Source: Acidobacteriota bacterium
GTDB lineage: Bacteria > Acidobacteriota > Vicinamibacteria > Vicinamibacterales > CAVVIG01
Reading direction: 5' to 3'
Length of the DNA stretch: 64,000 nt
Assembly: GCA_016195265.1 (NCBI GenBank)
Contig: JACPZW010000009.1
Coordinates: forward strand, 1,125 to 65,124
In this document: piece by piece, positions 1 through 64,000 of the stretch
How positions within the stretch are numbered: the first letter of the stretch is position 1
Layout of the letters: each line of letters opens with the position of its first letter
The notes under the pieces: model-generated
Databases searched by the model: none
What the model saw: only the letters and a program-made list of their open reading frames with translations
Told to the model about the DNA's origin: nothing
Made by a program: the position numbers and the translations under genes

Positions 1-1
1 C

Positions 2-286
2 TGCCAGTACTGCGGCGATCCGTTCACGACCTCCGAGCTGACCTTCGATCATGTCGTGCCGGTCGCCCAGGGCGGCCGGAAGGACTGGGAGAACATCGTC
101 ACGGCGTGCGTGACCTGCAACCGGAGAAAGGGCGGCAGGACGCCGGCGGAAGCCGGCATGCACCTGCTGAGGCCGCCGAAGCGCCCTGAATCCGCTCCGG
201 CCATCCGCATCACCGTCGGCTTGCGAAACGCGCCCGACAGCTGGCGCGACTATCTGTACTGGAACGTCGAGCTCGACGACACGTAA
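2..286 (+). CDS. HNH endonuclease (McrA-like); 5' end lies outside the window
   Basis: Frame 2 reads CQYCG...FDHVVP...[14 protein letters not shown]. This gives two Cys pairs plus the His/Asn of the HNH beta-beta-alpha metal motif. It is the same frame as track ORF 56..286. Confidence 0.8.
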
Positions 287-1296
287 TGCCCCCGCGCGTC
301 ACCGCCATTCATCCGCGCTGCGCGATTGAAGGCGGACGCATCACGATCGACGGCGCAGACTTCCCGATCGATGAACCCACGCTGCCGGAGGTCCGCGTGG
401 GCGACGCGCCCGCGCGCGTCGTCTTCGCGTCGCCGACCCGCCTCGGCGTGATCGTGCCCGCGGGACTCGAGTCGGGCCGGGCGACGGTCCGCGTCGCGGG
501 CGTCGCCGGCGCGACGCTCCTGCTGGACGTCGCCGCGCCGTTTGCGACCGGCCTGCATCAGGTCGACAATCCCGTCTTCGATCGCGACGGCAACCTGTAC
601 GTGACCTACAGCGGATCGCGCGGCCAGCAGGTGCCCGTGTCGATTTTCCGCGTCCGTCCCAACGGCACGCGCGAGTCGTTCTCGTCGGGCATTGTGAACC
701 CGACGTCGATGGCGATCGGTCCCGACGATCGGCTGTACGTGTCGAGCCGGTTCGAAGGGACGGTGTACCGCGTGGCGCCGGACGGCTCGGTCGAGCCGTT
801 CGCGACCGATCTCGGCGTCGCCTGCGGGCTCGCGTTCGCGGCGGACGGCGCGTTGTTCGTCGGCGATCGGTCGGGGACGATTTTTCGGGTCGATCGCGAC
901 GGCAAGACGAAGACGATCGCGACGCTGCCCCCGAGCATCGCGGCGTTTCACCTGGCCGTGAGCCGGGATCGCGCGCTGTACGTCACCGGGCCGACGCTGT
1001 CGTCGTATGACGCGCTGTACCGCGTCGATCCCGATCGCGCTGGCGGTGTTGTCACGACGCGCCACACCGGATTCGGCCGGCCGCAGGGTCTGGCCTTCGA
1101 CGCGCGAGGCGATCTCTACGTCATCGAAGCGCTCGCCGGCGCCAGCGGGTTGTACCGGATGCCGCCGCAGGGCGAGCCCGAGATGGTGCTGGCTGGCCCC
1201 GGGCTCGTCGGCGTGGCGTTCGATTCCCTCGGCACCCTCGTCGTCTCGTCGAACGAGACCGCCTATCGCCTGACAGGCGGCGTCCTGCCGGCGTGA
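286..1296 (+). CDS. IPT/TIG domain plus NHL/SMP-30-like beta-propeller repeat protein
   Basis: 336-aa ORF. The N-terminal region (ITIDGADF...VRVGD) is IPT-like. It is followed by repeated D-G-x-LYV / GLAFD blades. The ATG overlaps the HNH stop codon (TAATG). Confidence 0.7.
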   Translation: MPPRVTAIHPRCAIEGGRITIDGADFPIDEPTLPEVRVGDAPARVVFASPTRLGVIVPAGLESGRATVRVAGVAGATLLLDVAAPFATGLHQVDNPVFDRDGNLYVTYSGSRGQQVPVSIFRVRPNGTRESFSSGIVNPTSMAIGPDDRLYVSSRFEGTVYRVAPDGSVEPFATDLGVACGLAFAADGALFVGDRSGTIFRVDRDGKTKTIATLPPSIAAFHLAVSRDRALYVTGPTLSSYDALYRVDPDRAGGVVTTRHTGFGRPQGLAFDARGDLYVIEALAGASGLYRMPPQGEPEMVLAGPGLVGVAFDSLGTLVVSSNETAYRLTGGVLPA

Positions 1297-1420
1297 GCGG
1301 CCGTAGCCACCAGCCACCCGCCTCCGCTCGCCGATAGATGACCCGAGCTACGGCGAGGCTCGCCATAGCGCTAAAGGCGCGACGGCGGCCGGCCACCCGC
1401 CTCAAGTACAATCCCGCCCC

Positions 1421-2917
1421 ATGTCGCAACTCTTCCAGCGGAAACCGATCGCCGCGCTTGTCCCTGCTGGCGACGTCGCCGAGGGCGCGCCAGGGCTGAA
1501 GCGCTCGCTCGGCGCCGGCGATCTGATCATGCTGGCGATCGGCGCCGTGATCGGCGCCGGCATCTTCGGCGCGATCGGCACGGCTGCCGCGGGTCAGCTG
1601 GGGCCCAACGGAGAAGTGATCCGTCAGGGCGCGGGACCGGCGCTGGTATTTTCGTTTCTGCTGCTCGGCGCGGCATGCGCGCTCGCGGGCCTCTGCTACG
1701 CCGAGCTGGCCGCGATGATTCCGCAGGCCGGGAGCGCCTATGCGTACTCGTACGCGACGCTCGGCGAGCTGGTCGCGTGGATCATCGGCTGGGACCTGAT
1801 TCTCGAGTACGCCGTCGGCAACGTCGCCGTCGCGATTTCGTGGGGCGACTACTTCAACACGCTGCTCAGGGGATTCAACGTCTCGCTGCCCGACTGGCTG
1901 ACGACCGGCTATCGCACGGCGCTGCTCAGCTCCGATCCCAAGATTCACGGACTGCTCGCGTCCGCGCCGCACGTCGCGGGCGTGCCGATTCTGGTTCACC
2001 TGCCGGCGGCGGCAATCGTGATGGTGATCACCTGGCTGCTGTCGCGCGGCGCGCGTGAGAGCGCGACGGCCAACAACATCATGGTCGTGATCAAGCTGAT
2101 GGCGCTATCGCTCTTCGTGGTTGTCGGCGCCACGCATCTCAAGAGCGCGAACTACACCCCGTTCGCGCCCAACGGCTTCCGCGGTGTCCATCAGGGCGCG
2201 GCGATCGTGTTCTTCGCCTACATCGGCTTCGACGCGATCTCCACCGCGGCCGAGGAGACGAAGAACCCGCAGCGCAATCTGCCGATCGGCATTCTCGGCG
2301 GTCTCGCGATCTGCACGGCCATTTACGTCATCGTCGGCGGCGTACTGACCGGCATGGTGCCGTACAAGGAGCTCGCGGTCGCCGATCCGCTGGCCCGCGC
2401 GCTCGAGCTGGCCGGCTTCAAGACCGTCGGCTGGATCGTCGCGCTGGGCGCGGCGGTCTCGATGTCCGCGGTGCTGCTGGTTTTCCAGTACGGCCAGCCG
2501 CGCATCTTCTTCGCGATGGCGCGTGACGGCCTGCTCCCGAAATGGGCAGCGAAGCTCCATCCGCGCACGCGCATTCCCTGGGCGACGACGCTCTTCACGG
2601 GCGTGTTCGTGGCAGCGTGGGCCTTGATCGGCGACGCCGGAGAAACCTACGACCTCACGAATATCGGCACGCTGTTCGCGTTCATCCTCGTGAGTATCGG
2701 CGTGCTCGTGCTGCGCTACACCGAACCCGATCGCCCGCGGCCGTTCAAGGTGCCGTTCGTATGGCTGGTCTGCGTGCTGTCTGCGGCCGGATGCCTGTTC
2801 ATCATGTACGGTCTGCCGCAGGCGGCGTGGGAGCGCTTCGGCATCTGGCTCGTGATCGGCCTGCTGCTGTATTTTACCTACGGGTTCACGCACAGCAAGT
2901 TGCGGGTCCGTACGTAG
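1421..2917 (+). CDS. APC-family amino acid permease
   Basis: 498-aa ORF with about 12 hydrophobic segments. The N-terminal LKRSLGAGDLIMLAIGAVIGAGIF motif is typical of the amino acid/polyamine/organocation superfamily. Confidence 0.9.
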   Translation: MSQLFQRKPIAALVPAGDVAEGAPGLKRSLGAGDLIMLAIGAVIGAGIFGAIGTAAAGQLGPNGEVIRQGAGPALVFSFLLLGAACALAGLCYAELAAMIPQAGSAYAYSYATLGELVAWIIGWDLILEYAVGNVAVAISWGDYFNTLLRGFNVSLPDWLTTGYRTALLSSDPKIHGLLASAPHVAGVPILVHLPAAAIVMVITWLLSRGARESATANNIMVVIKLMALSLFVVVGATHLKSANYTPFAPNGFRGVHQGAAIVFFAYIGFDAISTAAEETKNPQRNLPIGILGGLAICTAIYVIVGGVLTGMVPYKELAVADPLARALELAGFKTVGWIVALGAAVSMSAVLLVFQYGQPRIFFAMARDGLLPKWAAKLHPRTRIPWATTLFTGVFVAAWALIGDAGETYDLTNIGTLFAFILVSIGVLVLRYTEPDRPRPFKVPFVWLVCVLSAAGCLFIMYGLPQAAWERFGIWLVIGLLLYFTYGFTHSKLRVRT

Positions 2918-3100
2918 GGCGGGTCCTTTCGGACCCGCTGGTGCGCTCGGTACGTAGGGCGGGTCCTTTCGGACCCGCTGGTGCGCTCGGTGCGTAGGGC
3001 GGGTCCTGTGGACCCGCCTGATCCGCCGGGTCCGAAAGGACCCGGCCTACACAGGTCCAAAAAGGACCCGGCCTACATGGTCCAGAAGGACCCGGCCTGT
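2914..3100. repeat. REP/BIME-like cluster of about six GTAGG-headed GGGTCC...GGACCC hairpin units
   Basis: GTAGG heads sit at 2914, 2954 and 2994, with CCTAC at 3046-3050 and 3072-3076 and a degenerate CCTGT at 3096-3100. There is a 40-nt direct tandem repeat at 2910-2949/2950-2989. The cluster fills the whole intergenic gap. Confidence 0.85.
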
Positions 3101-4108
3101 ATGTCCTCAATGTCCAAGCCCCTTGATGGAGTGCGCGTCCTCGACCTCACGCGTCTGTTGCCTGGCGCGTACGCGACGCTGCTGCTGGCCGATCTCGGCG
3201 CCGACGTCATCAAGATCGAAGACCCGCGCGGCGGCGACGGCATGCGGCATCTGCCGCTGACCGGTGGCGTCAACGTCTACTTCGATCGCCTCAACCGAAA
3301 CAAGCGCAGCGTCACGCTGGATCTCCGGTCGCCCGACGCCGCGCCCGTGCTCGATGCGCTGGTGGCACGCGCCGACGTGCTCGTCGAAAGCTTCCGGCCG
3401 TCGACGGCGCGGCGCCTCGGCGTCGACGCGGCGGCGCTTCGCGCGCGACATCCGCGTCTGATCTGCGCGTCCATTTCGGGCTTCGGGCAGGACGGTCCGT
3501 ACGCCGAGCGCGCGGCCCACGACATCAACTATCAGGCGCTCGCCGGTTTGCTCCGTCCGCCCCGGTTGCCCGGTCCGCTCGTCGGAGACATCGGTTCGGC
3601 GATGACGGCGGCGCTGCGGATCGCCGCCGCCCTGTTCGAGCGATCGCGGACCGGCGCCGGCTGCGCGCTCGATATCTCGATCCATGACGCCGCGCTCGCG
3701 TGGTCGATGTTTCCCACGCCCGTCGATTTCCCGCCGGCCCGCTACAACTTGTACGAGACCGCCGACGGTCAGTGGCTGGCGCTGGGCGCGCTCGAGCACA
3801 AGTTCTTTGCGGGATTCTGCGAGCGGCTGGGCATTCCGGTGACGGCCACGGTCGACGAGGTGCGCGCGGTGATGCGGACGCGCACGCGCGACGCATGGCT
3901 CGCGCATTTTGCCGGCTCGGATGTCTGCCTGACGACCGTCCATTCGCCGGCGCAGGTCGCCGCCGATCCGCAGGTCGTCGCGCGCGGCCTGATGTCGACG
4001 CCAGGCAGGAACGCGCCGGCGCTTAGCGCGGATACAGACGAGATTCTCGAGAACGCGGGCATCGGTGCGCCGGAGCGCGCACGCCTGCGTTCAGCGGGCG
4101 TGATTTGA
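3101..4108 (+). CDS. Family III CoA-transferase (CaiB/BaiF-like)
   Basis: LDGVRVLDLTRLLPGAYATLLLADLGADVIKIEDP is the N-terminal signature of CaiB/BaiF-like transferases. I placed the start at ATG 3101 (alternative 3110), because the 40 aa upstream in track ORF 2981 are encoded by REP repeats. Confidence 0.85.
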   Translation: MSSMSKPLDGVRVLDLTRLLPGAYATLLLADLGADVIKIEDPRGGDGMRHLPLTGGVNVYFDRLNRNKRSVTLDLRSPDAAPVLDALVARADVLVESFRPSTARRLGVDAAALRARHPRLICASISGFGQDGPYAERAAHDINYQALAGLLRPPRLPGPLVGDIGSAMTAALRIAAALFERSRTGAGCALDISIHDAALAWSMFPTPVDFPPARYNLYETADGQWLALGALEHKFFAGFCERLGIPVTATVDEVRAVMRTRTRDAWLAHFAGSDVCLTTVHSPAQVAADPQVVARGLMSTPGRNAPALSADTDEILENAGIGAPERARLRSAGVI

Positions 4109-4114
4109 TCGAGT

Positions 4115-4135
4115 CGCGACCCCGAAAGGGTCGCG
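4115..4135. terminator. Bidirectional hairpin between convergent genes
   Basis: CGCGACCC (4115-4122) pairs with GGGTCGCG (4128-4135) around the loop CGAAA. There is no clear U-tract. Confidence 0.45.
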
Positions 4136-4954
4136 CTACGTTCGAGTGGCCGAGGCCAACACCGCCGGCATCGGCAACACGAACGCATCGTCTGTCGCGT
4201 AGCGTTCCACTCCGCAGCGGACTGCCGCACGAATGGCGGCGAGCGCGTCAGGCATTTGCGCGCGCAGCAAGGCCGCCGTGCGAACACCGCCGCGCGACAC
4301 CGCCTCGAACACGGCGTCGGCGGAGCGGAGACGCCACGCCAACGCCAGCGTGCGCACCTCGATGTTCGAGAAGCCCGCGTGCTCGAGAGTTCTTCCGAAT
4401 TCCTCGGCGGCACTGAAACGGAAGAACGGCGGCCCTTCGGGCAGCGGCACGTTCGGATTGCCGTGCGCCTTCACGGCCTCGAGCACTATTCCGAACCCGA
4501 CGGTCTGCTCCGGCGCCGCCCACACGGTGAGCGCGTAGCGGCCGCCGCGTCGCAGCACTCGATGCGCCTCACCGATCGCGACGTCCGGACGGGCGAGATG
4601 GAGCAGTCCGAAGTTCATGACGACGACGTCGAACCACCCCGCGTCGAACGGCAGCGCCTCGGCGTCGCCCTCGCGAAACGTGAGTGACGGATGCCGTTGT
4701 CGTGCTTTGGCGATCATCGCCGAGGAAAAGTCGAGGCCGACGACGGTCGCGCCGCGCGCCGCGGCGGCGCCGGCGATGAAGCCCGGTCCGGTCGCAACGT
4801 CCAGCAGCCGCGTTCCGGTGGTGACTTGTGCCGCGTTCAGCAACGCTTCAGACGTCTGCGACGTCAGCGCGCCGAACGCGTCGCCGTAGTGTTCCGAGGC
4901 GCGCTCCCAGCCGGCGCGCTCGAAGTCGTGGAAGGCCGAGGAATCCGTTCCCAT
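4136..4954 (-). CDS. Class I SAM-dependent methyltransferase
   Basis: LLDVATGPGFIAGAAAARGATVVGLDFS is motif I, and the sequence has a Methyltransf_11-like core. The start is the ATG at 4954 (MGTDSS). The upstream 60 aa of the track ORF overlap the uvrA start region. Confidence 0.85.
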   Translation of the reverse strand: MGTDSSAFHDFERAGWERASEHYGDAFGALTSQTSEALLNAAQVTTGTRLLDVATGPGFIAGAAAARGATVVGLDFSSAMIAKARQRHPSLTFREGDAEALPFDAGWFDVVVMNFGLLHLARPDVAIGEAHRVLRRGGRYALTVWAAPEQTVGFGIVLEAVKAHGNPNVPLPEGPPFFRFSAAEEFGRTLEHAGFSNIEVRTLALAWRLRSADAVFEAVSRGGVRTAALLRAQMPDALAAIRAAVRCGVERYATDDAFVLPMPAVLASATRT

Positions 4955-4997
4955 GGTGTGCTGAACGATTATAGGCGTGCTACGATTTAGGATTCCC

Positions 4998-7844
<2,847 letters not shown>

Positions 7845-8052
7845 TCGGCTGTGGTAACATCGCCACAACTTTGGCCCGACTCGCTGTGGTACCGTTAACA
7901 CAAAAGAGTAATCCCGGCGCCGCGATCCGACGCCGTTCGTGTTCGCAAATTACTGTCAAATAGATCCTTATCGTGATCGATTGTGCCGAGTGCCTTCGGG
8001 CACTGCCCTTGCTTTGTCCGGCTGTGCTCAGCCCCCGTTGCCCGAGAGGCTA

Positions 8053-8967
8053 ATGGACGCACAGCGATCACTTCGTCGACAAGTTTCCTGTGTTGGAATC
8101 GGTCTGCACTCCGGCAACAAGGTCAACCTGACGCTCAAGCCGGCCCCCGCCGACTTCGGCATCCGGTTCCGCCGCACGGATTTGGGGCATCGCGAAGTGC
8201 CGGCCACGGTGGACAACCTGGGCGGCATTCAGCTCGCGACCGGCCTCGCCAGAAATGAAGTCTCGGTCGAAACCGTGGAGCACCTGCTGGCGGCCCTCGT
8301 CAGCACCGGCATCGACAACGTCCTCATCGAACTCAACTCCCCCGAAGTGCCGATCATGGACGGCAGCGCCGCGCCGTTCGTGTACCTGATTCAGGAAGCG
8401 GGCGTGAAGCGGCTGTCGACGCCGCGGACGTACCTGAAAATCATCCGCCCGATCGCGCTGTCGCGCGGCGACAAGCGGATTGCCCTGTATCCGTCGGATC
8501 GCTTCAAGGTCACCTACAGCATCAGCTACGACCATCCGCTGCTGCGCCATCAGTCGCGCACGCTGCGCATCACGGAAGAATCCTTCATCGAGGAAATCGC
8601 GCCGGCCCGCACGTTCACGTTCCTGAAGGACGTGGAGATGCTGCGCCAGAACGGCCTCGCGCTCGGCGGGTCGCTCGACAACGCGATCGTGCTCGGCGAG
8701 ACCGGCGTGCTCAACAACGCGCTGCGGTTCGAAGACGAGTTCGTCCGCCACAAGATTCTCGACGCGGTCGGCGATCTCGCGCTGGTCGGGTATCCCGTCG
8801 TGGGCCACCTGGTGGCGCACCGCGCCGGCCACGCGCTCCACACGGCGTTCGCGGCGAAAGTGCTCGAAGAGACGCACGCCTGGCGCCTGGTGCAGTCGCC
8901 GGACGAGGCCGCCGCGCTGCCGCTGACCGCGCCGGTCAAGGGCGTCGCCCCCCGGCTGGCCGACTAA
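8053..8967 (+). CDS. lpxC: UDP-3-O-acyl-N-acetylglucosamine deacetylase
   Basis: Motifs include QRSLRRQVSCVGIGLHSG, VEHLLAAL, PIMDGSAAPF and HKILDAVGDL. GAGAGG lies 4 nt upstream of ATG 8053. Confidence 0.95.
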   Translation: MDAQRSLRRQVSCVGIGLHSGNKVNLTLKPAPADFGIRFRRTDLGHREVPATVDNLGGIQLATGLARNEVSVETVEHLLAALVSTGIDNVLIELNSPEVPIMDGSAAPFVYLIQEAGVKRLSTPRTYLKIIRPIALSRGDKRIALYPSDRFKVTYSISYDHPLLRHQSRTLRITEESFIEEIAPARTFTFLKDVEMLRQNGLALGGSLDNAIVLGETGVLNNALRFEDEFVRHKILDAVGDLALVGYPVVGHLVAHRAGHALHTAFAAKVLEETHAWRLVQSPDEAAALPLTAPVKGVAPRLAD

Positions 8968-9072
8968 TCCCGCGTTTCGTCCGCCGCGTTTTTGTCACAC
9001 CGGCAGGTTTGTGCTTTCTGCTAGGCTGGCCTCTCGTTCACCGTCATACCATTCTCTAAGGGGAGCCTCACG

Positions 9073-9546
9073 ATGAAACGTGTACTTTCGTTCGCGCTGG
9101 CCTGTGCCGTCATCCTGCCGTTTGCCGCCCGCGCGCAGGGCAAGACCGACTTTTCCGGAACCTGGACGCTCGATCCGGCCAAGAGCGACGCTCCCATGGG
9201 AAGAGGCGGCCGCGGCGGCGCCGTGCCGGCCGGGCCGATCACGATGAGTCAGACGGCGAGCGACCTCACGCAGAAGCGCGGCGAGCAGACGCTGACCTAC
9301 AAGCTCGACGGATCGGAGAGCAAGAACCAGATGCAGGGACGCGGCGGCATGCAGGACGTCTCGTCGAAGGCGCACTGGGAGGGAGCCACGTTGATCATCG
9401 AGACCGTGCGCGACTTCGGCGGCATGTCGATCACGACGAAAGAGACGCGCAGCCTGAGCGCGGACGGCAAAGAGATGACGGTGGAGACCGCGGTGTCGAC
9501 CCCGCAGGGCGACATCAACACTAAGCAGGTGTTTACGAAGTCCTAA
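9073..9546 (+). CDS. Secreted hypothetical protein
   Basis: Signal peptide MKRVLSFALACAVILPFAARAQG and an AAGGGGAG ribosome-binding site. I recognise no domain. Confidence 0.7.
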   Translation: MKRVLSFALACAVILPFAARAQGKTDFSGTWTLDPAKSDAPMGRGGRGGAVPAGPITMSQTASDLTQKRGEQTLTYKLDGSESKNQMQGRGGMQDVSSKAHWEGATLIIETVRDFGGMSITTKETRSLSADGKEMTVETAVSTPQGDINTKQVFTKS

Positions 9547-9552
9547 TAGTCG

Positions 9553-9588
9553 TTGGTGGCTGGTGGCTGATGACTGGTGGCTGGTGTG
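9553..9588. repeat. GGTGGCT (CCAGCCA-family) heptad array, single arm
   Basis: The sequence ttggtggctggtggctgatgactggtggctggtgtg begins 7 nt after the stop codon of the upstream gene. Confidence 0.65.
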
Positions 9589-10045
9589 CGAATCTTCTCC
9601 CGGCTCCTGACGTCACTGGCGCTCGTCGGCCTCTGCGTCTCGGCGCAGGCCGAGCAGCGCGTCACCCAGCCGTACGTCGGCGTCACCTACATCGATCGCA
9701 CCGAGACAGCGCCGCGCGACGTGCATATGCACATCGTGCAGATCGATCTACGACGCCGTCAACGCGCGCACCGTGCTGGGCCTCTCGCGCGACGGCCGCA
9801 CGCTGACGCTCTTCACGGTCGATCGCAGCGGCAGCAGCGAGGGGATGCGGGTCGGCGAAGCGGCGGACGTCGTGATGCGGGACTACGGCGTCTGGAACGC
9901 GCTGAACCTGGACGGGGGCGGGTCGACGTCCATGGCGATGGAGGATCCGGTGACGCACGAGCGGGCGCTGATCAATCGCTCGTCGGACAACCCGGCCGGC
10001 CGCAGCGTCGGCAGCAGCCTGGCCGTGTTCGCCCGGCCGCGCTAG
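9577..10045 (+). pseudogene. Phosphodiester glycosidase (NAGPA/DUF2233-like) with an internal deletion and frameshift
   Basis: Frame 1 gives a signal peptide plus VTQPYVGVTYIDRTE...HIVQIDL. Frame 2 continues from about 9750 with AVNARTVLGLSRDGRTLTLFTVD...NLDGGGSTSM. The central part of the domain is missing. Confidence 0.55.
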
Positions 10046-10049
10046 CGCG

Positions 10050-10316
10050 TCACTTCTTCGTGAGCTTCTTCATGTAGGCTTCGAGCTTGTCGTTCTCGTA
10101 CTTGACTGTGTTCAGGAACAGGCTCTCCGCCAGGTAGGTCCGCCGCTCGGCCTCGTCCATCTGCTCGATGAGATGATGGATTTCCTTCACCATGTCCTCG
10201 AACGATCGCTCGAGCTCGTGCTTGGCGGTGACTTCGCGATACAGCGCCTCCATGACGGCGAGCAGATCGCCGTCGAGGGTGATGGAGGCGCCGGTGCTGG
10301 TCTTGATGGTGCGCAT
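10050..10316 (-). CDS. Small helical hypothetical protein, last gene of the sigma/STAS operon
   Basis: 88-aa Lys/Glu-rich ORF. Its start lies 2 nt after the STAS stop codon. No recognisable motif. Confidence 0.6.
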   Translation of the reverse strand: MRTIKTSTGASITLDGDLLAVMEALYREVTAKHELERSFEDMVKEIHHLIEQMDEAERRTYLAESLFLNTVKYENDKLEAYMKKLTKK

Positions 10317-10318
10317 CG

Positions 10319-10660
10319 TTAAGCCCCGAAGCTCTTGACGGCGCTGGCCTCGTCGGCGTGGATCTGGATGAAGTTCTGCGCGCCCGTCATGGTCAGCATG
10401 GTCTCGACGCGCTTCTGCACGCCGGACAGTTTCAGATGGCCGCCGGCGCTGGTCACCTGGCGGTAGAGGTCCATCAGGCAGCCGATCGTCGCGCTGTCGA
10501 CGTAGGTCACCGGCGCCAGATCGATCAGGATCTCCGTCCTGCCGGCGGCCAGGAGGCCGGTGACCGCGGTCGAGAAGTCGCCCAGGATCGGATACATCAG
10601 GCGCGTCTCGCCGACGCGGACGATGGAGATCGCGCCGGCCTGTTCGGTTTTCACATTCAT
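10319..10660 (-). CDS. STAS-domain anti-sigma factor antagonist (SpoIIAA-like)
   Basis: These are the last 113 aa of track ORF 10319..12313: MNVKTEQAGAISIVRV...LIDLAPVTYVDSATIGCLMDL. The ATG overlaps the sigma gene stop codon by 1 nt. Confidence 0.85.
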   Translation of the reverse strand: MNVKTEQAGAISIVRVGETRLMYPILGDFSTAVTGLLAAGRTEILIDLAPVTYVDSATIGCLMDLYRQVTSAGGHLKLSGVQKRVETMLTMTGAQNFIQIHADEASAVKSFGA

Positions 10661-11313
10661 CAGTAGGCTCCCGTGCGTGAACGAACGGGATCGGCTGGCC
10701 GCGATCCCGTCGGGCTGAAGTCGTCGCCGCGCAGCCTGCGGATCTGCCGCGCGAGCTCGGTCCGGCCGCGGTTGATCCGCGACTTGACCGTGCCCTCGGG
10801 CAGCCGCAGCGCGTCGGCGATTTCCTGGTACGACAGTTCCTGGATGTCGCGCATGAGGACGGCGGTGCGCAGCGTCTCCGGCAGCGCGGACAGCGCCTGG
10901 CGCAGCAGCGCGACCCGATCGCGCTGTTCGAGCGCGGCCACCGGCCCCGGTTCCTTCGACGCCGGCGTGAGCTCGTTGGCGTCCACGTCGCGGTCGATCG
11001 TCTCGCGCTCCTTCCGGACGCTGCGGTAGTGGTCGATGCACAGGTTGCGGCTGATGCTGATCAGCCACGTCTGGAAGTTGGCCCGCCGGTCGAACGTGTT
11101 CAGCGATTTGAAAATCTTCAGGAAGATGTCCTGCGTCAGGTCCTCGGCCTCGTCGTGCTTGCCGACGAACTTGTACGCGACGTTGAACACCTTGCGCCAG
11201 TATGTCTTGACGATCTGATCCCAGGCGGCCTGATCGCCGCTCAGGCAGCGGCGGATGAGCGCCTCGACGGCGTCCGCGGGCGATGGCGATGCGGCGGAGG
11301 AATCCTGCGCCAT
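10660..11313 (-). CDS. ECF-type RNA polymerase sigma factor
   Basis: Region 2 is DLTQDIFLKIFKSLNTFD...FQTWLISISRNLCIDHYR. Region 4 is LSYQEIADALRLPEGTVKSRINRGR. The start is the ATG at 11313. Confidence 0.9.
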   Translation of the reverse strand: MAQDSSAASPSPADAVEALIRRCLSGDQAAWDQIVKTYWRKVFNVAYKFVGKHDEAEDLTQDIFLKIFKSLNTFDRRANFQTWLISISRNLCIDHYRSVRKERETIDRDVDANELTPASKEPGPVAALEQRDRVALLRQALSALPETLRTAVLMRDIQELSYQEIADALRLPEGTVKSRINRGRTELARQIRRLRGDDFSPTGSRPADPVRSRTGAY

Positions 11314-11341
11314 GAAGGATTGAGTAGAATAGCGTACCACG

Positions 11342-12595
11342 TTGGCACAATCGACCGGCTTCTCCAGACCTTCCCAGGACCTCTTCTGTGACGGCGTGCC
11401 GCTCGCCGCAATCGCCGCGAAAGAGGGCACGCCGGTCTACGTCTACAGCGCGGCGGTCCTCCGCGAGCGCTACCTCGGGATCGATCGCGCGTTTGGCGGA
11501 TACCCGCACGCGCTCCACTATGCGATGAAGGCCAACTCGACGTTGGCTCTCGTGAAAGTTCTGCGGGACGCCGGCAGCGCCGCCGACGCGAACTCCATCT
11601 GGGAGATCGAGGTCGCCCGGCGGGCCGGCTTCGAGCCCGGGCAGATCGTCTTCACGGGCGTCGGCAAGTCGCAGGCCGAGCTCGAGTGCGCCGCCGGCCT
11701 CGGCGTGAAGGCCATCAACGTGGAGTCGGCCGGCGAGCTCGCCCGCGTGGAGGCGATCGCGGCGCGACTTGAAAGAAAGGCGCGCGTGGCGATTCGGGTG
11801 AATCCCGACATCGACGCCCGAAGCCATCCGCACATCTCGACCGGTCTGAAGGTCAACAAGTTCGGCATACCGATCGAAGACGCCCGCGTCCTGTTCGATT
11901 CGTTGCGCACGCGGCCGGCGCTGACGCTCGTCGCGATTCACCTGCACGTCGGATCGCAGATCACGACGATCGTCCCACTGCGTCGCGCTGCCGCGGTCGC
12001 CGCCGATCTCAGCCGCCATTTGATACAGCAGGGGCTGCCGCTCGAATATGTGGACCTCGGCGGCGGCCTGGGCATCTCGTACGACGGAAGCCAGATCGTG
12101 TCGGTGGAGGAGTACGTCGAAGCCCTGGTCGCCGAGACGCGGCGGACATCGCTGCCGATCGTGCTCGAGCCCGGCCGCGCGATCGCCGGACCGGCCGGCG
12201 TGCTCCTGGCGACGGTGATTGACGTCAAGCCGCGCACGGCCGCGAGCGACTTCGCCGTCCTCGACGCGGGGATGACCGAGTTGCTGCGGCCCGCGCTCTA
12301 CGACGCATTCCACCGGATCGAACCCGTGTCCCGCCGCGCGGACGCGGGCGACCGCCAGTACGAATTCGTCGGCCCCGTCTGCGAGAGCAGCGATGTCGTC
12401 GGCCGAGACCGGGAGCTGCCGGCGCTTTCCGTCGGCGACGTGATGGCGATCCGCGACGCCGGCGCGTACGGATCGGCGATGGCGTCCAACTACAATCGGC
12501 GCCCGCTGCCGCCGGAAGTGCTGGTCGACGGCGGCGCGTGGCGCGTGATCCGCCGGCGGCAGACCGTCGACGACATGCTTTCAACGGAGACGTAG
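11342..12595 (+). CDS. lysA: Diaminopimelate decarboxylase
   Basis: Motifs include GTPVYVYS, YAMKANS (the PLP lysine), DLGGGLGI and GPVCESSD. The TTG start is uncertain by a few codons. Confidence 0.92.
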   Translation: MAQSTGFSRPSQDLFCDGVPLAAIAAKEGTPVYVYSAAVLRERYLGIDRAFGGYPHALHYAMKANSTLALVKVLRDAGSAADANSIWEIEVARRAGFEPGQIVFTGVGKSQAELECAAGLGVKAINVESAGELARVEAIAARLERKARVAIRVNPDIDARSHPHISTGLKVNKFGIPIEDARVLFDSLRTRPALTLVAIHLHVGSQITTIVPLRRAAAVAADLSRHLIQQGLPLEYVDLGGGLGISYDGSQIVSVEEYVEALVAETRRTSLPIVLEPGRAIAGPAGVLLATVIDVKPRTAASDFAVLDAGMTELLRPALYDAFHRIEPVSRRADAGDRQYEFVGPVCESSDVVGRDRELPALSVGDVMAIRDAGAYGSAMASNYNRRPLPPEVLVDGGAWRVIRRRQTVDDMLSTET

Positions 12596-12644
12596 GGCGC
12601 GGAGCTTGCTCCGCCCCGAAGGGCCGATCAAGGTCGGCCCCTAC
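12592..12644. repeat. REP-doublet element of the second GTAGG family
   Basis: The element GTAGGGCGCGGAGCTTGCTCCGCCCCGAAGGGCCGATCAAGGTCGGCCCCTAC contains two hairpins. Its GTAG head overlaps the lysA TAG stop codon. A near-identical copy lies in reverse orientation at 43957-44005. Confidence 0.8.
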
Positions 12645-12660
12645 GACCATCACCCTCACT

Positions 12661-13251
12661 ATGGGACACATCATCGCGTTCGAAGGACTCGATCAGAGCG
12701 GCAAGCAGACGCAGGCCGAGCGGCTGCGCGATCACCTCAAGCAGAACGGCGGCAAGGCGCGCCTGGTCTCGTTTCCCGACTACGGCACCTCCATCGGCGA
12801 GGAGATCGCGCGCGCGCTGCAGGGTGAGCGCGACTACGGCCCGGACGTCATGCAACTGCTCTACATCGCGAACCGGTACGAGAAAAAACCCGATCTCAAA
12901 CGCTGGCTCGACGGCGGGCTCGTGCTGCTGTGCGATCGCTACACCGCGTCCAGCGTCGCCTACGGCGAAGCCTTGGGCCTCGATCCGGCGTGGCTGATCG
13001 AGATACAGAAGTTTCTGCCGCCCGCGTCGCTGACGATCCTCCTCGATATCGCGCCGGAGACCGCTGTCGGACGCAAGTCCGTGGACCGTGATCGCTACGA
13101 GCGGGACCGCGCGATGCAGGGCCGCGTGCGCGAGAGCTATCGGCGGCAGGCCGCGGCCGGACAGTGGATCGTGCTCGACGGCGAGCGGTCGAAAGACGAG
13201 ATCGCCGCGGACGTCTTCAGCGCCGTAACGTCACGACTCGCGCGGCCGTAA
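12661..13251 (+). CDS. tmk: dTMP kinase
   Basis: IAFEGLDQSGKQTQ forms the P-loop, and CDRYTASSVAYG is also present. The start is ATG 12661. Confidence 0.93.
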   Translation: MGHIIAFEGLDQSGKQTQAERLRDHLKQNGGKARLVSFPDYGTSIGEEIARALQGERDYGPDVMQLLYIANRYEKKPDLKRWLDGGLVLLCDRYTASSVAYGEALGLDPAWLIEIQKFLPPASLTILLDIAPETAVGRKSVDRDRYERDRAMQGRVRESYRRQAAAGQWIVLDGERSKDEIAADVFSAVTSRLARP

Positions 13252-13993
13252 GCGCCCGCACCTCCCGCACGCCCGCGGCCTTCAACGCGCGCGCGCACGC
13301 TTCGAGCGTCGCCCCCGTCGTGCTCACATCGTCGACGAGCACGACGATGGCGCCCGCGAGCCGCCGGCCCGCGCGGGTGACACGAAACGCATCGCGCACG
13401 TTGCCGTGTCGCCGCGCGGCCGGGAGGCCCGTCTGCGTCGGCGTCGCGCGCGTGCGTGCCAGCGCCGCGACGCGCGGAAGCGGCAGGCGCGCTGCGAGAT
13501 CGGCTGCCTGGTTGAAGCCGCGATGGCGCCGGCGTGACGGATGCAGCGGTACCGCGACGCCGCACGTGGCGCCGTCGAGGATGTCGGCGCCCCGGACGCG
13601 CATCATCTCCGCCAGGGGCGCCGCGAGCGACCGGCGGCCTTCGTACTTAAACGCATGGATGATCGCGCGGAGTGCGCCGTCGTACGCGCCGATCGCGCGC
13701 GCCTGATCCACGAGCCGCCGCGACCGCCGGCAACGCGGGCAGCGGGCGAGCGGCACGCTGAGGGTTCGCCAGGTCGGCAGCGAATCGCCGCAGCGGTCAC
13801 ACAGCGGCGGCGTCAGCGGGAGGATGGACTGCCAGCATCGCGTGCACACGGGGCCGCGCGTCGGCTGTTCCAGCGGCTCCTGGCAGGCCGCGCAGGAGGG
13901 CGCGAGCGCGACCGTGATGAGGGCGTCCAGCGCAGCCGTCAGTCGCGGGCGGAGGGTCGCAAGTCGAGCCGCAAGCGCGTGGGCCAGGCTCAC
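13217..13993 (-). CDS. ComF-family protein (phosphoribosyltransferase fold)
   Basis: An N-terminal Cys-rich zinc region (CAAC...CTRC...CDRC...CPRC) and a C-terminal VVLVDDVSTTGATL PRTase motif. Confidence 0.85.
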   Translation of the reverse strand: MSLAHALAARLATLRPRLTAALDALITVALAPSCAACQEPLEQPTRGPVCTRCWQSILPLTPPLCDRCGDSLPTWRTLSVPLARCPRCRRSRRLVDQARAIGAYDGALRAIIHAFKYEGRRSLAAPLAEMMRVRGADILDGATCGVAVPLHPSRRRHRGFNQAADLAARLPLPRVAALARTRATPTQTGLPAARRHGNVRDAFRVTRAGRRLAGAIVVLVDDVSTTGATLEACARALKAAGVREVRALTAARVVTLRR

Positions 13994-14018
13994 AGCGCAC
14001 TCCGGCGTGTGGAATGGA

Positions 14019-14399
14019 CTACGGCGCGGCGGGAAGCTCGATGCGGGCCGCGTTGCCCCAGAGACGCTCGAGCCCGTAGAACACGCGCGTCTCCGGCGCG
14101 AAGATGTGCACGATGAAATCGAAGTAGTCGATCAGAATCCACTCGGATCGATCGTAGCCTTCCAGGTGCGCAGGCTTGGCGCCCTGGGCGGCCAGCGTCT
14201 CCATCACGGCATCGGCAATCGCGCGGGTCTGCCGCGTGTTGGTCCCCGAACAAATCAGAAAGAAATCGGTGAAGCCGCCGGCGGCGCGGAGATCGAGGAC
14301 CACGATGTCCCGCGCCTGCTTGTCTTCCGCCGTCGCAATCGCGCGCTCGACCTGCGCGTACAGCTTGATGGGTTTCTTTCGCTTGTCAGTCCTGGCCAT
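14019..14399 (-). CDS. rsfS: Ribosome silencing factor
   Basis: Motifs include DIVVLDL...TDFFLICSG, GYDRSEWILIDY and VHIF. The start is the ATG at 14399. Confidence 0.9.
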   Translation of the reverse strand: MARTDKRKKPIKLYAQVERAIATAEDKQARDIVVLDLRAAGGFTDFFLICSGTNTRQTRAIADAVMETLAAQGAKPAHLEGYDRSEWILIDYFDFIVHIFAPETRVFYGLERLWGNAARIELPAAP

Positions 14400-15096
14400 G
14401 CAACCCGCCTGCCGCCGGCGGCTGCGGCGGATCCGACACCCGCCGGCCCGGCGGCATTGCCGAGTAAAGTCCGTGCTGCTCAATGTGTTGCTGGACGCCG
14501 GCGGGGACCAGGCCCGCGATAGACTCGCCGGCCGCCAGCCTGCGGCGGATCGCAGTAGATGACACGTCCGCGGTCTGCGCATCGATCAAAAAAATCATCG
14601 GGTCGAGCGCCGCCAGCGAATCGCCCGGCGGCCGGACCATGCGCGATGCCAGTCGCGGCAGCCGGTGCGACAGTTCGTCCACCGGGTAACCGGGACGCGA
14701 CACGACCGCGAAGTTCGCCAGATCGAGGATCGACGGGTAGTCGCGCCAGCTGCCGATGTCGAGAAAGGCGTCGGCGCCGATGACAAAGAACAACTCGGTG
14801 GCCGCATACCCGCGCTCGAGAAAGCGCTTCAACGTTTCCGATGTGTACGACGGCGTCAGCACGCGCAGCTCGAGATCCGTCGACCGCCATCCGTCGCGCC
14901 CGTTGACCGCGATCGCCGCCATGGCAAAGCGGTGGTAGGCGGAGGCGAAAGGCTGAGGCCGGTGCGGAGGCACGTTGGCCGTGACGACGAACACCCGCCG
15001 CAGGTCCAGCGCGGCCTGGGCCGACAGGCCGACGTCGACGTGCCCGGAGTGGATCGGATCGAAGGTGCCGCCCAGAATGCCGATGCGTCGCGTCAT
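14386..15096 (-). CDS. nadD: Nicotinate-nucleotide adenylyltransferase
   Basis: Motifs include GILGGTFDPIHSGH and SSTAIRRR. The start is the ATG at 15096, with an alternative TTG at 15102. Confidence 0.9.
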   Translation of the reverse strand: MTRRIGILGGTFDPIHSGHVDVGLSAQAALDLRRVFVVTANVPPHRPQPFASAYHRFAMAAIAVNGRDGWRSTDLELRVLTPSYTSETLKRFLERGYAATELFFVIGADAFLDIGSWRDYPSILDLANFAVVSRPGYPVDELSHRLPRLASRMVRPPGDSLAALDPMIFLIDAQTADVSSTAIRRRLAAGESIAGLVPAGVQQHIEQHGLYSAMPPGRRVSDPPQPPAAGGLHGQD

Positions 15097-15098
15097 GC

Positions 15099-16160
15099 TC
15101 AAGAAATCTTAGACGGGACCGCGACCGCGTGCTGCCGCCGCGCCTCTGCCAGATGGTGCCACATCTTTTCGAGCAATTCCGGCACGCCCGCACCGGTCAC
15201 GCCGGAAATGCGGAAGAAGGGCAGCCGCAGCGCGGCGGCGCGCGTCCCGAGCGCCTGCACGCGCGCCTCGCCATCGTCCGGCTCGAGCGCGTCGATCTTG
15301 TTGGCGGTCACGATCTGCGGCTTGGCCGCCAGCGCCGGCTGGAACAACTCCAGTTCCCTCCGCACCGTGTCCAGATCCTCGACCGGATCGCGCCCCGTCG
15401 CGCCGGACACGTCCACCAGATGCACGAGCAGCTGCGTGCGCTCGAGATGGCGCAGGAACTGGTGGCCGAGGCCCGTGCCGCGATGCGCGCCCTCGATCAG
15501 TCCGGGAACGTCGGCCACCGTGAAGCTGCGGTCGCCGCTCAGTCCGACGACACCGAGGTTGGGCGTCAGCGTGGTGAAGGGGTAGTCGGCGATCTTCGGA
15601 CGGGCGGCGGAGATGCGCGCAATCAGCGTGGACTTGCCGGCGTTGGGGAACCCAACGAGTCCCACGTCGGCCAGCAGCTTCAGCTCGAGCCGCAGATCCT
15701 TGATCTCGCCGGGCTCGCCAGGCTGGACCTTCCGCGGCGCGCGATTGGTCGCGGTCGCAAAACGCGCGTTGCCCATGCCGCCGCGTCCGCCCTTCGCCAC
15801 GAGGACACGCTGGCCTTCCGCGGCGAGGTCGGCGACGAGCCGCATCGGCTCGGCCGGATCGGCGGAGCGCTCGTACACGAGCGTGCCGATCGGCACCGCC
15901 AGCTCGAGGTCCGCGCCGGTCTTGCCGGTGCAGTTCGAGCCCTGCCCGTGATCGCCGCGCTCGGCCGAGAACTCGGGATGAAAGCGGAAGTTGATGAGGG
16001 TGTTGACGTGCGGGCTGGCCACCACGAAGACCGACCCGCCGTGACCGCCGTCGCCGCCGCTGGGGCCGCCGCGCGGGACGAACTTCTCGCGGCGGAACGC
16101 CATGCAGCCGCGCCCGCCGCCTCCGGCTTCGACGTGAATGTCGACTTCGTCGACGAACAA
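15099..16160 (-). CDS. obgE: GTPase Obg/CgtA
   Basis: A Gly-rich Obg fold (GGGGRGCMAFRREKF...GGDGGHGGSV) plus the G-domain motifs GFPNAGKST, DVPGLIEGA and NKID. Confidence 0.95.
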   Translation of the reverse strand: MFVDEVDIHVEAGGGGRGCMAFRREKFVPRGGPSGGDGGHGGSVFVVASPHVNTLINFRFHPEFSAERGDHGQGSNCTGKTGADLELAVPIGTLVYERSADPAEPMRLVADLAAEGQRVLVAKGGRGGMGNARFATATNRAPRKVQPGEPGEIKDLRLELKLLADVGLVGFPNAGKSTLIARISAARPKIADYPFTTLTPNLGVVGLSGDRSFTVADVPGLIEGAHRGTGLGHQFLRHLERTQLLVHLVDVSGATGRDPVEDLDTVRRELELFQPALAAKPQIVTANKIDALEPDDGEARVQALGTRAAALRLPFFRISGVTGAGVPELLEKMWHHLAEARRQHAVAVPSKIS

Positions 16161-16161
16161 G

Positions 16162-16419
16162 TTATTCGAGCGGCTGAATGCTGATGACGCGGCCCTTGGC
16201 GCCGTGGTCCTCGAACTTCACGCGTCCGGCGACCTTGGCGAAGATCGTGTCGTCCTTGCCGAGGCCGGCGTTCAATCCCGGATGGAAGCGGCGTCCGCGC
16301 TGCCGGACGATGATGGTTCCGCCCGAGACGAGGTTGCCGTCGTGCGCCTTGACGCCGAGCCGCTGCGAGTTCGAGTCGCGGCCGTTCCGTGAGCTGCCTT
16401 GTCCTTTTTTGTGAGCCAT
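16162..16419 (-). CDS. rpmA: 50S ribosomal protein L27
   Basis: [24 protein letters not shown]...IIVRQRG. Confidence 0.97.
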
Positions 16420-16434
16420 TGCTGTAGTCCAGAA

Positions 16435-16497
16435 GTGGCTGGTGTCTGGTGGCTGGTGGCTGGGTCTTTCCAGCCCCTGGTCCCTAGCCTCCAGTCC
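16435..16497. repeat. Imperfect heptad hairpin between rplU and rpmA (GGTGGCT family)
   Basis: The arm gtggctggtgtctggtggctggtggctggg, the loop tcttt and the arm ccagcccctggtccctagcctccagtccc fill almost the whole intercistronic spacer. Confidence 0.65.
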
Positions 16498-16812
16498 CTA
16501 TGCCTGTATCTCTCTTATCGTCACGCTGGTGTGGACCGCGCGGTGCCCCTTGGTCCGGCGCATGCCCTTGCGGCGCTTCTTCTTGAACACGCGGATCTTC
16601 GGCCCGCGCGATTCGCCGTCGACGACCGCCACGACGCGCGCGTTGGCGACGTAGGGCGCGCCGGTCAGCACTTCGCCGCCGTCCTTTTCGACGAGCAGCA
16701 CCTCGTTGAGCGTCAGCTCGGCGCCCGGCTCGCCCGCGGTGCCCGCCAGCGTCGCCCGTCCGCCCGGCTCGACCCGCAGCTGGTGCCCGCCGCTCTGGAT
16801 GATTGCGTACAT
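16498..16812 (-). CDS. rplU: 50S ribosomal protein L21
   Basis: MYAIIQSGGHQLRVEPG...KIRVFKKKRRKGMRRTKGHR. Confidence 0.97.
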   Translation of the reverse strand: MYAIIQSGGHQLRVEPGGRATLAGTAGEPGAELTLNEVLLVEKDGGEVLTGAPYVANARVVAVVDGESRGPKIRVFKKKRRKGMRRTKGHRAVHTSVTIREIQA

Positions 16813-16884
16813 AATCGGCCCCTGTGGAAAGGAGCCAGTGTAGCACTGAAAGGGGTTCCGTCGCCTAACGTCGCCTCCGGTGGG

Positions 16885-17775
16885 CTACTTCAAAAGGACG
16901 CGCGTGCCCTTGATCTTCTGGCTGCTGAGAGCGCTCAGGAAATTGGGAACCAGGCGGTCCATGAGCTCGAAATACGACGACAGCGCGGGCGTATTCTGCT
17001 GCGCGTTGTAGAGCACTTCCTCGCGGTAGCTCTCCGAGTACATCGTCGCGCCTGTCCGGCCGTCGATGAACACGAACTTGGGCCGGAGCAGGAATCCCTT
17101 GCGCTCCATGTAGGTCCGTACGGGCACGACGCGGCGGCGGCCGTAGGGGTCCATCACTTCCTGATCGCGCTGGACGATGCCGGACGTGGACCGGTTCGCG
17201 AACAGCACGGTGCCCGTGACGATCAGCGGGTTCTGGAACTCTTCGCCGATCCGCTTCCAGTACGCGGTGTTGGCGAACAGGCGCTCGTACGGCTCCAGAT
17301 CTTTTTCGTCCTTGATGCTCTTCGCCAGCGTGAGCCCCTGCGCCGCGCGATCGGCCGCAGCGCCAGAACCCGCGGGACCGCCGGCGCCTGCCGGAGCCGC
17401 GGGCTTCGCCGCCGAGGCCGCCCGGTCACGGGCAGCGGCATCGTCGGTCGCCGCGCTGCCGGCGTTCTGATCTTGCGCGACTTCGACGAGCGGCAGGATG
17501 TCGGCGTCGATCACGCGCAGCGAGGACTTCGTGCGCAGCTGGCTGCGGAGCAGGCGAACGGTTTCCTGATTCGCGTCGATGTCCTCGTTGCCGCCGGCGA
17601 CGAAGCCGGCCACGAGCACGCGCTGAAACGCCGACACGTCCATCTTCGGCTGGATGGGCGTCTCGATGGGAATTTCGTAGGTGTCCGGCCCGCACGCGAG
17701 CGCGATCGCCGCGACGAGTGCGGCCCCGGCTGCGAGGGCGAGCCTACTTGTCTTTGACAGCGGTCGTCCGATCAT
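16885..17775 (-). CDS. Lipoprotein of unknown function with an Ala-rich linker
   Basis: Signal/lipobox MIGRPLSKTSRLALAAGAALVAAIALAC|GPD. The only in-frame start (ATG 17775) lies 32 nt inside the 3' end of the upstream TPR gene. Confidence 0.65.
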   Translation of the reverse strand: MIGRPLSKTSRLALAAGAALVAAIALACGPDTYEIPIETPIQPKMDVSAFQRVLVAGFVAGGNEDIDANQETVRLLRSQLRTKSSLRVIDADILPLVEVAQDQNAGSAATDDAAARDRAASAAKPAAPAGAGGPAGSGAAADRAAQGLTLAKSIKDEKDLEPYERLFANTAYWKRIGEEFQNPLIVTGTVLFANRSTSGIVQRDQEVMDPYGRRRVVPVRTYMERKGFLLRPKFVFIDGRTGATMYSESYREEVLYNAQQNTPALSSYFELMDRLVPNFLSALSSQKIKGTRVLLK

Positions 17776-18100
17776 TGATTTCCTTGAAGAGCTCGTAGTT
17801 CTGGCGAATCGGCTCGTTGTTGGGACTGAGTTCGATGGCCTTCTCGTAGGCCTTGCGCGCTTTGTCGAGCTGCCCTTCGTGTTCGTAGGCGATGGCCAAA
17901 TCGTTGTAGGCCGCGGCGTATTTCGGGTCGATCTCGACGGCTTTTTCCCAGCGGTAGATCGCCTCGCGCCACAGCCCGCGCTGCGCAACGTTGATCCCGA
18001 ATTCCACCTGCGACTTCGCGTCGCCTTTGGCGTCAGCCAATGACGGCGCCGCCGCCAGCAAGGCCACACCGGCCGCGACCACGCCCGCGAATCTCTTCAT
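17744..18100 (-). CDS. Secreted tetratricopeptide-repeat protein
   Basis: A signal peptide is followed by TPR-like A-x-Y-N-L-A-x-A-Y...G...A...Y-x-K-A-I-E-L-x-P-N repeats. Confidence 0.8.
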   Translation of the reverse strand: MKRFAGVVAAGVALLAAAPSLADAKGDAKSQVEFGINVAQRGLWREAIYRWEKAVEIDPKYAAAYNDLAIAYEHEGQLDKARKAYEKAIELSPNNEPIRQNYELFKEINDRTTAVKDK

Positions 18101-18322
18101 GGCTGGATACCGCCACTATATCCACACGCTGAGCGGGCGTGCAAGGCAATTGGACCGGTCACAGCCGGTACTTGGAGCAAGCCATATGCCATGGCCTCCA
18201 GCGAAAAACCGCGGGGATTCCGGGCGATCCAACCGCGGCGATTTACCAAACGCGGTCAGTGCTGTCCTCCCGCGTCGCTATAATAAAGGTAGAGGTTGGG
18301 CTCCGCGCCTGTGAGGTGCGGT

Positions 18323-19396
18323 ATGACCGACCCGTCCGACTTCGTCGCGCTGTCGCTGCTCCCCATCTGGTCCTGGCGGGAGGTGGCCGAGCGGCTCCGC
18401 GCCGGCGCCCCGCCGGCCGACATCCTCCGTCAGATCGCCGACCACCGCTGGCCCGACCAGCCGGACAGGATCCAGACCCTGCGCGCGGGCGCGCGCGACG
18501 CGCTCGCGCAGGCGGCCGCGCGCGAGATTGCACCCATCGCGTGGTCCGACGCGTCGTATCCGGTGGCGCTCACGACGATCGTTGATCCGCCGCCGGTGCT
18601 GTGGGCCCGTGGATGCCTCGGGGCGCTGAGCACGCCGTCGGTTGCGATCGTCGGCGCACGCGCGGCGTCGCCGTACGGGCTGACGGTCGCCGAGCATCTC
18701 GCCGCCGATCTTGCGGGATCAGGCGTGACGGTCGTCAGCGGTCTCGCGCGTGGCGTCGACTCGGCCGCGCACCGCGGCGCGCTGGCAGGCCGAGGGATCA
18801 CGATCGCGGTGCTCGGCTGCGGCGCCGACATCGTGTACCCGCCGGAACACGCGTCGCTGTCGCGCGACATCGAGCAGCGCGGCGCGATCGTCAGCGAGCT
18901 CGTGCCGGGAACGCCGCCGCTCCCGCCGTTCTTCCCGCAGCGCAACCGGATCATCAGCGGCCTGTCGCGCGCCGTCGTCGTGATCGAGGCGGGCGAGAAG
19001 AGCGGATCGTTGATCACCGCACGATGCGCGCTCGAGCAGGGACGTGACGTGCTGGCGGTGCCCGGCAACGTCCTGAGCGGCCGGAACCGCGGCGCTCACG
19101 GCCTCTTACGGGACGGTGCAAAGATTGTGGAGTCTGCGGACGATATCTTGGAGGAGCTGGGCATGTCGCAGGGGGACGGGAGTCGGAGTGCGATCGACGG
19201 CCGACTCCCGTGCCCCTCGACAGACCCGATTCTGGCGTGTCTGACGCCAGGTGAACCGAGCAATCTCGACGCAATCGCGGAGCGATCGGGCCTGAGTACT
19301 GCGCGGTTGCTGCCCCGGTTGTTCGAGCTCGAAATGCGCGGCGTCGTCGCGCGTGTCGGCGGCGGCCGGTTCGTCAGGGTTGACAGAACGTGCTAG
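18323..19396 (+). CDS. dprA: DNA-processing protein DprA
   Basis: Motifs include VAIVGARAASPYG, VVSGLARGVDSAAHRGAL and FPQRNRIISGLS. I chose ATG 18323, which follows GAGGTG, over the TTG at 18296. Confidence 0.9.
   Translation: MTDPSDFVALSLLPIWSWREVAERLRAGAPPADILRQIADHRWPDQPDRIQTLRAGARDALAQAAAREIAPIAWSDASYPVALTTIVDPPPVLWARGCLGALSTPSVAIVGARAASPYGLTVAEHLAADLAGSGVTVVSGLARGVDSAAHRGALAGRGITIAVLGCGADIVYPPEHASLSRDIEQRGAIVSELVPGTPPLPPFFPQRNRIISGLSRAVVVIEAGEKSGSLITARCALEQGRDVLAVPGNVLSGRNRGAHGLLRDGAKIVESADDILEELGMSQGDGSRSAIDGRLPCPSTDPILACLTPGEPSNLDAIAERSGLSTARLLPRLFELEMRGVVARVGGGRFVRVDRTC
19172..19216. repeat. Palindromic element inside dprA, with the same 15-mer as in uvrA
   Basis: GGGGACGGGAGTCGG (19172-19186), a 14-nt loop, then CCGACTCCCGTGCCCC (19201-19216). 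It is translated as GDGSRSAIDGRLPCP. Confidence 0.85.
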
Positions 19397-19407
19397 GGTA
19401 AAAAGAA

Positions 19408-19442
19408 AGTGAAAACTGAGAAGTGAGAAGTGAAAAGTGAGA
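19408..19442. repeat. One-armed purine heptad array, (AGTGARA)x5
   Basis: The units agtgaaa actgaga agtgaga agtgaaa agtgaga lie between the dprA stop codon and the topA start. Confidence 0.7.
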
Positions 19443-19457
19443 AGGCGGAAGGAATAA

Positions 19458-21929
19458 ATGGCAAAAGCGCTCGTCGTGGTCGAGTCGCCGGCGAAGGCGA
19501 AGACCATCAACAAATATCTCGGACGTGACTTCAAAGTCATCGCGTCGATGGGGCACATCCGCGATCTCCCGAAGAGCAAGCTGGGCGTGGACATCGAGAA
19601 CGACTTCATCGAGACGTATGAATCGCTCGTGTCGCGCAAGAAGGTCCTGAAGGAGCTGAAGGACGCCGCCAGGGACGCGTCGGACATCTACGTCGCGACC
19701 GACCCCGATCGCGAAGGCGAGGCGATTGGCTGGCATCTCATCGAGGAGCTCAAGGGCAAGAAGCGGAAGTTTCATCGGCTGACCTTCAACGAAATCACCA
19801 AGAAGGCGATTACCGAAGCGTTGAAGCATCCGCGCGCCATCGACGAGAAGATGGTCGACGCGCAGCGGGCCCGCCGCGTGCTCGACCGGCTGGTCGGCTA
19901 CAAGATCAGCCCGCTGCTGTGGGACAAGGTGCGCCGCGGCCTCAGCGCTGGCCGCGTGCAGTCGGTCGCCTTGAAGCTGGTCTGCGATCGCGAGCGCGAG
20001 ATCGAACGATTCGTGCCCGAGGAATACTGGCACGTGTTCGCCCGGCTGGCGGGTCCGCAGCCGCCGGAGTTCGAAGCGAAGCTGTTCAAGAAGGCCGGCG
20101 ACGCGATCCGCGTGGCGAACGAGGATCAGTCGAAGGCGATTCTCTCGGACCTCGAGCGCGCGTCGTGGGTGGTGTCCTCGGTCGCCACCAAGGAGCGCAG
20201 GCGCAACCCGGCGCCGCCCTTCATCACAAGCAAGCTGCAACAGACCGCACGCTTCCCCGTGAAGAAGACGATGATGCTGGCGCAGCAGCTCTACGAAGGC
20301 GTGGAGCTGCCCGGGCTCGGCGTCGAAGGGCCGATCGGCCTCATCACGTACATGCGCACGGACTCGGTCCGGATCGCAGACGAAGCCCTCGCGGCCGTCC
20401 GCGATCACGTCAGGACCGCGTTCGGGCCCGACTACCTGCCCGAGACCCCGAACGCCTACAAGTTGAAATCCGACGCGCAGGACGCGCACGAGGCGATTCG
20501 TCCGACGTCGATGCAGTACGACCCGGAAACCGTCCGGCCGTACCTCACGCAGGATCAGTACTCGCTCTACCGCCTGATCTGGAACCGGTTCGTCGCGTCG
20601 CAGATGACGCCGTCGACGTTCGACGAGACCACCGTCGACATCTCGGCCGCCCCACCGACAGGCTCTGAGCAGGCGGACTATGTGTTCCGCGTCAAGGGCA
20701 CCGTGCCGAAATTCGCCGGGTGGATGGCGACGTACGGTCCCGCGCAGAGCGAGGAAGAGAAGGAGCCTGTCGCGGCGCCGGAGCGCGACGCCGACGAGGA
20801 TGGCGCGGTGTCCGGCGTGCTGCCGGCGCTGGCGGAGGGCGATCGCCTGGAACTGAAAACGCTGCGGCCCGAACAGAAGTTCACGCAGCCGCCGCCGCGC
20901 TTCACGGAAGCCACGCTCGTGAAGGAGCTCGAGGAGAACGGCATCGGCCGCCCGAGCACCTATGCGTCGATCATCGGCGTCCTGCAGGACCGTGAGTACG
21001 TCCACAAAACCGAGGGCAAGTTCAAGCCGTCACAGATGGGCCTGATGATCAGCGATCTGCTCGTGAAGAGCTTCGACGACATCATCGACGTCGAGTACAC
21101 GCGCAGCCTCGAGGACGACCTCGACAAGATCGAGCAGGGCAAGACCGGCTACGCGAAGACCCTCAAGGAGTTCTACAAGAAGTTCAAGAAGGACCTGACG
21201 AAGGCCGGCAAGGAGATGATCGATCTCAAGAAGGGAATCGACATCGGCGAGGCCTGCGACAAGTGCGGCAAGCCGATGCTCAAGCGCGTCGGCAAGTTCG
21301 GCCTCTTCATCGCGTGCAGCGGATACCCGGACTGCACGAACACGCGCGAGGTCGAGGGCGCGGAGCCCGAGTCCGAGAACGGCGAGGAAGAGATCGATCC
21401 GTGCGAGAACTGCGGCAAGCCGATGGCCGTCAAGCGCGGCCGGTTCGGCCAGTTCCTCGCGTGCACGGGGTATCCCGACTGCAAGACGACGCGCAAGCTG
21501 ATCGCGACCAAGCAGGGCGGCCTCAGGGCCGCGAAGCCCGACCAGATCCTCGAGGAGCCGTGCCCGCGCTGCGGCGCCAGCCTCGTCATCAAGCAGGGCC
21601 GCTTCGGCGAGTTCACCGCGTGCACGAAGTACCCCGAGTGCAAGTACGTCAAGCACAAGACGACCGGCGTGAGGTGCCCGAAGGACGCCGACAAGGGCGG
21701 TGACGTCGTCGAGCGCAAGTCGCGCCGCGGGAAGATCTTCTTCGGCTGCTCGAACTATCCCGATTGCGACTTCGTGCTGTGGAACCGGCCGGTCGCGGAA
21801 ACCTGCCCGAAGTGCGCGGCGCCGTACCTGGTCGAGAAGACGACGAAGAAGCACGGCCGGCAGATTCTCTGCAACAATGAGGACTGCGATTATGCGCGGT
21901 CCGAGGAACTCCCGGAATCAGCCGCCTGA
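19458..21929 (+). CDS. topA: DNA topoisomerase I
   Basis: A TOPRIM domain (LVVVESPAKAKTI), an active-site region (ITYMRTDS) and four C-terminal CxxC...C zinc ribbons. Confidence 0.97.
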   Translation: MAKALVVVESPAKAKTINKYLGRDFKVIASMGHIRDLPKSKLGVDIENDFIETYESLVSRKKVLKELKDAARDASDIYVATDPDREGEAIGWHLIEELKGKKRKFHRLTFNEITKKAITEALKHPRAIDEKMVDAQRARRVLDRLVGYKISPLLWDKVRRGLSAGRVQSVALKLVCDREREIERFVPEEYWHVFARLAGPQPPEFEAKLFKKAGDAIRVANEDQSKAILSDLERASWVVSSVATKERRRNPAPPFITSKLQQTARFPVKKTMMLAQQLYEGVELPGLGVEGPIGLITYMRTDSVRIADEALAAVRDHVRTAFGPDYLPETPNAYKLKSDAQDAHEAIRPTSMQYDPETVRPYLTQDQYSLYRLIWNRFVASQMTPSTFDETTVDISAAPPTGSEQADYVFRVKGTVPKFAGWMATYGPAQSEEEKEPVAAPERDADEDGAVSGVLPALAEGDRLELKTLRPEQKFTQPPPRFTEATLVKELEENGIGRPSTYASIIGVLQDREYVHKTEGKFKPSQMGLMISDLLVKSFDDIIDVEYTRSLEDDLDKIEQGKTGYAKTLKEFYKKFKKDLTKAGKEMIDLKKGIDIGEACDKCGKPMLKRVGKFGLFIACSGYPDCTNTREVEGAEPESENGEEEIDPCENCGKPMAVKRGRFGQFLACTGYPDCKTTRKLIATKQGGLRAAKPDQILEEPCPRCGASLVIKQGRFGEFTACTKYPECKYVKHKTTGVRCPKDADKGGDVVERKSRRGKIFFGCSNYPDCDFVLWNRPVAETCPKCAAPYLVEKTTKKHGRQILCNNEDCDYARSEELPESAA

Positions 21930-21940
21930 GAAAATGCGGC

Positions 21941-21985
21941 CACGAAGACACGAAACCACGAAGAAGATGATTCGTGTTTTCGTGT
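21941..21985. repeat. CACGAAG-family hairpin after topA; probable terminator or mRNA end structure
   Basis: ACACGAAA-c-CACGAA (21948-21962) pairs with TTCGTG-t-TTTCGTGT (21971-21985). That is 14 bp with one mismatch and an 8-nt loop. Confidence 0.65.
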
Positions 21986-22001
21986 TGGGCCGGCCCGCAC
22001 A

Positions 22002-23444
22002 ATGATCACGATCGTTGGCGGCGGTCTCGCGGGTTCTGAAGCCGCGTGGCAGGCGGCCGAATGTGACGTTCCCGTCACGCTCCACGAGATGCGTCCGGTC
22101 CGGCCGACGGTGGTGCACAAGACGGACCGGCTCGCCGAGCTCGTCTGCAGCAACTCCTTCCGCGGCGACAAACTCGACAATGCCGTCGGCCTCCTCAAGG
22201 AGGAAATGCGACGCCTCGGGTCGCTCGTCATGCGCGCGGCGGAGGCGAGCCGCGTGCCCGCCGGCGCGGCGCTGGCCGTCGATCGCGAGCGGTTCGCCGA
22301 GACGATCACGCGCGCGATCACTAAACATCCGCGAATCACCGTGACGCGGCAGGAGGTCACGGCGATTCCGGATTCCAGCGAGCGCGCTCCGGTCATCATC
22401 GCGACAGGCCCGCTGACGTCCGACCCGCTTTCCGCGGCGATCGCCGTGCTCGTTGGCGAGCGGTATCTGTATTTCTACGACGCCATAAGCCCGATCGTCC
22501 TCGCCGAGACCATCGATCGATCGCGAGTGTTCCGCGCGTCGCGGTGGGGAAGAAGCCTTGGCCCGAAGAGCGACGTGCGGGGTGCGGAGTGCGACGTGCG
22601 GCGTACGGAGCGGGGCGACGTGGTCCCCGCGGAGCGCGTCCGGGGGGCGGGGGCCCCCGGATTGGACAATGATGGGCAGGGCGATTACCTGAATTGCCCG
22701 CTGACGCTCGACGAGTACGACCGCTTCTACAACGCGCTGGTGACGGCCGAGTCGGCGACCGTGCACGACTTCGACAAGGAGCGCTTCTTCGAAGGCTGCC
22801 TGCCGATCGAGGTGATGGCGCATCGCGGCCGCGACACGCTGCGCTTCGGTCCGATGAAGCCGGTCGGGCTCGTCGATCCGCGAACCGGGCGCGAACCGTA
22901 CGCGGCGGTGCAATTGCGCCAGGACAATCTCGCCGGCGACCATTTCAGCCTCGTCGGCTTTCAAACGCAGATCAAATGGGGCGAGCAGGCGCGCGTCCTG
23001 CGGCTGATTCCTGGTCTCGAGCAGGCGGAGTTCGTCCGCTTCGGCATGGTCCATCGCAACACCTATGTGAACGGGCCGTCGGTGCTCGACGAGACGTGGC
23101 AGGTGAGAGCGCGGCCGACGCTGTTCTTCGCAGGACAGATGTCCGGCGTCGAAGGGTACGTGGAGTCGGCGGCGTCCGGTTTAATCGCGGGGTTGAACGC
23201 CGCCGCCCTCGCGCGAGGCGAGGCGATCGCGCCTCCGCCCCGGACCACGGCCATCGGCGCGCTGGCGTATTACGTGGCGCACGCGAATCCGGCGCACTAC
23301 GAGCCGTCCAACATCACGTTCGGGATCATCCCGCCGCTGCCCCACGCGCCGCGCGGGAAGAAGCTGCGCAACCAGGCGCTCTCCGATCGCGCGCTCGCCG
23401 ACCTCGACGGCTGGATGCGATCGCGCACGCTGGTGCACCAGTGA
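22002..23444 (+). CDS. trmFO: Methylenetetrahydrofolate--tRNA-(uracil-5-)-methyltransferase
   Basis: Motifs include ITIVGGGLAGSEAAWQ, LVCSNSFR, YLNCPL and FAGQMSGVEGYVESAASG. Confidence 0.95.
   Translation: MITIVGGGLAGSEAAWQAAECDVPVTLHEMRPVRPTVVHKTDRLAELVCSNSFRGDKLDNAVGLLKEEMRRLGSLVMRAAEASRVPAGAALAVDRERFAETITRAITKHPRITVTRQEVTAIPDSSERAPVIIATGPLTSDPLSAAIAVLVGERYLYFYDAISPIVLAETIDRSRVFRASRWGRSLGPKSDVRGAECDVRRTERGDVVPAERVRGAGAPGLDNDGQGDYLNCPLTLDEYDRFYNALVTAESATVHDFDKERFFEGCLPIEVMAHRGRDTLRFGPMKPVGLVDPRTGREPYAAVQLRQDNLAGDHFSLVGFQTQIKWGEQARVLRLIPGLEQAEFVRFGMVHRNTYVNGPSVLDETWQVRARPTLFFAGQMSGVEGYVESAASGLIAGLNAAALARGEAIAPPPRTTAIGALAYYVAHANPAHYEPSNITFGIIPPLPHAPRGKKLRNQALSDRALADLDGWMRSRTLVHQ
22574..22615. 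repeat. GTGCGGN heptad array inside trmFO
   Basis: The units are cgtgcgg ggtgcgg agtgcga cgtgcgg cgtacgg agcgggg. The reverse complement of GGTGCGGAGTGCG recurs at 60455-60467. Confidence 0.7.
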
Positions 23445-24424
23445 CGCGCCATCTGAAGGCGTTCCTGCAGTTCCTCGCGCTCAATCGCAACGCGTCCGCG
23501 CACACGGTTCGCGCCTACGAGAGCGATCTCGGCCAGCTTTTCGCCTTCACGGCTGCCGCGGCGAAGACGTCCGTCGCGGACCTTCAGCCGGCGCAACTCG
23601 ATCGCCTGGCGCTGCGCGGCTTCCTCGGCGATCTGCACAAGCAGGGACAGTCACGCGCGTCGGCGGCGCGCAAGCTCGCGGCCGCCCGGACGTTTCTCAA
23701 GTACCTCCGCCGCGAAGGCGTCATCGAGGACGATCCCGGCGCGCTGGTCTCCACGCCGAAGCGGGACATCCGCATGCCGGCGCACCTGTCCGAAGGCGAG
23801 ATGTCGGCGCTGCTCGACGCGCCGGCCCTCGACAACGCGCTGGGCCGCCGCGATCGCGCGATCCTCGAGCTGTTCTACGCGTCGGGCCTGCGCGTCAGTG
23901 AGCTGGCCGGTCTCGACATCGATGACGTGAACCTGAGCGCGCGCATGGTCCGTGTGCTCGGCAAGGGCGGCAAGGAACGCATCGTCCCGTTCAACACGAG
24001 CGCGACGAAAGCGATCCGAGCCTACTTGAACGATCGCGAGCAGCTGGTGCGAGGCGGGGGTTCGAATCGTGGCGTCCGGCTTCAGCCGGACCGTCGTGGT
24101 CCGTCTAAAGGCGGACGCCACGCGGGAAACCGCGACCCGCTCTTCGTGAACTATCTTGGCCGGCGCTTGACGGTGCGGAGCATCGCGCGGCTGGTTCGGC
24201 GCTACGTCGCCGCGAGCAGCGCGCGGATGGGCATCAGTCCGCACGCCCTCCGGCATTCGTTCGCGACGCACCTGCTCCAGCGCGGCGCCGACCTGCGTGC
24301 GATCCAGGAGCTGCTTGGTCACGCGCGTCTCAGCACGACGCAGCGCTACACGCACGTGAACGCGGCGCAGCTGCTGGAGGTTTACAGGAAGTCGCACCCA
24401 CGGGCGAAGTCCACCAACGGCTAA
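23441..24424 (+). CDS. xerC: Tyrosine recombinase XerC
   Basis: N-terminal SAM-like core (FLALNRNASAHTVRAYESDL) and catalytic residues in ...RDRAILELFYASGLRVSEL...HALRHSFATHLL...LLGHARLSTTQRYTH. The GTG overlaps the trmFO stop codon (GTGA). Confidence 0.9.
   Translation: MTRHLKAFLQFLALNRNASAHTVRAYESDLGQLFAFTAAAAKTSVADLQPAQLDRLALRGFLGDLHKQGQSRASAARKLAAARTFLKYLRREGVIEDDPGALVSTPKRDIRMPAHLSEGEMSALLDAPALDNALGRRDRAILELFYASGLRVSELAGLDIDDVNLSARMVRVLGKGGKERIVPFNTSATKAIRAYLNDREQLVRGGGSNRGVRLQPDRRGPSKGGRHAGNRDPLFVNYLGRRLTVRSIARLVRRYVAASSARMGISPHALRHSFATHLLQRGADLRAIQELLGHARLSTTQRYTHVNAAQLLEVYRKSHPRAKSTNG
24068..24122. repeat. Nested palindromic (REPIN-like) element inside xerC
   Basis: CGTGGCGTCCG (24068-78) pairs with CGGACGCCACG (24112-22). 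Inner hairpins are GTCCGGC-ttca-GCCGGAC and CGGACC-gtcgt-GGTCCG. Confidence 0.7.
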
Positions 24425-24425
24425 T

Positions 24426-24458
24426 CATGAAGCCACGAAGAACACGAAGCGCACGAAG
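24426..24458. repeat. CACGAAG array forming the left arm only
   Basis: CATGAAG and three copies of CACGAAG sit at 24426, 24434, 24443 and 24452, directly after the xerC stop codon. Confidence 0.7.
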
Positions 24459-24534
24459 AAGATCAGAGAGTAGAGCCTCACGTTGATGCCGATCCTCGGA
24501 ATGGCGCCTTCCGCCTATCCTCGGACTTCGCGGC

Positions 24535-24554
24535 AATTGGCGCCGGCGCCAATT
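24535..24554. repeat. Perfect 20-bp palindrome
   Basis: AATTGGCGCCGGCGCCAATT lies in an apparently non-coding 380-nt stretch. Confidence 0.8.
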
Positions 24555-24849
24555 CGTGGGTCCGGGCGCTGTCGAATTCAGGCGAATCGCACGGGCCGAA
24601 GGACTTGCCCCCGGACCGCGTGGCGTCAATAAATGCCCGCGAGTGGCGGGTGGTTCATGCGCGCGAGCGCACGTGCAACGAGCGGCTGACTAGCAATTGT
24701 CGCGATCCGCCCATAGAACGTTAGCCAGCGGAATCAACAACAACTCAAGGCGAACGATCAAGAACACGAAATTTGCCACGAGCACGAACTGCCGGCTTCA
24801 ACATCTACAGTCTTGACCGGGCGGTCGTGTCCCCTCTACTCTGTTCCGC

Positions 24850-25077
24850 ATGGAATACCAACACTTGATCACGATCGAAACCGGCAAACGGGGCGGGAAA
24901 CCGTGTATTCGTGGGCTACGCATCACCGTCTCGGACGTGCTCGACTACCTCGCATCGGGCATGTCTGAAGATGAAGTTCTTCGCGATTTTCCGGATCTGA
25001 CGCACGAAGACATCCGCGCGTGCTTCGCGTTCGCGGCTGATCGCGAACGGCGGCTCATGGCAATCGGCACGAAGTGA
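24850..25077 (+). CDS. DUF433-family antitoxin-like protein
   Basis: The sequence GKRGGKPCIRGLRITVSDVLDYLASGMSEDEVLRDFPDLTHEDI matches the DUF433 pattern as I recall it. Confidence 0.85.
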   Translation: MEYQHLITIETGKRGGKPCIRGLRITVSDVLDYLASGMSEDEVLRDFPDLTHEDIRACFAFAADRERRLMAIGTK

Positions 25078-25406
25078 AACTGCTGCTCGATCAGAATCTC
25101 TCTCACCGACTCTGCGACCGTCTTGCCGATCTCGGGGTTACCGCTGTGCATGTTCGCAGCGTTGGGCTGGAAACCGCTGATGATGCTCGCGTCTGGGACC
25201 ATGCTGCCGAGCACGAGTTCATGATCGTCAGCAAGGACGGAGACTTCAACAATCGAGCGTTTCTCTTTGGGCCTCCGCCAAAGGTGGTTTGGATTCAACG
25301 AGGCAACTGTTCGACGCGAGACATTGAGGACCTATTGCGAGCGCGTCACGCGGATCTGGTCACGTTCGCTGCTGATGCCTCGGCCGCGTTGCTTATTCTC
25401 GAGTAG
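25074..25406 (+). CDS. DUF5615 (PIN-like/Mut7-C-like) toxin-like protein
   Basis: The sequence is MKLLLDQNLSHRL...ADDARVWDHAAEHEFMIVSKDGDF. The GTG overlaps the upstream stop codon (GTGA). Confidence 0.85.
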   Translation: MKLLLDQNLSHRLCDRLADLGVTAVHVRSVGLETADDARVWDHAAEHEFMIVSKDGDFNNRAFLFGPPPKVVWIQRGNCSTRDIEDLLRARHADLVTFAADASAALLILE

Positions 25407-25553
25407 ACCGAGAGCCGGATCATACTGGCTCGCTGGCTAACAACGCGCTGGAGCCGTCGGCGCGGAACTGACGCTGGCGCGCCGCGGCTCAGCGCGAACG
25501 TTGGGCTGACGGCAAACACGAACGCGAAACGTGACGATGGTAGAATCGTAATC

Positions 25554-25733
25554 ATGGAAATCACCGAGAAGCAGCGCGCCATCGAGGCGCTTCGGGCCTT
25601 GCCCGAACACGCCACGATCGAGGATGCGATCGAGCGGCTGTGCTTCATCGCGAAGATCGAAGAGGGATTGCGTCAATCGGATGCACACCAGCTCGTGTCC
25701 CACGATGAGGTCAAAAAGCAGTTCTTGTCGTGA
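25554..25733 (+). CDS. Small antitoxin partner of the ParE/RelE toxin; not in the ORF track (59 aa)
   Basis: My own translation gives MEITEKQRAIEALRALPEHATIEDAIERLCFIAKIEEGLRQSDAHQLVSHDEVKKQFLS. Its stop codon overlaps the toxin GTG (GTGA). Confidence 0.7.
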   Translation: MEITEKQRAIEALRALPEHATIEDAIERLCFIAKIEEGLRQSDAHQLVSHDEVKKQFLS

Positions 25734-26023
25734 GGGTCGTGTTCTGGACGAAGCAAGCGCTGGCCGATCTGGCCGCGATTCGCGCGTTCATCAGTCAGGA
25801 CTCGCCTCACTACGCGTCGGTCATCGTCTCCCGGCTCATCGCGGCGACAGATCGATTGGTTCCATTCCCTGAATCTGGCCGAGCAGTACCGGAATTCGAC
25901 GATCCGTTGGTCCGGGAAGTCGTGGACCGGCCCTACCGCATCGTCTATCGACTGGTGGGTATCGACGAGGTTCACGTGCTGACGGTCCATCACTCATCAC
26001 AGAGCTTCCCCGAAGAACTCTGA
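25730..26023 (+). CDS. RelE/ParE-family toxin
   Basis: The sequence WTKQALADLAAIRAFISQDSP...FPESGRAVPEF...REVVDRPYRIVYRL...VHVLTVHH has a typical ParE layout. Confidence 0.85.
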   Translation: MRVVFWTKQALADLAAIRAFISQDSPHYASVIVSRLIAATDRLVPFPESGRAVPEFDDPLVREVVDRPYRIVYRLVGIDEVHVLTVHHSSQSFPEEL

Positions 26024-26039
26024 TCTGCAGCCCAACACC

Positions 26040-26966
26040 GGGCGCGGGGCGTTCACGGGCGCGGCAGGATCGTGTGGAGGTGTTCGAGGCCGCCCACGAC
26101 GGCACGCTGTTCCTCGATGAAGTGCGTGACGTATCGCCGGCGCTGCAGGTGCGGTTGTTGCGCGTGCTGCAGGCCCGCGAGGTGCGACGCGTGGGGGAAG
26201 TGCGCCTGCGGCCCGTTGATGTGCGCCTGATTGCGGCCACGCATCGCGATCTGGCGGCGGACGTGGCGCAGGGGCGCTTCCGCCAGGACATGTACTACCG
26301 GTTGCGCGTCGTGGATGGGCACGTGGCGCCGCTGAGGGAGCGCGTCGCGGACGTGGGTGTGTTGATGGATCAGTTGCTGGCGCGCGTGGCAAGCCGGATG
26401 GGGCGGCGGATTCGCGGGTACACGGACGCTGCGCGGCAATTTCTGATTGATTATGCGTGGCCGGAGAACGTCCGCGAGCTGGAACTCGCCGTCGAGCGCG
26501 CGTGTACCGTCTCCGAACAGCCGCTGATCGACGTCGGCGACCTGCCGGACGCGATTCAGCATCGGTTTGTCGTGGATCCGCCGGCGGGCAGTCCCGCCCG
26601 CTGCGCGAGATGGAGCGCGAGTACGTGCAGCTCATCGTCCGGCGCCATCGGGGCGACCGCCGTCGCGCCGCTGAAGAACTCCCGATCTCGCTGGCGACGC
26701 TAAAACGCAAATTGATCGAGGCTCGGCGGCCCGACACGTATCGCGGGCGGCCCTTGTCGACCGCGTTCGTCGCCCGCGGCCTGCCGCAGACGTCTATCAG
26801 GGACCTCGACGCGAACCTTCAGCGAATCGTCGCGGCGATCCGCGACCATGCGGCGGGGATCGGCACACGGATCGCCGCCCGTGCGGCGATTGACGCCGCG
26901 ATCGCGGGAGGTCTGACCGCGATCCAGCATCTCGATTCGAAGCTCCACACACACGAAGACCAGTAA
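26040..26966 (+). pseudogene. 5'-truncated, doubly frameshifted sigma-54-dependent activator remnant
   Basis: GAFTGA (26046-26063) is in frame 0. GTLFLDEV...VRLIAATHRDL...WPENVRELE is in frame 1. The HTH (ELPISLATLKRKL) returns to frame 0. The receiver domain and Walker A are absent. Confidence 0.8.
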
Positions 26967-27003
26967 AGGCTTCGTGTACCTTCGTGGCCTTCGTGTCTTC
27001 GTG
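26951..27003. repeat. CACGAAG-family right arm, one CACGAAG plus four CTTCGTG
   Basis: ACACGAAG (26951-58) pairs with CTTCGTGT (26970-77). Further CTTCGTG units start at 26980, 26989 and 26997. Confidence 0.7.
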
Positions 27004-27014
27004 ATGTGCTTTGG

Positions 27015-28427
<1,413 letters not shown>

Positions 28428-28435
28428 CTTCCTAC

Positions 28436-28470
28436 CAGCCCTCAGCCCTCAGCCCTCAGCCCTCAGCCCT
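28436..28470. repeat. Perfect (CAGCCCT)x5 tandem heptad array
   Basis: Five exact units occupy most of the 47-nt gap between the kinase stop codon and the regulator start. Confidence 0.9.
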
Positions 28471-28474
28471 TTGC

Positions 28475-29674
28475 CTACTTGAACCATCCCGACGCGCTCG
28501 ACACGGGCAGCGTCACGCGAAACCGCGTGCCCACGCCCGGCGTGCTGTTCACATCGATCCGGCCGTCGTGCGCGTCCACGATCTTCCGCACGATCGCGAG
28601 GCCGAGCCCCGAGCCCTGCGGCTTGGTCGTGAAGAACGGATCGAAAATCTTGTCCGTCACTTCCACCGGCAACCCGGGACCGTTGTCCTCCACGTCCACG
28701 ATGACCATCGGCGTCGGCGCCGGCGACGTCGCCGCGGCGAAGGCCGGATCCGCTTCGACGAGTTTCGAGAGCGCCGTGATGACGAGGCGCCCTTTTCCCT
28801 CGAGCGCCTCGAAGGCGTTCGTGATCAGATTCGTAAAGACCTGGCTGAGCTGGTGGTCATCGCACTCGATGGCGAGCCTCGGCTCGACGTCGACCTCGAC
28901 GCTCACCTCGCCCCGCGACGTTTTCGACTCGGCCATCGTCACCGCCTGCTGCAGCACCCCGGCGACGTCGGTGCGCTCGACCTGCAGGCGCACGGGCCGG
29001 ACGAACTCGAGCATTTCGACCACGATCTTGTTGGCCAGCTTGGCTTCGCTGAGGATGTCGGCGAGTAGCGACTGCGCGTCCTTCGAGTCGGGCACCTGGC
29101 GCCGCAGAAGGCCGGCCATGACCTCGATGCCCGCGAGCGGATTCTTCAGCTCGTGCGCGATGCCAGCCGCCATTTCGCCGAGCGACGCGAGCCGGTTCCG
29201 CAGGCGCTCGCTTTCCTCGCGCTGTTCGACCAGCGTGAGGTCCTTGAAGAACATCGCCGCGCCGATCGACACGCCGTTGTCGTCGGTCACCTGCGAGAGC
29301 GTGTAGCCGATCACGCGATCGAGGTCGCGCATCCGCAGCTCCGCGCGATTCGGCAGATGGCTCAGCTCGAAAGCCGCCGACAGCACGCGGATGATCGCGG
29401 GTCGTTCGCGCAGGACGTGGCTGAACGGCCGGCCGATGTCGCCGGCGCGCCGCGTGAGGCCGAAGATCCGGTAGGCCTCGTCGTTCATGAGGGCGACCGT
29501 GCCGTCGCGGTGAATCGCGATGACGCCGTTGCGCATGTTGCCGACGATCTGCCGGAAGAAGCGATCGTCGGGCGCCGCGTCGCGCTGCGCGGCTGGCCGG
29601 CGCGCGCGCGCGCGCGCGGGCGAAATGGGGCGGCGCGGGCGGCGGCCGTCCGAACGTTTGGGGATGTTGGACAT
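28475..29674 (-). CDS. Cytoplasmic PAS sensor histidine kinase (NtrB-like)
   Basis: A PAS domain (FRQIVGNMRNGVIAIHRDG), an H-box (GIAHELKNPL) and the N, G1 and G2 boxes (NLITNAFEAL, DNGPGL, GSGLGLAI). The start is the ATG at 29674. Confidence 0.88.
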   Translation of the reverse strand: MSNIPKRSDGRRPRRPISPARARARRPAAQRDAAPDDRFFRQIVGNMRNGVIAIHRDGTVALMNDEAYRIFGLTRRAGDIGRPFSHVLRERPAIIRVLSAAFELSHLPNRAELRMRDLDRVIGYTLSQVTDDNGVSIGAAMFFKDLTLVEQREESERLRNRLASLGEMAAGIAHELKNPLAGIEVMAGLLRRQVPDSKDAQSLLADILSEAKLANKIVVEMLEFVRPVRLQVERTDVAGVLQQAVTMAESKTSRGEVSVEVDVEPRLAIECDDHQLSQVFTNLITNAFEALEGKGRLVITALSKLVEADPAFAAATSPAPTPMVIVDVEDNGPGLPVEVTDKIFDPFFTTKPQGSGLGLAIVRKIVDAHDGRIDVNSTPGVGTRFRVTLPVSSASGWFK

Positions 29675-29705
29675 GATGGCGCGCACAGGCACGCGGTCAC
29701 GATGG

Positions 29706-29720
29706 GCAAATCGTGTGCCT
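29706..29720 (-). promoter_or_regulatory. Candidate sigma-54 promoter (-24/-12) for the PAS kinase/NtrC-like operon
   Basis: The minus strand reads aGGCACacgatTTGCc, with canonical GG-N10-GC spacing, about 30 nt upstream of ATG 29674. Confidence 0.4.
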
Positions 29721-29823
29721 GCGTCCTGCGTCAGTCGATCTGAAGAAACCCACATAAAATCAGCGGGTTAGAGGTACGAAGCCCGAACAATGATAACAAA
29801 ATTGTAATGCGATTACGATCTTG

Positions 29824-31866
29824 TCAAGGCTCCGTGGCGAGGTCGGTCGCGGTTTGCAGTTCTTCCCATTGATGCATTAGGCCGCCGACCTGCCACATCA
29901 GGGCCTGATGACGGTCGATGACCGGCTGCGCCGCCGCGCGATTGTCGTAGAAGCCCGGCGCGGCCATCTCCTGTTCGATCGTCCGGAGCGACGCTTCGCA
30001 CTCGGCGATGCGCGCCTCGATCTCTTCGAGCCGCGTGCGGCGCGCATGCGCCGCGCGATTCTTCTTCCGCGCCTCGGCGTCGACTTTTTTCCGCTCTTCG
30101 CGTGACGGCTTCTGCGGATCGGCAGGAGGTGTAGGCCGGGTCCTTTGGACCCGGCTGCCAGGCGGGTCCGAAAGGACCCGCCCCACGTCTTTTTTCTTCC
30201 CGACCTGCCCCTGCTGCCTCTCCCGCCCCTCCTGCCTCTCCTGCCCGTCCCGCCTATCGTCCCGGTGTTCCTTGTGCCAGAGGAATTCCTTGTAGGTTCC
30301 CGGGAACGCGGTCGCCTCGCCGTGGCCGATCTCGATGATCTTGGTCGCGAGCCGTTCGACGAAATACCGATCGTGCGACACGAAGATCAGCGTCCCGCCG
30401 TAGTCGACCAGCGCGTCGAGCAGGACTTCCTTCGAGTCGAGATCGAGATGGTTCGTCGGCTCGTCGAGCAACAGGGTGTTCGACGGCCGCAGCAGCATGC
30501 GCGCCACGGCGAGGCGGGTGCGTTCGCCGCCGGACAGCACGCGCACGGGCTTGTACACATCGTCGCCCGAGAACAGAAAGCCGCCGAGGATGTTGCGGAT
30601 CATCGGCACCATTTGCAGCGGCGATCCGGAGGAGAGGGTTTCGTAGACGGTCGGGCCCGGATCCAGCCGCGTCGCTTCGTCCTGCGCGAAGTACTGCATG
30701 ACGACGTTGTGGCCCGGCGTGCGCTGGCCGGCGCCGGGCGCTTCCTCGCCGGACAGCATCCGCATCAGCGTCGACTTGCCGACGCCGTTGGGGCCGACGA
30801 GCGCGGTTCGGTCGCCCCGCTCGATGTGCAGGTTGAGATCCTTGAACACGACGAGGTCGCCGTACGCCTTGCGCGCGTGCGTGAGCTCGAGGACGGTCCG
30901 GCCGCTCTTGGCGCAGACCGGGAAATCGAAATGGATCTTCTTGCGCTCGGGCGGCACTTCGATCGGCACGACCTTCTCGAGCATCTTGATCCGGCTCTGC
31001 ACCTGCGACGCCTTGGTCGCCTGATACCGGAACCGGTCGATGAACATCTTCACGCGCGCGATTTCCTCGTCCTGCTCGCGCTTGGCTTTCCGTAGGGTCT
31101 CGATGCGCTCGTGATGCTCGACGAGGTACCCGCTGTAGTTCGTGTGGTAATCGGTCAGCGTGCGCAGCGTCAGATCGGCGATGCGCGTGACGACCGCGTC
31201 GAGGAAGAACCGATCGTGCGACACGAGGATCACCGCGTGCGGGTAGGCGTTGAGGTACTCCTCGAGCCAGTTGCGCGCCTCGAGGTCCAGGTGGTTCGTC
31301 GGCTCGTCGAGGAGGAGCAGGTTCGGCTGGCCCAGCAGCAGTTTGGCGAGCGCGATGCGCATCTGCCAGCCGCCGGAGAAGGTCTCGGTCGGCCGCACGA
31401 GATCACGCTGCGAAAAACCGAGGCCCTGGAGCACGGTGGCGGTCTTCAGTTCGATGCTGTAGCCGTCCCGCACGCGAAACGCGTCTTGCAGATCGCTGTA
31501 GCGGTGCAGCATCGCGTCGTGCTCGGCTTCGGGGATCCCCTGATCGCCGAGCCGCGCCTCGAGCGCGTGCATCTCGGCCTTCATGTCGAGCAGCACGCCG
31601 AACGCGCTCGACGCTTCCTCGAAGACCGTGTGTCCGCTGTGGGTGAGTCCGTCCTGCGGGAGGTACCCGACGGTCAGCGCCGCCGGTTTGAGGATCGCGC
31701 CCGAGTCGGGCTCGTCGAGCCCGGCCATCATCCGCATCAGCGTCGTCTTGCCGGCCCCGTTCGGGCCGCACAGGCCGACGCGCTCGCGATCAGTGATCTG
31801 CCACGTGACGTGATCGAACAGGACGCGATCGCCGAAGGACTTCGTGAGCTCCGAGAGCTGGATCAT
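29824..31866 (-). CDS. ABC-F family ATPase with two ABC domains and a C-terminal coiled coil
   Basis: Walker A motifs GPNGAGKTT and GPNGVGKST, signature motifs LSGGWQMR and LSGGERTR, and no transmembrane segments. The ATG overlaps the upstream stop codon (ATGA). Confidence 0.9.
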   Translation of the reverse strand: MIQLSELTKSFGDRVLFDHVTWQITDRERVGLCGPNGAGKTTLMRMMAGLDEPDSGAILKPAALTVGYLPQDGLTHSGHTVFEEASSAFGVLLDMKAEMHALEARLGDQGIPEAEHDAMLHRYSDLQDAFRVRDGYSIELKTATVLQGLGFSQRDLVRPTETFSGGWQMRIALAKLLLGQPNLLLLDEPTNHLDLEARNWLEEYLNAYPHAVILVSHDRFFLDAVVTRIADLTLRTLTDYHTNYSGYLVEHHERIETLRKAKREQDEEIARVKMFIDRFRYQATKASQVQSRIKMLEKVVPIEVPPERKKIHFDFPVCAKSGRTVLELTHARKAYGDLVVFKDLNLHIERGDRTALVGPNGVGKSTLMRMLSGEEAPGAGQRTPGHNVVMQYFAQDEATRLDPGPTVYETLSSGSPLQMVPMIRNILGGFLFSGDDVYKPVRVLSGGERTRLAVARMLLRPSNTLLLDEPTNHLDLDSKEVLLDALVDYGGTLIFVSHDRYFVERLATKIIEIGHGEATAFPGTYKEFLWHKEHRDDRRDGQERQEGRERQQGQVGKKKDVGRVLSDPPGSRVQRTRPTPPADPQKPSREERKKVDAEARKKNRAAHARRTRLEEIEARIAECEASLRTIEQEMAAPGFYDNRAAAQPVIDRHQALMWQVGGLMHQWEELQTATDLATEP
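30131..30254. repeat. REPIN plus G/C heptad tract inside the ABC-F coding sequence
   Basis: The REPIN is GTAGGCCGGGTCCTTTGGACCCGGC-tgccag-GCGGGTCCGAAAGGACCCGCCCCAC (30131-30186). A CTGCC-rich periodic tract follows at 30205-30254. On the minus strand the whole block is read in frame. Confidence 0.8.
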
Positions 31867-32453
31867 TCTCCAAGAGCTTTGGCGGCCGCGGCGAGCACCT
31901 GGGGAACGCGGAACGGCTTGGTGAGGTATCCGGCGACGCCGAGGTTCACCGCCTCGATCGCGCTCGATTCGGTGGAGAAGCCGGTGATGATGATCACCGG
32001 GAGATCCGCCTTGTAGCGCTTCGCTTCGCGAATCACGGTCAGGCCGTCCATCCCGGGCATCTTCAGGTCCGCGATCAGCAGGTCGTAGGGATAGAGCCGC
32101 ATCCGCTCGAGCGCGGAGCGGCCGTCGGGCGCGACGTCCACGTCGTACTCGGCGAGCGCGAGCGTCTTCGCGAGCAGATCGCGGATGCTGGCCTCGTCGT
32201 CGACGACGAGCACGCGCGGGCGCGCGCTCGCGGAGGGTACGGGCCGGGCGGGCGCCGAGGCGGCGGCTCTCGCCCCGCCGCGCGGGCGCTGACTGTCGAG
32301 CCAGGCGTCGATGTCGCGCTTGCGGAACCGCCACTGGCGGCCGACGCGCACGGCGGGGATCTTGCCGGCCTTGATCAGCCGGTAGACCGTCCGCAGGTTG
32401 ACCTGGAGATACTCCAGGACTTCTTCCGTGGTGAGAAACGTTTCGTCCATCAT
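31863..32453 (-). CDS. Response regulator with an N-terminal excisionase/MerR-type HTH and a C-terminal receiver domain
   Basis: The HTH is LTTEEVLEYLQVNLRTVYRLIKAGKIPAVRVGRQWRF. The REC domain is VLVVDDE...DLLIADLKMPGMDG...TKP. Confidence 0.85.
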   Translation of the reverse strand: MMDETFLTTEEVLEYLQVNLRTVYRLIKAGKIPAVRVGRQWRFRKRDIDAWLDSQRPRGGARAAASAPARPVPSASARPRVLVVDDEASIRDLLAKTLALAEYDVDVAPDGRSALERMRLYPYDLLIADLKMPGMDGLTVIREAKRYKADLPVIIITGFSTESSAIEAVNLGVAGYLTKPFRVPQVLAAAAKALGE

Positions 32454-32456
32454 GCG

Positions 32457-34559
32457 TCAGCGTCCTGGCGGCGGCGCCTTCGGCAGCTCGACCGTGAAGA
32501 TCGCGCCGCCGTCGGGGTGGTTACCGGCAACGATCTGGCCGCCGTGCTCCTGCACGATCCCGTACGCGATGGCCAGACCGAGCCCCGTTCCTTTGCCCAC
32601 TTCCTTCGTCGTGTAGAACGGCTCGAAGATCCGCGAGAGCGTGTCCTCGGGAATCCCGGTGCCGGTGTCGCGCACAGTCGCGATGATCCGATCGCCCGAG
32701 GGCATGACGGCGGTCCGGATCTCGATCGTGCCGCTGCGGCCTGTGGACGCGATCGCGTGCTCGGCGTTCATCACCATGTTCAGGAACACCTGATGGAGCA
32801 GCAGCGGGTCGCTCTTCACGCGCGGCAGCTGCTCGTCATAGTGTCGCACGACTTCGATGTCCGCGGCACGGCAGGCGGGCGCGCGCAGCGCAAGCACCTT
32901 CTGCAGGATGGCGTTCAGGCTCATCGAGCGCAGCGTCAGCCGGCGCGAGCCGGCGAACACCAGCAGGTTGCGCACAATCTTTGCGGCGCGGTCGGCTTCA
33001 CGGTAAATCGTCTGCACTTCGCGGCGCAGCTGCTTGGGGAACGCTCCGGTCGTGCGGAGCAGCTCCAGGTGGCCGAGCACGCCCTGCAGCGGGTTGTTCA
33101 GCTCGTGCGCGATCCCGGCCACGAACTGGCCCAGCGCCGCGAGTTTCTCGGACTGGGTCAGCCGCTTGCGCAGTTCCTCGCGCTCCGCTTCAAGCTGCGT
33201 CTGCGGCGTCAGCTCGCGGGCGACGATCACGCAGCCGACCGGCTCCCGCTCGTGGTTCACCAGGTCGGTCACGGTCACGACGAAGCGGCCGTTGAGCATC
33301 GCGTCCGTGATCTCGGCCGTCGTCGCCGAGCTACCCGTCTTCGCGTGGCGCGCCGTCTGATGATGCTCCAGCCATCCGGCCAGCTCCGGCCCGATGTGAT
33401 CGGCGAGCGGCTGATCGACCAGATCGTGCCGCCGGCGCCCGAGGCGCGCCGCAAACGCCTGGTTCACGTGCACGATCCGGCCGCGTGTGTCGGACACGGC
33501 CACCAGGTGCGAGATCGAGTCGAACGTGTTCTCGAGCTCGCGCCGGGCGCGGGTGACGTCGTCGAGCAGCTGCATGTTCTCGATGGCGCTCGACAGCTGG
33601 CGGCCCAGCTCGTCGGCGCGATCGAGCAGGTCGAGCTCGCCGCCAGTTTCCACGCGCACGCCGTCGAACACGATCGTGCCGAGCGCCCGCCGGCACCCCC
33701 GGAGCGGCACCGTCACCATCGCCGTCACGTCGTCGGCCGACGCCGGGACGATCTCGGCGCGTGTCCGCCGCATCGCGGCGGCCGCGGGCGCCGTCGCGTC
33801 CTCCGCGCTGACCCGGGTGCCACGCGCGACGATCTCCGTATCGGACGACGCCTGGAGCACGAGGTGACGCGCGCGCCGGTCGTGAATCCAGACCGAGGTG
33901 CAATCAGCCGCGAACAACCGGTTGGCGCCGTGACAGAAGATGTCCAGCCCCGCCGCGAGGTTCAGCGTCGCGGCCAGGCTCGCGGAGAACTCCTCGAGCA
34001 GCCCGCGGACGTCGCGCTGCAATTCCTCGCTCTGGCGCAGATGGAGCAGCTCGAGCGCGGCGAGAAACGCGTCCGCCGCTTCGACGGCGTTGTCCAGCAG
34101 GTCCGATCCCGACGGCGGGCTCGCGAAACCGACCGCGAGCAGGCCGACGCGCTCCGACGAGCGGACGAGCGGCAGCAGCACCGCGCTGCGGCAGTTGAGG
34201 CGCGCGGCGAGATCCGGCATCTGCCGATCGGCGTCGGCGACGAGCGTCGGTCCCGGCCGCTCGAACACGCCGGCGACGACCGCGGCCTCGCTTTTCGCCG
34301 GCTGCCAGGGGTCGGTGCGCAGCGTGTCGAGCCCGAATCCCGACGTCGCCTGCAGGATGCCGTTGCGGGGATTGTGCTGAAACAGGAGCGAGCACGAGCC
34401 GCCGGTCATGTCGAGCGCGTGCTGGTGCAGGTGCGGCAGCAGGTCGTTCGCCCGCGCCGAATACACCAGCCGTGAAAGCAAAGGGCGCTCTTCGGCGCCT
34501 GCCTGGGCCCCGGACGCGGGGCCCGGTGTGCGTCGCGGAATGTCGATCTCACGGGGCAT
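32457..34559 (-). CDS. GAF/PAS sensor histidine kinase
   Basis: An H-box (GIAHELNNPL) and N/G boxes (NMVMNAEHAI, DTGTGI, GTGLGLAI). The upstream region is GAF-like and PAS-like. The start is the ATG at 34559. Confidence 0.88.
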   Translation of the reverse strand: MPREIDIPRRTPGPASGAQAGAEERPLLSRLVYSARANDLLPHLHQHALDMTGGSCSLLFQHNPRNGILQATSGFGLDTLRTDPWQPAKSEAAVVAGVFERPGPTLVADADRQMPDLAARLNCRSAVLLPLVRSSERVGLLAVGFASPPSGSDLLDNAVEAADAFLAALELLHLRQSEELQRDVRGLLEEFSASLAATLNLAAGLDIFCHGANRLFAADCTSVWIHDRRARHLVLQASSDTEIVARGTRVSAEDATAPAAAAMRRTRAEIVPASADDVTAMVTVPLRGCRRALGTIVFDGVRVETGGELDLLDRADELGRQLSSAIENMQLLDDVTRARRELENTFDSISHLVAVSDTRGRIVHVNQAFAARLGRRRHDLVDQPLADHIGPELAGWLEHHQTARHAKTGSSATTAEITDAMLNGRFVVTVTDLVNHEREPVGCVIVARELTPQTQLEAEREELRKRLTQSEKLAALGQFVAGIAHELNNPLQGVLGHLELLRTTGAFPKQLRREVQTIYREADRAAKIVRNLLVFAGSRRLTLRSMSLNAILQKVLALRAPACRAADIEVVRHYDEQLPRVKSDPLLLHQVFLNMVMNAEHAIASTGRSGTIEIRTAVMPSGDRIIATVRDTGTGIPEDTLSRIFEPFYTTKEVGKGTGLGLAIAYGIVQEHGGQIVAGNHPDGGAIFTVELPKAPPPGR

Positions 34560-34790
34560 GATGGATGTCGGGAGGGCCGGCCGGCCGTCGTGTCCGGATT
34601 CTACTGCGATCGATCGGCGCAATCCAACTGCAGGCGGGCGCCGTACCCGGCCGTCGCGTGCCGGTAACCCAGCCGCCAACAGTCGGTTAGCCGGCAGCGA
34701 ACTATAATTGCTTCACCCGGCCGCCGACCCGGCTGAGCGGCGGGGTACGCCGTCTTAACAACCGAGAAGAGAGGACCTTCCGCGCTCCGC

Positions 34791-35399
34791 ATGACGTGGA
34801 CGGACGAAGAGCTCGTCGCGCGCTCGATACGCGGCGATGCCAACAGCTTCAACGAGCTCATCCTGCGATGGGAAGGGCCCATTTATGCCCTCGCGTACCG
34901 CACGATCGGTCGCGAAGAGGATGCGAGAGACGTGTGTCAGGAGACGTTCCTGCGCGCGTTCCGCGCCCTGCCGCGGTTCCGCGGCGAGGCAAAGTTCTCG
35001 TCGTGGCTGTATCGCATCGCGTTGAATCTGTGCCGCGACTGGATCCGGCGCGAGCGTCGCACGCCGGTCGTGCAGCCGCCCGAGGACGTCGACCTGATGG
35101 AGCTGGCGGCGGCGGCCGAGCCCTCGGAGTCGGTGGAGGATCTGGTCCAGCGCAAGGATCTCGCGCGGGCCATGGAGCGGGCGATGGCGCGGCTTCCGGA
35201 GGAGCAACGGACGGCGATCGTGCTGAAGGAATATCACGGGCTGACGTTCCAGGAAATCGCGGAGCTGGTCGGCTGCCCGTTGAGTACGGTAAAGACGCGC
35301 TTGTATCAGGGGCTGACGGTGCTGCGTCGCGAGCTGGCGAAGAATCCCAACGCGCCCAAGGCGCCGGTTTTCAACATCAGGGGAAACGACCGTGACTGA
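34791..35399 (+). CDS. ECF sigma factor
   Basis: Region 2 is DVCQETFLRAFRAL...FSSWLYRIALNLCRDW. Region 4 is LTFQEIAELVGCPLSTVKTRLYQG. Confidence 0.92.
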   Translation: MTWTDEELVARSIRGDANSFNELILRWEGPIYALAYRTIGREEDARDVCQETFLRAFRALPRFRGEAKFSSWLYRIALNLCRDWIRRERRTPVVQPPEDVDLMELAAAAEPSESVEDLVQRKDLARAMERAMARLPEEQRTAIVLKEYHGLTFQEIAELVGCPLSTVKTRLYQGLTVLRRELAKNPNAPKAPVFNIRGNDRD

Positions 35400-36156
35400 G
35401 ATGGTGTGCAGCTACGCGGGCGATCGCGACGACGCGATGATCGCCTATCTCTACGACGATGGCGACGCGGCGGTGCGCGCCGGATTCGAGGCGCACCTGG
35501 CCGCCTGCGCGCGGTGCCGCGAGGAAGTGGACGCGCTGCGCCGCGTGCGCAGTCAGCTCGCGCGCTGGGCTCCGCCTGAAGTGGACTTCATCACCAGCCA
35601 CCAGTCACCGGCCACCAGTCACCGTGCCTGGTGGCACGAGATTCCGGCGTGGGCGCAGGTGGCCGCCGCGCTGCTCGTCCTCGGCGTGTCGGCGGGCATC
35701 GCGAATCTCGACGTGCGGTACGACAGCAACGGCCTCAGCGTGCACACCGGCTGGGCGAAGCCCGCCGGTCCGGCGCCGCGCGCCGCGCAGACGGCCGACG
35801 CCGCGGCGCCGTGGCGCGCGGAGTTGACCGCGCTCGAGCAGCAGCTGCGCGGCGAAATCCGGGCCGTGCCCGCGAGCGCCCCGGCGCCGGTGAACGCGGC
35901 GGCGCCGCGTCCGGCGTCCAGCGACGCGGAGATGCTGCGCCGCGTGCGCGCGCTGCTCGACGAGAGCGAGAAGCGGCAGCAGCGCGAGCTCGCGCTGCGC
36001 GTCGGCGAAGTGCTGCGCGATTTCAACGCCGCGCGGCAGGCGGATTTGCGGACGATCGATCGCAACCTGAACGACGCGCAGAACCGCCTCGGCGTGGAAG
36101 TGCTCAGACAGCGTGAGAACCTGAACATGCTCATGCGTGTATCGCAAAGACAGTAG
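35392..36156 (+). CDS. Anti-sigma factor (zf-HC2 type, single transmembrane segment)
   Basis: HLAACARCREEVDAL is the zinc-finger motif, and the transmembrane segment is WAQVAAALLVLGVSAGIA. The gene is adjacent to, and overlaps, the ECF sigma gene. Confidence 0.8.
   Translation: MTEMVCSYAGDRDDAMIAYLYDDGDAAVRAGFEAHLAACARCREEVDALRRVRSQLARWAPPEVDFITSHQSPATSHRAWWHEIPAWAQVAAALLVLGVSAGIANLDVRYDSNGLSVHTGWAKPAGPAPRAAQTADAAAPWRAELTALEQQLRGEIRAVPASAPAPVNAAAPRPASSDAEMLRRVRALLDESEKRQQRELALRVGEVLRDFNAARQADLRTIDRNLNDAQNRLGVEVLRQRENLNMLMRVSQRQ
35592..35635. repeat. CCAGCCA-family element inside the anti-sigma coding sequence
   Basis: The sequence is caccagccaccagtcaccggccaccagtcacc. GCCACCAG (35611-18) pairs with CTGGTGGC (35628-35). 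It is translated as [14 protein letters not shown]. Confidence 0.7.
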
Positions 36157-36165
36157 GGGGAGCCT

Positions 36166-37068
36166 GTGACTTCGGTGAACAGCGTGAGAGCGGGGATCGC
36201 TATTCTGATTGGCGGGGTGCTGGCGGCGCCGGCCACGGCCGGCGCGCAGCCGGCGGCCGCGGCGAGAGTCTCGGCCGACCAGCGCCAGTCGCGGTATCAG
36301 ATCGCGCAGATGGAGCGCGTGCTGGAAGGCGCGGTCGAGCACGGCGCCACCGTGACGCGCGATCGCCTGCAGGCCGTGCTGCCGCCCAATCAGACCAGCA
36401 TGACGGGCGAGAACGCGCAGGCGCGCGGCTTCCGCCTCGAGGGCTACGGCGTGGTTTTCGACGTCATCGTGCCGCCGTTCTACACGGAGTCGACGCTGGC
36501 GTGGACGCTGCGCACGCTCGACCAGAACGACCTCGGGCTCGAGAGCGCAATCCGGCAGCTGCGCGCCAAAGCCGCCGGCGACACGGACGCAGAGCAGGCG
36601 CTCAAGCGCCTCGAGCTGCAGATGGGCCCGGCCGTGCTGGCGCGCTCGACGGCACCCGCGACCGCAGGTGCGCGCGACGCGTCGGGCGCGGCCTCCGCCG
36701 CGGCTGGCGCAGACGATCGGACGGTGGTGTCGGCGAGCACGCGGTCCGCCGCGGCGGCGAGCGTGACCCGTCCCGCGCCGGGGGCCGTTGATCCCATCCT
36801 CCAGGATCCGAACGAGGCCTATCGCACCGAGGTCACGCAGGCGCTCAAGGACGCGATGCTCGATCACAGCGCGTCGCTCGGCATCGGCCTCGACGAGTGG
36901 CTGACGATCGCGGCCAAGGGCAACGACGACCGGCCGCGGCTCGCGCCGGCCGACAGCGATTCGGCGACCCGGATCATCCGCCTGCGCGGGGCGGACCTCG
37001 CGGCGTACCTGGCGCGCCAGATCAGCCGCGACGAGGCGCTGAAACGCATTGAGGTGCGGGTGTTCTAG
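36166..37068 (+). CDS. Secreted hypothetical protein, third gene of the ECF operon
   Basis: 300-aa ORF with a signal-like N-terminus and a GGGGGA ribosome-binding site before the GTG. No domain recognised. Confidence 0.6.
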   Translation: MTSVNSVRAGIAILIGGVLAAPATAGAQPAAAARVSADQRQSRYQIAQMERVLEGAVEHGATVTRDRLQAVLPPNQTSMTGENAQARGFRLEGYGVVFDVIVPPFYTESTLAWTLRTLDQNDLGLESAIRQLRAKAAGDTDAEQALKRLELQMGPAVLARSTAPATAGARDASGAASAAAGADDRTVVSASTRSAAAASVTRPAPGAVDPILQDPNEAYRTEVTQALKDAMLDHSASLGIGLDEWLTIAAKGNDDRPRLAPADSDSATRIIRLRGADLAAYLARQISRDEALKRIEVRVF

Positions 37069-37077
37069 AATACGCGG

Positions 37078-37560
37078 ATGCGCGCGTCCGCCTGTCTGCT
37101 GCTCCTTCTGGCTTTCATCTGCGCCGGCTGCGGCCCGACCGTCGATCTGACGAAGGGCCTGCAGGTGACCATCGTCTCCACCGGCTGGTTCGACGCCGGC
37201 ATCGTCAACGGGCAGAACAAGCTCGTCCCCACGGCGTCGTTCACGCTGAAGAACGTGTCGGATCAGAAGCTCGTCACGCTGCAGATCAACGCGCTGTTCC
37301 GGCGCGTCGGCGAGAACGACGAGTGGGGGAGCGCCTTCCTGACCGCCGTCGGATCCGAGGGGCTCGCGCCGGGCGCGAGCACGGCCGTCCTCACCGCCAA
37401 ATCACAGCTCGGCTACACCGGCAGCGAGCAGACGCGCGCCGAGATGCTGCAGAACACGCATTTCGTCGACGCACGCGTGCAGCTGTTCGCGAAATACGGG
37501 TCGACGCAGTGGGTGAAGGTGGGGGAGTACCCTATCGTCCGCGAGCTGCTGACGAGGTAA
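37078..37560 (+). CDS. Lipoprotein of unknown function
   Basis: Lipobox LLLLAFICAGC|GP. Confidence 0.7.
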   Translation: MRASACLLLLLAFICAGCGPTVDLTKGLQVTIVSTGWFDAGIVNGQNKLVPTASFTLKNVSDQKLVTLQINALFRRVGENDEWGSAFLTAVGSEGLAPGASTAVLTAKSQLGYTGSEQTRAEMLQNTHFVDARVQLFAKYGSTQWVKVGEYPIVRELLTR

Positions 37561-37915
37561 GCGCCCACAGCGTCAGCAGCGCGAGCGTGCCGTCGCTGAC
37601 GGCGAACAGCAGGAACGACGTCGGCGAGTGCCGGACGGCGTAGTCGAGGATGAAGGTCAGCGCCCCCGTGCCCTTCAGCAGCGGACCCATCACCCACAGA
37701 TACATCCGTCCGCCGCGCGAATCTGGCTCGCGATAGGGAATCAGGTAGCCGGCCGCGACCGCGACCAGGAACACGCCGTTCAGATCCGCGAAGATGGGAG
37801 GCTCGGGCAGGGGCACGCCGAACAGATCCGCGAGCAGCGGCCGTCCCGCCAGCATCAACACACCGACGAGTGCGTCGTACACGGCCGAGATGGCCGCCGC
37901 CGCGCGAACCGTCAC
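37532..37915 (-). CDS. Small integral membrane protein
   Basis: 127 aa with about four hydrophobic helices. The start overlaps the PEGA gene stop codon (ATGA). Confidence 0.6.
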   Translation of the reverse strand: MTVRAAAAISAVYDALVGVLMLAGRPLLADLFGVPLPEPPIFADLNGVFLVAVAAGYLIPYREPDSRGGRMYLWVMGPLLKGTGALTFILDYAVRHSPTSFLLFAVSDGTLALLTLWALTSSAARGR

Positions 37916-38973
37916 TGGATCTTCTTCAGCTCGCCCTGATAGGTCGTCGAATGATCCGTCGTGATGCGGACGTCGAACGCCAGGGCTTCGTAGCCGGGTG
38001 CGCGCACTTCGATGCGGTGCGGCCCGGTCTCGATGCGCAGTTTCTGGAAGAGCCCGTCGAAGTCGTCGACGATGCCGACGTAGTAGCCGTCCACGTAGAC
38101 CTCGGCTTCTCGCGGCTTAATCTTCAGCTTGAGCGCGCCCTCTTCCTTATATACGGCGTTGGACTGGTAGGTGGGATAGCCGCCGTACCACGGATCGTAA
38201 AAGCCGCCGTAATCGCCGCCGTAACCGTAGCCGTAGCCGCCGTAACCGAACCCGCCGTACCCGTACGGATCGTAGAAGCCGCCGTAGTACCCGCCCGGAT
38301 ACAGGACGACGACACCCGGCTTCGTGGTCGTGCCGCCGGGATCGCCCGTGCGCGGCGTCGCGATGCCGATCACGGGCCGGCCGTCGCGTGGTCTCGCATA
38401 CGACGGCACGCCGTCGGTCGCGTCCTGCGTCCGCGGATTGCGGGCGCCGCCGTCGTGTGCGGCGCGGGTACCGCCCGTGGATGTCGCCCCGTTCGCCGTG
38501 CCGGTACCGCTGGAGGTCGTGCCCGACCCGCTGCTGCTGCCGGTGGTCGCGCGCCCGCCGCGATCTCCGCGGTCACCGCCGCGATCGCCACGGTCACCGC
38601 CGCGATCGCCGCCGCCTGACACGGCCGTGCCCCCGCCGTTCGATTCACTGCGCAGCCCGGTGCCGCCGGTCGCGCCGCCGCCGTGGGCGCCCGAACGCGG
38701 GCCGCCACCGCCGCCCGACCAGCCGCCGCCTGAGGAACTCGATCCGGACCCGCCGCCGGACGTCGTCGAGCCCGTGCTCGATCCGCCGGCGCTCGATCCG
38801 CCGCCGCCCGAGGGCGCCGCCGTCGAGGCGCCACCGCCGCCACCGCCACCGCCGCGTTCCCCGCCGCTGCTCGCGGCGCCGCGGTTCTCCTGCGCGCTGG
38901 CCGGCAAAGCCAGGCACGTTCCTACGAGCACGGTCAGCGCCGCGGCGGAACAGGCAGCAAGCATTCGCTTCAT
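37912..38973 (-). CDS. Secreted low-complexity Gly/Ser/Arg/Tyr-rich protein with a C-terminal PEGA domain
   Basis: A signal peptide (MKRMLAACSAAALTVLVGTCLALPASA), GGDRGGDRGDRGGDRGDRGG and YGYGGFGYGGYGYGYGG tracts, and a PREAEVYVDGYYVG...IEVRAPGY PEGA-like end. Confidence 0.75.
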   Translation of the reverse strand: MKRMLAACSAAALTVLVGTCLALPASAQENRGAASSGGERGGGGGGGGASTAAPSGGGGSSAGGSSTGSTTSGGGSGSSSSGGGWSGGGGGPRSGAHGGGATGGTGLRSESNGGGTAVSGGGDRGGDRGDRGGDRGDRGGRATTGSSSGSGTTSSGTGTANGATSTGGTRAAHDGGARNPRTQDATDGVPSYARPRDGRPVIGIATPRTGDPGGTTTKPGVVVLYPGGYYGGFYDPYGYGGFGYGGYGYGYGGDYGGFYDPWYGGYPTYQSNAVYKEEGALKLKIKPREAEVYVDGYYVGIVDDFDGLFQKLRIETGPHRIEVRAPGYEALAFDVRITTDHSTTYQGELKKIQ

Positions 38974-39118
38974 GGCAGAGATCCTCATGTACGGAAACCA
39001 GCAACCCATCTGCCAAACGAGACGTTCGGAATCGCCCCAGTATCGGCCTGTTCGGGATGATTTGCACGTACATAAGCGGGGCGTCCGTCCCCCGGCGAGC
39101 ACACGCCGTCCCGTTTTC

Positions 39119-39147
39119 TTGACACCCCGATCCACGGCCGATACAGT
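39119..39147 (+). promoter_or_regulatory. Candidate sigma-70-type promoter for hslVU
   Basis: TTGACA (39119-24), a 17-nt spacer and TACAGT (39142-47), ending 11 nt before ATG 39159. Confidence 0.35.
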
Positions 39148-39158
39148 CGGAAGAAACC

Positions 39159-39685
39159 ATGTTTCACAGCACAACCATCCTTGCCGTCCGCCATCGGGAC
39201 CGGGCCGTGCTGGCCGGCGACGGCCAGGTGACGCTGGGGCAGACGGTGGTCAAGCACCGGGCCCGGAAGATCCGGCGTCTGTACAACGACAAGATTCTGG
39301 CGGGCTTCGCGGGCTCGGCCGCGGACTCCTTCGCGCTCTTTTCGCGGTTCGAGTCCAAGCTCGAGCAGTACCGTGGCAACCTGGAGCGGTCTGCCGTCGA
39401 GCTCGCCAAGGACTGGCGCACCGACCGCGTGCTGCGGCGGCTGGAGGCCATGCTCGTCGTGCTCGACAAGGGCTCGACGTTCTTGTTGTCTGGCACCGGT
39501 GATTTGATCGAGCCCGACGACGGCATCGCGGCGATCGGATCGGGCGGGCCCTACGCGCTGGCGGCGGCGCGGGCGCTCTCGGCCAACACCGAGCTCGACG
39601 CGCGCGCGATCGCCGAAAAGGCGATGGCGATTGCGGCCGAGATCTGCATCTATACGAACGCGCAGATCGTCGTGGAAGAACTGTA

Positions 39686-39686
<1 letters not shown>
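39159..39686 (+). CDS. hslV: ATP-dependent protease subunit HslV
   Basis: [12 protein letters not shown] contains the N-terminal Thr nucleophile. GDGQVT and [10 protein letters not shown] are also present. Confidence 0.96.
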
Positions 39687-41061
<1,375 letters not shown>

Positions 41062-41065
<4 letters not shown>

Positions 41066-42408
41066 TCTCACGACGTCCAACGCAGAACTCGCAGAACACG
41101 CGGTGCCATCTCTTCTCTGCGGGTTCAGCGGTTTCTGCGCTGTGCGTCGTCTTGCTCTGCGCGGCGTGCGGCAAGAAAGGGCCGCCGCTGCCGCCGCTCG
41201 TCAAGCTGCCGACGCCGCCCGCGGAATTCAGCGCCGAGCGTCGTGCCGGCACCGTCGAGTTTCGCTTCATCGTCCCCGCGGCCAACACCGACGGCACGCG
41301 CCCGGCGAACGTCACGCGCGTGGACGTCTACGCGCTGCCTCCGCCGGCCGAACCGGATCCCCTCGCCGCGCCGGGCCCGGTCGTTCCGCCGCCGCCGCTG
41401 ACCGTTGACGAGATTCTGAAGTCCGCGACGAAGGTCGCGAGCGTGGCCGTGAAGGCGCCGCGCGATCCGAACGCGACCATCGAGCCCGACGATCCCGATT
41501 CGGACCTGGATGCGCCCGAAGGCAGGGGCCTCGATCAGGGCGTGGCCGCGCGGGTATCGGACGATCTGGTCTCCGAACTCCTCGCGCCTGTCGCGGCGAA
41601 GCGCACGAAGGCTCCGAAGTTGACGGCGCGCTGGAGCCCGGACGAGGATGCGCCGCGGCCGCTGCTCTCGCCGCGGTGGATCACGCCCGCGCGCACCTAC
41701 GTGGCCGTCGGCGTCACGACGCGCGGCCGTCCCGGTCCGCTGTCGGCGCGCGTGGCGGTGCCACTGCTGGATCCGCCCGAGCCGCCCGATTCCGCGGAGT
41801 TCAGCTACGCCGAGACGGCGATCGCCGTGACGTGGACGCCGGTCTCGCCGCGCGCCGCGATCCAGGATCCGGTCGCGGAAGACGAGGACACGCTGCCGTC
41901 GCGGCCCGTCGGCGTGGAACTGCCGACGATCGCGTATAACGTCTACGACGCCGCGTCGGATCTCCGGTTGACGCCGGCGCCGATTCCCACCGCGGAATTT
42001 TCGGATGCGCGCATCGCCTGGAACGAGGAGCGCTGCTACGCCGTGCGCGCCGTCGAGACGCTGAACGGCCTGTCGATCGAGAGCGAGGCCGCGTTCACTT
42101 CGTGTGAGACGCTCGTCGATACGTTCCCGCCCAAGGCGCCAAGAGGTCTAGACGCCGTGCCGGGCGAGGGCTGGATCAGTCTCATCTGGGAGCCGAACAC
42201 CGAAAAGGATCTCGCGGGCTACATCGTGTTGCGCGGGTCCGCGCCGGGCGACGAGCTGGAGCCAATCACGCCCGCGCCGATTCAGGAGACGTTCTTCAAG
42301 GACGCGGTCGCCGCCGGCGCGACCTACGTGTACGCCGTCAAGGCCGTCGATGCGGCCGGCAACGCGAGCGAGCTCTCGAATCGCAGACAGGAATCCGCGC
42401 GGGATTAA
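41062..42408 (+). CDS. Lipoprotein with fibronectin type III-like domains
   Basis: The lipobox is VVLLCAAC|GKK. The protein has Pro-rich linkers and a C-terminal FN3-like region ([19 protein letters not shown]...[14 protein letters not shown]). The GTG overlaps the hslU stop codon. Confidence 0.7.
41081..41146. repeat. CGCAGAA/TTCTGCG inverted array across the 5' end of the lipoprotein gene
   Basis: CGCAGAA is at 41081 and 41090. The inverted units are ttctctgcg at 41113, TTCTGCG at 41133 and tgtgcg at 41141. Confidence 0.55.
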
Positions 42409-42426
42409 GTTAGAATTGTCACGCGC

Positions 42427-43200
42427 ATGGATCGCGTCTACCGCATCAGCCATCAGGGCGCCGTGCAGCATGCCGTCGAGCGCGAGGGCGCGCTGCACCG
42501 GATCGGCGGCGACGTGTTCGGCGGTTACACGCTGAGCGAGGCCATTCCCGGCGGCCTGAACGCGGCCGGGCTGCGCGTGCTCGCGCCCGTCACTCCGTCG
42601 AAAATCGTCTGCGTCGGGCTCAACTACAAGGATCACGCCGCTGAGAGCGGCGTGACGCTGCCGGACGAGCCGCTGCTGTTCTTCAAACCGCCGACCGCGG
42701 TCATCGGGCCGGGGGATCGGATCCGGTTGCCGCCCGGCGTCGGACGCGTCGATCACGAAGCGGAGCTGGCGCTCGTCATCGGACGCCGCGCGCACCGCGT
42801 GCCGCGCGCCCGCGCGTGGGAGTACGTGTGCGGCCTGACGTGCCTCAACGACGTCACCGCGCGCGAGATGCAGCACAAGGAGTCGCAGTTCACGCGCTGC
42901 AAGGGATTCGACACGTTCTCGCCCGTCGGGCCGTGCATCGTCACCGGACTCAACGGCGAGCCGCGCAACGTCGAGGCGTGGGTCAACGGCGGGCGACGCC
43001 AGGCGTCGAACACGCGGCATCTGATTTTCCCGATCGACTACCTCATCGAGTACATCTCGTTCGTGATGACGCTCGAGCCCGGCGACATCGTCTCGACGGG
43101 CACGCCCGAAGGCGTTGGACCTATCACCGCCGGCGATACGGTAACGGTGAGCGTGGAAGGCGTCGGCGAGTTGAGCAATCCGGTGATGAATGAACAATGA
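42427..43200 (+). CDS. Fumarylacetoacetate hydrolase-family protein
   Basis: Motifs include KIVCVGLNYKDHA, FFKPPTAVIGPGD, HEAELALVIG and GDIVSTGTPEGVG. Confidence 0.9.
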   Translation: MDRVYRISHQGAVQHAVEREGALHRIGGDVFGGYTLSEAIPGGLNAAGLRVLAPVTPSKIVCVGLNYKDHAAESGVTLPDEPLLFFKPPTAVIGPGDRIRLPPGVGRVDHEAELALVIGRRAHRVPRARAWEYVCGLTCLNDVTAREMQHKESQFTRCKGFDTFSPVGPCIVTGLNGEPRNVEAWVNGGRRQASNTRHLIFPIDYLIEYISFVMTLEPGDIVSTGTPEGVGPITAGDTVTVSVEGVGELSNPVMNEQ

Positions 43201-43293
43201 GAGTTCAGATTTCAGAGTTCAGATTTCAGATTGATTGCAGATCTTGTGACTTGCCCCTCAATCTGAAATCTGAACTCTGAATTCTGAAATCTC
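43201..43293. repeat. Long heptad hairpin, (TTCAGAK)n versus (MTCTGAA)n
   Basis: 43211-43231 is the exact complement of 43261-43281 (21 bp). Pairing extends to about 30 bp with mismatches, around a 29-nt loop. The element starts at the first base after the upstream stop codon. Confidence 0.9.
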
Positions 43294-43306
43294 GGGAGTA
43301 TTTCTC

Positions 43307-43960
43307 ATGAAGCTCTTCATCGACTCCGGCAACATCAAGGACATCGAGACGCTGACGGCGCTGGGCATCATCGACGGCGTGACGACCAATCCGTCGCTGC
43401 TCGCCAAGGAGCCAGGCGACTATCGCGACAACCTCAAGCGCATTTGCCAGATCGTCAAAGGCCCCGTCAGCGGCGAAGTGACGGCGACCGACTTCGCCGG
43501 CATGCTGCAGCAGGGCCACGACGTCGCGAAGATCGATCCGCACATGGTCGTGAAGGTCCCGCTGACGCGCGAGGGCATCAAGACGTGCACGGCGCTCTCG
43601 GGCGAGGGCATTCGCGTCAATGTGACGCTCTGCTTCTCGGCCGCACAGGCGCTGCTCGCGGCGAAGGCGGGCGCGGCCTACATCAGCCCCTTCGTCGGCC
43701 GGCTCGACGACATCGCCACCAACGGCATGGCCCTGATTCGCGAGATCGTGGACATCTACAACAACTACGACTTCAAGACCGAGATCCTGGTCGCCAGCTG
43801 CCGTCACCCGATTCACGTCGTCGAAGCGGCGCGCATGGGCGCCGACGTCGCGACGTGTCCGCCCGCGGTGATCGATCAGATGTTCAATCACCCGCTGACG
43901 AACATCGGGCTGGAAAAATTCCTGAAGGACTGGGAGAAATCGCAGGCTGTCAAAGCGTAG
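43307..43960 (+). CDS. fsa: Fructose-6-phosphate aldolase / type 3B transaldolase
   Basis: Motifs include [22 protein letters not shown] (the Schiff-base Lys region) and [10 protein letters not shown]. Confidence 0.93.
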
Positions 43961-44005
43961 GGGCCGCCTTGGTCGGCCCGAGGGCGGAGCAAGCTCCGCC
44001 CCTAC
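43957..44005. repeat. REP-doublet element, reverse copy of 12592-12644
   Basis: The element is GTAGGGGCCGCCTTGGTCGGCCCGAGGGCGGAGCAAGCTCCGCCCCTAC. Its GTAG head overlaps the fsa TAG stop codon. Confidence 0.8.
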
Positions 44006-44008
44006 GAG

Positions 44009-44060
44009 CCAGCCACCCATCACTAGCCACCCGTCACCAGCCACCAGTCACCAGCCACCA
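44009..44060. repeat. CCAGCCA-family array running up to the next start codon
   Basis: The sequence is ccagccacccatcactagccacccgtcaccagccaccagtcaccagccacca. Confidence 0.7.
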
Positions 44061-44061
44061 C

Positions 44062-45603
44062 ATGGATCCTCTCAAGACTCTCTCAGACCTCGAACGGCGC
44101 GCCGAACTCGGCGGCGGACAGGATCGGCTCGACCGGCAGCGTGAAGGCGGCAAGCTGACCGCGCGCGAGCGCATCGAGCTGCTCTTCGACCCCGGCACGT
44201 TCGAGGAAGTGGACAAGCTCGTCACGCACCGGTGCATCGACTTCGGGATGGATCAACAGATCGTGCCGGGCGACGGCGTCGTCGCCGGCCATGGGTTCAT
44301 CGACGGCCGCCAGGTGTTCGCGTTCGCGCAGGACTTCACCGTCTTCGGCGGATCGCTGTCCGAGACCAACGCGGCGAAGATTGTGAAGATCATGGATCTC
44401 GCGATGCGGCTCGGGGCGCCGCTGGTCGGGCTGAACGATTCAGGCGGCGCGCGCATTCAGGAAGGCGTGCTCTCGCTCGGCGGCTACGCGGACATCTTTC
44501 TCCGCAACACGCTGGCGTCGGGCGTCATCCCGCAGATCTCCGCGATCATGGGGCCGTGCGCCGGGGGAGCGGTGTACTCGCCCGCGATCACCGACTTCAC
44601 GATCATGGTCCGCGACACGAGCTACATGTTCGTGACCGGGCCCGACGTACTAAAGACGGTAACCCATGAAAATGTAAACAAAGACGAGCTCGGTGGCGCC
44701 ATGACGCACAACGAGAAAAGCGGCGTGGCGCACTTCGCCGTGGACGACGACCGCGAGTGCCTGGCGCTGCTGCGCGATCTGCTGTCGTTCATGCCGAGCA
44801 ACAACCTCGACGACCCGCCGCGCGCGTCCACGAGCGACCCGCCGGATCGCGAAGACGAGGCGCTCGACCGGATCGTGCCGCCGTCGCCGAATCAGCCGTA
44901 CGACATGCTCGACGTGATCCACGCCGTCGTGGACGAGGGCTACTTCCTGGAAGTCCACCGGCACTTTGCGAAGAACATCCTCGTCGGGTTCGCCCGGCTC
45001 GACGGCCGGCCGGTCGGCATCGTCGCGAATCAGCCGGCCGTGCTCGCCGGTACGCTGGACATCGACGCGGCCGTGAAGGGCGCCCGCTTCGTGCGCTTCT
45101 GCGACTGTTTCAACATCCCGCTCGTCACGTTCGAGGACGTGCCAGGTTTCCTCCCCGGGACGCAACAGGAGTTCGGCGGCATCATCAGGCACGGCGCAAA
45201 GTTGCTCTTCGCATTCGCCGAAGCGACGGTGCCCAAAGTGACGGTCATCACGCGGAAGGCGTACGGCGGCGCGTACTGCGTGATGTCGAGCAAGCACATC
45301 CGGACCGATTTCAACTACGCCTGGCCGACCGCCGAAATCGCGGTCATGGGCCCGGAGGGCGCCGTAAATATTCTGTATAAGCGCGAGCTCGAAGCGGCGG
45401 CGGACCCGGCACAGGCCCGCGCCCAGAAGATCGAGGAGTTCCGCGAGAAATTCGCCAACCCCTACATCGCGGCCGGCCGCGGCTTTGTCGATGAGGTCAT
45501 TCATCCGCGCGAGACGCGGCGCAAGCTGATCACCGCGCTCAAGAACCTCGAGAACAAGCGCGACAAGAACCCGCCGAAGAAGCACGGCAACATTCCGCTC
45601 TAA
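44062..45603 (+). CDS. pccB: Acyl-CoA carboxylase carboxyltransferase subunit (propionyl-CoA carboxylase beta-like)
   Basis: Motifs include [47 protein letters not shown] and [13 protein letters not shown]. The start is ATG 44062, not track position 43444. Confidence 0.9.
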
Positions 45604-45876
45604 GCTGTCACCTCGCCGGTTTTTTGGATCGTCGGCGCGAAAATCCCCGCGCTCCGACGAAATCGTGCGATGCCCGCGCGATTTGACGCACTTGTCCGTT
45701 GACATCCCGTGACAGGCAGCGTATTCATACGTCGCTCGTGCGAGACATCTTGCTGACCCCGCGCTTCCGCTGTACCTGTCCGTAGAGGCCACGCGCACTG
45801 CGCGCGTCGCCTCTCATTTCGCATCGCCGCGTTTCGGTCGCCGACCTGTCGTTCACTCAATACGGAGGAGAGATTC

Positions 45877-48800
45877 ATGCTTCGACGGACATCGATTGCA
45901 GCAGCTGTCTTCGCGCTGGCGCTGCTGGCCGCTGGGCCGGCGTACGCGCAGTCCACGGCGACGCTCCAAGGCACCATCACCGACACGCAGAACGCGGTCA
46001 TGCCCGGCGTCACGATTTCCATCAAGAACGTCGCGACCGGCGCCGAGCGTACGGTCGTCACCGACGCGGCCGGCCAGTACGTGGCCGCGTCGCTGGCGCC
46101 GGGCCGCTACACCATCGTCGCGCATCTCGAAGGGTTCAAGGACACGACGACGGACGTGGTGCTCGAGGTCGCGCAGATCGCCGTGGTCAATGTGAAGCTC
46201 GGCCTCGCGGCGATCGCCGAGAACGTCACGGTCACCGGCGCTTCACCGCTCATCGAGACCGCGACGGTCTCGGTCGGCCAGGTCATGGCTGAGCGCACCG
46301 TTCAGGAGATTCCGCTCAACGGCCGGCACTTCGTCGATCTCGGGCCGCTGATGCCCGGCGGCAGCACGGCGCCGCAGAACGCCGGGTTGAGCGCGCCGCT
46401 GCGCGGCCAGGGCTCGTTCTCCTTCATGTCGGCGGGCAACCGCGAGACGTCCGTCAACTTCATGATCAACGGCATCAACCTGAACGACTTGTCCAACTCG
46501 CAGGTGACGTTCCAGCCGTCGATCAACACGGTGTCGGAGTTCAAGGTCGACAACTCGACGTTCAGCGCCGAGTACGGCCGCAACTCGGGCGCGATCGTCA
46601 ACGTCGCGACGCGCTCTGGCAGCAACACGCTGCACGGCGAGGCGTTCGACTTCTACCGCGACGACAAGTACGACTCGCGCAACTATTTCAACCCGGAGCC
46701 GGCGGCGCAGTCGGTGTTCAACCGCAAGCAGTTCGGGGTCAACCTCGGCGCGCCGATCGTGAAGAACCGCACGTTCGTCTTCGGCAGCTACGAGGGGCTG
46801 CGGCATCTGCAGGCCGTCGATCTCAACTCCGGCACGCTGACCGCCGCGCAGCGGGCAGCGGTGACCGACCCGCTGGCGAAAAGACTTCTGACCTACATCC
46901 CGGCGGCCAACGACTCCACGGGAACGCGCGTCATCGGCTCGGCCCTGGCGCCCGTGGACATCGACCAGTACACGGTGGATCTTCGCAACAACCTCAAGCA
47001 GAACGACGATCTCCATTGGTACTACGCGTTTCAGAAGGACCTCCGCCAGGAGCCCAACGCGCAGGGCAACACGGTGGCCGGGTTCGGCGACACGCGCGGC
47101 GCTCACCGGCAGGTGATGACCGTCAACGAAACGCACGTCTTCAGCCAGGCGCTCGTCAACGAGGCGCGGTTCGGCTTCAATCGGATCCACATCAGCTTCG
47201 ATCCGAACACGCTCGTCAACACCGCGGATCTCGGGATCAACGTCGGGCAAACTGTCTTCCCGATCGCGCTGCCGCAAATCGCGATCTCGGGCCCCGGCCT
47301 CAACATCGGCGGGCCGGCCGGATTCCCGAGCGGCCGCGAGGTCACCACGTTCGCCGCCGGCGACACCGCGACCTATCTGCGCGGCAACCAGATCATCAAG
47401 TTCGGCGGCGAGTTCCGGCGCGTGAAGCACAACAGCTTCAACGGGGATCCGGGCAGCTTCACGTATCCGAGCATCGCGGCGTTTCAATCCGGCTTCGGCA
47501 GCGCGTTCGCCATCACGCTCGGCGATCGATCGTTCAATGCCTACGTGAACGCCATCGGCGGGTTCGTCCAGGACGCGATCTCGCTGGGCTCGAACCTGAA
47601 GCTGGACCTCGGACTCCGTTACGATTACCTCCCGTCGCCGACCGAGACCGACGACAAGCTCGTGGCCTTCGATCCGGCCACCTCGACGCTGTCGAGGATC
47701 GGCACGGGCGGCTTCACGCAGGTGACGAAGAACGGGAGCGACTTCCAGCCGCGCGTCGGCGTGATCTGGAATCCCACCGGCGACGGCAAGCTCGCCGTCC
47801 GGGGCGCGTACGCCATCATGATCAACCAGACGAACACCGGCTACTTCTCTGGAGAAACCGGCAACCCGCCGCTCGTGACACCGTTGTCCGCGCAGGCCTC
47901 CGGGACGGCCGCGAGCAACATCAAGCTCGACAACGCCATCGCGGGCGCGGCCGGCGCCGCCAGCCTCGCGCCGTCGTTCACCGACCCGAACTTCCTGCCG
48001 GGCCGCATGCAGACATGGAACGTCAACGTCGAGCGCGAGATTGGCACGATGGGCGTCATGGTCGGCTATTTCGGATCGCACGGCGACCGCCAGCGCATCC
48101 CGATCAACCTCAACCAGTTCACGACGCCGGGCGGGACCGTGCGTCCATTTGCGAGGTTGGCGGCCTCGAGTTCGATCCTGCCTGGCGCGGGGCTCGGCAA
48201 CATCACCGAAATCACCAGCCTCGGCTGGTCCGACTACAAGGGACTGTGGGTGACGGCCAACAGGCGGATGTCGCAGGGCTTGCAGATGTCCGCGTCGTAC
48301 ACGCTCTCGAAGTCGACCGACACCAACTCGTATGACCAAACGCTGACGGCGCAGGACAGCACCAACCTCGCCGACAGCGAGGCCGTGTCGGACTTCGACG
48401 TCCGGCATCGCTTCTCGCTCAACGCCAGCTACGAACTGCCGTTCAAAGGCAACCGCTGGAAGGAAGGCTGGCAGGTGGTCGTCGTCGAGCAGGCGCAGAC
48501 GGGAAACCCGCTCAACCTCGTGACGAACATCACGACGATCACGGGGACGGCGACCGTGCGGCCCGACCTCGCCGGCAGCCTGCCGACGATCACACCGACG
48601 CCGAATCTGGACGCCACGACCGGCGCCGTCACGAGTTATCAGTGGTTCGCGAGCAACACGGTCTGCGATCCGCGCCTCGCCGGCTCGTGCACGTCGTCGA
48701 CGCCGTTCGCGCTCCCGTACTCCGCGGCCGGCGTGGCGCACTTCGGCAGCCTCGCGCGCAACGCGATCATCGGGCCGGGATTTGGTGACACCGACTTGTC

Positions 48801-49011
48801 GCTCATCAAGAACGTCAAGCTGCAGGGCGCGGCGCGGATCCAACTGCGCGTCGAGGTGTTCAACCTGTTCAACCAGGCGAACCTCGGCCAGCCCGGCCGG
48901 ACGGCGACGGTCGGCAGCACGTCGTTCGGCGTGATTTCCAACACGCGGTTCCCGACGGGCGACTCCGGGTCGGCGAGGCAGATCCAGTTCGCCGCGAAAT
49001 TCCTCTTCTAG
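45877..49011 (+). CDS. TonB-dependent outer-membrane receptor with an N-terminal carboxypeptidase-regulatory-like domain
   Basis: A signal peptide, GTITDTQNAVMPGVTISIKNVATG...GRYTIVA, a plug-like region and the terminal ...FAAKFLF. A GGAGGAG ribosome-binding site is present. Confidence 0.88.
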   Translation: MLRRTSIAAAVFALALLAAGPAYAQSTATLQGTITDTQNAVMPGVTISIKNVATGAERTVVTDAAGQYVAASLAPGRYTIVAHLEGFKDTTTDVVLEVAQIAVVNVKLGLAAIAENVTVTGASPLIETATVSVGQVMAERTVQEIPLNGRHFVDLGPLMPGGSTAPQNAGLSAPLRGQGSFSFMSAGNRETSVNFMINGINLNDLSNSQVTFQPSINTVSEFKVDNSTFSAEYGRNSGAIVNVATRSGSNTLHGEAFDFYRDDKYDSRNYFNPEPAAQSVFNRKQFGVNLGAPIVKNRTFVFGSYEGLRHLQAVDLNSGTLTAAQRAAVTDPLAKRLLTYIPAANDSTGTRVIGSALAPVDIDQYTVDLRNNLKQNDDLHWYYAFQKDLRQEPNAQGNTVAGFGDTRGAHRQVMTVNETHVFSQALVNEARFGFNRIHISFDPNTLVNTADLGINVGQTVFPIALPQIAISGPGLNIGGPAGFPSGREVTTFAAGDTATYLRGNQIIKFGGEFRRVKHNSFNGDPGSFTYPSIAAFQSGFGSAFAITLGDRSFNAYVNAIGGFVQDAISLGSNLKLDLGLRYDYLPSPTETDDKLVAFDPATSTLSRIGTGGFTQVTKNGSDFQPRVGVIWNPTGDGKLAVRGAYAIMINQTNTGYFSGETGNPPLVTPLSAQASGTAASNIKLDNAIAGAAGAASLAPSFTDPNFLPGRMQTWNVNVEREIGTMGVMVGYFGSHGDRQRIPINLNQFTTPGGTVRPFARLAASSSILPGAGLGNITEITSLGWSDYKGLWVTANRRMSQGLQMSASYTLSKSTDTNSYDQTLTAQDSTNLADSEAVSDFDVRHRFSLNASYELPFKGNRWKEGWQVVVVEQAQTGNPLNLVTNITTITGTATVRPDLAGSLPTITPTPNLDATTGAVTSYQWFASNTVCDPRLAGSCTSSTPFALPYSAAGVAHFGSLARNAIIGPGFGDTDLSLIKNVKLQGAARIQLRVEVFNLFNQANLGQPGRTATVGSTSFGVISNTRFPTGDSGSARQIQFAAKFLF

Positions 49012-49015
49012 ATGA

Positions 49016-49073
49016 GTAGGGCGGGTCCTTTGGGACCCGCCTGATCGGGCCGGGTCCGAAAGGACCCGGCCTA
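49016..49073. repeat. REPIN: two inverted GTAGG-headed REP units
   Basis: GTAGGGCGGGTCCTTTGGGACCCGCC-tgatcgg-GCCGGGTCCGAAAGGACCCGGCCTAC. Confidence 0.88.
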
Positions 49074-49082
49074 CAACATCCT

Positions 49083-50630
49083 ATGCGTCAGATCTCACTC
49101 GCCGGCGCGGTCCTCGCGGCGGCGACACTTTCCGCTCAGACTCCACGGCCGTTCACACTCGAAGAAACGACGATCGCGCAGATCGAAGTCGCGCTGCGCG
49201 ACGGGTCGCTGACCTGCCGCGGGCTCGTCGAGCAGTACCTCAAGCGCATCGACGCGTACGACAAGAACGGTCCCGCGCTCAACGCGATCGTCCAGACCAA
49301 CGCGGACGTGCTGAAGACGGCCGACGATCTCGACCGCCGCTTCCGCCAGTCCGGCGCCGTCGGACCGCTGCAGTGCGTGCCGGTCATCGTGAAGGACAAT
49401 TACGAAACGTCCGACATGCCGACGACCGCGGGATCGCTCGCGCTCAAAGGCATGATGACGGGCAAGGACGCGTTCGTCGTCTCGCGGCTGCGCGGCGCGG
49501 GGGCCGTGATGATCGCCAAGTCGAACATGGCCGAGTGGGCGTTCAGTCCAGTCGAGACCGTGAACTCGATCCTGCCCGGCTACACCCGCAACCCGTACGA
49601 CACGAGCCGCGTGACCGCCGGCTCGAGCGGCGGATCCGCGGCGGCGGCGGCCGCGAACTTCGCCGCGATCGCGCTGGCGAGCGACACGGGCGATTCGATC
49701 CGCGGTCCCGCGTCGCATCAGGCGCTGGTCGGACTGCGCTCGACGATGGGGCTCGTCAGCCGCGCGGGCGTGGTGCCGTTGAGCATGGCCGCCGACATCG
49801 CGGGCGCGGTGACGCGTACGGTGGCCGACACGGCGGCGGTGCTGCAGGTGATCGCGGGCGAAGATCCGAACGATCCCATCACGGCGACGAGCCGCGGTCA
49901 CGTGAATCCCAACTACGCGAGCGCGCTGCGGCGTGACGGACTGAAGGGCGCGCGGCTCGGCGTGCTGCATCAGGCGTACGACACGCCGACGCTCGATCGC
50001 GAAGTGGATGCCGTCTTCCGCGGCGCCGTCGGCGAGCTGCGCGACCTCGGCGCCGAGGTCATCGATCCCGTCGCCGTCCCCGACTTCGATGCGATGCGGC
50101 GCGCGCAGGGCGGCGGCTGCAATCAGTTCAAGTACGATCTGAACAATTACCTGAAGGCGCTCGGCGACAAGGCGCCGATGCACTCGCTCGACGAGATCAT
50201 CAAGTCGCGCCGCTTCCATCCGTCGATTCAAACGCGGCTCGAAAGCGCGCAGGCCGCCGACGACATCCCGGGGCAGTCGCCCGGGTGCAAGGCGCGCGAT
50301 GAGTTCCGCGAGAAGCTGCGCGCCGCGGTCGTGAAGTTGATGGACTCGATGCAGCTCGACGCCCTGGTCTACCCGACGTGGAGCAATCCTCCGCGGCTGA
50401 TCGGCGATTTGAATACACCGGGCGGCGACAACAACCAGATCTTTTCGCCGAGCACCGGCTTTCCGGCGATCACCGTGCCGATGGGCTACACCCGCGGTGA
50501 CACGCTGCCCACCGGGCTGCAGTTCTTCGGCCGCGCCTGGGACGAAATGACGCTGCTGAGGCTCGCGTACGCGTACGAACAGGCGAGCCATCATCGGCGG
50601 CCTCCAAACGCGACCCCGCCGCTCCGTTAG
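49083..50630 (+). CDS. Secreted amidase (amidase-signature family)
   Basis: A signal peptide, GGSSGGSAAAAAA and the DTGDSIRGPAS region of the AS signature. Confidence 0.9.
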   Translation: MRQISLAGAVLAAATLSAQTPRPFTLEETTIAQIEVALRDGSLTCRGLVEQYLKRIDAYDKNGPALNAIVQTNADVLKTADDLDRRFRQSGAVGPLQCVPVIVKDNYETSDMPTTAGSLALKGMMTGKDAFVVSRLRGAGAVMIAKSNMAEWAFSPVETVNSILPGYTRNPYDTSRVTAGSSGGSAAAAAANFAAIALASDTGDSIRGPASHQALVGLRSTMGLVSRAGVVPLSMAADIAGAVTRTVADTAAVLQVIAGEDPNDPITATSRGHVNPNYASALRRDGLKGARLGVLHQAYDTPTLDREVDAVFRGAVGELRDLGAEVIDPVAVPDFDAMRRAQGGGCNQFKYDLNNYLKALGDKAPMHSLDEIIKSRRFHPSIQTRLESAQAADDIPGQSPGCKARDEFREKLRAAVVKLMDSMQLDALVYPTWSNPPRLIGDLNTPGGDNNQIFSPSTGFPAITVPMGYTRGDTLPTGLQFFGRAWDEMTLLRLAYAYEQASHHRRPPNATPPLR

Positions 50631-50633
50631 CTC

Positions 50634-50731
50634 ATTGGGTACGTGGGTAATTGGGTAGTTGAGTAAGTGCCGCGACGCGCGGCGCGACACCCATTACACA
50701 CTTACCCAATTACTCAATTCCCCAATTCACC
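50634..50731. repeat. TGGGTAN octad hairpin
   Basis: TGGGTA is at 50636, 50644 and 50652, with TGAGTA at 50660. The inverted units TTACCCAATTACTCAATTCCCCAATT lie at 50702-50727. Confidence 0.75.
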
Positions 50732-50748
50732 GAAGTACAATTGTTCCT

Positions 50749-52266
50749 GTGCGTAAATTGCTCATTGCCAACCGCGGCGAGATCGCCGTGCGGATCGTCC
50801 GCGCGTGCCGCGAGATGGGCATCTCGCCCGTGGCCGTGTACTCCGAATGCGATCGCGCGGCGGCCCACGTGCGCATGTCCGACGAGGCGTACGCGATCGG
50901 GCCCAGCGCGCCGCGCGAGAGCTACCTCCGCATCGATCGCCTGATCGACGCCGCCGCGCAGTCCGGCGCGGACGCCGTGCACCCGGGCTACGGGTTCCTC
51001 GCGGAAAATGCAGACTTCGCCGCCGCCGTGCGTGACGCGGGCCTGACCTTCATCGGCCCGACGCCCGAAGCGATTGCGACGATGGGCAGCAAGACGGCGG
51101 CGCGGGCCGCGGCGATCCGCGCCGGCGTGCCGGTCGTGCCGGGATCTGAAACAGCGCTCGATGCGCGCGTGTCCGACGCCGAGCTCGTCTCACTCGCCGC
51201 ATCAATCGGCTATCCCGTGCTCGTCAAAGCCGTCGCCGGCGGCGGCGGCAGGGGCATGCGCACCGTGCACGCGCCGGCGGATCTCGCGGCCGCCGTTCGC
51301 GCCGCGCGATCGGAGGCCGGCACGGCGTTCGGCGACAGCACGGTCTACCTCGAGCGGCGCCTGGTCCGGCCTCGGCACATCGAGGTCCAGTTGCTCGGCG
51401 ACCTGCACGGCACGGTGCTGCCGTTCGTCGAGCGCGAGTGCTCGATCCAGCGGCGCCATCAGAAAGTCGTCGAGGAAACGCCGTCGCCTGTCGTCTCACC
51501 GGCGCTGCGCGCCAGGATGACGTCCGCCGCTGCTGCCGTGGCGAAGACGGTCGGCTACACCAACGCAGGCACGATCGAGTTCCTGCTCGACGAGGACGGC
51601 CGGTTCTATTTCCTCGAGATGAACACGCGGCTGCAGGTCGAGCATCCGATCACCGAGATGGTGACGGCGCAGGATCTCGTCCACTGGCAGATCCGGATCG
51701 CCCGCGGCGAGCCGCTCGATCTCGATCCGGCCGCGCTGCTCGCGCCGCACGGCCACGCGATCGAGTGCCGCATCTACGCGGAAGATCCCGACAACAATTT
51801 TCTCCCCTCGCCGGGACGCATCGTCTCGTTGCGGACGCCGGACGGCCCTGGCATTCGCGACGACAGCGCGGCGTCGGCCGGGCTGGACGTGCCGATCTTT
51901 TACGACCCGCTGATTTCCAAGCTCGTCGCGTGGGCCGGGAGCCGTCCGCTCGCGATCGCGCGCATGCGACGTGCGCTGGGCGAGTACCTTGTGACCGGGA
52001 TCAAGACGACCGTGCCGTTCTTCACCTGGCTGCTCGCGCAGCCGGAGTTCGTGGAGGGCCGGTTCCACACGACGTATCTGGACGAGGTCCTGGCGTCACG
52101 CGCCGGCCGGCCGTTCGTCGAGTCGTCGGATGAGGTCGAGGACGTGGCCGCCATCGCCGCGGCGATTCACACGGCGCTGTCCGCTCCCGCCAACGGCAGC
52201 CACGGCAACGGGCGGGCGGCGGCCGGACGCTGGAAGACCGACGCGCGGCTCGAAGGGTTGCGGTAG
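50749..52266 (+). CDS. accC: Biotin carboxylase subunit of acyl-CoA carboxylase
   Basis: Motifs include KLLIANRGEIAVRIVRACREMG, HPGYGFLAEN, GGGGRGMR and EMNTRLQVEHPITE. I chose the GTG at 50749 as the start. Confidence 0.92.
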   Translation: MRKLLIANRGEIAVRIVRACREMGISPVAVYSECDRAAAHVRMSDEAYAIGPSAPRESYLRIDRLIDAAAQSGADAVHPGYGFLAENADFAAAVRDAGLTFIGPTPEAIATMGSKTAARAAAIRAGVPVVPGSETALDARVSDAELVSLAASIGYPVLVKAVAGGGGRGMRTVHAPADLAAAVRAARSEAGTAFGDSTVYLERRLVRPRHIEVQLLGDLHGTVLPFVERECSIQRRHQKVVEETPSPVVSPALRARMTSAAAAVAKTVGYTNAGTIEFLLDEDGRFYFLEMNTRLQVEHPITEMVTAQDLVHWQIRIARGEPLDLDPAALLAPHGHAIECRIYAEDPDNNFLPSPGRIVSLRTPDGPGIRDDSAASAGLDVPIFYDPLISKLVAWAGSRPLAIARMRRALGEYLVTGIKTTVPFFTWLLAQPEFVEGRFHTTYLDEVLASRAGRPFVESSDEVEDVAAIAAAIHTALSAPANGSHGNGRAAAGRWKTDARLEGLR

Positions 52267-52268
52267 CC

Positions 52269-52808
52269 GTGCACTACGAGGTGGAGATCGGCGGGCGGCT
52301 GCGCCGCATCGACATCACGCGGTCGGGCGACGATTTTGCAGTGGCCATCGACGGACGCACGCGCCAGATCACGGCCACGCGCATCGACGCGCACCAGTGG
52401 TCACTCCTCGTGTCGGCTCCAGGTAAAAGTGACACACCCGGGCGGCGCGTCACGTACGACGTGGCGATCTCGGTGGACCCGGCGGGCGCGCTCACGGTCC
52501 ATGTCGGTTCGACCCCGGTCGCGGTGATCGTGAACGGCCGCCGGCGCTGGGGACCCGGGGATAAACGTCACGATGGCGCGGGCGCGGGATCGGGGCCGCA
52601 GCGCGTGGCCGCGCCCATGCCCGGCAAGGTCGTCCGCGTGCTCGTCGCGCAGGGTGAGGTTGTGCGCGCCCGTCAGCCGCTCGTGGTTGTCGAAGCGATG
52701 AAGATGGAGAACGAATTGCGCGCCGGCCGCGACGGCACGGTGTCCGAGATCCACGCGCGGGAAGGGGTGTCGGTCGAGGCCGGCGCCCTGCTCATCGTCA
52801 TTCAGTGA
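52269..52808 (+). CDS. Biotin carboxyl carrier protein (biotinyl domain)
   Basis: The C-terminal sequence APMPGKVVRVLV...VVVEAMKMENEL carries the AMKM biotinylation motif. Confidence 0.85.
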   Translation: MHYEVEIGGRLRRIDITRSGDDFAVAIDGRTRQITATRIDAHQWSLLVSAPGKSDTPGRRVTYDVAISVDPAGALTVHVGSTPVAVIVNGRRRWGPGDKRHDGAGAGSGPQRVAAPMPGKVVRVLVAQGEVVRARQPLVVVEAMKMENELRAGRDGTVSEIHAREGVSVEAGALLIVIQ

Positions 52809-55800
52809 ACCTGATCACCCGACTCCGCCGGCACCCGGTGCCCCGCGCCGCGAAGTACTTCGTGGCGTCGGTCGCGGCGCTGCTCGCGGCGGCGTTGGTC
52901 GCGTCGCTGACCGTCGACCTCGGGCCCGCGGCGCGGAGCGCCGCCGAGCGCGGCGGATCCGATTACCTCGAGCGGCCGATACACATCGGATCGCTCGGCA
53001 TCCGCCTGCTGACCGGCAGGTTCGTGGTCGAGAATCTGACCATCGACGGTTTCCATCCTGGCGATCGTCCGTTCTTCACCGCCAAGCGGATCGACATCGG
53101 CCTCGACTGGCTCCCCGCGTTCCGCCTCAAGCCGGACTTCGTGATCTCGACCGTGTCGATGACCGACTGGCAGATGCTCGTCGAAAAGTGGGAGAGCGGC
53201 CACAACTTCCCGAAATTCGTGCACGAGGACAGCCAGCCGAAGAAGCCGCGCCCCTTCACGGTCACGCTCAGGGACCTGCACGCGTACCGCGGCCAGTTCG
53301 CGTTCGAAGATCACGAAGCGCCGTGGAGCATCGTCTGCCCGAACCTCGACATCACCATCGGCAACGTGCCGAACTATCACGGCCGGGCGGCGTTCAGCGG
53401 CGGCATCGTGCGCATCCAGGACTTCGTCCCGATGTGGACGAACATGAAGAAGGCCGACTTCGTGATCGACGGGCCGCACATCCGTCTCAGCGAAATCGAC
53501 TTCGACACGGACGGCGCGAAGACCGTCGCGCGCGGCGAGGTCGATTTCTCGAACTGGCCGAACCAGTTCTACAACGTGCAGTCGCGCGTCAACTTCCCGC
53601 GCATGCGGCAGCTGTTCTTCAAGGACGAGACGTGGGATCTCACCGGGGACGGTGACTTCACCGGCACCTTCCGCCTGACGAAGGGCAAGGGGCACGATCT
53701 GTCCGGCCGCTTCACGAGCGCGCTCGCCGGCGTGAACGCGTACCGCTTCCCGTCGCTCTACGGATCGCTGCACTGGACCCCACAGGCGTTCGACGTCTCG
53801 AACGCCGGGTCGAAGTTCTCCGGCGGCGACGCCAAGTTCAGCTACAGCATCAAGCCGCTCGGCCGGAGGGACACGCGGCCGGTGCATCACTTCGATTCCA
53901 CGATCGCCGACCTGGACCTGCAGCAGTTCACCGACTTCCAGCAGATGCCTGGCCTGCGCTTTGCCGGCGCCGCGTCGCTGCACAACGTCCTCGAATGGCC
54001 GGCCGGACGGTTTGCGGAGCATCGCGGCGACGGCCATCTCGTGGTGACGCCGCAGCCCGGCCAGATGCCGCGCGGTCCGATGACGGCGTCGCTCGCCGCC
54101 GCGCGCCAGGCCGATCCCGATCACGCGCGCCACGAGTGGGGGCCGTTCGCGCCGGTCCCGCTGCCGGCGCACCTGCCGGTCTCGGGCGAACTGACGTACC
54201 GCTACTCGCCGGACGAAGTCGCAATCGACGCGGGCCGCTTCGCGACGGAGAAGACGCATGTGACCTTCGACGGGACGACCGCCTGGGGCGATCGCTCGCG
54301 CCTGCCGTTCCACGTCACGAGCAGCGATTGGCAGGAAAGCGATCAGGTGCTCGTCGGCATCATCCAGGACTTCGGCGCGTCCGCGCACGTCGTGCCGTTC
54401 GGCGGCCGCGGCGAGTTCGACGGCGTGATGACGGGCGCGTTCAAACGGCCGCGCATCGAAGGCACGTTCAGCGGCGAGGATCTGCGCGGCTTCGACACGC
54501 TCTGGGGCGGCCTCTTCTCGCTGGGCTACCCGCGCGACGATGGCGGCGAGGAGATGAACGCGCGGATTCGCGTCGCGCGCCACGACGTGGACAGCCTGCG
54601 CCACGCGTTCGGCATCGACGACTATCCGGTGTCGGGCCTGCTGTCGGGCGACTTCCATCTCACCGGCGAGTACGAGCGGCCCGTCGGTTTCGGCAGCATG
54701 ACGATCGACGAGGGCGTCGCGTACGGCGAGCCGTTCGAGAGGGCGACGACGACGCTGCGCTTCGACGGGATGGGCGCGCGGCTCGACACGGTGTCGATCG
54801 CCAAGAGCGGCGGCACGATCACCGGCGCGGCCTTCGTCGGCTGGGACTCGACGTATTCCTTCAACGGCCGCGGCCGGCATCTTCCGGTGGAGCGCCTGGC
54901 GCTGTTCGCGTCGACGAGCGTCCCGTTGACGGGCATCGCCGAGTTCGAAGCCGAAGGCAGCGGCACGTTCGACGTCCCGCGCTTCGACGTCACGTTCCGC
55001 GTCAACGACCTGTTCTACGCCGAGGAAGGCATCGGCCAGGTGACCGGCAAGCTGGCGCGGCGCGGCAAGGAGCTGAACGGCGACGTCAACGCCGCGTCGC
55101 CGCGGCTCACGGTGACGGGCGGCGGCCGCATCACCCTGTCGCCGCAATCCGAGGCCGACCTCACGTTCCGCTTCCACGACACGTCGCTCGATCCGTACGT
55201 CCGCCTGTTCGTGCCCACGCTGTCGCCCTTCACGACGGCCGTGGCGAGCGGGTCGATCCGCGCCGCCGGCGATCTGGCGAACATCGATCGTCTTGTCGTC
55301 GATGGCGCCGTGGATGCGCTGGACCTGCGGCTCTTCGACTACGCCGTGAAGAACGCGGCGCCCGTGCGCCTGCGTCTCGAGCACCGGCAGGTCACGCTCG
55401 ACGAACTGCGGCTCGTCGGCGAAGACACGCGCCTGCGCCTCTCGGGCGCCGTCTCGCTCGCCGACGAGCGCATCGCGCTGCGCGCCGCCGGCGACGCGAA
55501 TCTCGGCGTCCTCCAGGGCTTCTTCCGCAACGTGCGCGCCTCCGGCCATGCGACGGTGACCGCCGCGATCAACGGACCGCTGCGTCAGCCGCAGCTGTCC
55601 GGCAGCGCGACGATCACCGACGGCCGCGTCCGGCATTTCTCGCTGCCGAACGCGCTCGACGCCGTCAACGGCACGGTGCAGTTCGACTCGGGCGGCATTC
55701 GGCTCGACGGCGTGTCGGCCACGCTCGGGCGCGGCCGCGTGCAGTTCGGCGGCCGGATCGGGATGGACGGCTATCAGATCGGCGACGTCGACGTCACCGT

Positions 55801-56875
55801 GCGCGGCGAAGGCATGCAGCTGCGCTGGCCCGAGGGCATTCGGTCCGTCGTGGACGCGGATCTGTCGGTCCGCGGCAGCGTGAAGTCGCCGACGCTCGGC
55901 GGCACCGTGAACGTGAAGAGCGCCGTCTGGAACCGCCGCATCGACACGCCCGGCAACATCTTCGACTTTGCCTCGCGGTCCGACGCGGCCGGCGGCGGCG
56001 GTGGCGGCGCCCGCGGCCCCGCCCGTGAAGTCGACGCGCCCGCGTCGCCCCTGCGATTCGACATCCAGATCCTCGTGCCGTCCACGCTGAGAGTGGAGAA
56101 CAACCTCGTCCGCATGACCGCGAACGCGGACCTCACGCTGCGCGGCACCTACGATCGCCCCGTGATCCTCGGCCGCGCGGATCTCGAACGCGGCGAGGCC
56201 ACGTTCGAGGGACGGCGGTATCGCCTGACGCGCGGCTCGATCGACTTCACCAACCCCGGCAAGATCGAGCCCTTCTTCGACATCGAGGCCGAGACCAACG
56301 TGCGCGTCGCCGGCATCGGCGCCACCGGCAGCACGTCCGGGCAGACCTACCGCGTGACGGTCACCGCGAGCGGCACGAGCGACCGGATGCGATGGACGGC
56401 CACGTCCGATCCGGCGCTCCCGGCCTCCGACGTGCTGGCGCTGCTGTTCAGCGACGTGCGGCGCTCTCCCGATGTCGAGCTGCGGACGCTCCAGAATCCG
56501 AACCAGACCGAGACCGACATCCTGACCGCACGCGCAACGCAGGCGCTGGCCGCGCCGCTCTCGTCCGAAGTGGGCAAGGTCGTCGAGCAGGCGTTCGGCG
56601 TGGACACGTTCGCGCTGACGCCGTCGCTGGTCGATCCCTACGGGTCGTTCAGCAGCAGCCAGGCGTCCCGCCTGAACCCGACAGCGAGGCTGACGATCGG
56701 CAAGCGCATTTCGGATCGCGTGTTCGTGACGTTCTCGCGCAGCCTCGGCACCACGATCAACGATCAGATTCTCATTCTCGAAATCGAGCAGAGCGACACG
56801 TCGTCGTGGATTATCTCGCGGAACGAAGACTCGCAGACCTACGCGATCGAGCTGCGCAAGAGGTACGTGTTCTGA
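52805..56875 (+). CDS. tamB: Translocation and assembly module protein TamB (AsmA-like, DUF490 C-terminus)
   Basis: 1356 aa with an N-terminal transmembrane anchor, a long beta-rich repetitive body and a C-terminal ...TIGKRISDRVFVTFSRSL... block. It is adjacent to a BamA-family gene. Confidence 0.82.
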   Translation: MNLITRLRRHPVPRAAKYFVASVAALLAAALVASLTVDLGPAARSAAERGGSDYLERPIHIGSLGIRLLTGRFVVENLTIDGFHPGDRPFFTAKRIDIGLDWLPAFRLKPDFVISTVSMTDWQMLVEKWESGHNFPKFVHEDSQPKKPRPFTVTLRDLHAYRGQFAFEDHEAPWSIVCPNLDITIGNVPNYHGRAAFSGGIVRIQDFVPMWTNMKKADFVIDGPHIRLSEIDFDTDGAKTVARGEVDFSNWPNQFYNVQSRVNFPRMRQLFFKDETWDLTGDGDFTGTFRLTKGKGHDLSGRFTSALAGVNAYRFPSLYGSLHWTPQAFDVSNAGSKFSGGDAKFSYSIKPLGRRDTRPVHHFDSTIADLDLQQFTDFQQMPGLRFAGAASLHNVLEWPAGRFAEHRGDGHLVVTPQPGQMPRGPMTASLAAARQADPDHARHEWGPFAPVPLPAHLPVSGELTYRYSPDEVAIDAGRFATEKTHVTFDGTTAWGDRSRLPFHVTSSDWQESDQVLVGIIQDFGASAHVVPFGGRGEFDGVMTGAFKRPRIEGTFSGEDLRGFDTLWGGLFSLGYPRDDGGEEMNARIRVARHDVDSLRHAFGIDDYPVSGLLSGDFHLTGEYERPVGFGSMTIDEGVAYGEPFERATTTLRFDGMGARLDTVSIAKSGGTITGAAFVGWDSTYSFNGRGRHLPVERLALFASTSVPLTGIAEFEAEGSGTFDVPRFDVTFRVNDLFYAEEGIGQVTGKLARRGKELNGDVNAASPRLTVTGGGRITLSPQSEADLTFRFHDTSLDPYVRLFVPTLSPFTTAVASGSIRAAGDLANIDRLVVDGAVDALDLRLFDYAVKNAAPVRLRLEHRQVTLDELRLVGEDTRLRLSGAVSLADERIALRAAGDANLGVLQGFFRNVRASGHATVTAAINGPLRQPQLSGSATITDGRVRHFSLPNALDAVNGTVQFDSGGIRLDGVSATLGRGRVQFGGRIGMDGYQIGDVDVTVRGEGMQLRWPEGIRSVVDADLSVRGSVKSPTLGGTVNVKSAVWNRRIDTPGNIFDFASRSDAAGGGGGGARGPAREVDAPASPLRFDIQILVPSTLRVENNLVRMTANADLTLRGTYDRPVILGRADLERGEATFEGRRYRLTRGSIDFTNPGKIEPFFDIEAETNVRVAGIGATGSTSGQTYRVTVTASGTSDRMRWTATSDPALPASDVLALLFSDVRRSPDVELRTLQNPNQTETDILTARATQALAAPLSSEVGKVVEQAFGVDTFALTPSLVDPYGSFSSSQASRLNPTARLTIGKRISDRVFVTFSRSLGTTINDQILILEIEQSDTSSWIISRNEDSQTYAIELRKRYVF

Positions 56876-59754
56876 TGCGCCGCCTCGGCCGCGCGGCCGG
56901 TACCCTCGCGCTGTGCGCCGTCGCCGGCGGCGCCGCGCGGGCGGACGTCGCCGACTACGTCGGCAAGCCGATCGCCTCCGTCCGCCTCCTGCTCGACGGA
57001 CGCGAGACGACCGAGGCGATGCTGACGCGCGTCGTGGAGACCGTGCCGGGCCAGCTGCTCGCGATGGCGCAGGTGCGCGAGTCGGTGACGCATCTCTTCA
57101 GCCTCGGCCGGTTCGAGGACGTGCGCGCGGACGCGACGCTCGAGAACGGCCGCGTCGTTCTGCGGTACGACCTGGTGCCGATTCACCCCGTGGCCCGCAT
57201 CCGCTTCCGCGGCGGCCTCGACGCGCCCGGCGTGGACGAAGGCGCGCTACGCCGGACGATCACCGATCGGTACGGCGTCTCGCCGCCGCTCGGCCGCGTG
57301 GCCGACATGCGGCGCCTGCTCGAGGACGGGCTGCGCGAGCGCGGCTACCTCCATGCCGCCGTCACGCCCAGCGCCGACACGCAGGACAGCCGCGCGACGC
57401 TCGTCTTCACGGTCGAGCCGGGCGACCGCGCGCGCATCGGCACGGTGGCGCTCTCGGGCCAGCCGAGCGTGCCCGACGTGGAGTTCCTGAACCGGCTCGG
57501 CCTGAAGACCGGCGAGCCGTACGAGCGGAATGCGCTCGACGCGCGCATCGAGAAGTACGTCGCCGATCGCCGCGGCCGCGGCTACTACGAAGCCAAGGTC
57601 GTGCCCGACGCGCAGTTCGCCGACCACGATCGCGTCGTGAACTTGATCATTACCGTCTCGCCCGGCCCGCACGTGCGCGTCGTCTTCACGGGCGATTCGC
57701 TGCCGTCCGACAGGCGCGCCGAGTTCCTGCCCGTCGAGCGTGAAGGTTCGGTGGACGAGGACCTGCTCGAGGACGCGCAGAACCGGATCGAGGAGTACTT
57801 CAGGGCGCAGGGCTACCGCGACGCGGCGGCTCCGCACCGGCGCGAAGAGAACGCCGGCGAGCTCACGATCACCTTCGACGTGAAGCGAGGCGCGCAGTAC
57901 CGCCTGGCGGCTCCGCCGGCGATTACGGGCAACCCGTCGATTCCGCTCGCCGACTTCGAGCAGGGGCTGCAGCTGCGCCCGGGCGCGCCGTTCTCGGCCG
58001 CGCGCCTGCAGGCGGACGCCGCACTGATCGAGAGCCTGTATCGCGGGCGCGGTTTCGCCCGGGTGGTGGTGCAGGCGAACGTCTTGACGATGCCTGCCGG
58101 CGAACCTGGCGCGCCGGTGCCCGTCAGCGTCAGCCTCGCGATCACCGAAGGCGTGCGCACGGTGGTCGACCGCGTGACCTTCACGGGCAACACGGCGCTG
58201 GACGACGCGGCGCTGCGCGGCCGCGTCGGACTGCAGGCGGGCGAGCCCTATCAGCCGCCGCAGCGCGACGCCGACCGCGAGGCGATCCAGCTCGCCTACC
58301 TGAACCTCGGCTACGAGAACGCGACGGTCGAGGCCGTCACGACCTTCAGCGACGACGGCACGCGCGTGTCCGTCGCGTTTGCGATACGCGAGGGCCCGCA
58401 GATTTCGATCGATCACGTGCTGATCGTCGGCAACGCGCGGACGAGCACCGCGACGATCGAGCGCGAGCTGCAGGTGAAGCCGGGCGACCGCTTCAACCTG
58501 GCGGCGATCGCCGAGAGCCGGCGCCGCCTGACGCTGCTCGGGTTGTTCCGGCGGGTGGATATCCAGGAGCTGCGGCACGGCGAGGAGACGACGCGCGACC
58601 TGCTCGTGACGGTCGAAGAGGCGCCGCCGACGACCATCGGGTTCGGCGGCGGGGTCGAGTTCCGCTCGCGCGTCGTCCAGGCCCCGAACAGCACGGCGGC
58701 CGTGGATCAGCTCGAGCTGGCGCCACGCGCGTCGTTCCAGATCGGCCGGCGCAACCTGTTCGGCAAGAACCGATCGGCCGATCTGTTCTCGAGCGTGTCG
58801 CTCCACCCCGAGGACGCCGGTCAGTCGAACGGCACGGGCATCGCCGGGTTCGGCCTCGCCGAGTACCGCGTGGGCGGCGGCGTTCGCGAGCCGCGCGTGT
58901 TCGACACGGCGGCCGACGCGACCGTGAACCTGACGTTCGAGCAGCAGATCCGGTCGAGCTTCAACTTCGCGCGGCGCATTCTGAGCGCCGACGTCGCGCG
59001 GCGGTTCAGCCGGACCGTCAGCGCCACCGGCAGCTACCAGCTGCAGCGGACGCGCTTGTTCGACGTGAAGGTCCGCCCGGAGGATCAGCCGCTCATCGAT
59101 CGCACGTTCACGCAGTTCCGGCTGTCGTCGTTCTCGGGATCGATCGTGCTCGATACGCGCGACGATCCCATCGATCCGCACGGCGGCGAGTCGGCGAACG
59201 TCAACGCGCAGGTGGCCGGCCAGCACATATGGTCGGAGGTCGGGTTCTTCAAGACGGTGGCCACCGGCCAGGTGTTCCGCACGCTCCCGCGCACGCGCCG
59301 CAGCGTGTTCGCGGCCAACGCGCGGATCGGCGCCGCGACGGGCTTCTCAAACGACGGCCAGCTGCCGGCGAGCGAGCGGTTTTTCGCCGGCGGCGACACG
59401 ACGGTCCGCGGCTTCGTGCGCGATCAGCTCGGCGTACGGCACACGCCGCTGCAGCCCGGCGACACGATCGATCAGGACGGGTTCTCGATCGGTGGCAACG
59501 GCCTCGTGATCTTCAACGCCGAGCTGCGCGTGCCCGTCTTCGGCGGCCTGAGCGTCGTGCCGTTCGTGGACGTCGGCAACGTCTTCGCGCGCGTCGCCGA
59601 CTTCGACATCGCCGAGCTGCGGACGACGCCGGGGCTCGGCCTGCGGTACAAGTCACCATTCGGCCCGCTGCGCTTCGATCTCGGCTTGAAGGTCAACCGG
59701 CAGCCGGGCGAGCCGCTGACGGCGTGGTTCGTGAGTTTTGGACAGGCGTTCTGA
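56875..59754 (+). CDS. bamA: BamA/TamA-family outer-membrane protein assembly factor with POTRA repeats
   Basis: A signal peptide, several POTRA-like units (VTFTGN..., IVGNARTSTATIEREL), a C-terminal beta-barrel and a terminal ...FGQAF. The start is ATG 56875. Confidence 0.85.
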   Translation: MRRLGRAAGTLALCAVAGGAARADVADYVGKPIASVRLLLDGRETTEAMLTRVVETVPGQLLAMAQVRESVTHLFSLGRFEDVRADATLENGRVVLRYDLVPIHPVARIRFRGGLDAPGVDEGALRRTITDRYGVSPPLGRVADMRRLLEDGLRERGYLHAAVTPSADTQDSRATLVFTVEPGDRARIGTVALSGQPSVPDVEFLNRLGLKTGEPYERNALDARIEKYVADRRGRGYYEAKVVPDAQFADHDRVVNLIITVSPGPHVRVVFTGDSLPSDRRAEFLPVEREGSVDEDLLEDAQNRIEEYFRAQGYRDAAAPHRREENAGELTITFDVKRGAQYRLAAPPAITGNPSIPLADFEQGLQLRPGAPFSAARLQADAALIESLYRGRGFARVVVQANVLTMPAGEPGAPVPVSVSLAITEGVRTVVDRVTFTGNTALDDAALRGRVGLQAGEPYQPPQRDADREAIQLAYLNLGYENATVEAVTTFSDDGTRVSVAFAIREGPQISIDHVLIVGNARTSTATIERELQVKPGDRFNLAAIAESRRRLTLLGLFRRVDIQELRHGEETTRDLLVTVEEAPPTTIGFGGGVEFRSRVVQAPNSTAAVDQLELAPRASFQIGRRNLFGKNRSADLFSSVSLHPEDAGQSNGTGIAGFGLAEYRVGGGVREPRVFDTAADATVNLTFEQQIRSSFNFARRILSADVARRFSRTVSATGSYQLQRTRLFDVKVRPEDQPLIDRTFTQFRLSSFSGSIVLDTRDDPIDPHGGESANVNAQVAGQHIWSEVGFFKTVATGQVFRTLPRTRRSVFAANARIGAATGFSNDGQLPASERFFAGGDTTVRGFVRDQLGVRHTPLQPGDTIDQDGFSIGGNGLVIFNAELRVPVFGGLSVVPFVDVGNVFARVADFDIAELRTTPGLGLRYKSPFGPLRFDLGLKVNRQPGEPLTAWFVSFGQAF

Positions 59755-59765
59755 TGAAGGAAGAA

Positions 59766-59848
59766 ATGCAGGAATGCAGGAATGCAGGAATGCAGAGAAG
59801 CGTGCGGAATGTCTCTCTTGCATTCTTGCATTCCTGCATTCTTGCATT
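59766..59848. repeat. Octad hairpin, (ATGCAGGA)x4 versus (CTTGCATT)x4
   Basis: The left arm is 59766-59797 and the right arm 59817-59848. Allowing G:U wobble, about 32 nt of RNA can pair. The loop is 19 nt. Confidence 0.88.
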
Positions 59849-60323
59849 TGCGCTCAGCCCCCCCGCCCACGCGGAGGTCATCGAGCGCGTGCTCGCGGTC
59901 GTGGCGGGGCAGCCGATCACGCTGAGCGACGTCGTCGCCGCCCGCGATCTGGGACTCGAGTTGGCCGGAAACGCGTCCGATCCGCTGCGTGCGGTGCTGT
60001 CCCGGCTGATCGATCGTGAGCTGATGGCGGCCGAGGCCGAGCGCTACGGCCCGCCCGAGCCGACGGCCGAGGCGGTGGACCGCGACGTGGCGCGCGTCCG
60101 CGCGCGGTTCCCGTCGCCGGAGGCGTTCGACGCCGCCGCCGCGCGATCAGGCATCGACGACAAGCATCTGCGCGAAACCGTCCGGCAGAACCTGCGCATC
60201 GCGGCCTATCTCGAGCAGCGCTTCACCGCGGCCGGCGACCGACGGCAGGCGTTGATCGATGAGTGGGTTGCCGGGCTGCGACGGCGGGGGAACGTCCTCG
60301 ATCTGTATCTGCCCGGACGATAG
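59790..60323 (+). CDS. SurA N-terminal-domain-like periplasmic chaperone without a PPIase domain
   Basis: The signal peptide is MQRSVRNVSLAFLHSCILAFALSPPAHA. It is followed by VIERVLAVVAGQPITLSDV...LIDRELMAAEAERYG. Alternative in-frame ATGs are at 59754 and 59766. Confidence 0.65.
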   Translation: MQRSVRNVSLAFLHSCILAFALSPPAHAEVIERVLAVVAGQPITLSDVVAARDLGLELAGNASDPLRAVLSRLIDRELMAAEAERYGPPEPTAEAVDRDVARVRARFPSPEAFDAAAARSGIDDKHLRETVRQNLRIAAYLEQRFTAAGDRRQALIDEWVAGLRRRGNVLDLYLPGR

Positions 60324-60329
60324 ACAGTG

Positions 60330-60470
60330 CGGGGTGCTACGTGCTCCGCACGAGGCCCTTCGCACCTCGCACTTCGGCACCAGGCACAGCACCACGCACC
60401 TCGGCACCAGGCACAGAGCACCACGCACCTCGGCACCAGGCACGGCACCCAGCACCTCCGCACTCCGCAC
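60330..60470. repeat. GTGC-periodic repeat block containing an approximately 29-nt tandem repeat x3
   Basis: The 29-nt units are about 60361-60389, 60390-60417 and 60418-60446 (cacgcacctcggcaccaggcaca...). They are flanked by gtgcggggtgc (60328-60338, just overlapping the listed start) and ccgcactccgcaccc. Confidence 0.75.
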
Positions 60471-60473
60471 CCG

Positions 60474-61154
60474 TCACGACTTGCTCAACATGTATTGCAC
60501 CACCTGCATCAAATCAAATCCCGCGTGACTGACCAGCGGCGCGACGCACGATCGGCGGCGCAGGTAGAGCGCGCCCCAGAATGCGCCCAGGAGTCCCGTC
60601 GCGATCGCGGCGTCCGCGCCCTGCAGCAGGTGGCCGGCGCCGAACGCCAGGCTCGTCACCAGCACGCCCACGGTGCCGCCGCCGAGCCAGACGTCGAAGC
60701 GGTGCAGCAGGAAGGCGCGCTGAATCTCCTCCCGCAGGCCGCCGGCGACGAAGACGACGAACGCGAACAGCCACGCGTCACGCGGCGATCGCAGCAGCTC
60801 CTGCAGCGGGTTGTGTTCGACGGTGCGCAGCCACGGCGCGAAGTGCCGGATCCCGAGCAGGACGATCCCGCCGAGCGTGAGCGCCACGAGAATCAGCGGC
60901 ACGCCGAGCGCGAATTCCCGCGCCACCGGACGGCGGCCCAGCAGGACGTCGCGCGGCCGCTCGCCGTGGGCGTAGAGAAACAGCAGCACCAGCCCGATGA
61001 GCGCCGCCGAGTCGGCGACCGATAGCCACACGACGTAGCCGAGGCGCAGCTGCCCCGGCGCGGTGAAGGGCGTGTACCCGAACGCGCTGAACGTCGCACC
61101 GATCGCGAGCTGCGTCGGGAAGTCCGAGCAGAGGAGGACCTCAATGATGGCCAC
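60474..61154 (-). CDS. CPBP-family intramembrane glutamic endopeptidase (CAAX protease-like)
   Basis: Motifs include GGLREEIQRAFL, LAFGAGHLL and a downstream H. I chose the GTG at 61154. The alternative GTG at 61253 would add 33 aa encoded entirely by repeats. Confidence 0.75.
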   Translation of the reverse strand: MAIIEVLLCSDFPTQLAIGATFSAFGYTPFTAPGQLRLGYVVWLSVADSAALIGLVLLFLYAHGERPRDVLLGRRPVAREFALGVPLILVALTLGGIVLLGIRHFAPWLRTVEHNPLQELLRSPRDAWLFAFVVFVAGGLREEIQRAFLLHRFDVWLGGGTVGVLVTSLAFGAGHLLQGADAAIATGLLGAFWGALYLRRRSCVAPLVSHAGFDLMQVVQYMLSKS

Positions 61155-61160
61155 AATGCG

Positions 61161-61306
61161 GTGACTGGTGGCTGGTGGCTGGTGGCTGGTGGACGGCGAA
61201 GAGGGCTGCGGGCTGGAGGGCTGAGGGCCCTGGGAGTCCGAGTCGTTGAGCACGGCGCAAGCGTAACCGATTGTTGTCAGCCCTCAGCCCTCCGCTCTCA
61301 GCCCTT
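61161..61306. repeat. Composite repeat: a GGTGGCT array plus inverted AGGGCTG/CAGCCCT arms
   Basis: The first part is gtgactggtggctggtggctggtggctggtgg (61161-92). Then gagggctgcgggctggagggctgagggccctggg (61201-34) faces cagccctcagccctccgctctcagccctt (61278-306). Confidence 0.8.
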
Positions 61307-61322
61307 GAGTGATAATTACCGC

Positions 61323-62717
<1,395 letters not shown>

Positions 62718-62795
62718 GTGGCTGGTGACTGGTGACTGGTGGCTGGAAATACCGCCATTGAGCCCTCAGCCACTAGCCACCAGCCACTAGCCACC
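62718..62795. repeat. GGTGGCT/CCAGCCA-family hairpin between the regulator stop codon and the kinase start codon
   Basis: The arm ggtggctggtgactggtgactggtggctg (62718-46) faces cagccactagccaccagccactagccacc (62767-95), with about 4 mismatches in 29. Confidence 0.78.
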
Positions 62796-64000
62796 ATGCG
62801 TCTGGGCATCAAAGGCAAACAAGTCCTCGGCGTCACGTCGATTGTCGGCGTCGTCGTCGTCGTGCTGAGCGTGCTGCAGCTGGCCGAGCTGGCGAGCGTC
62901 AGCCTCGAGGAGAGCCGGGCACGCGCCGAGCTGCTGGCCAACGCGGTCTACCAGCGCGCGCGTGAAGTCGTTTCGGTTGGCGGCGATCCGTACGATGCGC
63001 TCCGCCGCGATCCGGGGCTGCGGTCGATCCTCGAGTCGAGCGCGTACTCCAAGCACGTCACCTTCGCCGCCATTATCGACGTCCGCGGCGTCGCGGTCGC
63101 GCACGCCGACGCCGCGCTCGAAGGCCGCGCGCTGCCGGGCGGCGAGGACATCGCGCCGCTACTCGGCCGTTCAGCCGTCGCGCAGCTCGCCGCGGTCTAC
63201 CGCGGTCCCGGCCGCACGCTGGAGTGGCGCCAGCCGCTGCTGCTCGGCGACACCGAGTTCGGATCCATCCGCGTCGGCATCTCGACGCTGCTGATTCGCG
63301 CCGATCTCGACACGTCGCTGCGCCCCGCGCTCTGGACCGCGCTCGCCGCGCTCGCCATCGCCGTGATTGGCGCGATGCTGCTCGCGCAGATCCTGCTCCG
63401 GCCGATTCACGTGATCGCGAGCGGGCTGACCCGCCTCGGCCGCGGCGAGTTCGGCGTCCGCCTGGATCTCGATCCGCGCGACGAGTTCGGCGAGATCGGC
63501 GCGCACTTCAACGCGGTCAGCGATCAGCTTCTGGCCGATCGGTCCGGCGCCGCGCCGCTCGATCCCGCGAGCCAGGAGCAGGCCGCCGTCCGCTACGCGC
63601 GCAAGCTGACCGCGCTCGGCCGGCTGTCGGCCGGCGTCGCGCACGAGGTGAAGAATCCGCTCAATGCGATGACGATTCATCTCGAGCTCCTGCGCCAGCA
63701 GCTCGCGGCGGCGGGCGACGCCGGCGCGCCGGCGCGGGTGCACGCGGACGTCATCGCCAACGAGATCCGCCGGCTCGACGAGGTCGTGCAGAGCTTTCTG
63801 AAGTTCGCGCGGCCCGAGGATCTGAAGCTGGAACGCGTCAGGCTGGCGCCGCTGCTCGACGAAGTGCGGACCGTCGTCCAGCCCGAGGCCGAGCGCCGCG
63901 GCGTCACGATCGCCATCGACGGCCGCGCCGCGCCCGACGTCACCGGCGACCCGACGCTCCTGCGGCAGGCGTTCCTCAATCTGGCGCTGAATGCCTGTCA
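62796..64000 (+). CDS. Membrane sensor histidine kinase (two transmembrane segments, HAMP, HisKA); 3' end outside the window; absent from the ORF track
   Basis: My own translation from ATG 62796 is open to the window end. It reads MRLGIKGKQVLGVTSIVGVVVVVLSVL..., then a HAMP domain (LRPIHVIASGLTRLGRGEFGVRLD) and an H-box (GVAHEVKNPLNAM). Confidence 0.85.
   Translation, partial: MRLGIKGKQVLGVTSIVGVVVVVLSVLQLAELASVSLEESRARAELLANAVYQRAREVVSVGGDPYDALRRDPGLRSILESSAYSKHVTFAAIIDVRGVAVAHADAALEGRALPGGEDIAPLLGRSAVAQLAAVYRGPGRTLEWRQPLLLGDTEFGSIRVGISTLLIRADLDTSLRPALWTALAALAIAVIGAMLLAQILLRPIHVIASGLTRLGRGEFGVRLDLDPRDEFGEIGAHFNAVSDQLLADRSGAAPLDPASQEQAAVRYARKLTALGRLSAGVAHEVKNPLNAMTIHLELLRQQLAAAGDAGAPARVHADVIANEIRRLDEVVQSFLKFARPEDLKLERVRLAPLLDEVRTVVQPEAERRGVTIAIDGRAAPDVTGDPTLLRQAFLNLALNAC

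Follow-up and report, generated by a model that had tools for sequence, protein, structure and literature searches.

Introduction

The BIMEs of E. coli are mosaics of Y and Z REP types in inverted orientation; they are extragenic and contain defined inter-REP motifs, with IHF or gyrase sites. Di Nocera, De Gregorio and Rocco (2013, BMC Genomics 14:522; PMC3733652) described two further kinds of REP, GTAG-tagged and CGTC-tagged. The former are palindromic units of 20–40 nt with a terminal GTAG, GTGG being the predominant form in one family of Opitutus terrae. They occur as single units and as head-to-head or tail-to-tail dimers, and the same repeats bracket RAYT genes. Some REPs lie wholly within ORFs, where they encode 20–30 residues, often in replication or repair genes (PMC3733652). 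In the REPIN–RAYT system (Bertels and Rainey 2011, PMC3116915), two inverted REPs make up one long hairpin, and a single-copy Y1 transposase is flanked by the repeats; REPINs are dispersed, inherited within a lineage and extragenic. Palindromic repeats that lie in frame in genes for functional proteins are represented by the Rickettsia palindromic elements (RPEs; Ogata et al. 2000, as cited in PMC3733652), of which RPE-4 and RPE-6 are short and CGTC-tagged (PMC3733652).

We found no paper on REPs in Vicinamibacteria. Here, we describe an element within xerC in a genome of the Vicinamibacterales (Acidobacteriota; 4.5 Mb, 66.8% GC), from an assembly of 87 contigs that is 91% complete. The window, i.e., the whole stretch of DNA that was analysed, comprises 64,000 nt. 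We conclude, with a probability of roughly 0.85, that the element is a tail-to-tail dimer of GTAG/GTGG-tagged REPs, inserted in frame where XerC, otherwise intact, has a disordered surface loop that tolerates changes in length.

The palindrome in xerC

The locus comprises the following features:

23441–24424, plus strand: xerC, GTG start; encodes a 327-aa tyrosine recombinase (ORF and Pfam)
24047–24133, plus strand: hypervariable XerC loop, approximately residues 203–231, VRGGGSNRGVRLQPDRRGPSKGGRHAGNR, between helix 186–205 and the DPLFVNY strand
24068–24092, plus strand: REP unit 1, R1 family, GG/CC subtype; head CGTGGC, then hairpin GTCCGGCT-TC-AGCCGGAC, then C
24093–24097, no strand: spacer of 5 nt, GTCGT, between the tails of units 1 and 2
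24098–24122, minus strand: REP unit 2, inverted; R1 family, GC/GC subtype, TTTA loop; the minus strand reads CGTGGCGTCCGCCTTTAGACGGACC

The preliminary description had reported an 11-bp outer inverted repeat enclosing two inner hairpins. The 11-mer CGTGGCGTCCG is indeed present at 24068–24078, with its reverse complement at 24112–24122, but the true dyad is longer. A repeat finder delineated a 55-bp inverted repeat at 24068–24122, reading CGTGGCGTCCGGCTTCAGCCGGACC-GTCGT-GGTCCGTCTAAAGGCGGACGCCACG, with arms of 25 nt each (24068–24092 and 24098–24122) that are complementary at 22 of 25 positions (88%) and separated by a 5-nt spacer. Both inner hairpins were also located, at 24074–24091 and 24099–24116. 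The first, GTCCGGCT/AGCCGGAC (24074–24081/24084–24091), has a perfect 8-bp stem and a 2-nt loop. The second, GTCCGTCT/AGGCGGAC (24099–24106/24109–24116), has, from reading of the sequence, eight pairs, including one T·G (G·U in RNA). When folded as RNA, the region 24055–24135 had an energy of −50.2 kcal/mol, compared to −34.0 ± 3.4 kcal/mol for shuffled sequences (z = −4.75), and none of 200 shuffles was as stable.

The block is in frame in xerC, with the predicted translation ...NRGVRLQPDRRGPSKGGRHAG..., in which units 1 and 2 correspond to RGVRLQPDR and GPSKGGRHA, respectively. The insert, GVRLQPDRRGPSK in predicted translation, would thus be read as protein within XerC, where it occupies approximately residues 210–228 of a 32-residue loop.

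Searches in and near the element gave no match in Rfam, and a promoter and terminator scan of the same region was empty. We had considered an attenuator or terminator role for the hairpin, and dropped it because of the empty scan.

The XerC host protein

The xerC start and the trmFO stop overlap in the 4 nt GTGA. The 327-aa ORF is intact, and Pfam identified both recombinase domains, PF02899 (Phage_int_SAM_1; 9e-18) and PF00589 (Phage_integrase; 2e-43). In 38 of the 41 related genomes, the single best XerC match was 57–90% identical to this protein, and the catalytic residues R151, K175/K178, H268, R271, H294 and Y303 are invariant in the orthologue alignment. The protein aligned with E. coli XerD (1A0P) at 8.5e-53, residues 5–199 and 232–314 matching XerD 6–194 and 205–288. 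XerD has 10 residues where the query has 32, in agreement with the earlier claim that this spacing is short in E. coli and about 32 residues here.

In an AlphaFold2 model, residues 207–229, which follow helix 186–205, had no secondary structure and a pLDDT below 50. The model as a whole was of moderate quality (mean pLDDT 70, pTM 0.48) and was used solely to assess disorder of the loop. Judging by the model, by the comparison with XerD and by the loop lengths of the homologues (see below), the insert lies in what appears to be a disordered, length-tolerant surface loop.

The R1 repeat family

The repeat nature of the arms first surfaced when the whole 81-nt region was compared with the assembly by blastn-short. 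In this short-word search of the whole assembly, the left arm recurred as perfect matches of 25–30 nt on many contigs. Each xerC arm is one copy of a dispersed 25-nt repeat, CGTGGCGTCCGGCTTCAGCCGGACC, which we named R1. The number of copies in the whole genome was 7, 22, 39, 58, 71 and 95 at zero to five mismatches, while a reversed 25-mer control yielded 0, 0, 0 and 1 at zero, two, four and five mismatches. The copies are spread over at least 40 contigs. Beyond this genome, the R1 core was found in 27 of 41 related genomes, with 0–275 copies each, while controls yielded 0–2.

A search with the 11-mer, as the preliminary description had proposed, would have been misleading as the only test of repeat nature. 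In the window, the 11-mer is not enriched (13 matches at up to one mismatch, 9.5 expected), and genome-wide the exact pair of 11-mer arms with its spacer was found only at xerC; the family appeared when the whole 25-nt arm was used.

The R1 unit consists of a GTGG or GTAG head followed by a hairpin whose stem is 8 bp long and whose centre is TTCA or TTTA. Among 71 copies, the head was GTGG in 47 and GTAG in 12. One stem pair was G-C in 58 copies and C-G in 10, and only three copies had lost the pairing, from which we infer that the hairpin has been kept by compensatory change. The unit is open in five of its six reading frames. Unit 1 of the xerC element matches the R1 consensus without mismatches; unit 2 has three (stem GCC...G[G>A]C), one of them a change beyond its subtype. 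Both carry the GTGG head. The units are arranged tail to tail with the heads outermost, a polarity shared with the units that bracket RAYT genes (see below).

R1 dimers were collected with a looser core pattern (any 4-nt loop, two substitutions allowed), which gave 646 mostly spurious matches, from which pairs with R1 loops were kept by eye. Eight of the 11 dimers pair a GG/CC with a GC/GC subtype, compared to 23% expected (binomial P = 7e-4), so that the xerC dimer is a typical R1 heterodimer. The other 10 dimers have spacers of 7–53 nt and are mostly head to head. The exact xerC dimer occurs once in the genome; movement of the dimer as one unit is therefore unsupported.

Association with RAYT genes

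To find RAYT genes in the relatives, we searched with the Y1_Tnp profile (PF01797) and scanned the flanks of the hits. In five related genomes (G021, G003, G008, G037 and G010), R1 units bracket RAYT-like Y1/HUH genes on both sides, with the heads pointing outward; G015 has an array of a TTCCGG variant. The R1-flanked genes encode proteins of about 160–180 aa with weak Y1_Tnp scores, a PDHVHLL motif (HVH) and an ARYI-NP tyrosine region. Such an association with RAYTs is what defines REPs, and it identifies R1 as a true GTAG-type REP.

Neither Pfam nor tblastn with the relatives' R1-flanked RAYTs revealed an R1-type RAYT in the 91% complete assembly studied here. This absence is weak evidence, since the assembly is incomplete and REP-flanked genes assemble poorly. 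In G001, a genome of the same genus, four RAYT-like genes were found, with no R1 in the flanks that were fetched. What the assembly did yield was one full RAYT gene, flanked by another family, R2, together with a RAYT remnant, 53 residues long, between units of a third, R3. The full gene lies at C37:131631-132107. R2 (GTAGG[GC]CGGGTCC-TTTC/TTTT-GGACCCG[GC]C) has about 546 copies genome-wide.

In the surrounding region (C37:131300-132260), the RAYT gene is placed between R2 arrays (GTAGGGCGGGTCCTTTCGGACCCGCC and GCCGGGTCCAAAAGGACCCGGCCTAC) of at least eight units upstream and at least four downstream. The remnant, at C79:16490-16790, is C-terminal and is flanked by inverted units of R3 (GTAGCGCAG[GC]CCTTCAGG[GC]CTGC; about 48 copies). 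Together, the remnant and the R3 units look like a decayed REP–RAYT system.

Turnover of the XerC loop

We compared the loop in 120 XerC homologues of 74–100% identity. Between YLxDRExLV and RDPLFVNY, its length ranged from 15 to 58 residues, with zero to three R1 units. In predicted translation, the forward unit (F) reads VRLQ[PA]DR and the reverse unit (R) GP[AP]K[AG]GH[YH]. The arrangements were distributed as follows:

No unit: 80 of 120 homologues
FR: 11 of 120
F: 9 of 120
R: 8 of 120
RF: 7 of 120
FFR: 2 of 120
FFF: 1 of 120
RR: 1 of 120
FRR: 1 of 120

We built a tree without the loop residues; to explain the presence and absence of units on it, no fewer than 28 changes are required. Sister XerCs separated by only 0.04–0.07 substitutions per site differ in unit content. 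The site is empty at the DNA level in P0009, P0010 and G014, and the element is absent from P0062. With these orthologues lacking it, and with arms that belong to a dispersed family of 71–95 copies, the element is best described as an insert, as had been proposed. At the other extreme, three units follow one another in tandem in P0007, with a period of 30 nt. The preliminary description had reasoned that a segment shared by orthologues would speak against an insertion. Many orthologues do share REP-derived sequence at the site, but with zero to three units in varied orientation this is not ordinary conserved sequence; such variation is what is expected of a mobile or turnover-prone element. 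Comparison of empty and filled sites did not reveal a clean insertion with a target duplication, and the neighbouring loop codons also differ.

In P0005, from a metagenome contig (L066), the loop of the resident R1 hairpin contains a further palindrome, 45 nt long and of a different family (CCCTTCGGCAAGCTCAGGGCCGCCCCTAGCAACGTCGAGGGGCGG, translated PFGKLRAAPSNVEG), with an apparent duplication of CGG. From its sequence, the R1 hairpin would thus have been a target for a second element.

Where R1 is missing, the loop contains sequence derived from other repeats, e.g., GQDGQD...PSRLSRPS and GQVGRVG. Many of the homologues P0012–P0121 fill the loop with GQ[DE]G[QR][DE]...S[VR]PSRLSRPS, which resembles an in-frame translation of both arms of an inverted tandem-array element. 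Heptad-type tandem arrays are found in the xerC loop DNA of species representatives.

Origin and persistence of the insert

We propose that the R1 units reached xerC as single-stranded hairpin DNA, which could have been handled by a RAYT acting in cis or in trans, or the units could have arrived by REP-to-REP targeting or gene conversion. Unit 1 would be older than the genus, and unit 2, of the other subtype, would have arrived later beside it, giving the usual heterodimer. The insert would persist because it is a multiple of three bases with no stop in the frames used, and because the Gly/Pro/Arg-rich peptide would be accommodated in a loop irrelevant to catalysis. The effect on XerC would be neutral or nearly so.

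The history of the site among the closest relatives bears on this proposal. A forward unit with an identical 18-nt core is present at the same site in the genome studied here and in G001, P0003, P0004, P0005 and P0007, and the unit stands alone in G001, P0003, P0004, P0006 and P0008. G001, with 90% identity, lacks 33 nt that include unit 2, and our genome is the sole FR in its nine-member clade. Thus, unit 2 is probably a later arrival. Both this distribution and the lack of a second exact dimer in the genome could also be explained if the second arm had been made in place from unit 1, by inverted duplication or template switching at the hairpin. We consider such a local origin unlikely. Rather than being a copy of unit 1, unit 2 belongs to the other subtype, which is present elsewhere in the genome; heterodimers are the rule in R1 (8 of 11); and the same FR heterodimer is found in the more distant orthologues P0011, P0042, P0070 and P0109. 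These distant heterodimers would also fit an older origin of the dimer, followed by losses.

We also considered that the insert had been exapted, so that the DNA or mRNA hairpin, or the Arg-rich peptide, now serves xerC in expression, in mRNA stability or as a loop contacting DNA or a partner. Codons for the same amino acid were identical between pairs of sequences in 73% of cases in the flanks and in 95% in the REP core, i.e., synonymous sites have changed less in the core than in the gene around it. Across six sequences, 27 of 64 flank codons were invariant, while the 18-nt core was identical in all six; the rough chance of six invariant core codons in a row is 0.006, which is not a strict probability since the sequences are related. 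P0008 has a GCC/GGC variant in which a compensatory double change keeps the stem. Such a function would also fit the basic character of the loop in nearly all orthologues and its occupation by very different palindromic families across the order. The core is thus kept at the nucleotide level, either because the hairpin is under selection or because the copies convert one another. However, constraint on the element itself, or conversion, explains this conservation equally well. XerC functions with no unit at all in the close relatives P0009, P0010, G014 and P0062, copy number and orientation vary freely, the same units occur in many unrelated proteins, and the terminator, promoter and Rfam searches were negative. 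Taken together, we find a function for the insert in xerC very improbable.

Finally, a chance palindrome in a native XerC loop, as the unenriched 11-mer in the window and the unique arm pair might suggest, is refuted by the 71–95 genomic copies of the arm against 0–1 in the control and by the same unit in 27 related genomes and beside RAYT genes, and the stability of the fold (z = −4.75) speaks against it as well. We therefore retain the interpretation of the xerC element as an in-frame REP dimer.

REPs inside other genes

We called a repeat coding if an open frame of at least 50 codons extended on each side and both flanks had the GC3 pattern of coding sequence, a criterion of our own. By this measure, which calls only 56% of random positions coding, 23 of 82 R1 cores (28%) are coding and 59 of 82 fail. 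R1 thus appears depleted in genes, yet far from excluded. The same criterion was satisfied by 52 of 546 R2 cores and eight of 48 R3 units. According to Pfam, R1 units lie inside two Pkinase domains, two Sulfatase domains, and AcrB, IspD and CarboxypepD_reg domains; others lie in linkers of a CDC48-like AAA ATPase, a penicillin amidase and an AlaX-like protein.

Two Ser/Thr kinase genes of this genome, C87:2214-4499 and C87:5547-6794, have R1, as a single unit and as a head-to-head dimer, in their activation loops (DFG-APE). R2 dimers, translated GRVLSDPP and (M/L)PGPKGPGL, occupy an identical site in at least four paralogous Ser/Thr kinases (C20:54707, C29:39468, C46:910 and C53:35211), after LVEGETLAERI and before ALAIA.QIA..L..AH. 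Either the insertion preceded duplication of the paralogues, or insertion occurred repeatedly at one site.

The preliminary description had counted xerC as the fourth housekeeping gene within 20 kb to carry such an insert. In-frame inserts are indeed present in uvrA, dprA and trmFO, but these belong to different repeat families. In uvrA (4977–7844), an in-frame GGGGACGGGAGTCGG hairpin at 6676–6753 falls in the inter-ABC linker, and in dprA (18296–19396) a GGGGACGGGAGTCGG hairpin, also in frame, at 19170–19217 separates the DprA core from the winged-helix domain; these hairpins constitute a further palindromic family. In trmFO (22002–23444), there is an in-frame GTGCGGN heptad array at 22570–22610 (21-nt period, twice), followed by GC-rich palindromes. 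The array splits the GIDA-family match into two stretches, and its family differs from that of the xerC element.

Elsewhere in the window, inverted pairs of 7–9-nt tandem arrays form long hairpins at 43199–43293, 59764–59849, 62718–62787, 21941–21986, 24434–24460 and 26949–27003. The words of these arrays (AATCTGA, AATGCAGG, CAGCCAC/CAGTCAC and CACGAAG) also belong to the most abundant 14-mers genome-wide.

Implications

The xerC locus is a clean, well-anchored example of a REP dimer in the reading frame of an essential chromosome-dimer resolvase. Its orthologues include empty sites, single units, a tandem triplet, both polarities of the dimer and an element nested in a hairpin loop. This series could be used to measure rates of REP gain and loss at one orthologous site and to test the neutrality of the insert. 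The points worth remembering are this complete allelic series at a single site and the apparently high proportion of REPs that lie within genes in this lineage.

A broader idea, which we put forward tentatively and consider rather doubtful, is that the REP–RAYT systems of the Vicinamibacterales colonise coding DNA as a routine habitat, and that certain loops are landing pads on which palindromic families replace one another within short evolutionary distances. About a quarter of R1 and dozens of R2 units are in frame, and candidate landing pads would be the XerC loop and the activation and αD–αE loops of Ser/Thr kinases. If so, the units would be selected for “codability”, with five of six frames open and disordered peptides rich in Gly, Pro and Arg, and REP units would continually supply essential proteins with new linker sequence. 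The intragenic REPs known to date are scattered, and a routine of this kind would be a step beyond them.

For annotation, the length and sequence of protein loops in the Vicinamibacterales are to be regarded as partly repeat-derived, and VRLQPDR, GPAKAGHY, GRVLSDPP and PGPKGPGL should not be taken as functional motifs.

Comparison with known systems

Like a REPIN, the xerC element consists of two inverted REPs that form one long hairpin. However, the dimer has no second identical copy, whereas REPINs are replicated as dimers; no cognate RAYT was found in this 91% complete assembly; and the element is intragenic and in coding frame, whereas REPINs are extragenic. The pairing of GG/CC with GC/GC subtypes in R1 recalls the pairing of Y and Z in BIMEs. 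The resemblance to RPEs is in behaviour only, a peptide being added without destroying the fold. RPE-1 is much longer, about 100–150 bp.

The closest match is to the GTAG-tagged REPs. R1 is a 25-nt palindrome with a GT[AG]G foot, has dispersed copies, and flanks RAYT genes in five relatives, not in our own assembly. With the intragenic GTAG REPs described previously (PMC3733652), the xerC element shares unit size, head, dimers, intragenic copies and RAYT flanks. Intragenic GTAG REPs are thus already known from other bacteria, and the xerC element adds another case. The main text of that study names no xerC or recombinase host, and the order Vicinamibacterales of the Acidobacteriota was not covered. 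Compared to the REPs described there, the intragenic share of R1 appears high (28% of cores by the ORF and GC3 criterion), and in the present case a single loop of one gene turns over repeatedly across the order.

Follow-up and report, generated by a model that had tools for sequence, protein, structure and literature searches.

Integron gene cassettes in a core-gene hotspot flanked by complementary CACGAAG arms in an acidobacterial genome

We analyzed a 64-kb window from the genome of a soil acidobacterium of the Vicinamibacterales (JACPZW010000009.1, positions 1,125–65,124) in which 2.5 kb of DNA lies between the convergent xerC and NtrC-type genes, with an array of CACGAAG units or their complement at each edge. 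The two toxin-antitoxin (TA) pairs in this islet are integron gene cassettes. The comparisons described below make it probable that the spacer is an insertion hotspot in which the two halves of a hairpin were parted by an old insertion carrying a sigma-54 activator gene and that the cassettes were added later. The arms are not the ends of a mobile element. L-numbers designate comparison genomes or contigs. The features of the locus are as follows.

21941–21985, plus strand: CACGAAG hairpin with three left and two right units, 12 nt past the topA stop codon and 17 nt before the trmFO start
23450–24424, plus strand: xerC, housekeeping tyrosine recombinase (Pfam Phage_integrase and SAM_1)
24426–24458, plus strand: left arm, CATGAAG c CACGAAG aa CACGAAG cg CACGAAG, beginning 2 nt past the xerC stop codon
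24459–24720, plus strand: leader, 262 nt, non-coding
24721–25500, plus strand: cassette 1, starting (G|)TTAGCC, with a DUF433 antitoxin, a DUF5615/PIN-like toxin and its own attC at the end
24850–25077, plus strand: DUF433 antitoxin gene
25074–25406, plus strand: DUF5615/PIN_10 toxin gene
25435–25506, plus strand: predicted attC, R'' GGCTAAC and R' G|TTGGGC
25501–26037, plus strand: cassette 2, starting (G|)TTGGGC, with a 59-aa antitoxin and a ParE toxin
25554–25733, plus strand: open reading frame of the unnamed 59-aa antitoxin
25730–26023, plus strand: ParE toxin gene
26038–26714, plus strand: sigma-54 activator pseudogene of the PspF-like, receiver-less type, lacking some 95 codons at the N-terminus
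26715–26969, plus strand: tail, non-native sequence into which the pseudogene reading frame continues
26970–27003, minus strand: right arm, CTTCGTG tac CTTCGTG gc CTTCGTG t CTTCGTG, beginning 11 nt past the NtrC-type stop codon
27015–28427, minus strand: NtrC-type response regulator gene, intact (receiver, sigma-54 AAA+ and Fis HTH domains by Pfam and NCBIfam)
28475–29755, minus strand: histidine kinase gene adjoining the NtrC-type gene

Both flanking genes belong to the conserved chromosome. The topA-trmFO-xerC order is conserved in at least 80 relatives, and NtrC-type orthologues adjoining xerC in relatives are 78–97% identical. The possibility that xerC itself is an integron integrase was ruled out by NCBIfam scores of 328 bits for XerC and 115 bits for the integron integrase model (cutoff 265). 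A reading made from the sequence alone (the sequence-only reading) had placed the right arm just before the next core gene; that neighbor is indeed a core gene, but it is on the minus strand, so the arm lies 3' of its stop codon. The junctions from xerC to 26901 were independently assembled in three sequencing runs (99.7–100% identity), and a homologous arrangement in L165 supports the right junction. No islet-free variant from the same population was found among the Logan contigs, which were 99.7–100% identical to the window, and no contig searched encoded an exact match to the window's NtrC-type protein. Rfam families gave no match anywhere in the window.

The toxin-antitoxin pairs are integron gene cassettes

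Domain searches confirmed the two TA pairs and the dead activator gene proposed previously. The first pair consists of DUF433 (Pfam E = 2.7e-25) and DUF5615/PIN_10 (E = 2.2e-32) genes that overlap by 4 nt; in the second, the 59-aa open reading frame overlaps the ParE gene (Pfam ParE_toxin, E = 5.7e-16) by 4 nt as well. Both pairs are predicted to be type II TA modules. The GC content of the cassettes is 58.2–58.3%, compared to 63.4% for the leader, 68–69% for the activator remnant and tail, and 67.5% for the window. Thus, the suggestion that the islet is A/T-rich holds for its TA part, where the GC dip is real, but not for the activator remnant and tail, which have a host-like composition.

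The ends of the cassettes were defined by homology. Cassette 1 matches L085 (95%) and L086 (93%) from 24719 and 24716, respectively, to 25502, with similarity ending at both edges. L085 contains, in order, the C-terminus of an IntI protein (TIGR02249, E = 1.6e-24, profile positions 267–315 of 315), a GTTGGGC core, a PIN-type TA cassette and the DUF433/DUF5615 cassette that is 95% identical to ours. Cassette 2 matches L169 over positions 25499–26037 (96%), L168 over 25449–26036, and L170 and L171 over 25528–26036; in L168 it is the last member of an array of eight small open reading frames on the same strand. More than 100 variants of the ParE cassette, 80–100% identical, are present on separate contigs.

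The only intact attC of the islet, at 25435–25506, was identified by its boxes, fold and homology boundaries. As DNA it is predicted to fold (−28 to −31 kcal/mol) into a bulged hairpin in which R'' and R' are paired; its L'' and L' stems, CGCGCTG(G)AGCCG(T)CGGCGCG...CGCGCCGCGGCTCAGCGCG, leave two extrahelical bases in the 5' half. L085, L086, L087 and L169 have attC sites of the same family (TGGAGCCG...CGGCTCA). All that is left of the cassette 2 attC, which is complete in L169, is its R'' box GCCCAAC (26030–26036); this third attC is cut past its first box and fused to the dead activator gene. The islet therefore contains one complete attC, one boundary with R' only (24720) and one remnant with R'' only (26030).

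The 5' TTRRRY of a cassette is complementary to its own R'' box as a footprint of the circular cassette form. Both cassettes show exact complementarity of this kind, GTTAGCC (24720) with GGCTAAC (25435) and GTTGGGC (25500) with GCCCAAC (26030), for which the joint chance is about 4e-5 given the window's own 7-mer frequencies. From the G|TT boundaries, the predicted attC, the box complementarity and the integrase-linked array found elsewhere, we conclude that both TA pairs reside in integron gene cassettes with defined boundaries.

The array is not part of a complete integron, in which intI and attI lie beside the cassettes, as a tblastn search of the 64-kb window found no tyrosine recombinase besides xerC. 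A promoter scan found no sigma-70-like site. The cluster is CALIN-like (see below), and the strict label depends on whether half-sites are counted. The leader upstream of cassette 1 contains a possible decayed right unit (CCTCACGTTG, at about 24475–24484), CCTTCCGCC at 24507–24515 and a perfect 20-nt palindrome at 24535–24554. Its 262 nt contain no IntI-like reading frame, and the candidate reading as a decayed intI was set aside. Its collinear resemblance to the L085 spacer between intI and attI is weak and marginal (score 61, compared to 40 ± 6 for shuffled sequences, maximum 58). The leader had no match in 80 relatives.

The xerC spacer in relatives and the two arms

The xerC and NtrC-type genes are directly convergent with a gap of no more than 250 nt in about 50 of 76 relatives, and the gap is only 21–23 nt in the closest ones; adjacency of the two genes is ancestral. 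The window is collinear with a sister genome apart from 2.6 kb at this site and a few intergenic repeat elements. Other genomes contain unrelated cargo in the same spacer, including RT-Cas1, a Cas6 fragment with NYN, DUF4926, sugar-modification genes, DUF2167 and a DDE transposase.

All eight CACGAAG units of the sequence-only reading were found (24426, 24434, 24443 and 24452 on the left; 26970, 26980, 26989 and 26997 on the right), the one at 24426 being CATGAAG, a single mismatch that is G·U-compatible as RNA. As that reading had noted, the two arms have the same number of units with nearly mirrored spacing (8/9/9 and 10/9/8), and when joined in silico they fold (−43 to −54 kcal/mol) with the spacers unpaired. 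A fifth plus-strand CACGAAG unit at 26952–26958 had been overlooked. The right cluster including this unit folds alone as a hairpin (−34.5 kcal/mol); the right element consists of one or two left units and four right units. CACGAAG occurs 32 times on the two strands of the window, compared to 10.7 ± 3.1 times in shuffled sequences (maximum 21), and is clustered at three places only: after topA, xerC and the NtrC-type gene. The compact hairpin reported after topA was borne out by folding (−31.9 kcal/mol for 21920–22010); it is orthologous in L009 and other genomes, and its units have drifted to CACAAAG in L025, L029 and L044.

An unsplit hairpin of four plus four CACGAAG units occupies the xerC site in L008, and 17 nt of a residual ntrC end follow it. 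The window's joined arms align collinearly with this hairpin over their whole length, each arm corresponding to one half. L008 belongs to a lineage rather far from that of the window (about 76% amino-acid identity). CACGAAG hairpins are also present at the xerC site in L013 and L007. It had been predicted that relatives without the islet would contain the intact hairpin. The outcome was mixed. CACGAAG hairpins occur at the site in the more distant L008, L013 and L007, but the nearest islet-free relatives, L001, L172 and L174 (87–88% DNA identity), have no CACGAAG units and carry a different small hairpin there (GGCGGGAG/CTCCCGCC). A CACGAAG hairpin is therefore only a putative ancestral state for the immediate clade.

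L165 was informative about the age of the arms. From the pseudogene through the tail and the right arm to 40 nt into ntrC (26042–27056), the window is 85% identical to L165, where the orthologous pseudogene has the same cut and adjoins unrelated DNA. The L165 left arm has four orthologous units with the same 8/9/9 spacing, its right arm has four units that are decayed, and its cargo between the arms is unrelated to that of the window. The arms and the pseudogene are therefore of common age, and their presence in both genomes around different cargo shows that the split is old and that the cassettes arrived afterwards. The low GC content of the TA part, its own attC boundaries and its 93–96% matches elsewhere also identify the cassettes as later additions. 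The tail is shared with L165 except for 39 nt found only in the window (26926–26964), which include the extra CACGAAG unit and for which our searches found no source. L005 has a near-identical arm adjoining its ntrC stop codon. Because the island is present in the window and L165 but absent from L001, loss or exchange is required.

The pseudogene retains a partial Sigma54_activat domain (profile positions 89–165), AAA_lid_14 and HTH_8 by Pfam. Alignment to intact homologues, which end about 10 aa past the HTH, revealed frameshifts near 26064 and 26590, and RGAFTGA is out of frame (26043–26063). It is not an inverted duplicate of the neighboring NtrC-type gene, as the two products have only 50% amino-acid identity and the activator belongs to a different, receiver-less subfamily. 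The right arm was not brought by the sigma-54 gene from its native locus either, since the locus of the intact orthologue in L166 has no such hairpin. We also considered whether the xerC 3' end and hairpin were imported by recombination as one of two alleles. The window has the common form of the XerC tail and the L001 group a remodeled one; identity profiles contained no clear footprint of such an exchange, and the candidate was rejected. Likewise, the L165 island was not classified as a cassette array, as no attC-like sites were found in it.

The sequence-only reading offered two interpretations of the arms, one being that they are terminal inverted repeats and that the whole 2.5 kb moved as one unit. 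Although inverted repeated ends around low-GC accessory genes have this appearance, the islet contains no transposase or integrase, no direct repeat or target duplication flanks the arms, and neither the rest of the window nor 80 relatives yielded another copy. Moreover, L165 has both arms and the right third in the same place with the rest different, the low-GC part is bounded by attC well inside the arms, and the same hairpin family occurs free of cargo. We therefore give this explanation almost no credence; the arms play no part in movement of the islet.

The other interpretation, insertion of foreign DNA into the loop of a pre-existing hairpin, was upheld in that the bracketed DNA is absent ancestrally and L008 has the unsplit hairpin, but the islet is composite rather than a single insertion. 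The history that we favor would begin with a long-lived insertion hotspot between xerC and the NtrC-type gene in the Vicinamibacterales. In this lineage the original spacer would have contained a hairpin of about four CACGAAG units and four complementary units. An old insertion carrying the PspF-like sigma-54 gene, now dead, would have parted the two halves, leaving each just 3' of its own gene; the most likely route may have been a break at or near the hairpin center followed by DNA capture. Later, an integron fragment consisting of the leader, the two TA cassettes and the truncated third attC would have entered the variable left part. Cassettes of this kind are moved in trans by an integron integrase that acts on attC sites. 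The array is probably frozen in place because only one intact attC remains, and its TA genes would help to stabilize it. The order of these events within the island is our inference from the comparisons above.

A clean split of the loop does not explain the unit at 26952, the two right units beside the left arm of L165 (four left and two right units) or the complete CACGAA hairpins on both flanks of a 5.1-kb insert in L007 (three left and two right units on one flank, three left and four right on the other). Nor does the favored history account for the sigma-54 cut point that L165 shares with the window although it adjoins unrelated DNA there. In an alternative explanation, entry of the island left a full copy of the hairpin on each side, and subsequent erosion kept the left units on the left and the right units on the right. 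Such a duplication could arise by a single crossover of circular DNA carrying a hairpin of the same family, or by filling in of a long staggered break across the hairpin. The L007 and L165 elements are consistent with duplication, as are the arrangement in L006 (three left units, a gene, then four left and two right units) and the right element of the window, which has one or two left units and folds alone. Target fragments present in duplicate border the L008 and L165 inserts (72 nt of the xerC 3' end, and 17 and 43 nt of the ntrC 3' end), and hairpins with the same unit at several nearby sites would provide homology for recombination. However, the extra left unit of the window is within the 39 nt absent from L165 and looks secondary, the native locus of the intact sigma-54 orthologue offers no CACGAAG hairpin, and four plus four nearly mirrored units matching the L008 hairpin would be a coincidence if two copies had eroded independently. 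We consider duplication unlikely, and prefer parting of a single hairpin.

It is also conceivable that the arms were never one hairpin but are separate single-stranded 3' UTR arrays, for example sites for an RNA-binding protein, with complementarity a mere result of the genes facing each other. The sense strand of each flanking gene does carry four CACGAAG units (the first of the left arm being CATGAAG) 2–11 nt past the stop codon, and these genomes contain many single-arm arrays built from other units (19407–19443 and 28436–28470 in the window; TCCCGCC arrays 3' of xerC in L010 and L038). This explanation is quite improbable given that complete CACGAAG hairpins exist after the window's topA and, at the site itself, in L008, L013 and L007, and given the equal unit number, near-mirrored spacing and full-length alignment with the L008 hairpin. 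In addition, the proposed search for other split arms, carried out over 1.43 Mb, returned this pair as the only orphan complementary pair bracketing accessory DNA.

Tandem-unit hairpins at gene 3' ends

The CACGAAG elements belong to a family of hairpins whose arms are tandem 6–9-nt units and which begin 2–12 nt past stop codons. Six elements of the window start in this interval, and a survey of 1.43 Mb counted 37 complete hairpins. Automated calls of gene orientation around the 37 were unusable owing to spurious long open reading frames at 67% GC. The units are locus-specific, drift in concert within a locus and are sometimes shared by neighboring loci. A scan of the window for intrinsic terminators returned only the inner topA hairpin, with counts at the level of shuffled sequences, and no T-run follows any tandem-unit hairpin; these elements are thus not canonical intrinsic terminators. 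They may nevertheless act as terminators or stabilizers.

We found no published account of this family within the literature that could be searched. The hairpin family thus appears to be undescribed, whereas the parts of the islet are known kinds of element. One speculative reading, which we hold tentatively and think less likely to be right than wrong, is that these undescribed 3'-end palindromes are preferred entry points for foreign DNA through breakage or recombination and that their halves persist as island edges. Each locus would keep its units alike, with copying from one locus to others close by, and a terminator-like hairpin would seed an island inside which cargo turns over.

The TA islet is accounted for by known biology, as integron cassettes that ended up, with no integrase present, in a hotspot between core genes in an acidobacterial order not yet cultured; the same cassettes circulate widely in soil metagenomes. 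It provides a concrete example of the origin and decay of a CALIN-type cluster, including fusion of a truncated attC to a pseudogene. Of greater interest is a by-product of the analysis, the family of dozens of long tandem-unit hairpins. Should these serve as U-tract-free terminators in a high-GC group, or as fragile sites where insertions collect, they would be important for annotation of the Acidobacteriota and bear on how palindromes are maintained and islands begin.

Comparison with known systems

A CALIN is a group of attC sites with no integron integrase; the definition requires two or more sites on the same strand with under 4 kb between them, and in 83% of CALINs the number of sites is below six (Cury et al. 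2016, PMC4889954). The islet resembles CALINs and integrons in its G|TT boundaries, its bulged R''/L''/L'/R' palindrome, its shared cassettes (one array being beside intI), its small size and the absence of an integrase nearby. Unlike a typical CALIN, it has one complete attC, its left end is a G|TT core behind an unclassified leader, its right attC is cut past R'' and fused to a pseudogene, and the cluster is in an older island between hairpin halves. As in sedentary chromosomal integrons such as the V. cholerae superintegron (Richard et al. 2024, PMC13108822), each cassette contains a complete type II TA pair and 5' non-coding DNA that could hold its own promoter. In contrast to the superintegron, the host is acidobacterial and there are two cassettes and no integrase. 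Without excision, a role in 'cassette-loss killing' could not operate.

REP/BIME elements are imperfect extragenic palindromes of 20–40 nt, present in many copies per genome and linked to RAYT (TnpA-REP) transposases (PMC2817692, PMC8266576), and an IS110-family element targets a repeated intergenic sequence (bioRxiv 10.64898/2026.03.19.712850). The tandem-unit hairpins are similarly short, repeated, extragenic palindromes at gene 3' ends that occur in families in the genome fragments compared, can sit between convergent genes and can accompany insertions. They differ in that each arm is a tandem array of 6–9-nt units and the unit is locus-specific and drifts in concert. The insertions at the hotspot are not consistently inside the loop. 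Intergenic TAACTGA heptamer arrays are direct repeats found mostly just 5' of start codons, with one unit genome-wide (PMC4679880, which cites Mrazek 2007 on 5–11-nt repeats). The tandem-unit hairpins share with them repeats of about 7 nt in non-coding DNA at a fixed distance from gene ends, but here the repeats are paired with their complement as hairpins, are 3' of stop codons and have many different units.

Hotspots in which accessory genes accumulate between conserved core genes are a general concept. The xerC spacer behaves as one, with unrelated cargo at a single site across genomes (TA, RT-Cas1, Cas6/NYN, transposase and sugar-modification genes), and its sole oddity relative to an ordinary hotspot is the presence of hairpin halves at the edges.

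Layout of the xerC-ntrC locus and its counterparts in relatives

The window, from a Vicinamibacterales bacterium (Acidobacteriota), has a GC content of 67.5%, and all of the best 80 xerC relatives in the genome collection came from Vicinamibacterales. The order of genes and hairpin elements is as follows.

19458-21929, + strand: topA
21941-21985: compact CACGAAG hairpin between topA and trmFO
22002-23444, + strand: trmFO
about 23450-24424, + strand: xerC
24426-24458: left arm (CATGAAG and three CACGAAG units), 3′ of xerC
26970-27003: right arm (four CTTCGTG units), separated from the left arm by 2.5 kb of other DNA
27015-28427, - strand: intact NtrC-type response regulator gene (ntrC), adjoined by its histidine kinase gene

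Location of the units, folding and gene calls confirmed the arms, the compact topA hairpin, the toxin-antitoxin (TA) genes and the dead activator gene described in the sequence-only reading. The unit positions were also correct, except that the first unit is CATGAAG rather than CACGAAG. An additional CACGAAG at 26952 had been overlooked; with it, the right cluster folds alone (-34.5 kcal/mol). CACGAAG occurs 32 times in the window versus 10.7 ± 3.1 expected, a three-fold over-representation, and is clustered in only three places: after topA and in the two arms. The minus-strand orientation of the right-hand gene had likewise been missed; owing to it, each arm reads as four CACGAAG units just past the stop codon of its own gene. 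The two arms have equal unit numbers and nearly mirrored spacings.

The NtrC-type gene and xerC converge directly in most relatives: no more than 250 nt separate them at about 50 of the 76 measurable loci, and among the closest relatives the distance is 21-23 nt. Sister genome L001, 93.7% identical in amino acids across four proteins and about 88% in DNA, is collinear with the window over 22 kb, the sole breaks being a few intergenic repeat elements and window 24391-27021. None of the islet genes was found among 80 related loci. From this collinearity, the direct convergence and the absence of the islet genes, we conclude that the ancestral locus lacked the DNA between the arms, which was inserted there.

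A tandem-array hairpin is frequent in this spacer, and its unit varies by genome (GGAATT, TTTACAA, GTGCAC, GCTGAGA, CAGCAAT, GGCGGGA and others). CACGAA units were found in the following relatives.

L008: unsplit 4+4 hairpin, after which 17 nt of the ntrC end remain
L013: small hairpin
L007: complete hairpin on each side of a 5.1-kb insert
L003-L006: left units and a hairpin next to ntrC, with a gene inserted between them

When joined, the window arms align with the L008 hairpin from stop codon to stop codon. The intact hairpin sought in islet-free relatives was present in L008, whereas the nearest islet-free relatives (L001, L172 and L174) contain a different hairpin. In place of CACGAAG units they carry GGCGGGAG-agtaagaaacc-CTCCCGCC over the xerC stop (L001 10950-10995, L174 5115-5160 and L172 7940-7985); as this small hairpin straddles the stop codon, its left arm is coding sequence. 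Traces of this second family occur immediately inward of the window's left arm (CCTTCCGCC, 24507-24515) and likewise in L165, a further relative. In L010, L038, L041, L036 and L033 the spacer holds related TCCCGCC arrays or complete GGCGGGA/TCCCGCC hairpins. The spacer has evidently hosted two unit families, with the history in the window's clade only partly reconstructed.

An insertion hotspot and the history of the island

Across genomes the xerC-ntrC spacer contains unrelated cargo.

L007, 11893-13620: ORF for an RT-Cas1 fusion
L165: Cas6 fragment and NYN-domain gene
L008: DUF4926 gene
L009: epimerase and glycosyltransferase genes
L051: DUF2167 gene
L176, 6852-7814, and also L177: DDE transposase ORF, with its end 11 nt past the xerC stop
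other genomes: putative thymidine-kinase-like inserts, named by reading the sequence

Since insert positions vary relative to the hairpins, we saw no evidence of strict loop targeting.

From about 26038 the island carries a PspF-like sigma-54 activator gene of the kind without a receiver domain, now a pseudogene. It lacks about 95 N-terminal codons, its RGAFTGA motif persists out of frame (26043-26063), a second frameshift lies near 26590, and the final ~80 codons of the apparent ORF are non-native. The closest homologue (83% identity) is at the same locus in L165 (GCA_016195295.1), the second-closest relative of the window behind the L001 group. Gene order in L165 is topA, trmFO, xerC, five small ORFs, the same 5′-truncated sigma-54 gene, two minus-strand ORFs, the NtrC-type gene and the kinase. 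L165 matches window 26042-27056 at 85%, a segment comprising the pseudogene, its tail, the right arm and the first 40 nt of ntrC. The right arm of L165 shows the same four units in decayed form; its left arm shares the four units and their 8/9/9 spacing with the window, and behind them come a loop and two right units. As the arms and pseudogene are common to both, they were in place before the lineages diverged by about 15-18% in DNA. The L165 cargo left of the pseudogene is unrelated to that of the window, and a search of it for attC sites revealed none. The cassettes described below, 93-96% identical to copies elsewhere, appear to be later arrivals in the variable part of the island.

In the window (26030-26043) and L165 (7955-7965) the pseudogene breaks off at a shared position, to within about 3 nt, but the DNA on its left is unrelated. 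The window cut adjoins GCCCAA|CA of the ParE attC R'' box, which could reflect a recombination site or coincidence. In addition, L165 xerC (2684-3709) lacks the equivalent of window 24247-24393, where the catalytic-tyrosine motif RYTHV lies, and its called ORF continues across the left arm. The gene may be a pseudogene, or the assembly may be faulty here.

The suggestion that foreign DNA entered a pre-existing hairpin held in that the arms mark an insertion at the site of a resident hairpin; however, the islet is a layered island whose TA genes are separately bounded integron cassettes. Most simply, one 4+4 hairpin would have broken in or close to its middle, with DNA being taken up between the two parts. 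Such a split is favored because the arms have the same number of units, their spacings nearly mirror each other and they match L008. Duplication of the hairpin at insertion, followed by erosion of both copies, is less likely, although it would account for several features that a split alone leaves unexplained: the two complete hairpins around the L007 insert, the two right units beside the L165 left arm, and the extra left unit beside the window right arm, within a 39-nt stretch (26926-26964) missing from L165. Under the split, such partner units would be regenerated later. Duplication is also consistent with the duplicated target fragments that border the L008 and L165 inserts, which suggest long staggered breaks or single-crossover integration. 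The L008 insert (3323-4113) lies between 17 nt from the ntrC 3′ end and 72 nt from the xerC 3′ end; in L165 (8940-10057) a 43-nt ntrC 3′ piece precedes a second, 1.07-kb insert. Far less likely than either a split or a duplication are arms that arose as independent arrays or as terminal inverted repeats. The latter had been proposed earlier, but L165 retains the arms and pseudogene while its cargo differs, and the arms are not ends of a mobile element.

The toxin-antitoxin genes as integron cassettes

Each TA pair lies within a unit that starts TTRRRY and whose end box, RYYYAAC, is the exact complement.

24459-24720: leader, between the left arm and the first cassette
24721-25500: cassette 1, DUF433/DUF5615-PIN TA pair; GTTAGCC (24720) pairs with GGCTAAC (25435)
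25501-26037: cassette 2, antitoxin/ParE; GTTGGGC (25500) pairs with GCCCAAC (26030)

The joint chance of both pairings, computed from the window's own 7-mer frequencies, is about 4e-5. The 72-nt site between the cassettes (25435-25506) folds like an attC, into a bulged hairpin whose outer boxes pair and in which two bases stay unpaired; its family is TGGAGCCG...CGGCTCA. Homology to cassette 1 is limited to 24719/24716-25502 in metagenome contigs L085 (95%) and L086 (93%), where other cassettes' attC sites precede it and unrelated DNA follows, and homology to cassette 2 in contig L169 covers 25499-26037 (96%). That homology starts and stops at these points in independent contigs confirms the cassette boundaries. 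The A/T-richer composition noted for the intervening DNA was borne out for the cassettes, which are 58% GC versus 67.5% for the genome.

L085 starts with an integron integrase C-terminus (TIGR02249 E = 1.6e-24 vs 2.8e-14 for XerD), followed by a GTTGGGC core, a PIN-type TA cassette and cassette 1. L085 1-470 belongs to a true integron, with about 300 nt from the intI stop to the first GTTGGGC core; because the integrase gene and cassettes point the same way, the intI 3′ end faces the array. The window contains no integron integrase: xerC, its only tyrosine recombinase gene, encodes a true XerC. The 262-nt leader is non-coding, with only marginal resemblance to the L085 intI-attI spacer; it contains a perfect 20-nt palindrome, AATTGGCGCCGGCGCCAATT (24535-24554), that occurs once in the window.

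The ParE cassette is among the more widely circulating cassettes. It is represented by more than 100 protein clusters of 80-100% identity, located on separate contigs that come mostly from soil metagenomes, and its toxin (25730-26023) has 473 database relatives at E <= 1e-10. In contig L168 it is the last in an array of eight small same-strand ORFs. Its attC runs on as ATTCAAATGGAGCCGACGCGC...GCGCGCGGCTCATTCG in L169; in the window, other DNA replaces everything after GCCCAACA. Chromosomal integrons typically carry TA cassettes that have their own promoters (PMC13108822). As Cury et al. 2016 (PMC4889954) define these classes, the cluster is CALIN-like, though with only one complete attC.

A family of tandem-unit hairpins

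Hairpins of like build but with other units occur elsewhere in the window. Each begins 2-12 nt past a stop codon, and none is followed by a T-run.

43204-43288: ΔG -63 kcal/mol
59765-59848: ΔG -70 kcal/mol
61165-61305: ΔG -83 kcal/mol
62722-62794: ΔG -58 kcal/mol

The arms consist of about four tandem 6-9-nt units and then about four complementary ones, the unit being locus-specific. Neighbouring hairpins of one genome frequently share a unit. In 1.43 Mb from Vicinamibacterales (L001-L080 and L165), a simple detector picked out 37 complete hairpins. We compared the topA-trmFO spacers of L009, L025, L029, L044, L041 and L020 with window 21941-21985. The window and L009 have CACGAAG/CTTCGTG units at this site, and L025, L029 and L044 have CACAAAG/CTTTGTG. 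As the difference is on both arms, the units change together (concerted drift). This hairpin is wholly lost in L001 and L174, where the spacer is 13 nt. From their position, the hairpins may act as terminators or mRNA stabilisers.

Partnerless arrays are also present in the window: AAGTGAr x5 (19407-19443), ending 15 nt upstream of the topA start codon; CAGCCCT x5 (28436-28470), between the NtrC-type gene start and the kinase stop; and AGCCAC- and GCACCA-type arrays (44011-44059 and 60377-60438).

The TA islet, a CALIN-like cassette cluster in a core-gene hotspot, is composed of known kinds of element. The hairpin family around it is the part most likely to be new: Rfam gave no match, and no account of it was found in the searchable literature. 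Among known elements, REP/BIME elements and heptamer direct-repeat arrays come closest to it.

Follow-up and report, generated by a model that had tools for sequence, protein, structure and literature searches.

How does a mobile palindrome of the intergenic kind come to lie within the coding sequence of an ABC-F ATPase without breaking its frame? A REPIN is a pair of inverted REP hairpins that is not autonomous and depends on a RAYT tyrosine transposase for its mobility. In the 64-kb stretch of Acidobacteriota DNA analysed here (the window), a REPIN of 57 nucleotides lies at 30130–30186 on the minus strand. It is not extragenic, occupying instead codons 561–579 of an ABC-F gene. We asked whether the host protein is intact, where in the protein the element falls, and what orthologous genes carry at the same place.

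An ABC-F gene with a REPIN in frame

The gene spans 29824–31866 on the minus strand and encodes 680 residues plus a stop codon, with a translation identical to the NCBI-annotated ABC-F protein P0001. Upstream of the REPIN, Pfam profiles identified two ABC_tran domains (E 1.8e-49) and ABC_tran_Xtn (E 2.3e-26). Downstream, and in the frame of the REPIN, lies the ABC_tran_CTD coiled coil (PF16326, E 7.2e-11), at residues 610–671 (29854–30039, minus strand). In an AF2 model, this region forms helices at 589–634 and 643–677, with block-mean pLDDT values of 79–96. The protein thus has the two nucleotide-binding domains (NBDs) and the PtIM/ABC_tran_Xtn linker of an ABC-F protein, and no transmembrane domain. 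It scores 472.6 bits against the generic NCBIfam model ribo_prot_ABC_F (cut-off 380), the only model to pass. Among the YheS, Uup and EttA models listed, no equivalog cut-off was reached; PRK10636, for example, requires 917 bits, and the protein scores 376. Its best solved relative in the PDB is nonetheless E. coli YheS (E 2.7e-102), which shares the NBD1-PtIM-NBD2-linker-coiled-coil CTD architecture. To our knowledge, no REP occurs in the E. coli YheS gene. A link to the role of Uup in suppressing transposon excision was considered and set aside, as the protein is YheS-like and gives no Uup equivalog match.

On the plus strand, positions 30131–30186 read GTAGG-CCGGGTCC-TTTG-GACCCGG-ctgccag-GCGGGTCC-GAAA-GGACCCGC-CCCAC, which fold into two perfect 9-bp hairpins with loops of 3–4 nt (arms 30135–30143/30147–30155 and 30161–30169/30174–30182). 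On the coding strand, hairpin 1 (30161–30182, minus; inverted repeat I6, 100% complementary over 9 bp and recovered by RNA folding) reads GGCGGGTCC tttc GGACCCGCC and encodes GRVLSDPP. Hairpin 2 (30131–30155, minus; inverted repeat I5, likewise 9 bp, 100% complementary and recovered by RNA folding) reads GCCGGGTCC aaa GGACCCGGC and encodes SRVQRTRPT. The initial annotation had described a GTAGG-headed doublet. Both hairpins bear this out, and one head does, with CCTAC/GTAGG intact at 30131–30135 (GTAG at 30131–30134). The other head carries one substitution, to GTGG on the coding strand (30183–30186; CCCAC on the plus strand), where the relative L161 has GTAG. The two units, 30131–30155 and 30162–30186, are inverted about a spacer of 6–7 nt (I1, I3), a layout that matches the copy at 49016–49073. 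A 9-bp inverted repeat bracketing the element (GGCAGGAGG/CCTCCTGCC) is probably due to chance and is not kept in the closest relative, L001.

The family is dispersed within the window. Its core, GGGTCCNNNNGGACCC, occurs seven times in the 64 kb against 0.31 expected, and none of 100 shuffled sequences reached seven. The cores fall at exactly the three loci named in the initial annotation, two of them intergenic: a cluster of six REP hairpins (2914–3100, unstranded), the REPIN inside the gene (30131–30186), and a canonical REPIN, GTAGG...CCTAC (49016–49073, plus strand). As a short GC-rich palindrome with GTAG/CTAC heads that belongs to a multi-copy dispersed family and occurs as an inverted pair, the element is a GTAG-type REPIN. 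A regular expression for motifs of RAYT, a Y1 HUH transposase, is a weak test and found no match in six-frame translations of the window and 164 orthologous loci. RAYT genes are usually single-copy.

The element's length and phase determine how it would be read. It comprises 57 nt, or 19 codons, in the frame GTA|GGG, where G|TAG would give a stop, so that it would be translated as a basic, proline-rich peptide of 19 residues, V561–T579 (VGRVLSDPPGSRVQRTRPT). The surrounding residues, 557–583, are KKKDVGRVLSDPPGSRVQRTRPTPPAD, and the translation quoted when the locus was first described is exact. The frame stays open across the insertion, with recognisable host domains on either side, and conservation of the C-terminal domain relative to L161 lends translation indirect support.

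One alternative is that this arrangement is an artefact, in which the ABC-F gene in truth ends further upstream, leaving the REPIN intergenic, or in which a metagenomic assembly was misjoined at a repeat. The source name of P0001 identifies the window as part of a metagenome-assembled genome, and repeats can misassemble. The frame, however, runs on into ABC_tran_CTD, which leaves no place for a hidden frameshift or an earlier stop. The independently assembled relative L161 (GCA_016195295.1) carries the same REPIN at the identical codon. Close orthologues, whose alignment had been proposed as a check, have conserved synteny on both sides and one continuous ORF of 652–698 residues with the same, matching C-terminal domain. 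NBD2, linker and C-terminal domain share a single ORF in 120/120 protein homologues among the matches listed, and in all orthologous loci whose 3′ end is complete. With the in-frame C-terminal domain, the identity to P0001 and the full-length orthologues, the upstream-stop scenario is excluded, and we regard an artefact of any of these kinds as extremely unlikely.

A hypervariable linker and its periodic tract

As first proposed, the REPIN lies between the second ABC domain and the C-terminal coiled coil. This linker (residues 533–592; 30091–30270, minus strand) is hypervariable: in 164 orthologous Vicinamibacterales loci it ranges from 31 to 94 residues and its sequence is not conserved. The model predicts coil at residues 541–588 and assigns pLDDT values below 50 to residues 541–580, which is supportive only, as the model is mediocre overall (mean pLDDT 64). 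In cryo-EM of E. coli YheS on the ribosome, residues 527–637, its C-terminal extension, are disordered (10.1101/2025.08.28.672766). Extensions of this kind in ABC-F proteins carry many charges and prolines and are "readily extended or reduced" (PMC6723617).

Preceding the REPIN on the coding strand is a purine-rich tract (30199–30258, minus strand; direct repeats D1 and D2) that reads as RRDGQERQEGRERQQGQVG. It had been described as a G/C heptad; over 30204–30258, TRF and the repeat search instead give periods of 9 nt (5.7 copies) and 18 nt, that is, three-codon units encoding a charged tri- or hexapeptide repeat. The REP-free orthologues L162–L164 carry the tract with varying copy number, so it is native and we rejected it as part of the REP element. 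Between tract and REPIN, the codons for KKKD (30187–30198, minus strand) mark the left junction of the slot. In L161 and L001, KKK[DN] is likewise followed by GTAGGG or GCAGAG.

Occupants of the slot in Vicinamibacterales

REP-derived peptides occur in the linkers of about 100 of 264 unique orthologues. At the DNA level, they fall into families A, A′, B, C and D, all GTAG-headed, and a palindromic family F that lacks the GTAG head, making at least five GTAG-type families in one linker. Family A has intergenic copies too, in the window, as does family C, at L164:4233–4258. In L001, a decayed type-B REP (22/26 match) sits at the junction used by our REPIN, and types C and D begin at the identical nucleotide. 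Different families starting at one nucleotide in close relatives suggest a long-lived REP slot that has been overwritten. Occupancy is patchy, and REPs are absent from the linkers of P0003, P0004 and P0005 within the clade of the window. We found no precise empty-site allele, the linkers of these three proteins being too diverged to set the insertion boundaries. Where the initial annotation had left open whether the element was absorbed or inserted, insertion fits better than absorption because the C-terminal domain downstream of it is ancestral.

These comparisons bear on a second alternative, that GRVLSDPP/SRVQRTRP is a native conserved motif of an ABC-F subfamily, and that it resembles REPs by coincidence, or that the repeat family arose from the gene. 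Similar peptides do recur in many orthologues, at 80–88% identity. Many others lack the motif altogether, however, and in sister lineages the identical junction is followed by peptides of unrelated sequence that derive from other REP families. The GTAG/CTAC heads and perfect palindromes are those of a dispersed family with intergenic copies in the window, and the GC content by codon position (0.74/0.63/0.74 in the REPIN against 0.69/0.41/0.88 for the whole gene) is atypical of coding sequence at the second and third positions. We therefore find a native motif scarcely credible. A search for other proteins containing the REPIN-encoded peptide, using a 108-residue concatenate of all six frames, yielded 66 word candidates, none with E <= 10.

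A third possibility is that the hairpins are kept in the coding sequence for a role as nucleic acid, such that the slot is under selection beyond mere tolerance. They could impose a translational pause before the C-terminal domain, act as a barrier to 3′–5′ exonucleases that leaves a stable truncated mRNA, or form a protein-binding site on DNA. A 171-nt mRNA segment folds at −88.3 kcal/mol against −67.4 for shuffled sequences (z = −5.5), although any REPIN would be expected to fold this strongly. REPs also recur at the linker in many orthologues. The density of strict hairpins (GTAG plus a perfect stem) in linkers is 5.5 times that elsewhere in the gene (1.46 against 0.27 per 10 kb, p = 0.014), a modest enrichment that is smaller against the flanks (0.51 per 10 kb, p = 0.058). 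The broader count of 22/36 family matches in linkers is biased because most of the consensus sequences were derived from linkers. Between the window and L161, the REPIN is 84% identical (48/57) whereas four-fold degenerate sites of the ABC-F gene are 68% identical, and some in-gene copies in diverged hosts match their family consensus at 25/26 positions. Both observations fit recent re-insertion, and they also fit some constraint.

Against such a role, presence is patchy even within the window's own clade, and different families with different stems hold the slot. In other orthologues, stem mismatches are uncompensated (6/72 cells unpaired; L081, L111, L145, L124 and L161) and thus give no sign of selection for structure, and the weak covariation among in-gene type-A copies, in the form of two-sided stem changes, is due to one sequence, which belongs to another subfamily. 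The entire window, scanned against Rfam at gathering thresholds, gave no match. A terminator and promoter scan around the element made no call at the REPIN itself; its sole terminator-like calls, at 30034–30057 on the plus strand, are unrelated. On this evidence, we consider a nucleic-acid role improbable.

Our preferred explanation, which we hold to be probable, is that a GTAG-type REPIN sits in frame in a disordered, hypervariable ABC-F linker as a tolerated, translated and effectively neutral insertion, in a slot that is re-occupied across the order. A REPIN mobilised by a RAYT would have landed in the linker that joins the second nucleotide-binding domain to the C-terminal coiled coil, where it would be read in the GTA|GGG frame as a basic, proline-rich 19-residue peptide with the downstream domain left intact. 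Since there is hardly a length or sequence that this linker does not tolerate, the insert would be effectively neutral, akin to extragenic DNA embedded in a gene. Across Vicinamibacterales, the slot may then have been occupied, left to decay, and re-occupied, or "overwritten", by different REP families.

A bolder reading holds that the linker is a preferred and long-lived landing slot for REPINs throughout Vicinamibacterales, where at least five families have repeatedly replaced one another at one GTAG junction without a change of frame. We advance it tentatively and think it rather unlikely. If it were true, RAYT–REP targeting, or selection on the hairpin or peptide, would be set by local DNA features and not by extragenic status. 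The G-rich 9-nt tract, possibly prone to single-stranded DNA or R-loops, would be a candidate for such a feature, and a translation factor would be steadily supplied with new linker peptide by mobile REPs.

Relation to known intragenic repeats

The type of event is known, as in-frame intragenic REPs have been described before, both as the Rickettsia RPEs and by Di Nocera, De Gregorio and Rocco (2013, BMC Genomics 14:522; PMC3733652). The latter survey reports GTAG-headed, GC-rich palindromes, either single or dimeric, that lie in frame within genes of known proteins and encode ~7–30 residues, often starting with VG or VA. There, intragenic copies are a documented minority, suggested to be neutral and sited in flexible linkers or loops, and different REPs are noted at about one site in the orthologous recB genes of two Xanthomonas species. 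That survey covers complete genomes of other phyla, with most of the cases in Opitutus terrae and Rickettsia conorii, whereas our locus is from Acidobacteriota. In the passages of its text and supplement consulted, we found no comparable case in an ABC-F interdomain linker and, unlike here, no report of one slot being occupied across an order by at least five families.

The Rickettsia RPEs are in-frame palindromic inserts in genes that stay functional (Ogata et al. 2000, Science 290:347, as cited in PMC3733652 and PMC3184786). They resemble our element in that a palindromic repeat adds a peptide segment to a protein-coding gene. They differ in host, an obligate intracellular alphaproteobacterium, and in belonging to other sequence families, some of CGTC type, where ours is a classic GTAG REPIN doublet. 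RPE-1 elements, at ~100–150 bp, are also longer.

In REPIN–RAYT systems, too, the mobile unit is a pair of inverted REPs with a short spacer (Bertels and Rainey 2011, PMC3116915). In the REPORTH preprint (10.1101/2024.10.14.618302), REPINs persist at orthologous extragenic positions, their types there can differ, and they "may be overwritten". The behaviour is comparable, with the difference that in those REPIN–RAYT systems overwriting concerns extragenic spaces in Pseudomonas and here the slot lies inside an ORF.

Less documented is a coding slot in which close relatives hold different REP families, each beginning at the identical left junction. The picture of a conserved extragenic space with an overwritten REPIN, drawn from Pseudomonas, is thereby extended to coding sequence of Acidobacteriota. 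As judged from sequence, selfish "extragenic" DNA is apparently read, without harm, as a segment of a translation factor of essential type, and disordered interdomain linkers may act as honorary intergenic space. The locus could serve as a natural system in which to time REP turnover against a protein-coding clock. Annotators and builders of protein families should expect REP-derived peptides (VGR..., VAR..., VAQ...) in ABC-F-like linkers.

A REPIN inside an ABC-F reading frame

The element occupies codons 561–579 (VGRVLSDPPGSRVQRTRPT; window 30130–30186) of a minus-strand ORF (29824–31866) whose 680-residue product is identical to P0001, an ABC-F protein annotated by NCBI in an Acidobacteria MAG. 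Pfam recognises two ABC_tran domains, an ABC_tran_Xtn and, at residues 610–671 (E 7e-11), an ABC_tran_CTD, the last lying downstream of the REPIN in the same frame. E. coli YheS is the best solved relative of the protein, and among NCBIfam models the generic ABC-F model alone exceeds its cut-off. The initial annotation had placed the repeat within this ORF, frame unbroken, between the second ABC domain and the C-terminal coiled coil. The same-frame CTD bears out the first point, and the NBD2–linker–CTD layout the second. This layout occurs in a single ORF in 120 of 120 homologues among the matches listed (79–88% identity, 652–698 residues), and the closest homologues share the window's gene order: HisKA, response regulator, ABC-F, HisKA, sigma-54 activator. 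The same-frame CTD, the identical annotated protein and the single-ORF homologues with their conserved neighbourhood rule out a hidden frameshift, which would have left the REPIN intergenic.

On the plus strand, 30131–30186 reads GTAGG-CCGGGTCC-TTTG-GACCCGG-ctgccag-GCGGGTCC-GAAA-GGACCCGC-CCCAC. By repeat search, it comprises two perfect 9-bp hairpins (arms 30135–30143/30147–30155 and 30161–30169/30174–30182), with a larger inverted repeat spanning both to give a REPIN-like doublet. The hairpin core GGGTCCNNNNGGACCC, at ≤1 mismatch, has seven matches in the window where 0.31 are expected, a count that 0 of 100 shuffles reached. Its matches are confined to the in-gene element, a six-hairpin cluster between ORFs (2914–3100) and a textbook REPIN, also between ORFs (49016–49073; GTAGGGCGGGTCC...GGACCCGGCCTAC), confirming the doublet family that had been proposed for these three loci.

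The insert bears non-coding hallmarks: GC at codon positions 1/2/3 is 0.69/0.41/0.88 for the gene and 0.74/0.63/0.74 for the REPIN's 19 codons. A canonical REP head reads as a stop codon in the G|TAG frame; the in-gene copy, of a length divisible by three, is read GTA|GGG, or GTG|GGG once mutated. Elsewhere in the window, ORF 1421–2917 (+) takes its TAG stop (2915–2917) from the GTAG head of an extragenic REP (2914–2917), and the stop of ORF 4136–5137 (−), CTA at 4136–4138, falls within the CTAC of a type-C-like REP (4115–4139). GTAG-headed hairpins with other stems lie just past ORF ends at 12621–12644 (GGGCCGA.tcaagg.TCGGCCCCTAC) and 43982–44005 (GGGCGGAG.caag.CTCCGCCCCTAC); as their stems differ, the genome holds several REP families.

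A hypervariable linker

We compared orthologous loci comprising 80 from species representatives in GTDB (with few exceptions labelled as Vicinamibacterales or Acidobacteriota MAGs), 80 from metagenomes and four contigs of the closest proteins. The segment from FLWHK to KK.DAEARK is 31 to 94 residues long, essentially unalignable and rich in tri-, hexa- and longer peptide repeats (GRE/DGR/GQV units, KVQEVP ×4, PGERRGPAPPKLAQS ×4). Judged by its sequence, the linker is VNTR-like coding DNA throughout the order. The linkers of L074, L141, L069 and L012 hold in-frame tandem repeats, among them these two fourfold units, GSGLSAQ ×3 and long GQVGRV runs.

Beside the REPIN, the window's tract at 30204–30258, initially annotated as a G/C heptad tract, in fact has a period of 9 nt (5.7 copies) or 18 nt, and is thus a three-codon repeat. 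It encodes residues 538–556, four codons (KKKD) separating it from the REPIN. Since the REP-free orthologues L162–L164 also carry it, in differing copy numbers, the tract is native to the linker.

In an AlphaFold2 model built with 67 homologues, residues 541–580 have pLDDT < 50 and 541–588 are coil, flanked by a helix ending at 540 and by the coiled coil (helices 589–634 and 643–677; block-mean pLDDT 79–96); as the whole model is of mediocre quality (mean pLDDT 64), this disorder is supportive only. It agrees with E. coli YheS, whose C-terminal extension (residues 527–637) is disordered on the ribosome (10.1101/2025.08.28.672766).

One slot, probably with replaced occupants

In many orthologues the linker peptides are direct translations of GTAG-headed palindromes, in families verified at the DNA level. 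Type A (GTAGGGCGGGTCC.tttc.GGACCCGCC) translates as VGRVLSDPP and may have a second arm, translated SRVQRTRP; type B (GTAGCGCGAGCCTTTCAGGCGAGCGG ... GAAAGCCTCGCGCTAC) is read ARAFQAS ... ESLALP, type C (GTAGCGCGGCCCTTTCAGGGCCGCG) VARPFQGR and type D (GTAGCGCAGCCCTTCAGGGCTGCGC) VAQPFRAA. Type F (GCGCTGGGG.gtgggg.CCCCAGCGC) is a palindrome without the GTAG head. In type A′, at L027:9665–9740, both stems are altered to GGCGGACCC/GGGTCCGCC from the window family's GGCGGGTCC/GGACCCGCC, with two compensated pairs per arm, the pattern expected if a separate REP subfamily co-evolves with a RAYT of its own. Type-B stems keep a tandem A-G/G-A mismatch (GCGAGCC.tttca.GGCGAGC) in all copies seen (e.g. L026:9620–9646, L005, L087), suggesting that the internal loop is structured and not a product of decay. 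By a loose peptide regex, about 100 of 264 unique orthologues contain a REP-derived segment. Ordinary intergenic copies are known for families A and C (the window itself; L164:4233–4258; L023).

REP types are intermingled among close relatives on a neighbour-joining tree built from the conserved protein parts. Within the window's clade, the independently assembled L161 (P0002) carries this REPIN at the identical codon, with 9 of 57 nt different, an intact GTAG head and a decayed second hairpin. The closest relative, L001 (94% amino acid identity across the 500 residues preceding the linker), has at this junction, between KKKD and P.ADPQKPSRE, a decayed REP of type B that matches the consensus at 22/26; no linker REP was found in P0003, P0004 or P0005. 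A different clade has types C and D starting at the identical nucleotide, after ...GATCGTCGTCC. The common left junction and GTA|G frame favour in-situ replacement over independent de novo insertions. Occupants of conserved Pseudomonas spaces likewise 'may be overwritten' (REPORTH preprint, 10.1101/2024.10.14.618302), though those are extragenic and the slot here is coding. A few kb downstream of the ABC-F gene, the contig of L161, the nearest relative bearing the REPIN, also has a short ORF with a CRISPR_Cas6 Pfam match (16743–16901) and a phage-integrase gene.

With an unbiased strict detector (intact GTAG, perfect stem ≥7 bp), linkers held 1.46 hairpins per 10 kb; the density elsewhere in the gene was 0.27 (Fisher p = 0.014) and in the flanks 0.51 (p = 0.058). 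The type-A consensus, identical to the window's intergenic copies, gave three linker matches outside the window (L111, L145, L161) and matches at two other loci (L023, L068); linkers make up just 1.4% of the DNA scanned, a suggestive excess in small numbers. Across all families 22 of 36 matches fell in linkers, a count biased by how families other than A were defined. The linker is at least as REP-prone as intergenic DNA and may be a preferred target.

In-frame intragenic REPs are themselves of a known kind, given the RPEs of Rickettsia, in which in-frame palindromic repeats within genes were first reported (Ogata 2000), and the in-frame GTAG and CGTC REPs catalogued in several phyla by Di Nocera et al. 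2013 (PMC3733652). The latter report differing REPs at about one site in Xanthomonas recB genes, peptides (VGPALAAG, VAGVADIG...) resembling those here, and a proposal of neutrality via flexible linkers or loops. Possible novelty lies in the host site, the linker of a YheS-like ABC-F protein in Vicinamibacterales, and in how broadly several families occupy a single coding slot. The initial observation and its interpretation, a REPIN absorbed or inserted in a coding region with the frame intact, are both upheld overall. Most probably, this is a tolerated and (by prediction) translated REPIN in a disordered linker acting as a persistent, overwritable REP slot.

Is the hairpin structure selected?

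A regulatory role for the hairpins is conceivable but improbable. The mRNA segment folds more strongly than shuffles (z = −5.5), but so would any REPIN. In the eight type-A copies that lie within genes, pairing holds in 92% of stem cells, six cells are broken without compensation, and double-sided changes come solely from L027, of another subfamily in both arms. REP presence is patchy among orthologues, an Rfam scan of the whole window gave no match, and a terminator scan around the element called no terminator-like site at the REPIN. On the antisense (+) strand, 30161–30200 has a terminator-like look, a REP hairpin followed by CCCACGTCTTTTTTCTT (the KKK codons); the terminator scan made no call there, and the feature is not conserved in L161. 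The REPIN is bracketed by a perfect 9-bp inverted repeat, GGCAGGAGG/CCTCCTGCC (30116–30129 versus 30228–30241), which makes up the outer stem in the predicted RNA fold; not being conserved in L001, it is probably due to chance.

On the side of selection stands sequence identity: the window and L161 REPINs are 84% identical against 68% at four-fold sites of the same gene, and some copies in hosts with ~65% four-fold identity match consensus at 25/26. Either a recent re-insertion (or overwriting) or a degree of constraint would account for this.

Follow-up and report, generated by a model that had tools for sequence, protein, structure and literature searches.

An inverted heptanucleotide repeat pair as an intergenic hairpin in a soil acidobacterium

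How does a hairpin whose two arms are tandem arrays of one heptanucleotide come to lie between the stop codon of one gene and the Shine-Dalgarno (SD) sequence of the next, and what might it do there? An inverted (TTCAGAK)n array pair of this kind forms an intergenic hairpin at positions 43199-43293 of the window, the 64,000-nucleotide stretch of DNA from a soil acidobacterium (Vicinamibacterales) analysed here. Bacterial heptamer repeat arrays have reportedly been noticed since 1990, and the over-representation of heptamers is said to have been shown in 2007. The focal feature is an inverted heptanucleotide SSR pair, one of many spacer arrays with units of 7-9 nt in Vicinamibacterales and other Acidobacteriota.

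The focal hairpin and its counterparts in the window

The hairpin separates two genes on the plus strand, and its parts are as follows.

42427..43200, plus strand: upstream gene of the FAA-hydrolase (FAH) family (Pfam PF01557, E=1.6e-64; codon-model gene call)
43199..43234, plus strand: 5' arm, about 4.7 heptamer copies (AGAGTTC/AGATTTC = TTCAGAK; TRF period 7)
43235..43257, plus strand: loop of 23 nt, its columns unalignable across orthologous hairpins
43258..43293, plus strand: 3' arm, (AATCTGA)n, directly abutting the SD sequence
43294..43309, plus strand: SD GGGAG (43294-43298), 8-nt spacer and transaldolase ATG (43307); (A/G)GGAG and ATG are conserved in orthologues
43307..43960, plus strand: downstream gene of the transaldolase/Fsa family (tal; Pfam PF00923, E=2.8e-60)

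The two arms, 36 nt each and 23 nt apart, are 94% complementary and carry a super-period of 14 nt (AGAGTTC AGATTTC; TRF period 14, 100% match); the 3' arm is the more widely conserved among relatives. RNA folding yields 34 bp with two 1x1 mismatches and 24 bp uninterrupted, slightly different dimensions from those first put forward (a stem of about 30 bp, 21 bp of it perfect, and a 29-nt loop). The minimum free energy of -57.5 kcal/mol compares with -25.6 +/- 3.3 for 200 dinucleotide shuffles (z = -9.7), none of which folds as well. The original prediction let the element start at the first base past the stop codon, which is essentially right: the upstream TGA occupies 43198-43200 and, since 43199 is the first paired position, the 5' arm opens with two bases of the stop codon. 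An Rfam scan of the whole window returned no match at the gathering threshold, and a tRNA/tmRNA scan found only one dubious tRNA-like match, in a coding region and unrelated to the hairpins.

Similar structures recur along the window, with fold z-scores given where a hairpin was evaluated.

9554..9586, plus strand: one-armed (TGGTGGC)x4.7, filling a 39-nt stop-to-start spacer (TRF)
16435..16497, minus strand: weak hairpin, (GGTGGCT)x4 against a degenerate CCAGYCC arm (TRF; z = -1.6)
19407..19451, plus strand: one-armed (AAGTGAG)x5.4, filling a 61-nt spacer (TRF)
21941..21986, plus strand: repeat hairpin, CACGAAG(A), period about 8, between two plus-strand genes (z = -5.3)
24434..24460, plus strand: one-armed CACGAAGAA x3, after an integrase-like gene (TRF)
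26950..27003, minus strand: additional short hairpin and (CACGAAG)n array, 3' of a minus-strand regulator gene (TRF; z = -4.4)
28436..28470, minus strand: perfect (AGGGCTG)x5 on the sense (minus) strand (TRF, 100% matches)
35592..35623, plus strand: heptamer array (CACCAGC)x4.6 in a coding region (anti-sigma factor linker), translated in frame
41070..41151, plus strand: repeat hairpin, CGCAGAAC(N), period 9, filling the spacer past an HslU-like gene (z = -5.3)
44009..44060, plus strand: one-armed (CCAGCCA/CCCGTCA)x7, flush with the carboxyltransferase start (TRF)
50634..50727, plus strand: repeat hairpin, TGGGTAAT, period 8 (z = -5.6), with orthologues in relatives L052 and L028
59764..59849, plus strand: repeat hairpin, AATGCAGG, period 8, between BamA and a Skp/SurA_N-like gene (z = -9.6)
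60326..60473, plus strand: long degenerate (GCACCNN)n array with a short GTGCGGG counterpart (z = -1.0, hairpin not significant)
61201..61306, plus strand: repeat hairpin, AGGGCTG / CAGCCCT, in a divergent spacer (TRF; z = -3.9)
62717..62795, plus strand: repeat hairpin, GGTGRCT / AGCCACY (z = -6.4)

By their fold z-scores, seven of the nine hairpins originally proposed are real, while those at 16435 and 60330 are weak and effectively one-armed or degenerate; all five proposed one-armed arrays (9554, 19407, 24434, 28436 and 44009) were recovered by TRF. Period-7 arrays number 14 in the window, whereas 20 block shuffles average 0.9 and never exceed 3. The hairpin at 62717 spans its spacer exactly, from the last TAG base of a sigma-54 response regulator gene to the ATG of a histidine kinase gene, and the array at 28436 fills the 47-nt junction of a histidine kinase and a response regulator gene. 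The gene after the 9554 array, with a GTG start placed at 9586 from the sequence, has a signal-peptide-like N-terminus. The hairpin at 41070..41151 is conserved in relatives L052 and L003, the array at 26950..27003 is inverted relative to that at 24434-24460, and a one-armed (GGTGGCT)x4.7 array at 61160-61192 precedes the hairpin at 61201..61306. REP-like palindromes precede the 44009..44060 array; true REP-like palindromes constitute a separate family in the window (2910-3100, 12596, 43961 and 49012).

Placement, units and precedents of the arrays

A survey of 1.45 Mb from related genomes, including 925 kb of Vicinamibacterales, as well as of Pyrinomonadaceae and non-acidobacterial loci, provides an overview of the arrays beyond the window. 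Throughout the 1.45 Mb, a period of 7 prevails among intergenic tandem repeats. Within the 925 kb it accounts for 65 intergenic arrays, as opposed to 3, 12 and 15 for periods 6, 8 and 9; where arrays were called coding, periods 6, 9 and 12 are the main ones (27, 48 and 30), and the 42 of period 7 among them lie mostly at mis-called gene ends. The location is thus predominantly non-coding, the exceptions being tolerant coding linkers. Pyrinomonadaceae loci repeat the period pattern of Vicinamibacterales, and the non-acidobacterial loci hold one such array. An inverted partner accompanies 54 of 162 and 19 of 29 arrays, as opposed to 3 and 0 same-orientation controls, and about one-third of the arrays in the 1.45 Mb are paired in this way. 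Array density is 1.33 per kb in co-directional, 0.58 in convergent and 0.34 in divergent spacers, hence about four times higher in co-directional than in divergent ones, figures that are still approximate after correction of start sites, automatic gene calls having often run ORFs across arrays. Hairpins are found in convergent and divergent spacers too. Overall, the architecture is frequent and non-randomly placed in the related loci surveyed; the rare, random scatter that had been named in advance as evidence against it was not seen.

The 5' arm is the G-rich one in 38 of 46 hairpins (38 vs 8). Since an inverted repeat reads with equal polarity on both strands, this is an intrinsic polarity of the element, and a transcription-related bias was dropped as its explanation.

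The 98 Vicinamibacterales arrays compared resolve into 49 distinct canonical heptamers, with about eight unit families in the window alone. This diversity rules out one consensus for every unit and, together with the want of common loops or flanks among copies, upholds the proposal that no single master copy underlies the pattern. Certain groups recur, namely units with a GGCTG core (GGCTGGT, GGCTGAG, GGCTGAT, GGCTGGA, GGCTGGG) and units containing AATC/GATT. The accompanying claim of a different unit at each site proved wrong: identical units are reused at separate spacers within a genome (13 pairs vs 2.7 expected, p<0.0005), also when the window is left out (7 vs 1.5, p=0.001). In the window, GGTGGCT/CCAGCCA occurs at 1297, 9554, 16435, 35592, 44009, 61160 and 62717, CAGCCCT at 28436 and 61201/61277, and CACGAAG at 21941, 24434 and 26970; elsewhere, AATCTGA is used three times in L014/L019, AGAAGTC three times in L047 and AATTTGT three times in L060. 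Different species may carry different units at one and the same spacer, and both strands of one unit are found in sense orientation (9554 vs 44009). A G-quadruplex explanation was rejected for most units, as GGG/CCC runs occur in only 11 of 116 period-7 arrays; the focal TTCAGAT has no G-run and cannot form a G-quadruplex. The mode of 4-5 copies holds for units incapable of G-quadruplexes, which weakens that explanation further.

Rather than forming a new element class, the architecture belongs to a kind known before from Xanthomonas and cyanobacteria, though little understood; the statement that no described class has these properties is overtaken by heptanucleotide long SSRs, by the convergent pairs of Xanthomonas (PMC4692102) and by an RNase III-cleaved hairpin of Haemophilus (PMC12721329). 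Xanthomonas genomes contain 70-75 inverted ('convergent') heptamer pairs each, and the position of their GGGAATC arrays is conserved between species while length varies (Rehm et al. 2015, PMC4692102). In both systems the genome is GC-rich and about 90% of the tandem heptamer arrays are intergenic, mostly located in co-directional spacers, depleted from divergent ones and close to the upstream ORF end; the modal length is about four units; many arrays have a nearby partner of the same unit on the opposite strand, the G-rich one coming first; and position is conserved, with variable length, next to housekeeping genes. In contrast, Xanthomonas uses essentially one G-quadruplex-capable unit (GGGNATC) genome-wide, whereas the acidobacterial arrays comprise dozens of units, of which the G3/C3-bearing minority was given above; the phylum differs, and the flush stop-to-start geometry seen here is not reported in Xanthomonas. 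Many units in place of one make effects of the architecture separable from effects of the sequence.

Heptamers are the dominant long SSR (Mrazek et al. 2007, as cited in PMC4679880), and cyanobacteria have heptameric STRRs (Mazel et al. 1990, as cited in PMC4679880 and PMC4692102). As far as these citing papers relate, such arrays have 5-11-nt units with heptamers dominant, are longer than chance and intergenic, are attributed to polymerase slippage and are scattered across phyla, cyanobacteria having several unit types per genome; the present arrays are likewise head-to-tail heptamers in excess over shuffles, non-coding and variable in copy number between related genomes. The arrays so described are direct ones, and the systematic hairpin, the polarity and the persistence of units at orthologous spacers do not figure in these accounts. 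In the Haemophilus influenzae hmw1A 5'-UTR, an (ATCTTTC)n hairpin is cleaved by RNase III and expression is affected (PMC12721329). It is the one locus at which a function of heptamer arrays is known to be established. There, too, a transcribed heptamer SSR forms an arm of a long hairpin, a physically similar dsRNA. The right arm of the hmw1A hairpin, however, consists of a G-rich region without repeats, the gene encodes a phase-variable adhesin and the repeats number at least 10; in the present hairpin, each arm is an array of about 4-5 units, the flanking cistrons are housekeeping ones and an RNase III substrate is only predicted. TAACTGA direct repeats of marine Beggiatoaceae, cyanobacteria and Bacteroidetes (MacGregor 2015, PMC4679880) form arrays of 2-6 copies a few nt 5' of start codons, often without an SD and beside housekeeping genes; the one-armed arrays at 9554, 28436, 44009 and 62768 resemble them, but TAACTGA systems have a single unit per genome and inverted copies in only 1 of 170 cases (PMC4679880).

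The literature searched held no report of such arrays for Acidobacteriota. What this lineage adds is the hairpin form with many units at stop-to-start junctions, the hairpin architecture itself having precedents. Other stable stem-loops of polycistronic transcripts, the REP/BIME (REPIN) elements and the RNase III hairpins of phage T7 early mRNA, affect decay, processing or upstream-gene translation; REPs, dispersed copies of one GTAG-head palindrome mobilised by RAYT transposases, act as stabilisers in E. coli operons. In principle these stems work like the heptamer stems, but the heptamer hairpins have no sequence in common with the REP-like elements of the window or with one another.

Orthologous spacers and the origin of the arrays

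Comparisons at the same spacers extend to dozens of species, which have a hairpin, a one-armed array or no array at all. The FAH-tal spacer of the closest relative (L052, 96% amino acid identity) has no hairpin; stop and start codons overlap there (ATGA), and no target-site duplication was found at the boundary between the window and L052 sequences. Four relatives (L013, L016, L022 and L009) share the hairpin with the same unit, and eight further species have one-armed (AATCTGA)n arrays at that spacer. Hairpin and abutting genes alternate in like manner at the tal-to-carboxyltransferase and regulator-to-kinase junctions, and the junctions that bear hairpins overlap or abut in relatives (ATGA overlap, TAA-GTG, ATGCGACGTAA). 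Strain-level variants of the focal spacer, which could reveal copy-number polymorphism, were sought in metagenome contigs by exact matching, and none was found.

Orthologous spacers keep one unit across species while copy number and unit variants change; in L052, for instance, a 5' arm is homogenised to AAGTGGGT x4.4. Between species the arms are 88-92% identical, compared with 66-81% at third codon positions of the adjacent gene, and the loop is unalignable. Judging from sequence, the high arm conservation could reflect purifying selection instead of concerted evolution.

These observations favour an account that we consider probable, in which the arrays are generated by slippage, inverted by template switching and tolerated within operons as intercistronic stems. 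Replication slippage would first amplify a 7-nt unit seeded from local sequence, period 7 being a favoured slippage length in many bacteria. Fold-back or template switching might then copy the array inversely, giving a G-rich arm, a loop and a C-rich arm, and slippage combined with arm-to-arm templating would keep the copies alike, so that species would retain the unit of a spacer yet differ in copy number, variants and loop; loss of the entire palindrome may occur as well. Local generation by slippage and inversion, one of the origins that the original prediction had offered, is the best supported: the ATTTCAG unit matches ATTTCAGGAG, the conserved ribosome-binding context 5' of tal in array-less relatives; the last unit of the carboxyltransferase hairpin in relatives includes the start codon (CAGCCATG); and arrays are gained and lost among close relatives. 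Simple local slippage does not predict the reuse of units within a genome or the G-rich-first polarity, and these two features constrain any mechanism.

It is chiefly in co-directional spacers that the arrays survive, and many of these correspond to overlapping or abutting genes in relatives; the stem consequently spans the junction without a gap, from stop codon to SD sequence or start codon. Measured from the stop codon, the stems of six independent spacers begin at -1 to +3 nt, and their far ends meet the start codon or SD. The stems occupy translationally coupled junctions.

Possible roles of the intercistronic stems

An array in such a junction would be transcribed as part of the operon mRNA, in which a helix of 24-36 bp would set the upstream stop codon beside the downstream ribosome-binding site; with the two side by side, translational coupling would be disrupted far less than by an unstructured insert. 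The helix would also be of the canonical type of RNase III substrates, and the focal stem, as modelled in silico, exceeds the roughly 20 bp of unbroken dsRNA expected of hmw-type substrates. A role as an RNase processing site is physically plausible for the predicted stem. Under slippage and inversion, the stem is probably an intercistronic one that modulates or processes the operon transcript, and neither a sequence-specific signal nor a terminator.

It is a tentative proposition, somewhat doubtful on present evidence, that the stems are selected as intercistronic RNA elements, serving translational coupling, RNase III processing and/or REP-like stabilisation, with array length tuning the expression of neighbours; in the coupling variant, a terminating ribosome would melt the base of the stem and free the SD or start codon on the other arm. 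The flush placement in six independent spacers speaks for this, but is equally expected for an insert arising in a spacer of 0-20 nt. In L010, L011 and L016 the AUG itself is base-paired in the stem, and the hairpin at 62717, which has no SD, sets the AUG against a 29-bp stem. Arms more conserved than synonymous sites, the enrichment of arrays in co-directional spacers and the hmw hairpin, an experimental precedent of RNase III acting on such a stem, point the same way. Against selection on the RNA, equivalent junctions are filled by one-armed arrays (9554, 19407 and 28436), convergent and divergent spacers hold hairpins as well, and the closest relative manages without the focal one. Nor is there a sense-strand excess of G.U pairs or covariation: among 29 hairpins, oriented by our own gene calls and affording modest power, sense and antisense folding are balanced (14 vs 14; G.U pairs 70 vs 66; p=0.51), a null result for this asymmetry as a sign of RNA-level selection, and five orthologous hairpins show no covariation (covariation term +2.56), their arms being conserved in sequence and not compensating. 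Strand-equal folding, the absence of covariation and the array translated in frame argue for a DNA-level process that is not specific to an RNA strand.

Within-genome reuse could instead mean that the arrays are multivalent sites for a genome-specific factor, protein or RNA, that recognises heptamers, or that units are copied in trans from a template, either of which would lead one genome to use its unit at unrelated spacers. The excess of identical-unit pairs fits, as do species that differ in unit at the same spacer yet reuse their own elsewhere and the dominance of one unit per genome in other taxa (Xanthomonas GGGAATC, Beggiatoaceae TAACTGA). The idea is nevertheless quite improbable, given about eight unit families in the window alone, both strands of a unit in sense orientation and no candidate factor; sharing may also partly reflect similar local seeds or copying from neighbouring arrays within 20-64 kb. 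Joining the two ideas, hairpins bridging stop codon and ribosome-binding site could be selected across Acidobacteriota for re-initiation and/or RNase III processing, with genome-specific unit 'dialects' installed or homogenised across spacers by a trans factor or templated copying. We regard this combination as unlikely; if true, the dialect-setting process would also explain the heptamer preference and the G-rich-first polarity seen also in Xanthomonas.

The earlier suggestion, that stems in a high-GC genome serve as intrinsic terminators or attenuators lacking a U-tract, fares badly. The stems are very stable and sit just past stop codons, and canonical terminator-like sites are not above chance (6 vs 8.1 in 39-51 kb), so another type might exist. 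Yet the hairpins lie inside operons (FAH-tal-carboxyltransferase, bamA-skp, response regulator-kinase); the genes on either side are linked in function, their stop and start codons overlap or abut in relatives, and the gene context suggests a location other than the end of a transcription unit. An intrinsic terminator has a short GC-rich stem, a small loop and a U-tract; the focal stem is 34 bp long and rich in AU, its loop has 23 nt, and what follows is GGGAGTATTTCTC, without a T-run. No T-tract follows the other hairpins either. One-armed arrays occupy equivalent positions, the inverted repeats are strand-symmetric and extend to divergent spacers, and a promoter/terminator consensus scan of 39-51 kb flagged nothing at any array. 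Termination is accordingly a very remote prospect.

MITE-like or REP-like miniature mobile elements with repetitive arms, active as families in each genome, would account for presence/absence polymorphism with clean boundaries, for one unit at several loci of a genome and for the company of genuine REP-like palindromes, but are highly improbable and were ruled out for want of shared ends or loops: same-unit copies have no loop or flanks in common, nor a terminal motif or target-site duplication; at orthologous sites inheritance is vertical, with units that drift; copy number changes by unit steps, and arrays merge into local sequence, start codon included. The terminal inverted repeats, target-site duplication and conserved interior of a MITE are thus lacking, with unrelated loops and no duplication at the window/L052 boundary, as is the single dispersed GTAG-head palindrome of REP/BIME, units varying by locus.

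The arrays also mislead gene callers on start sites, and several ORFs in the window had been extended across them.

The focal hairpin and the array population

The focal inverted repeat (43199-43293), located between the FAA-hydrolase (FAH) and transaldolase (tal) genes, consists of two heptanucleotide SSR arrays in inverted orientation and is one of a large, non-randomly placed Acidobacteriota population. Its 36-nt arms are 94% complementary and lie 23 nt apart; TRF resolves each into 4.7 copies of a tandem 7-nt unit (TTCAGAK), with a perfect 14-nt super-period from G/T alternation. The RNA folds into 34 bp with a longest unbroken run of 24, at a minimum free energy of -57.5 kcal/mol compared with -25.6 +/- 3.3 for dinucleotide shuffles (z = -9.7). 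The stem starts inside the FAH stop codon (TGA, 43198-43200), at its second base, and stops one base short of the GGGAG Shine-Dalgarno (SD) sequence of tal (ATG at 43307). Membership tests and an Rfam scan ruled out an intrinsic terminator, a REP/BIME element, a MITE or an Rfam family for this hairpin.

The population was surveyed with TRF in the window and 80 comparison loci (L001-L080), 1.45 Mb altogether, using genes called by a self-trained codon model. Loci with close transaldolase relatives are nearly all Vicinamibacterales (Acidobacteriota subdivision 6) MAGs, the best relative (L052) sharing 96% amino-acid identity. Among the intergenic arrays with 2.8 or more copies in Vicinamibacterales (925 kb), 65 have period 7, against 3, 12, 15 and 2 for periods 6, 8, 9 and 10; arrays called coding have chiefly periods 6, 9 and 12, and those of period 7 are mostly gene-call errors at gene ends. 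Pyrinomonadaceae/Blastocatellia show a period-7 peak too (15 arrays in 42 kb of spacer), and the non-acidobacterial loci (185 kb) hold one such array. Inverted partners within 150 nt accompany 54 of 162 Vicinamibacterales and 19 of 29 Pyrinomonadaceae arrays (same-orientation controls, 3 and 0), giving 48 non-redundant repeat hairpins across the window and all loci. Co-directional spacers carry 1.33 arrays per kb (48 of 328 occupied), convergent ones 0.58 and divergent ones 0.34. Because of this period-7 abundance, the inverted partners and the spacer-class densities, the arrays cannot be called rare and randomly placed, the outcome that the original prediction had set against itself. Copy number is modally 4-5 (median 4.4), which also holds among the 106 of 116 arrays with a unit lacking G-runs.

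The window contains 14 period-7 arrays versus 0.9 in shuffles. All five arrays predicted to lack an inverted partner were recovered by TRF, and seven of the nine predicted hairpins fold significantly better than shuffles (z -3.9 to -9.6), those at 16435 and 60330 being the exceptions; a further, unlisted hairpin lies at 26950. Since 98 Vicinamibacterales arrays use 49 distinct canonical heptamers, no one consensus stands behind all units. The stronger claim that every site has a different unit is contradicted: in the window GGTGGCT/CCAGCCA occupies seven sites, CAGCCCT two and CACGAAG three neighbouring ones, and in other genomes three spacers share one unit, AATCTGA in L014/L019, AGAAGTC in L047 and AATTTGT in L060. 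Same-genome site pairs with an identical canonical unit number 13 against 2.7 expected (p<0.0005; 2000 permutations, excerpts of 20-64 kb), or 7 against 1.5 with the window left out (p=0.001).

Inheritance at orthologous spacers

At orthologous spacers the arrays are inherited vertically; their units drift, their lengths change in steps of whole units, and occasionally an array is lost altogether. Upstream of tal, a TTCAGAK-unit hairpin is also found in L013, L016, L022 and L009 (82-88% protein identity), and eight more species have the start-proximal (AATCTGA)n array alone; L024 retains this array despite a different upstream gene. Other species have other units here (e.g. AATCAGC, ACAAAGG, AGCAAGA), and several array-less species retain ATTTCAGGAG, which includes the focal unit, before the tal start. 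No array occurs at this spacer in L052, the closest relative, whose FAH reading frame continues to overlap the tal start (ATGA). Hairpins 41081 and 50634 are conserved in L052, L003 and L028; in L052 one arm was homogenised independently.

The junction between tal and the following carboxyltransferase gene has the stop abutting the start (TAA-GTG) in many species; elsewhere it carries hairpins of TGGCTGA, GGAGGCT or CAGCCCC units, with the 5' arm directly after the stop and the ATG inside the last unit. At the regulator-kinase spacer (hairpin 62717) the genes overlap in distant relatives (ATGCGACGTAA), and the spacer is plain and short in closer ones. Measured in six independent spacers, the offset of the 5' arm from the stop is -1 to +3 nt, and the 3' arm ends at the start or 12-14 nt upstream, the room of an SD plus spacing. 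Since the arms are flush with stop and start and the junctions are tight in relatives, the hairpins are insertions into tight junctions, at which translation is presumably coupled.

Origin and possible role

In-frame heptamer arrays in a coding region bear on the origin of the repeats:

35592-35623, in-frame heptamer array in gene 35392-36156, in the anti-sigma factor linker between zinc-finger domain and transmembrane helix

Orthologues in L052, L029, L033, L014, L019, L026, L010, L003, L004 and L024 have other in-frame heptamers (CAGTCGN, AATCCGC, CCAGCCA) that yield variable Ser/Gln-rich linkers. These genomes thus undergo heptamer slippage as a general mutational trait, seen at any position that tolerates it. 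An ECF sigma gene (34791-35399) adjoins this gene. A period-7/21 array (GTGCGGA; 21-nt period at 90%) at 22570-22610, between the two Pfam-matched stretches of a GidA/TrmFO-like protein (gene 22002-23444), may be another in-frame coding repeat insertion.

We propose that local slippage would amplify a seed drawn from flanking sequence, and that the inverse copy would be made through fold-back or template switching. Of the 46 hairpins in which G and C differ, 38 have the G-rich arm on the 5' side (p about 1e-5; with orthologues collapsed, roughly 30 versus 7), a polarity independent of gene direction because an inverted repeat is identical on both strands. It could arise if G/T-rich nascent strands self-pair via G.T wobble, which C/A-rich strands cannot. 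Copies would then be maintained by slippage and arm-to-arm templating, and arrays would survive chiefly in operon junctions, because gain or loss of 7 nt would be lethal within a coding sequence and would disrupt a promoter, and a self-folding insert keeps stop and start spatially adjacent. The original observation is thus confirmed and its interpretation upheld in part, local generation being a part that stands.

A selected coupling or processing function of the intercistronic stems is a serious rival, and the neutral model does not fully account for the conserved arms, the reuse of units within a genome or the polarity. RNA-level, strand-specific selection predicts a sense-strand excess of G.U over A.C mismatches; the folding of sense and antisense transcripts was alike in 29 co-directional hairpins (14 versus 14; G.U 70 versus 66; Wilcoxon p=0.51). 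Five orthologous focal hairpins showed no covariation (covariation term +2.56), with arms conserved and the loop unalignable. Between-species identity is 0.88-0.92 in the arms, a measure of 7-nt consensus conservation because the arms are internally repetitive, and 0.66-0.81 at third codon positions of the adjacent gene, a pattern compatible with purifying selection as well as with concerted evolution.

Termination, suggested originally in the form of U-tract-less terminators, is not expected, since there is no T-tract, the focal stem is AU-rich, the loop is long and the neighbours are operon partners (FAH-tal-carboxyltransferase, bamA-skp, regulator-kinase). The transcript would contain a 24-36-bp perfect helix of the canonical RNase III substrate type, and in the 5' UTR of Haemophilus hmw1A RNase III cleaves an (ATCTTTC)n hairpin, affecting expression and repeat dynamics (PMC12721329); we therefore expect processing or modulation of the transcript.

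The focal hairpin belongs to an already known kind of repeat, whereas the initial note was aware of no described class of this sort. The closest match is the Xanthomonas GGGAATC population: 89-93% intergenic, with 65-70% in co-directional, 16% in convergent and 7-8% in divergent spacers, on average 28 nt from the upstream ORF, mostly of four units, and forming 70-75 convergent inverted pairs per genome, a polarity equal to G-rich-first; between species position is kept and length varies, and no function was found (PMC4692102). The arrays also resemble cyanobacterial STRRs, the Beggiatoaceae TAACTGA arrays just upstream of start codons (PMC4679880) and, as summarised in that paper, the long SSRs described by Mrazek et al. 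2007, in which heptamers dominate. The Acidobacteriota arrays differ in phylum, in having many units per genome, most not G-quadruplex-capable, and in stems flush with stop and start in junctions tight among relatives. A full-text literature search returned no report of such repeats in Acidobacteria.

Further observations

A tRNA-Arg(GCG) call by ARAGORN (56482-56567, - strand), within the coding region of a large gene ending at 56875 and absent from the Rfam scan, is probably spurious. The E. coli Chi octamer GCTGGTGG occurs every 7 nt in (GGTGGCT)n arrays (9554-9586, 16435-16463, 61160-61192, 62717-62746), probably by coincidence. Some genes behind C-rich arrays (CCAGCCACC-ATG, CAGCCATCAGCC-ATG; window 44052-44064 and 62784-62798, L010 10730-10745) have no recognisable SD and may start by re-initiation or an SD-independent mechanism. 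G-quadruplex-capable arrays, e.g. (AGGGCTG)x5 and (GGGGCTG)x5, are a minority (11 of 116), and L027 has a 22-copy CCAGTCG/CCAGTCC array beside its GGGGCTG arm. Examples are:

28436-28470, - strand sense, window
5143-5180, L002
15259-15434, L027

CACGAAG arrays at 24434-24460 and 26970-27003, in mutually inverted orientation, bracket a 2.5-kb lower-GC (0.61) segment with two toxin-antitoxin pairs (DUF433 + DUF5615/PIN-like; ParE toxin + small upstream ORF) and a sigma-54 activator pseudogene in fragments, adjoined by a XerC/D-type integrase gene (23441-24424); the segment may have inserted into what was once the loop of a repeat hairpin.

REP-like palindromes headed by GTAG(G), at 2910-3100, 12596-12660, 43961-44008 and 49012-49082, form inverted doublets (REPIN/BIME-like) separate from the heptamer hairpins. 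One family pairs GTAGGGCGGGTCC-TTTC-GGACCCGC with CCGGGTCC-GAAA-GGACCCGGCCTAC, the other GGGGCGGAGC-AA-GCTCCGCC with GGGCCGACC..GGTCGGCCC; in L007, a heptamer-hairpin loop contains such a palindrome.
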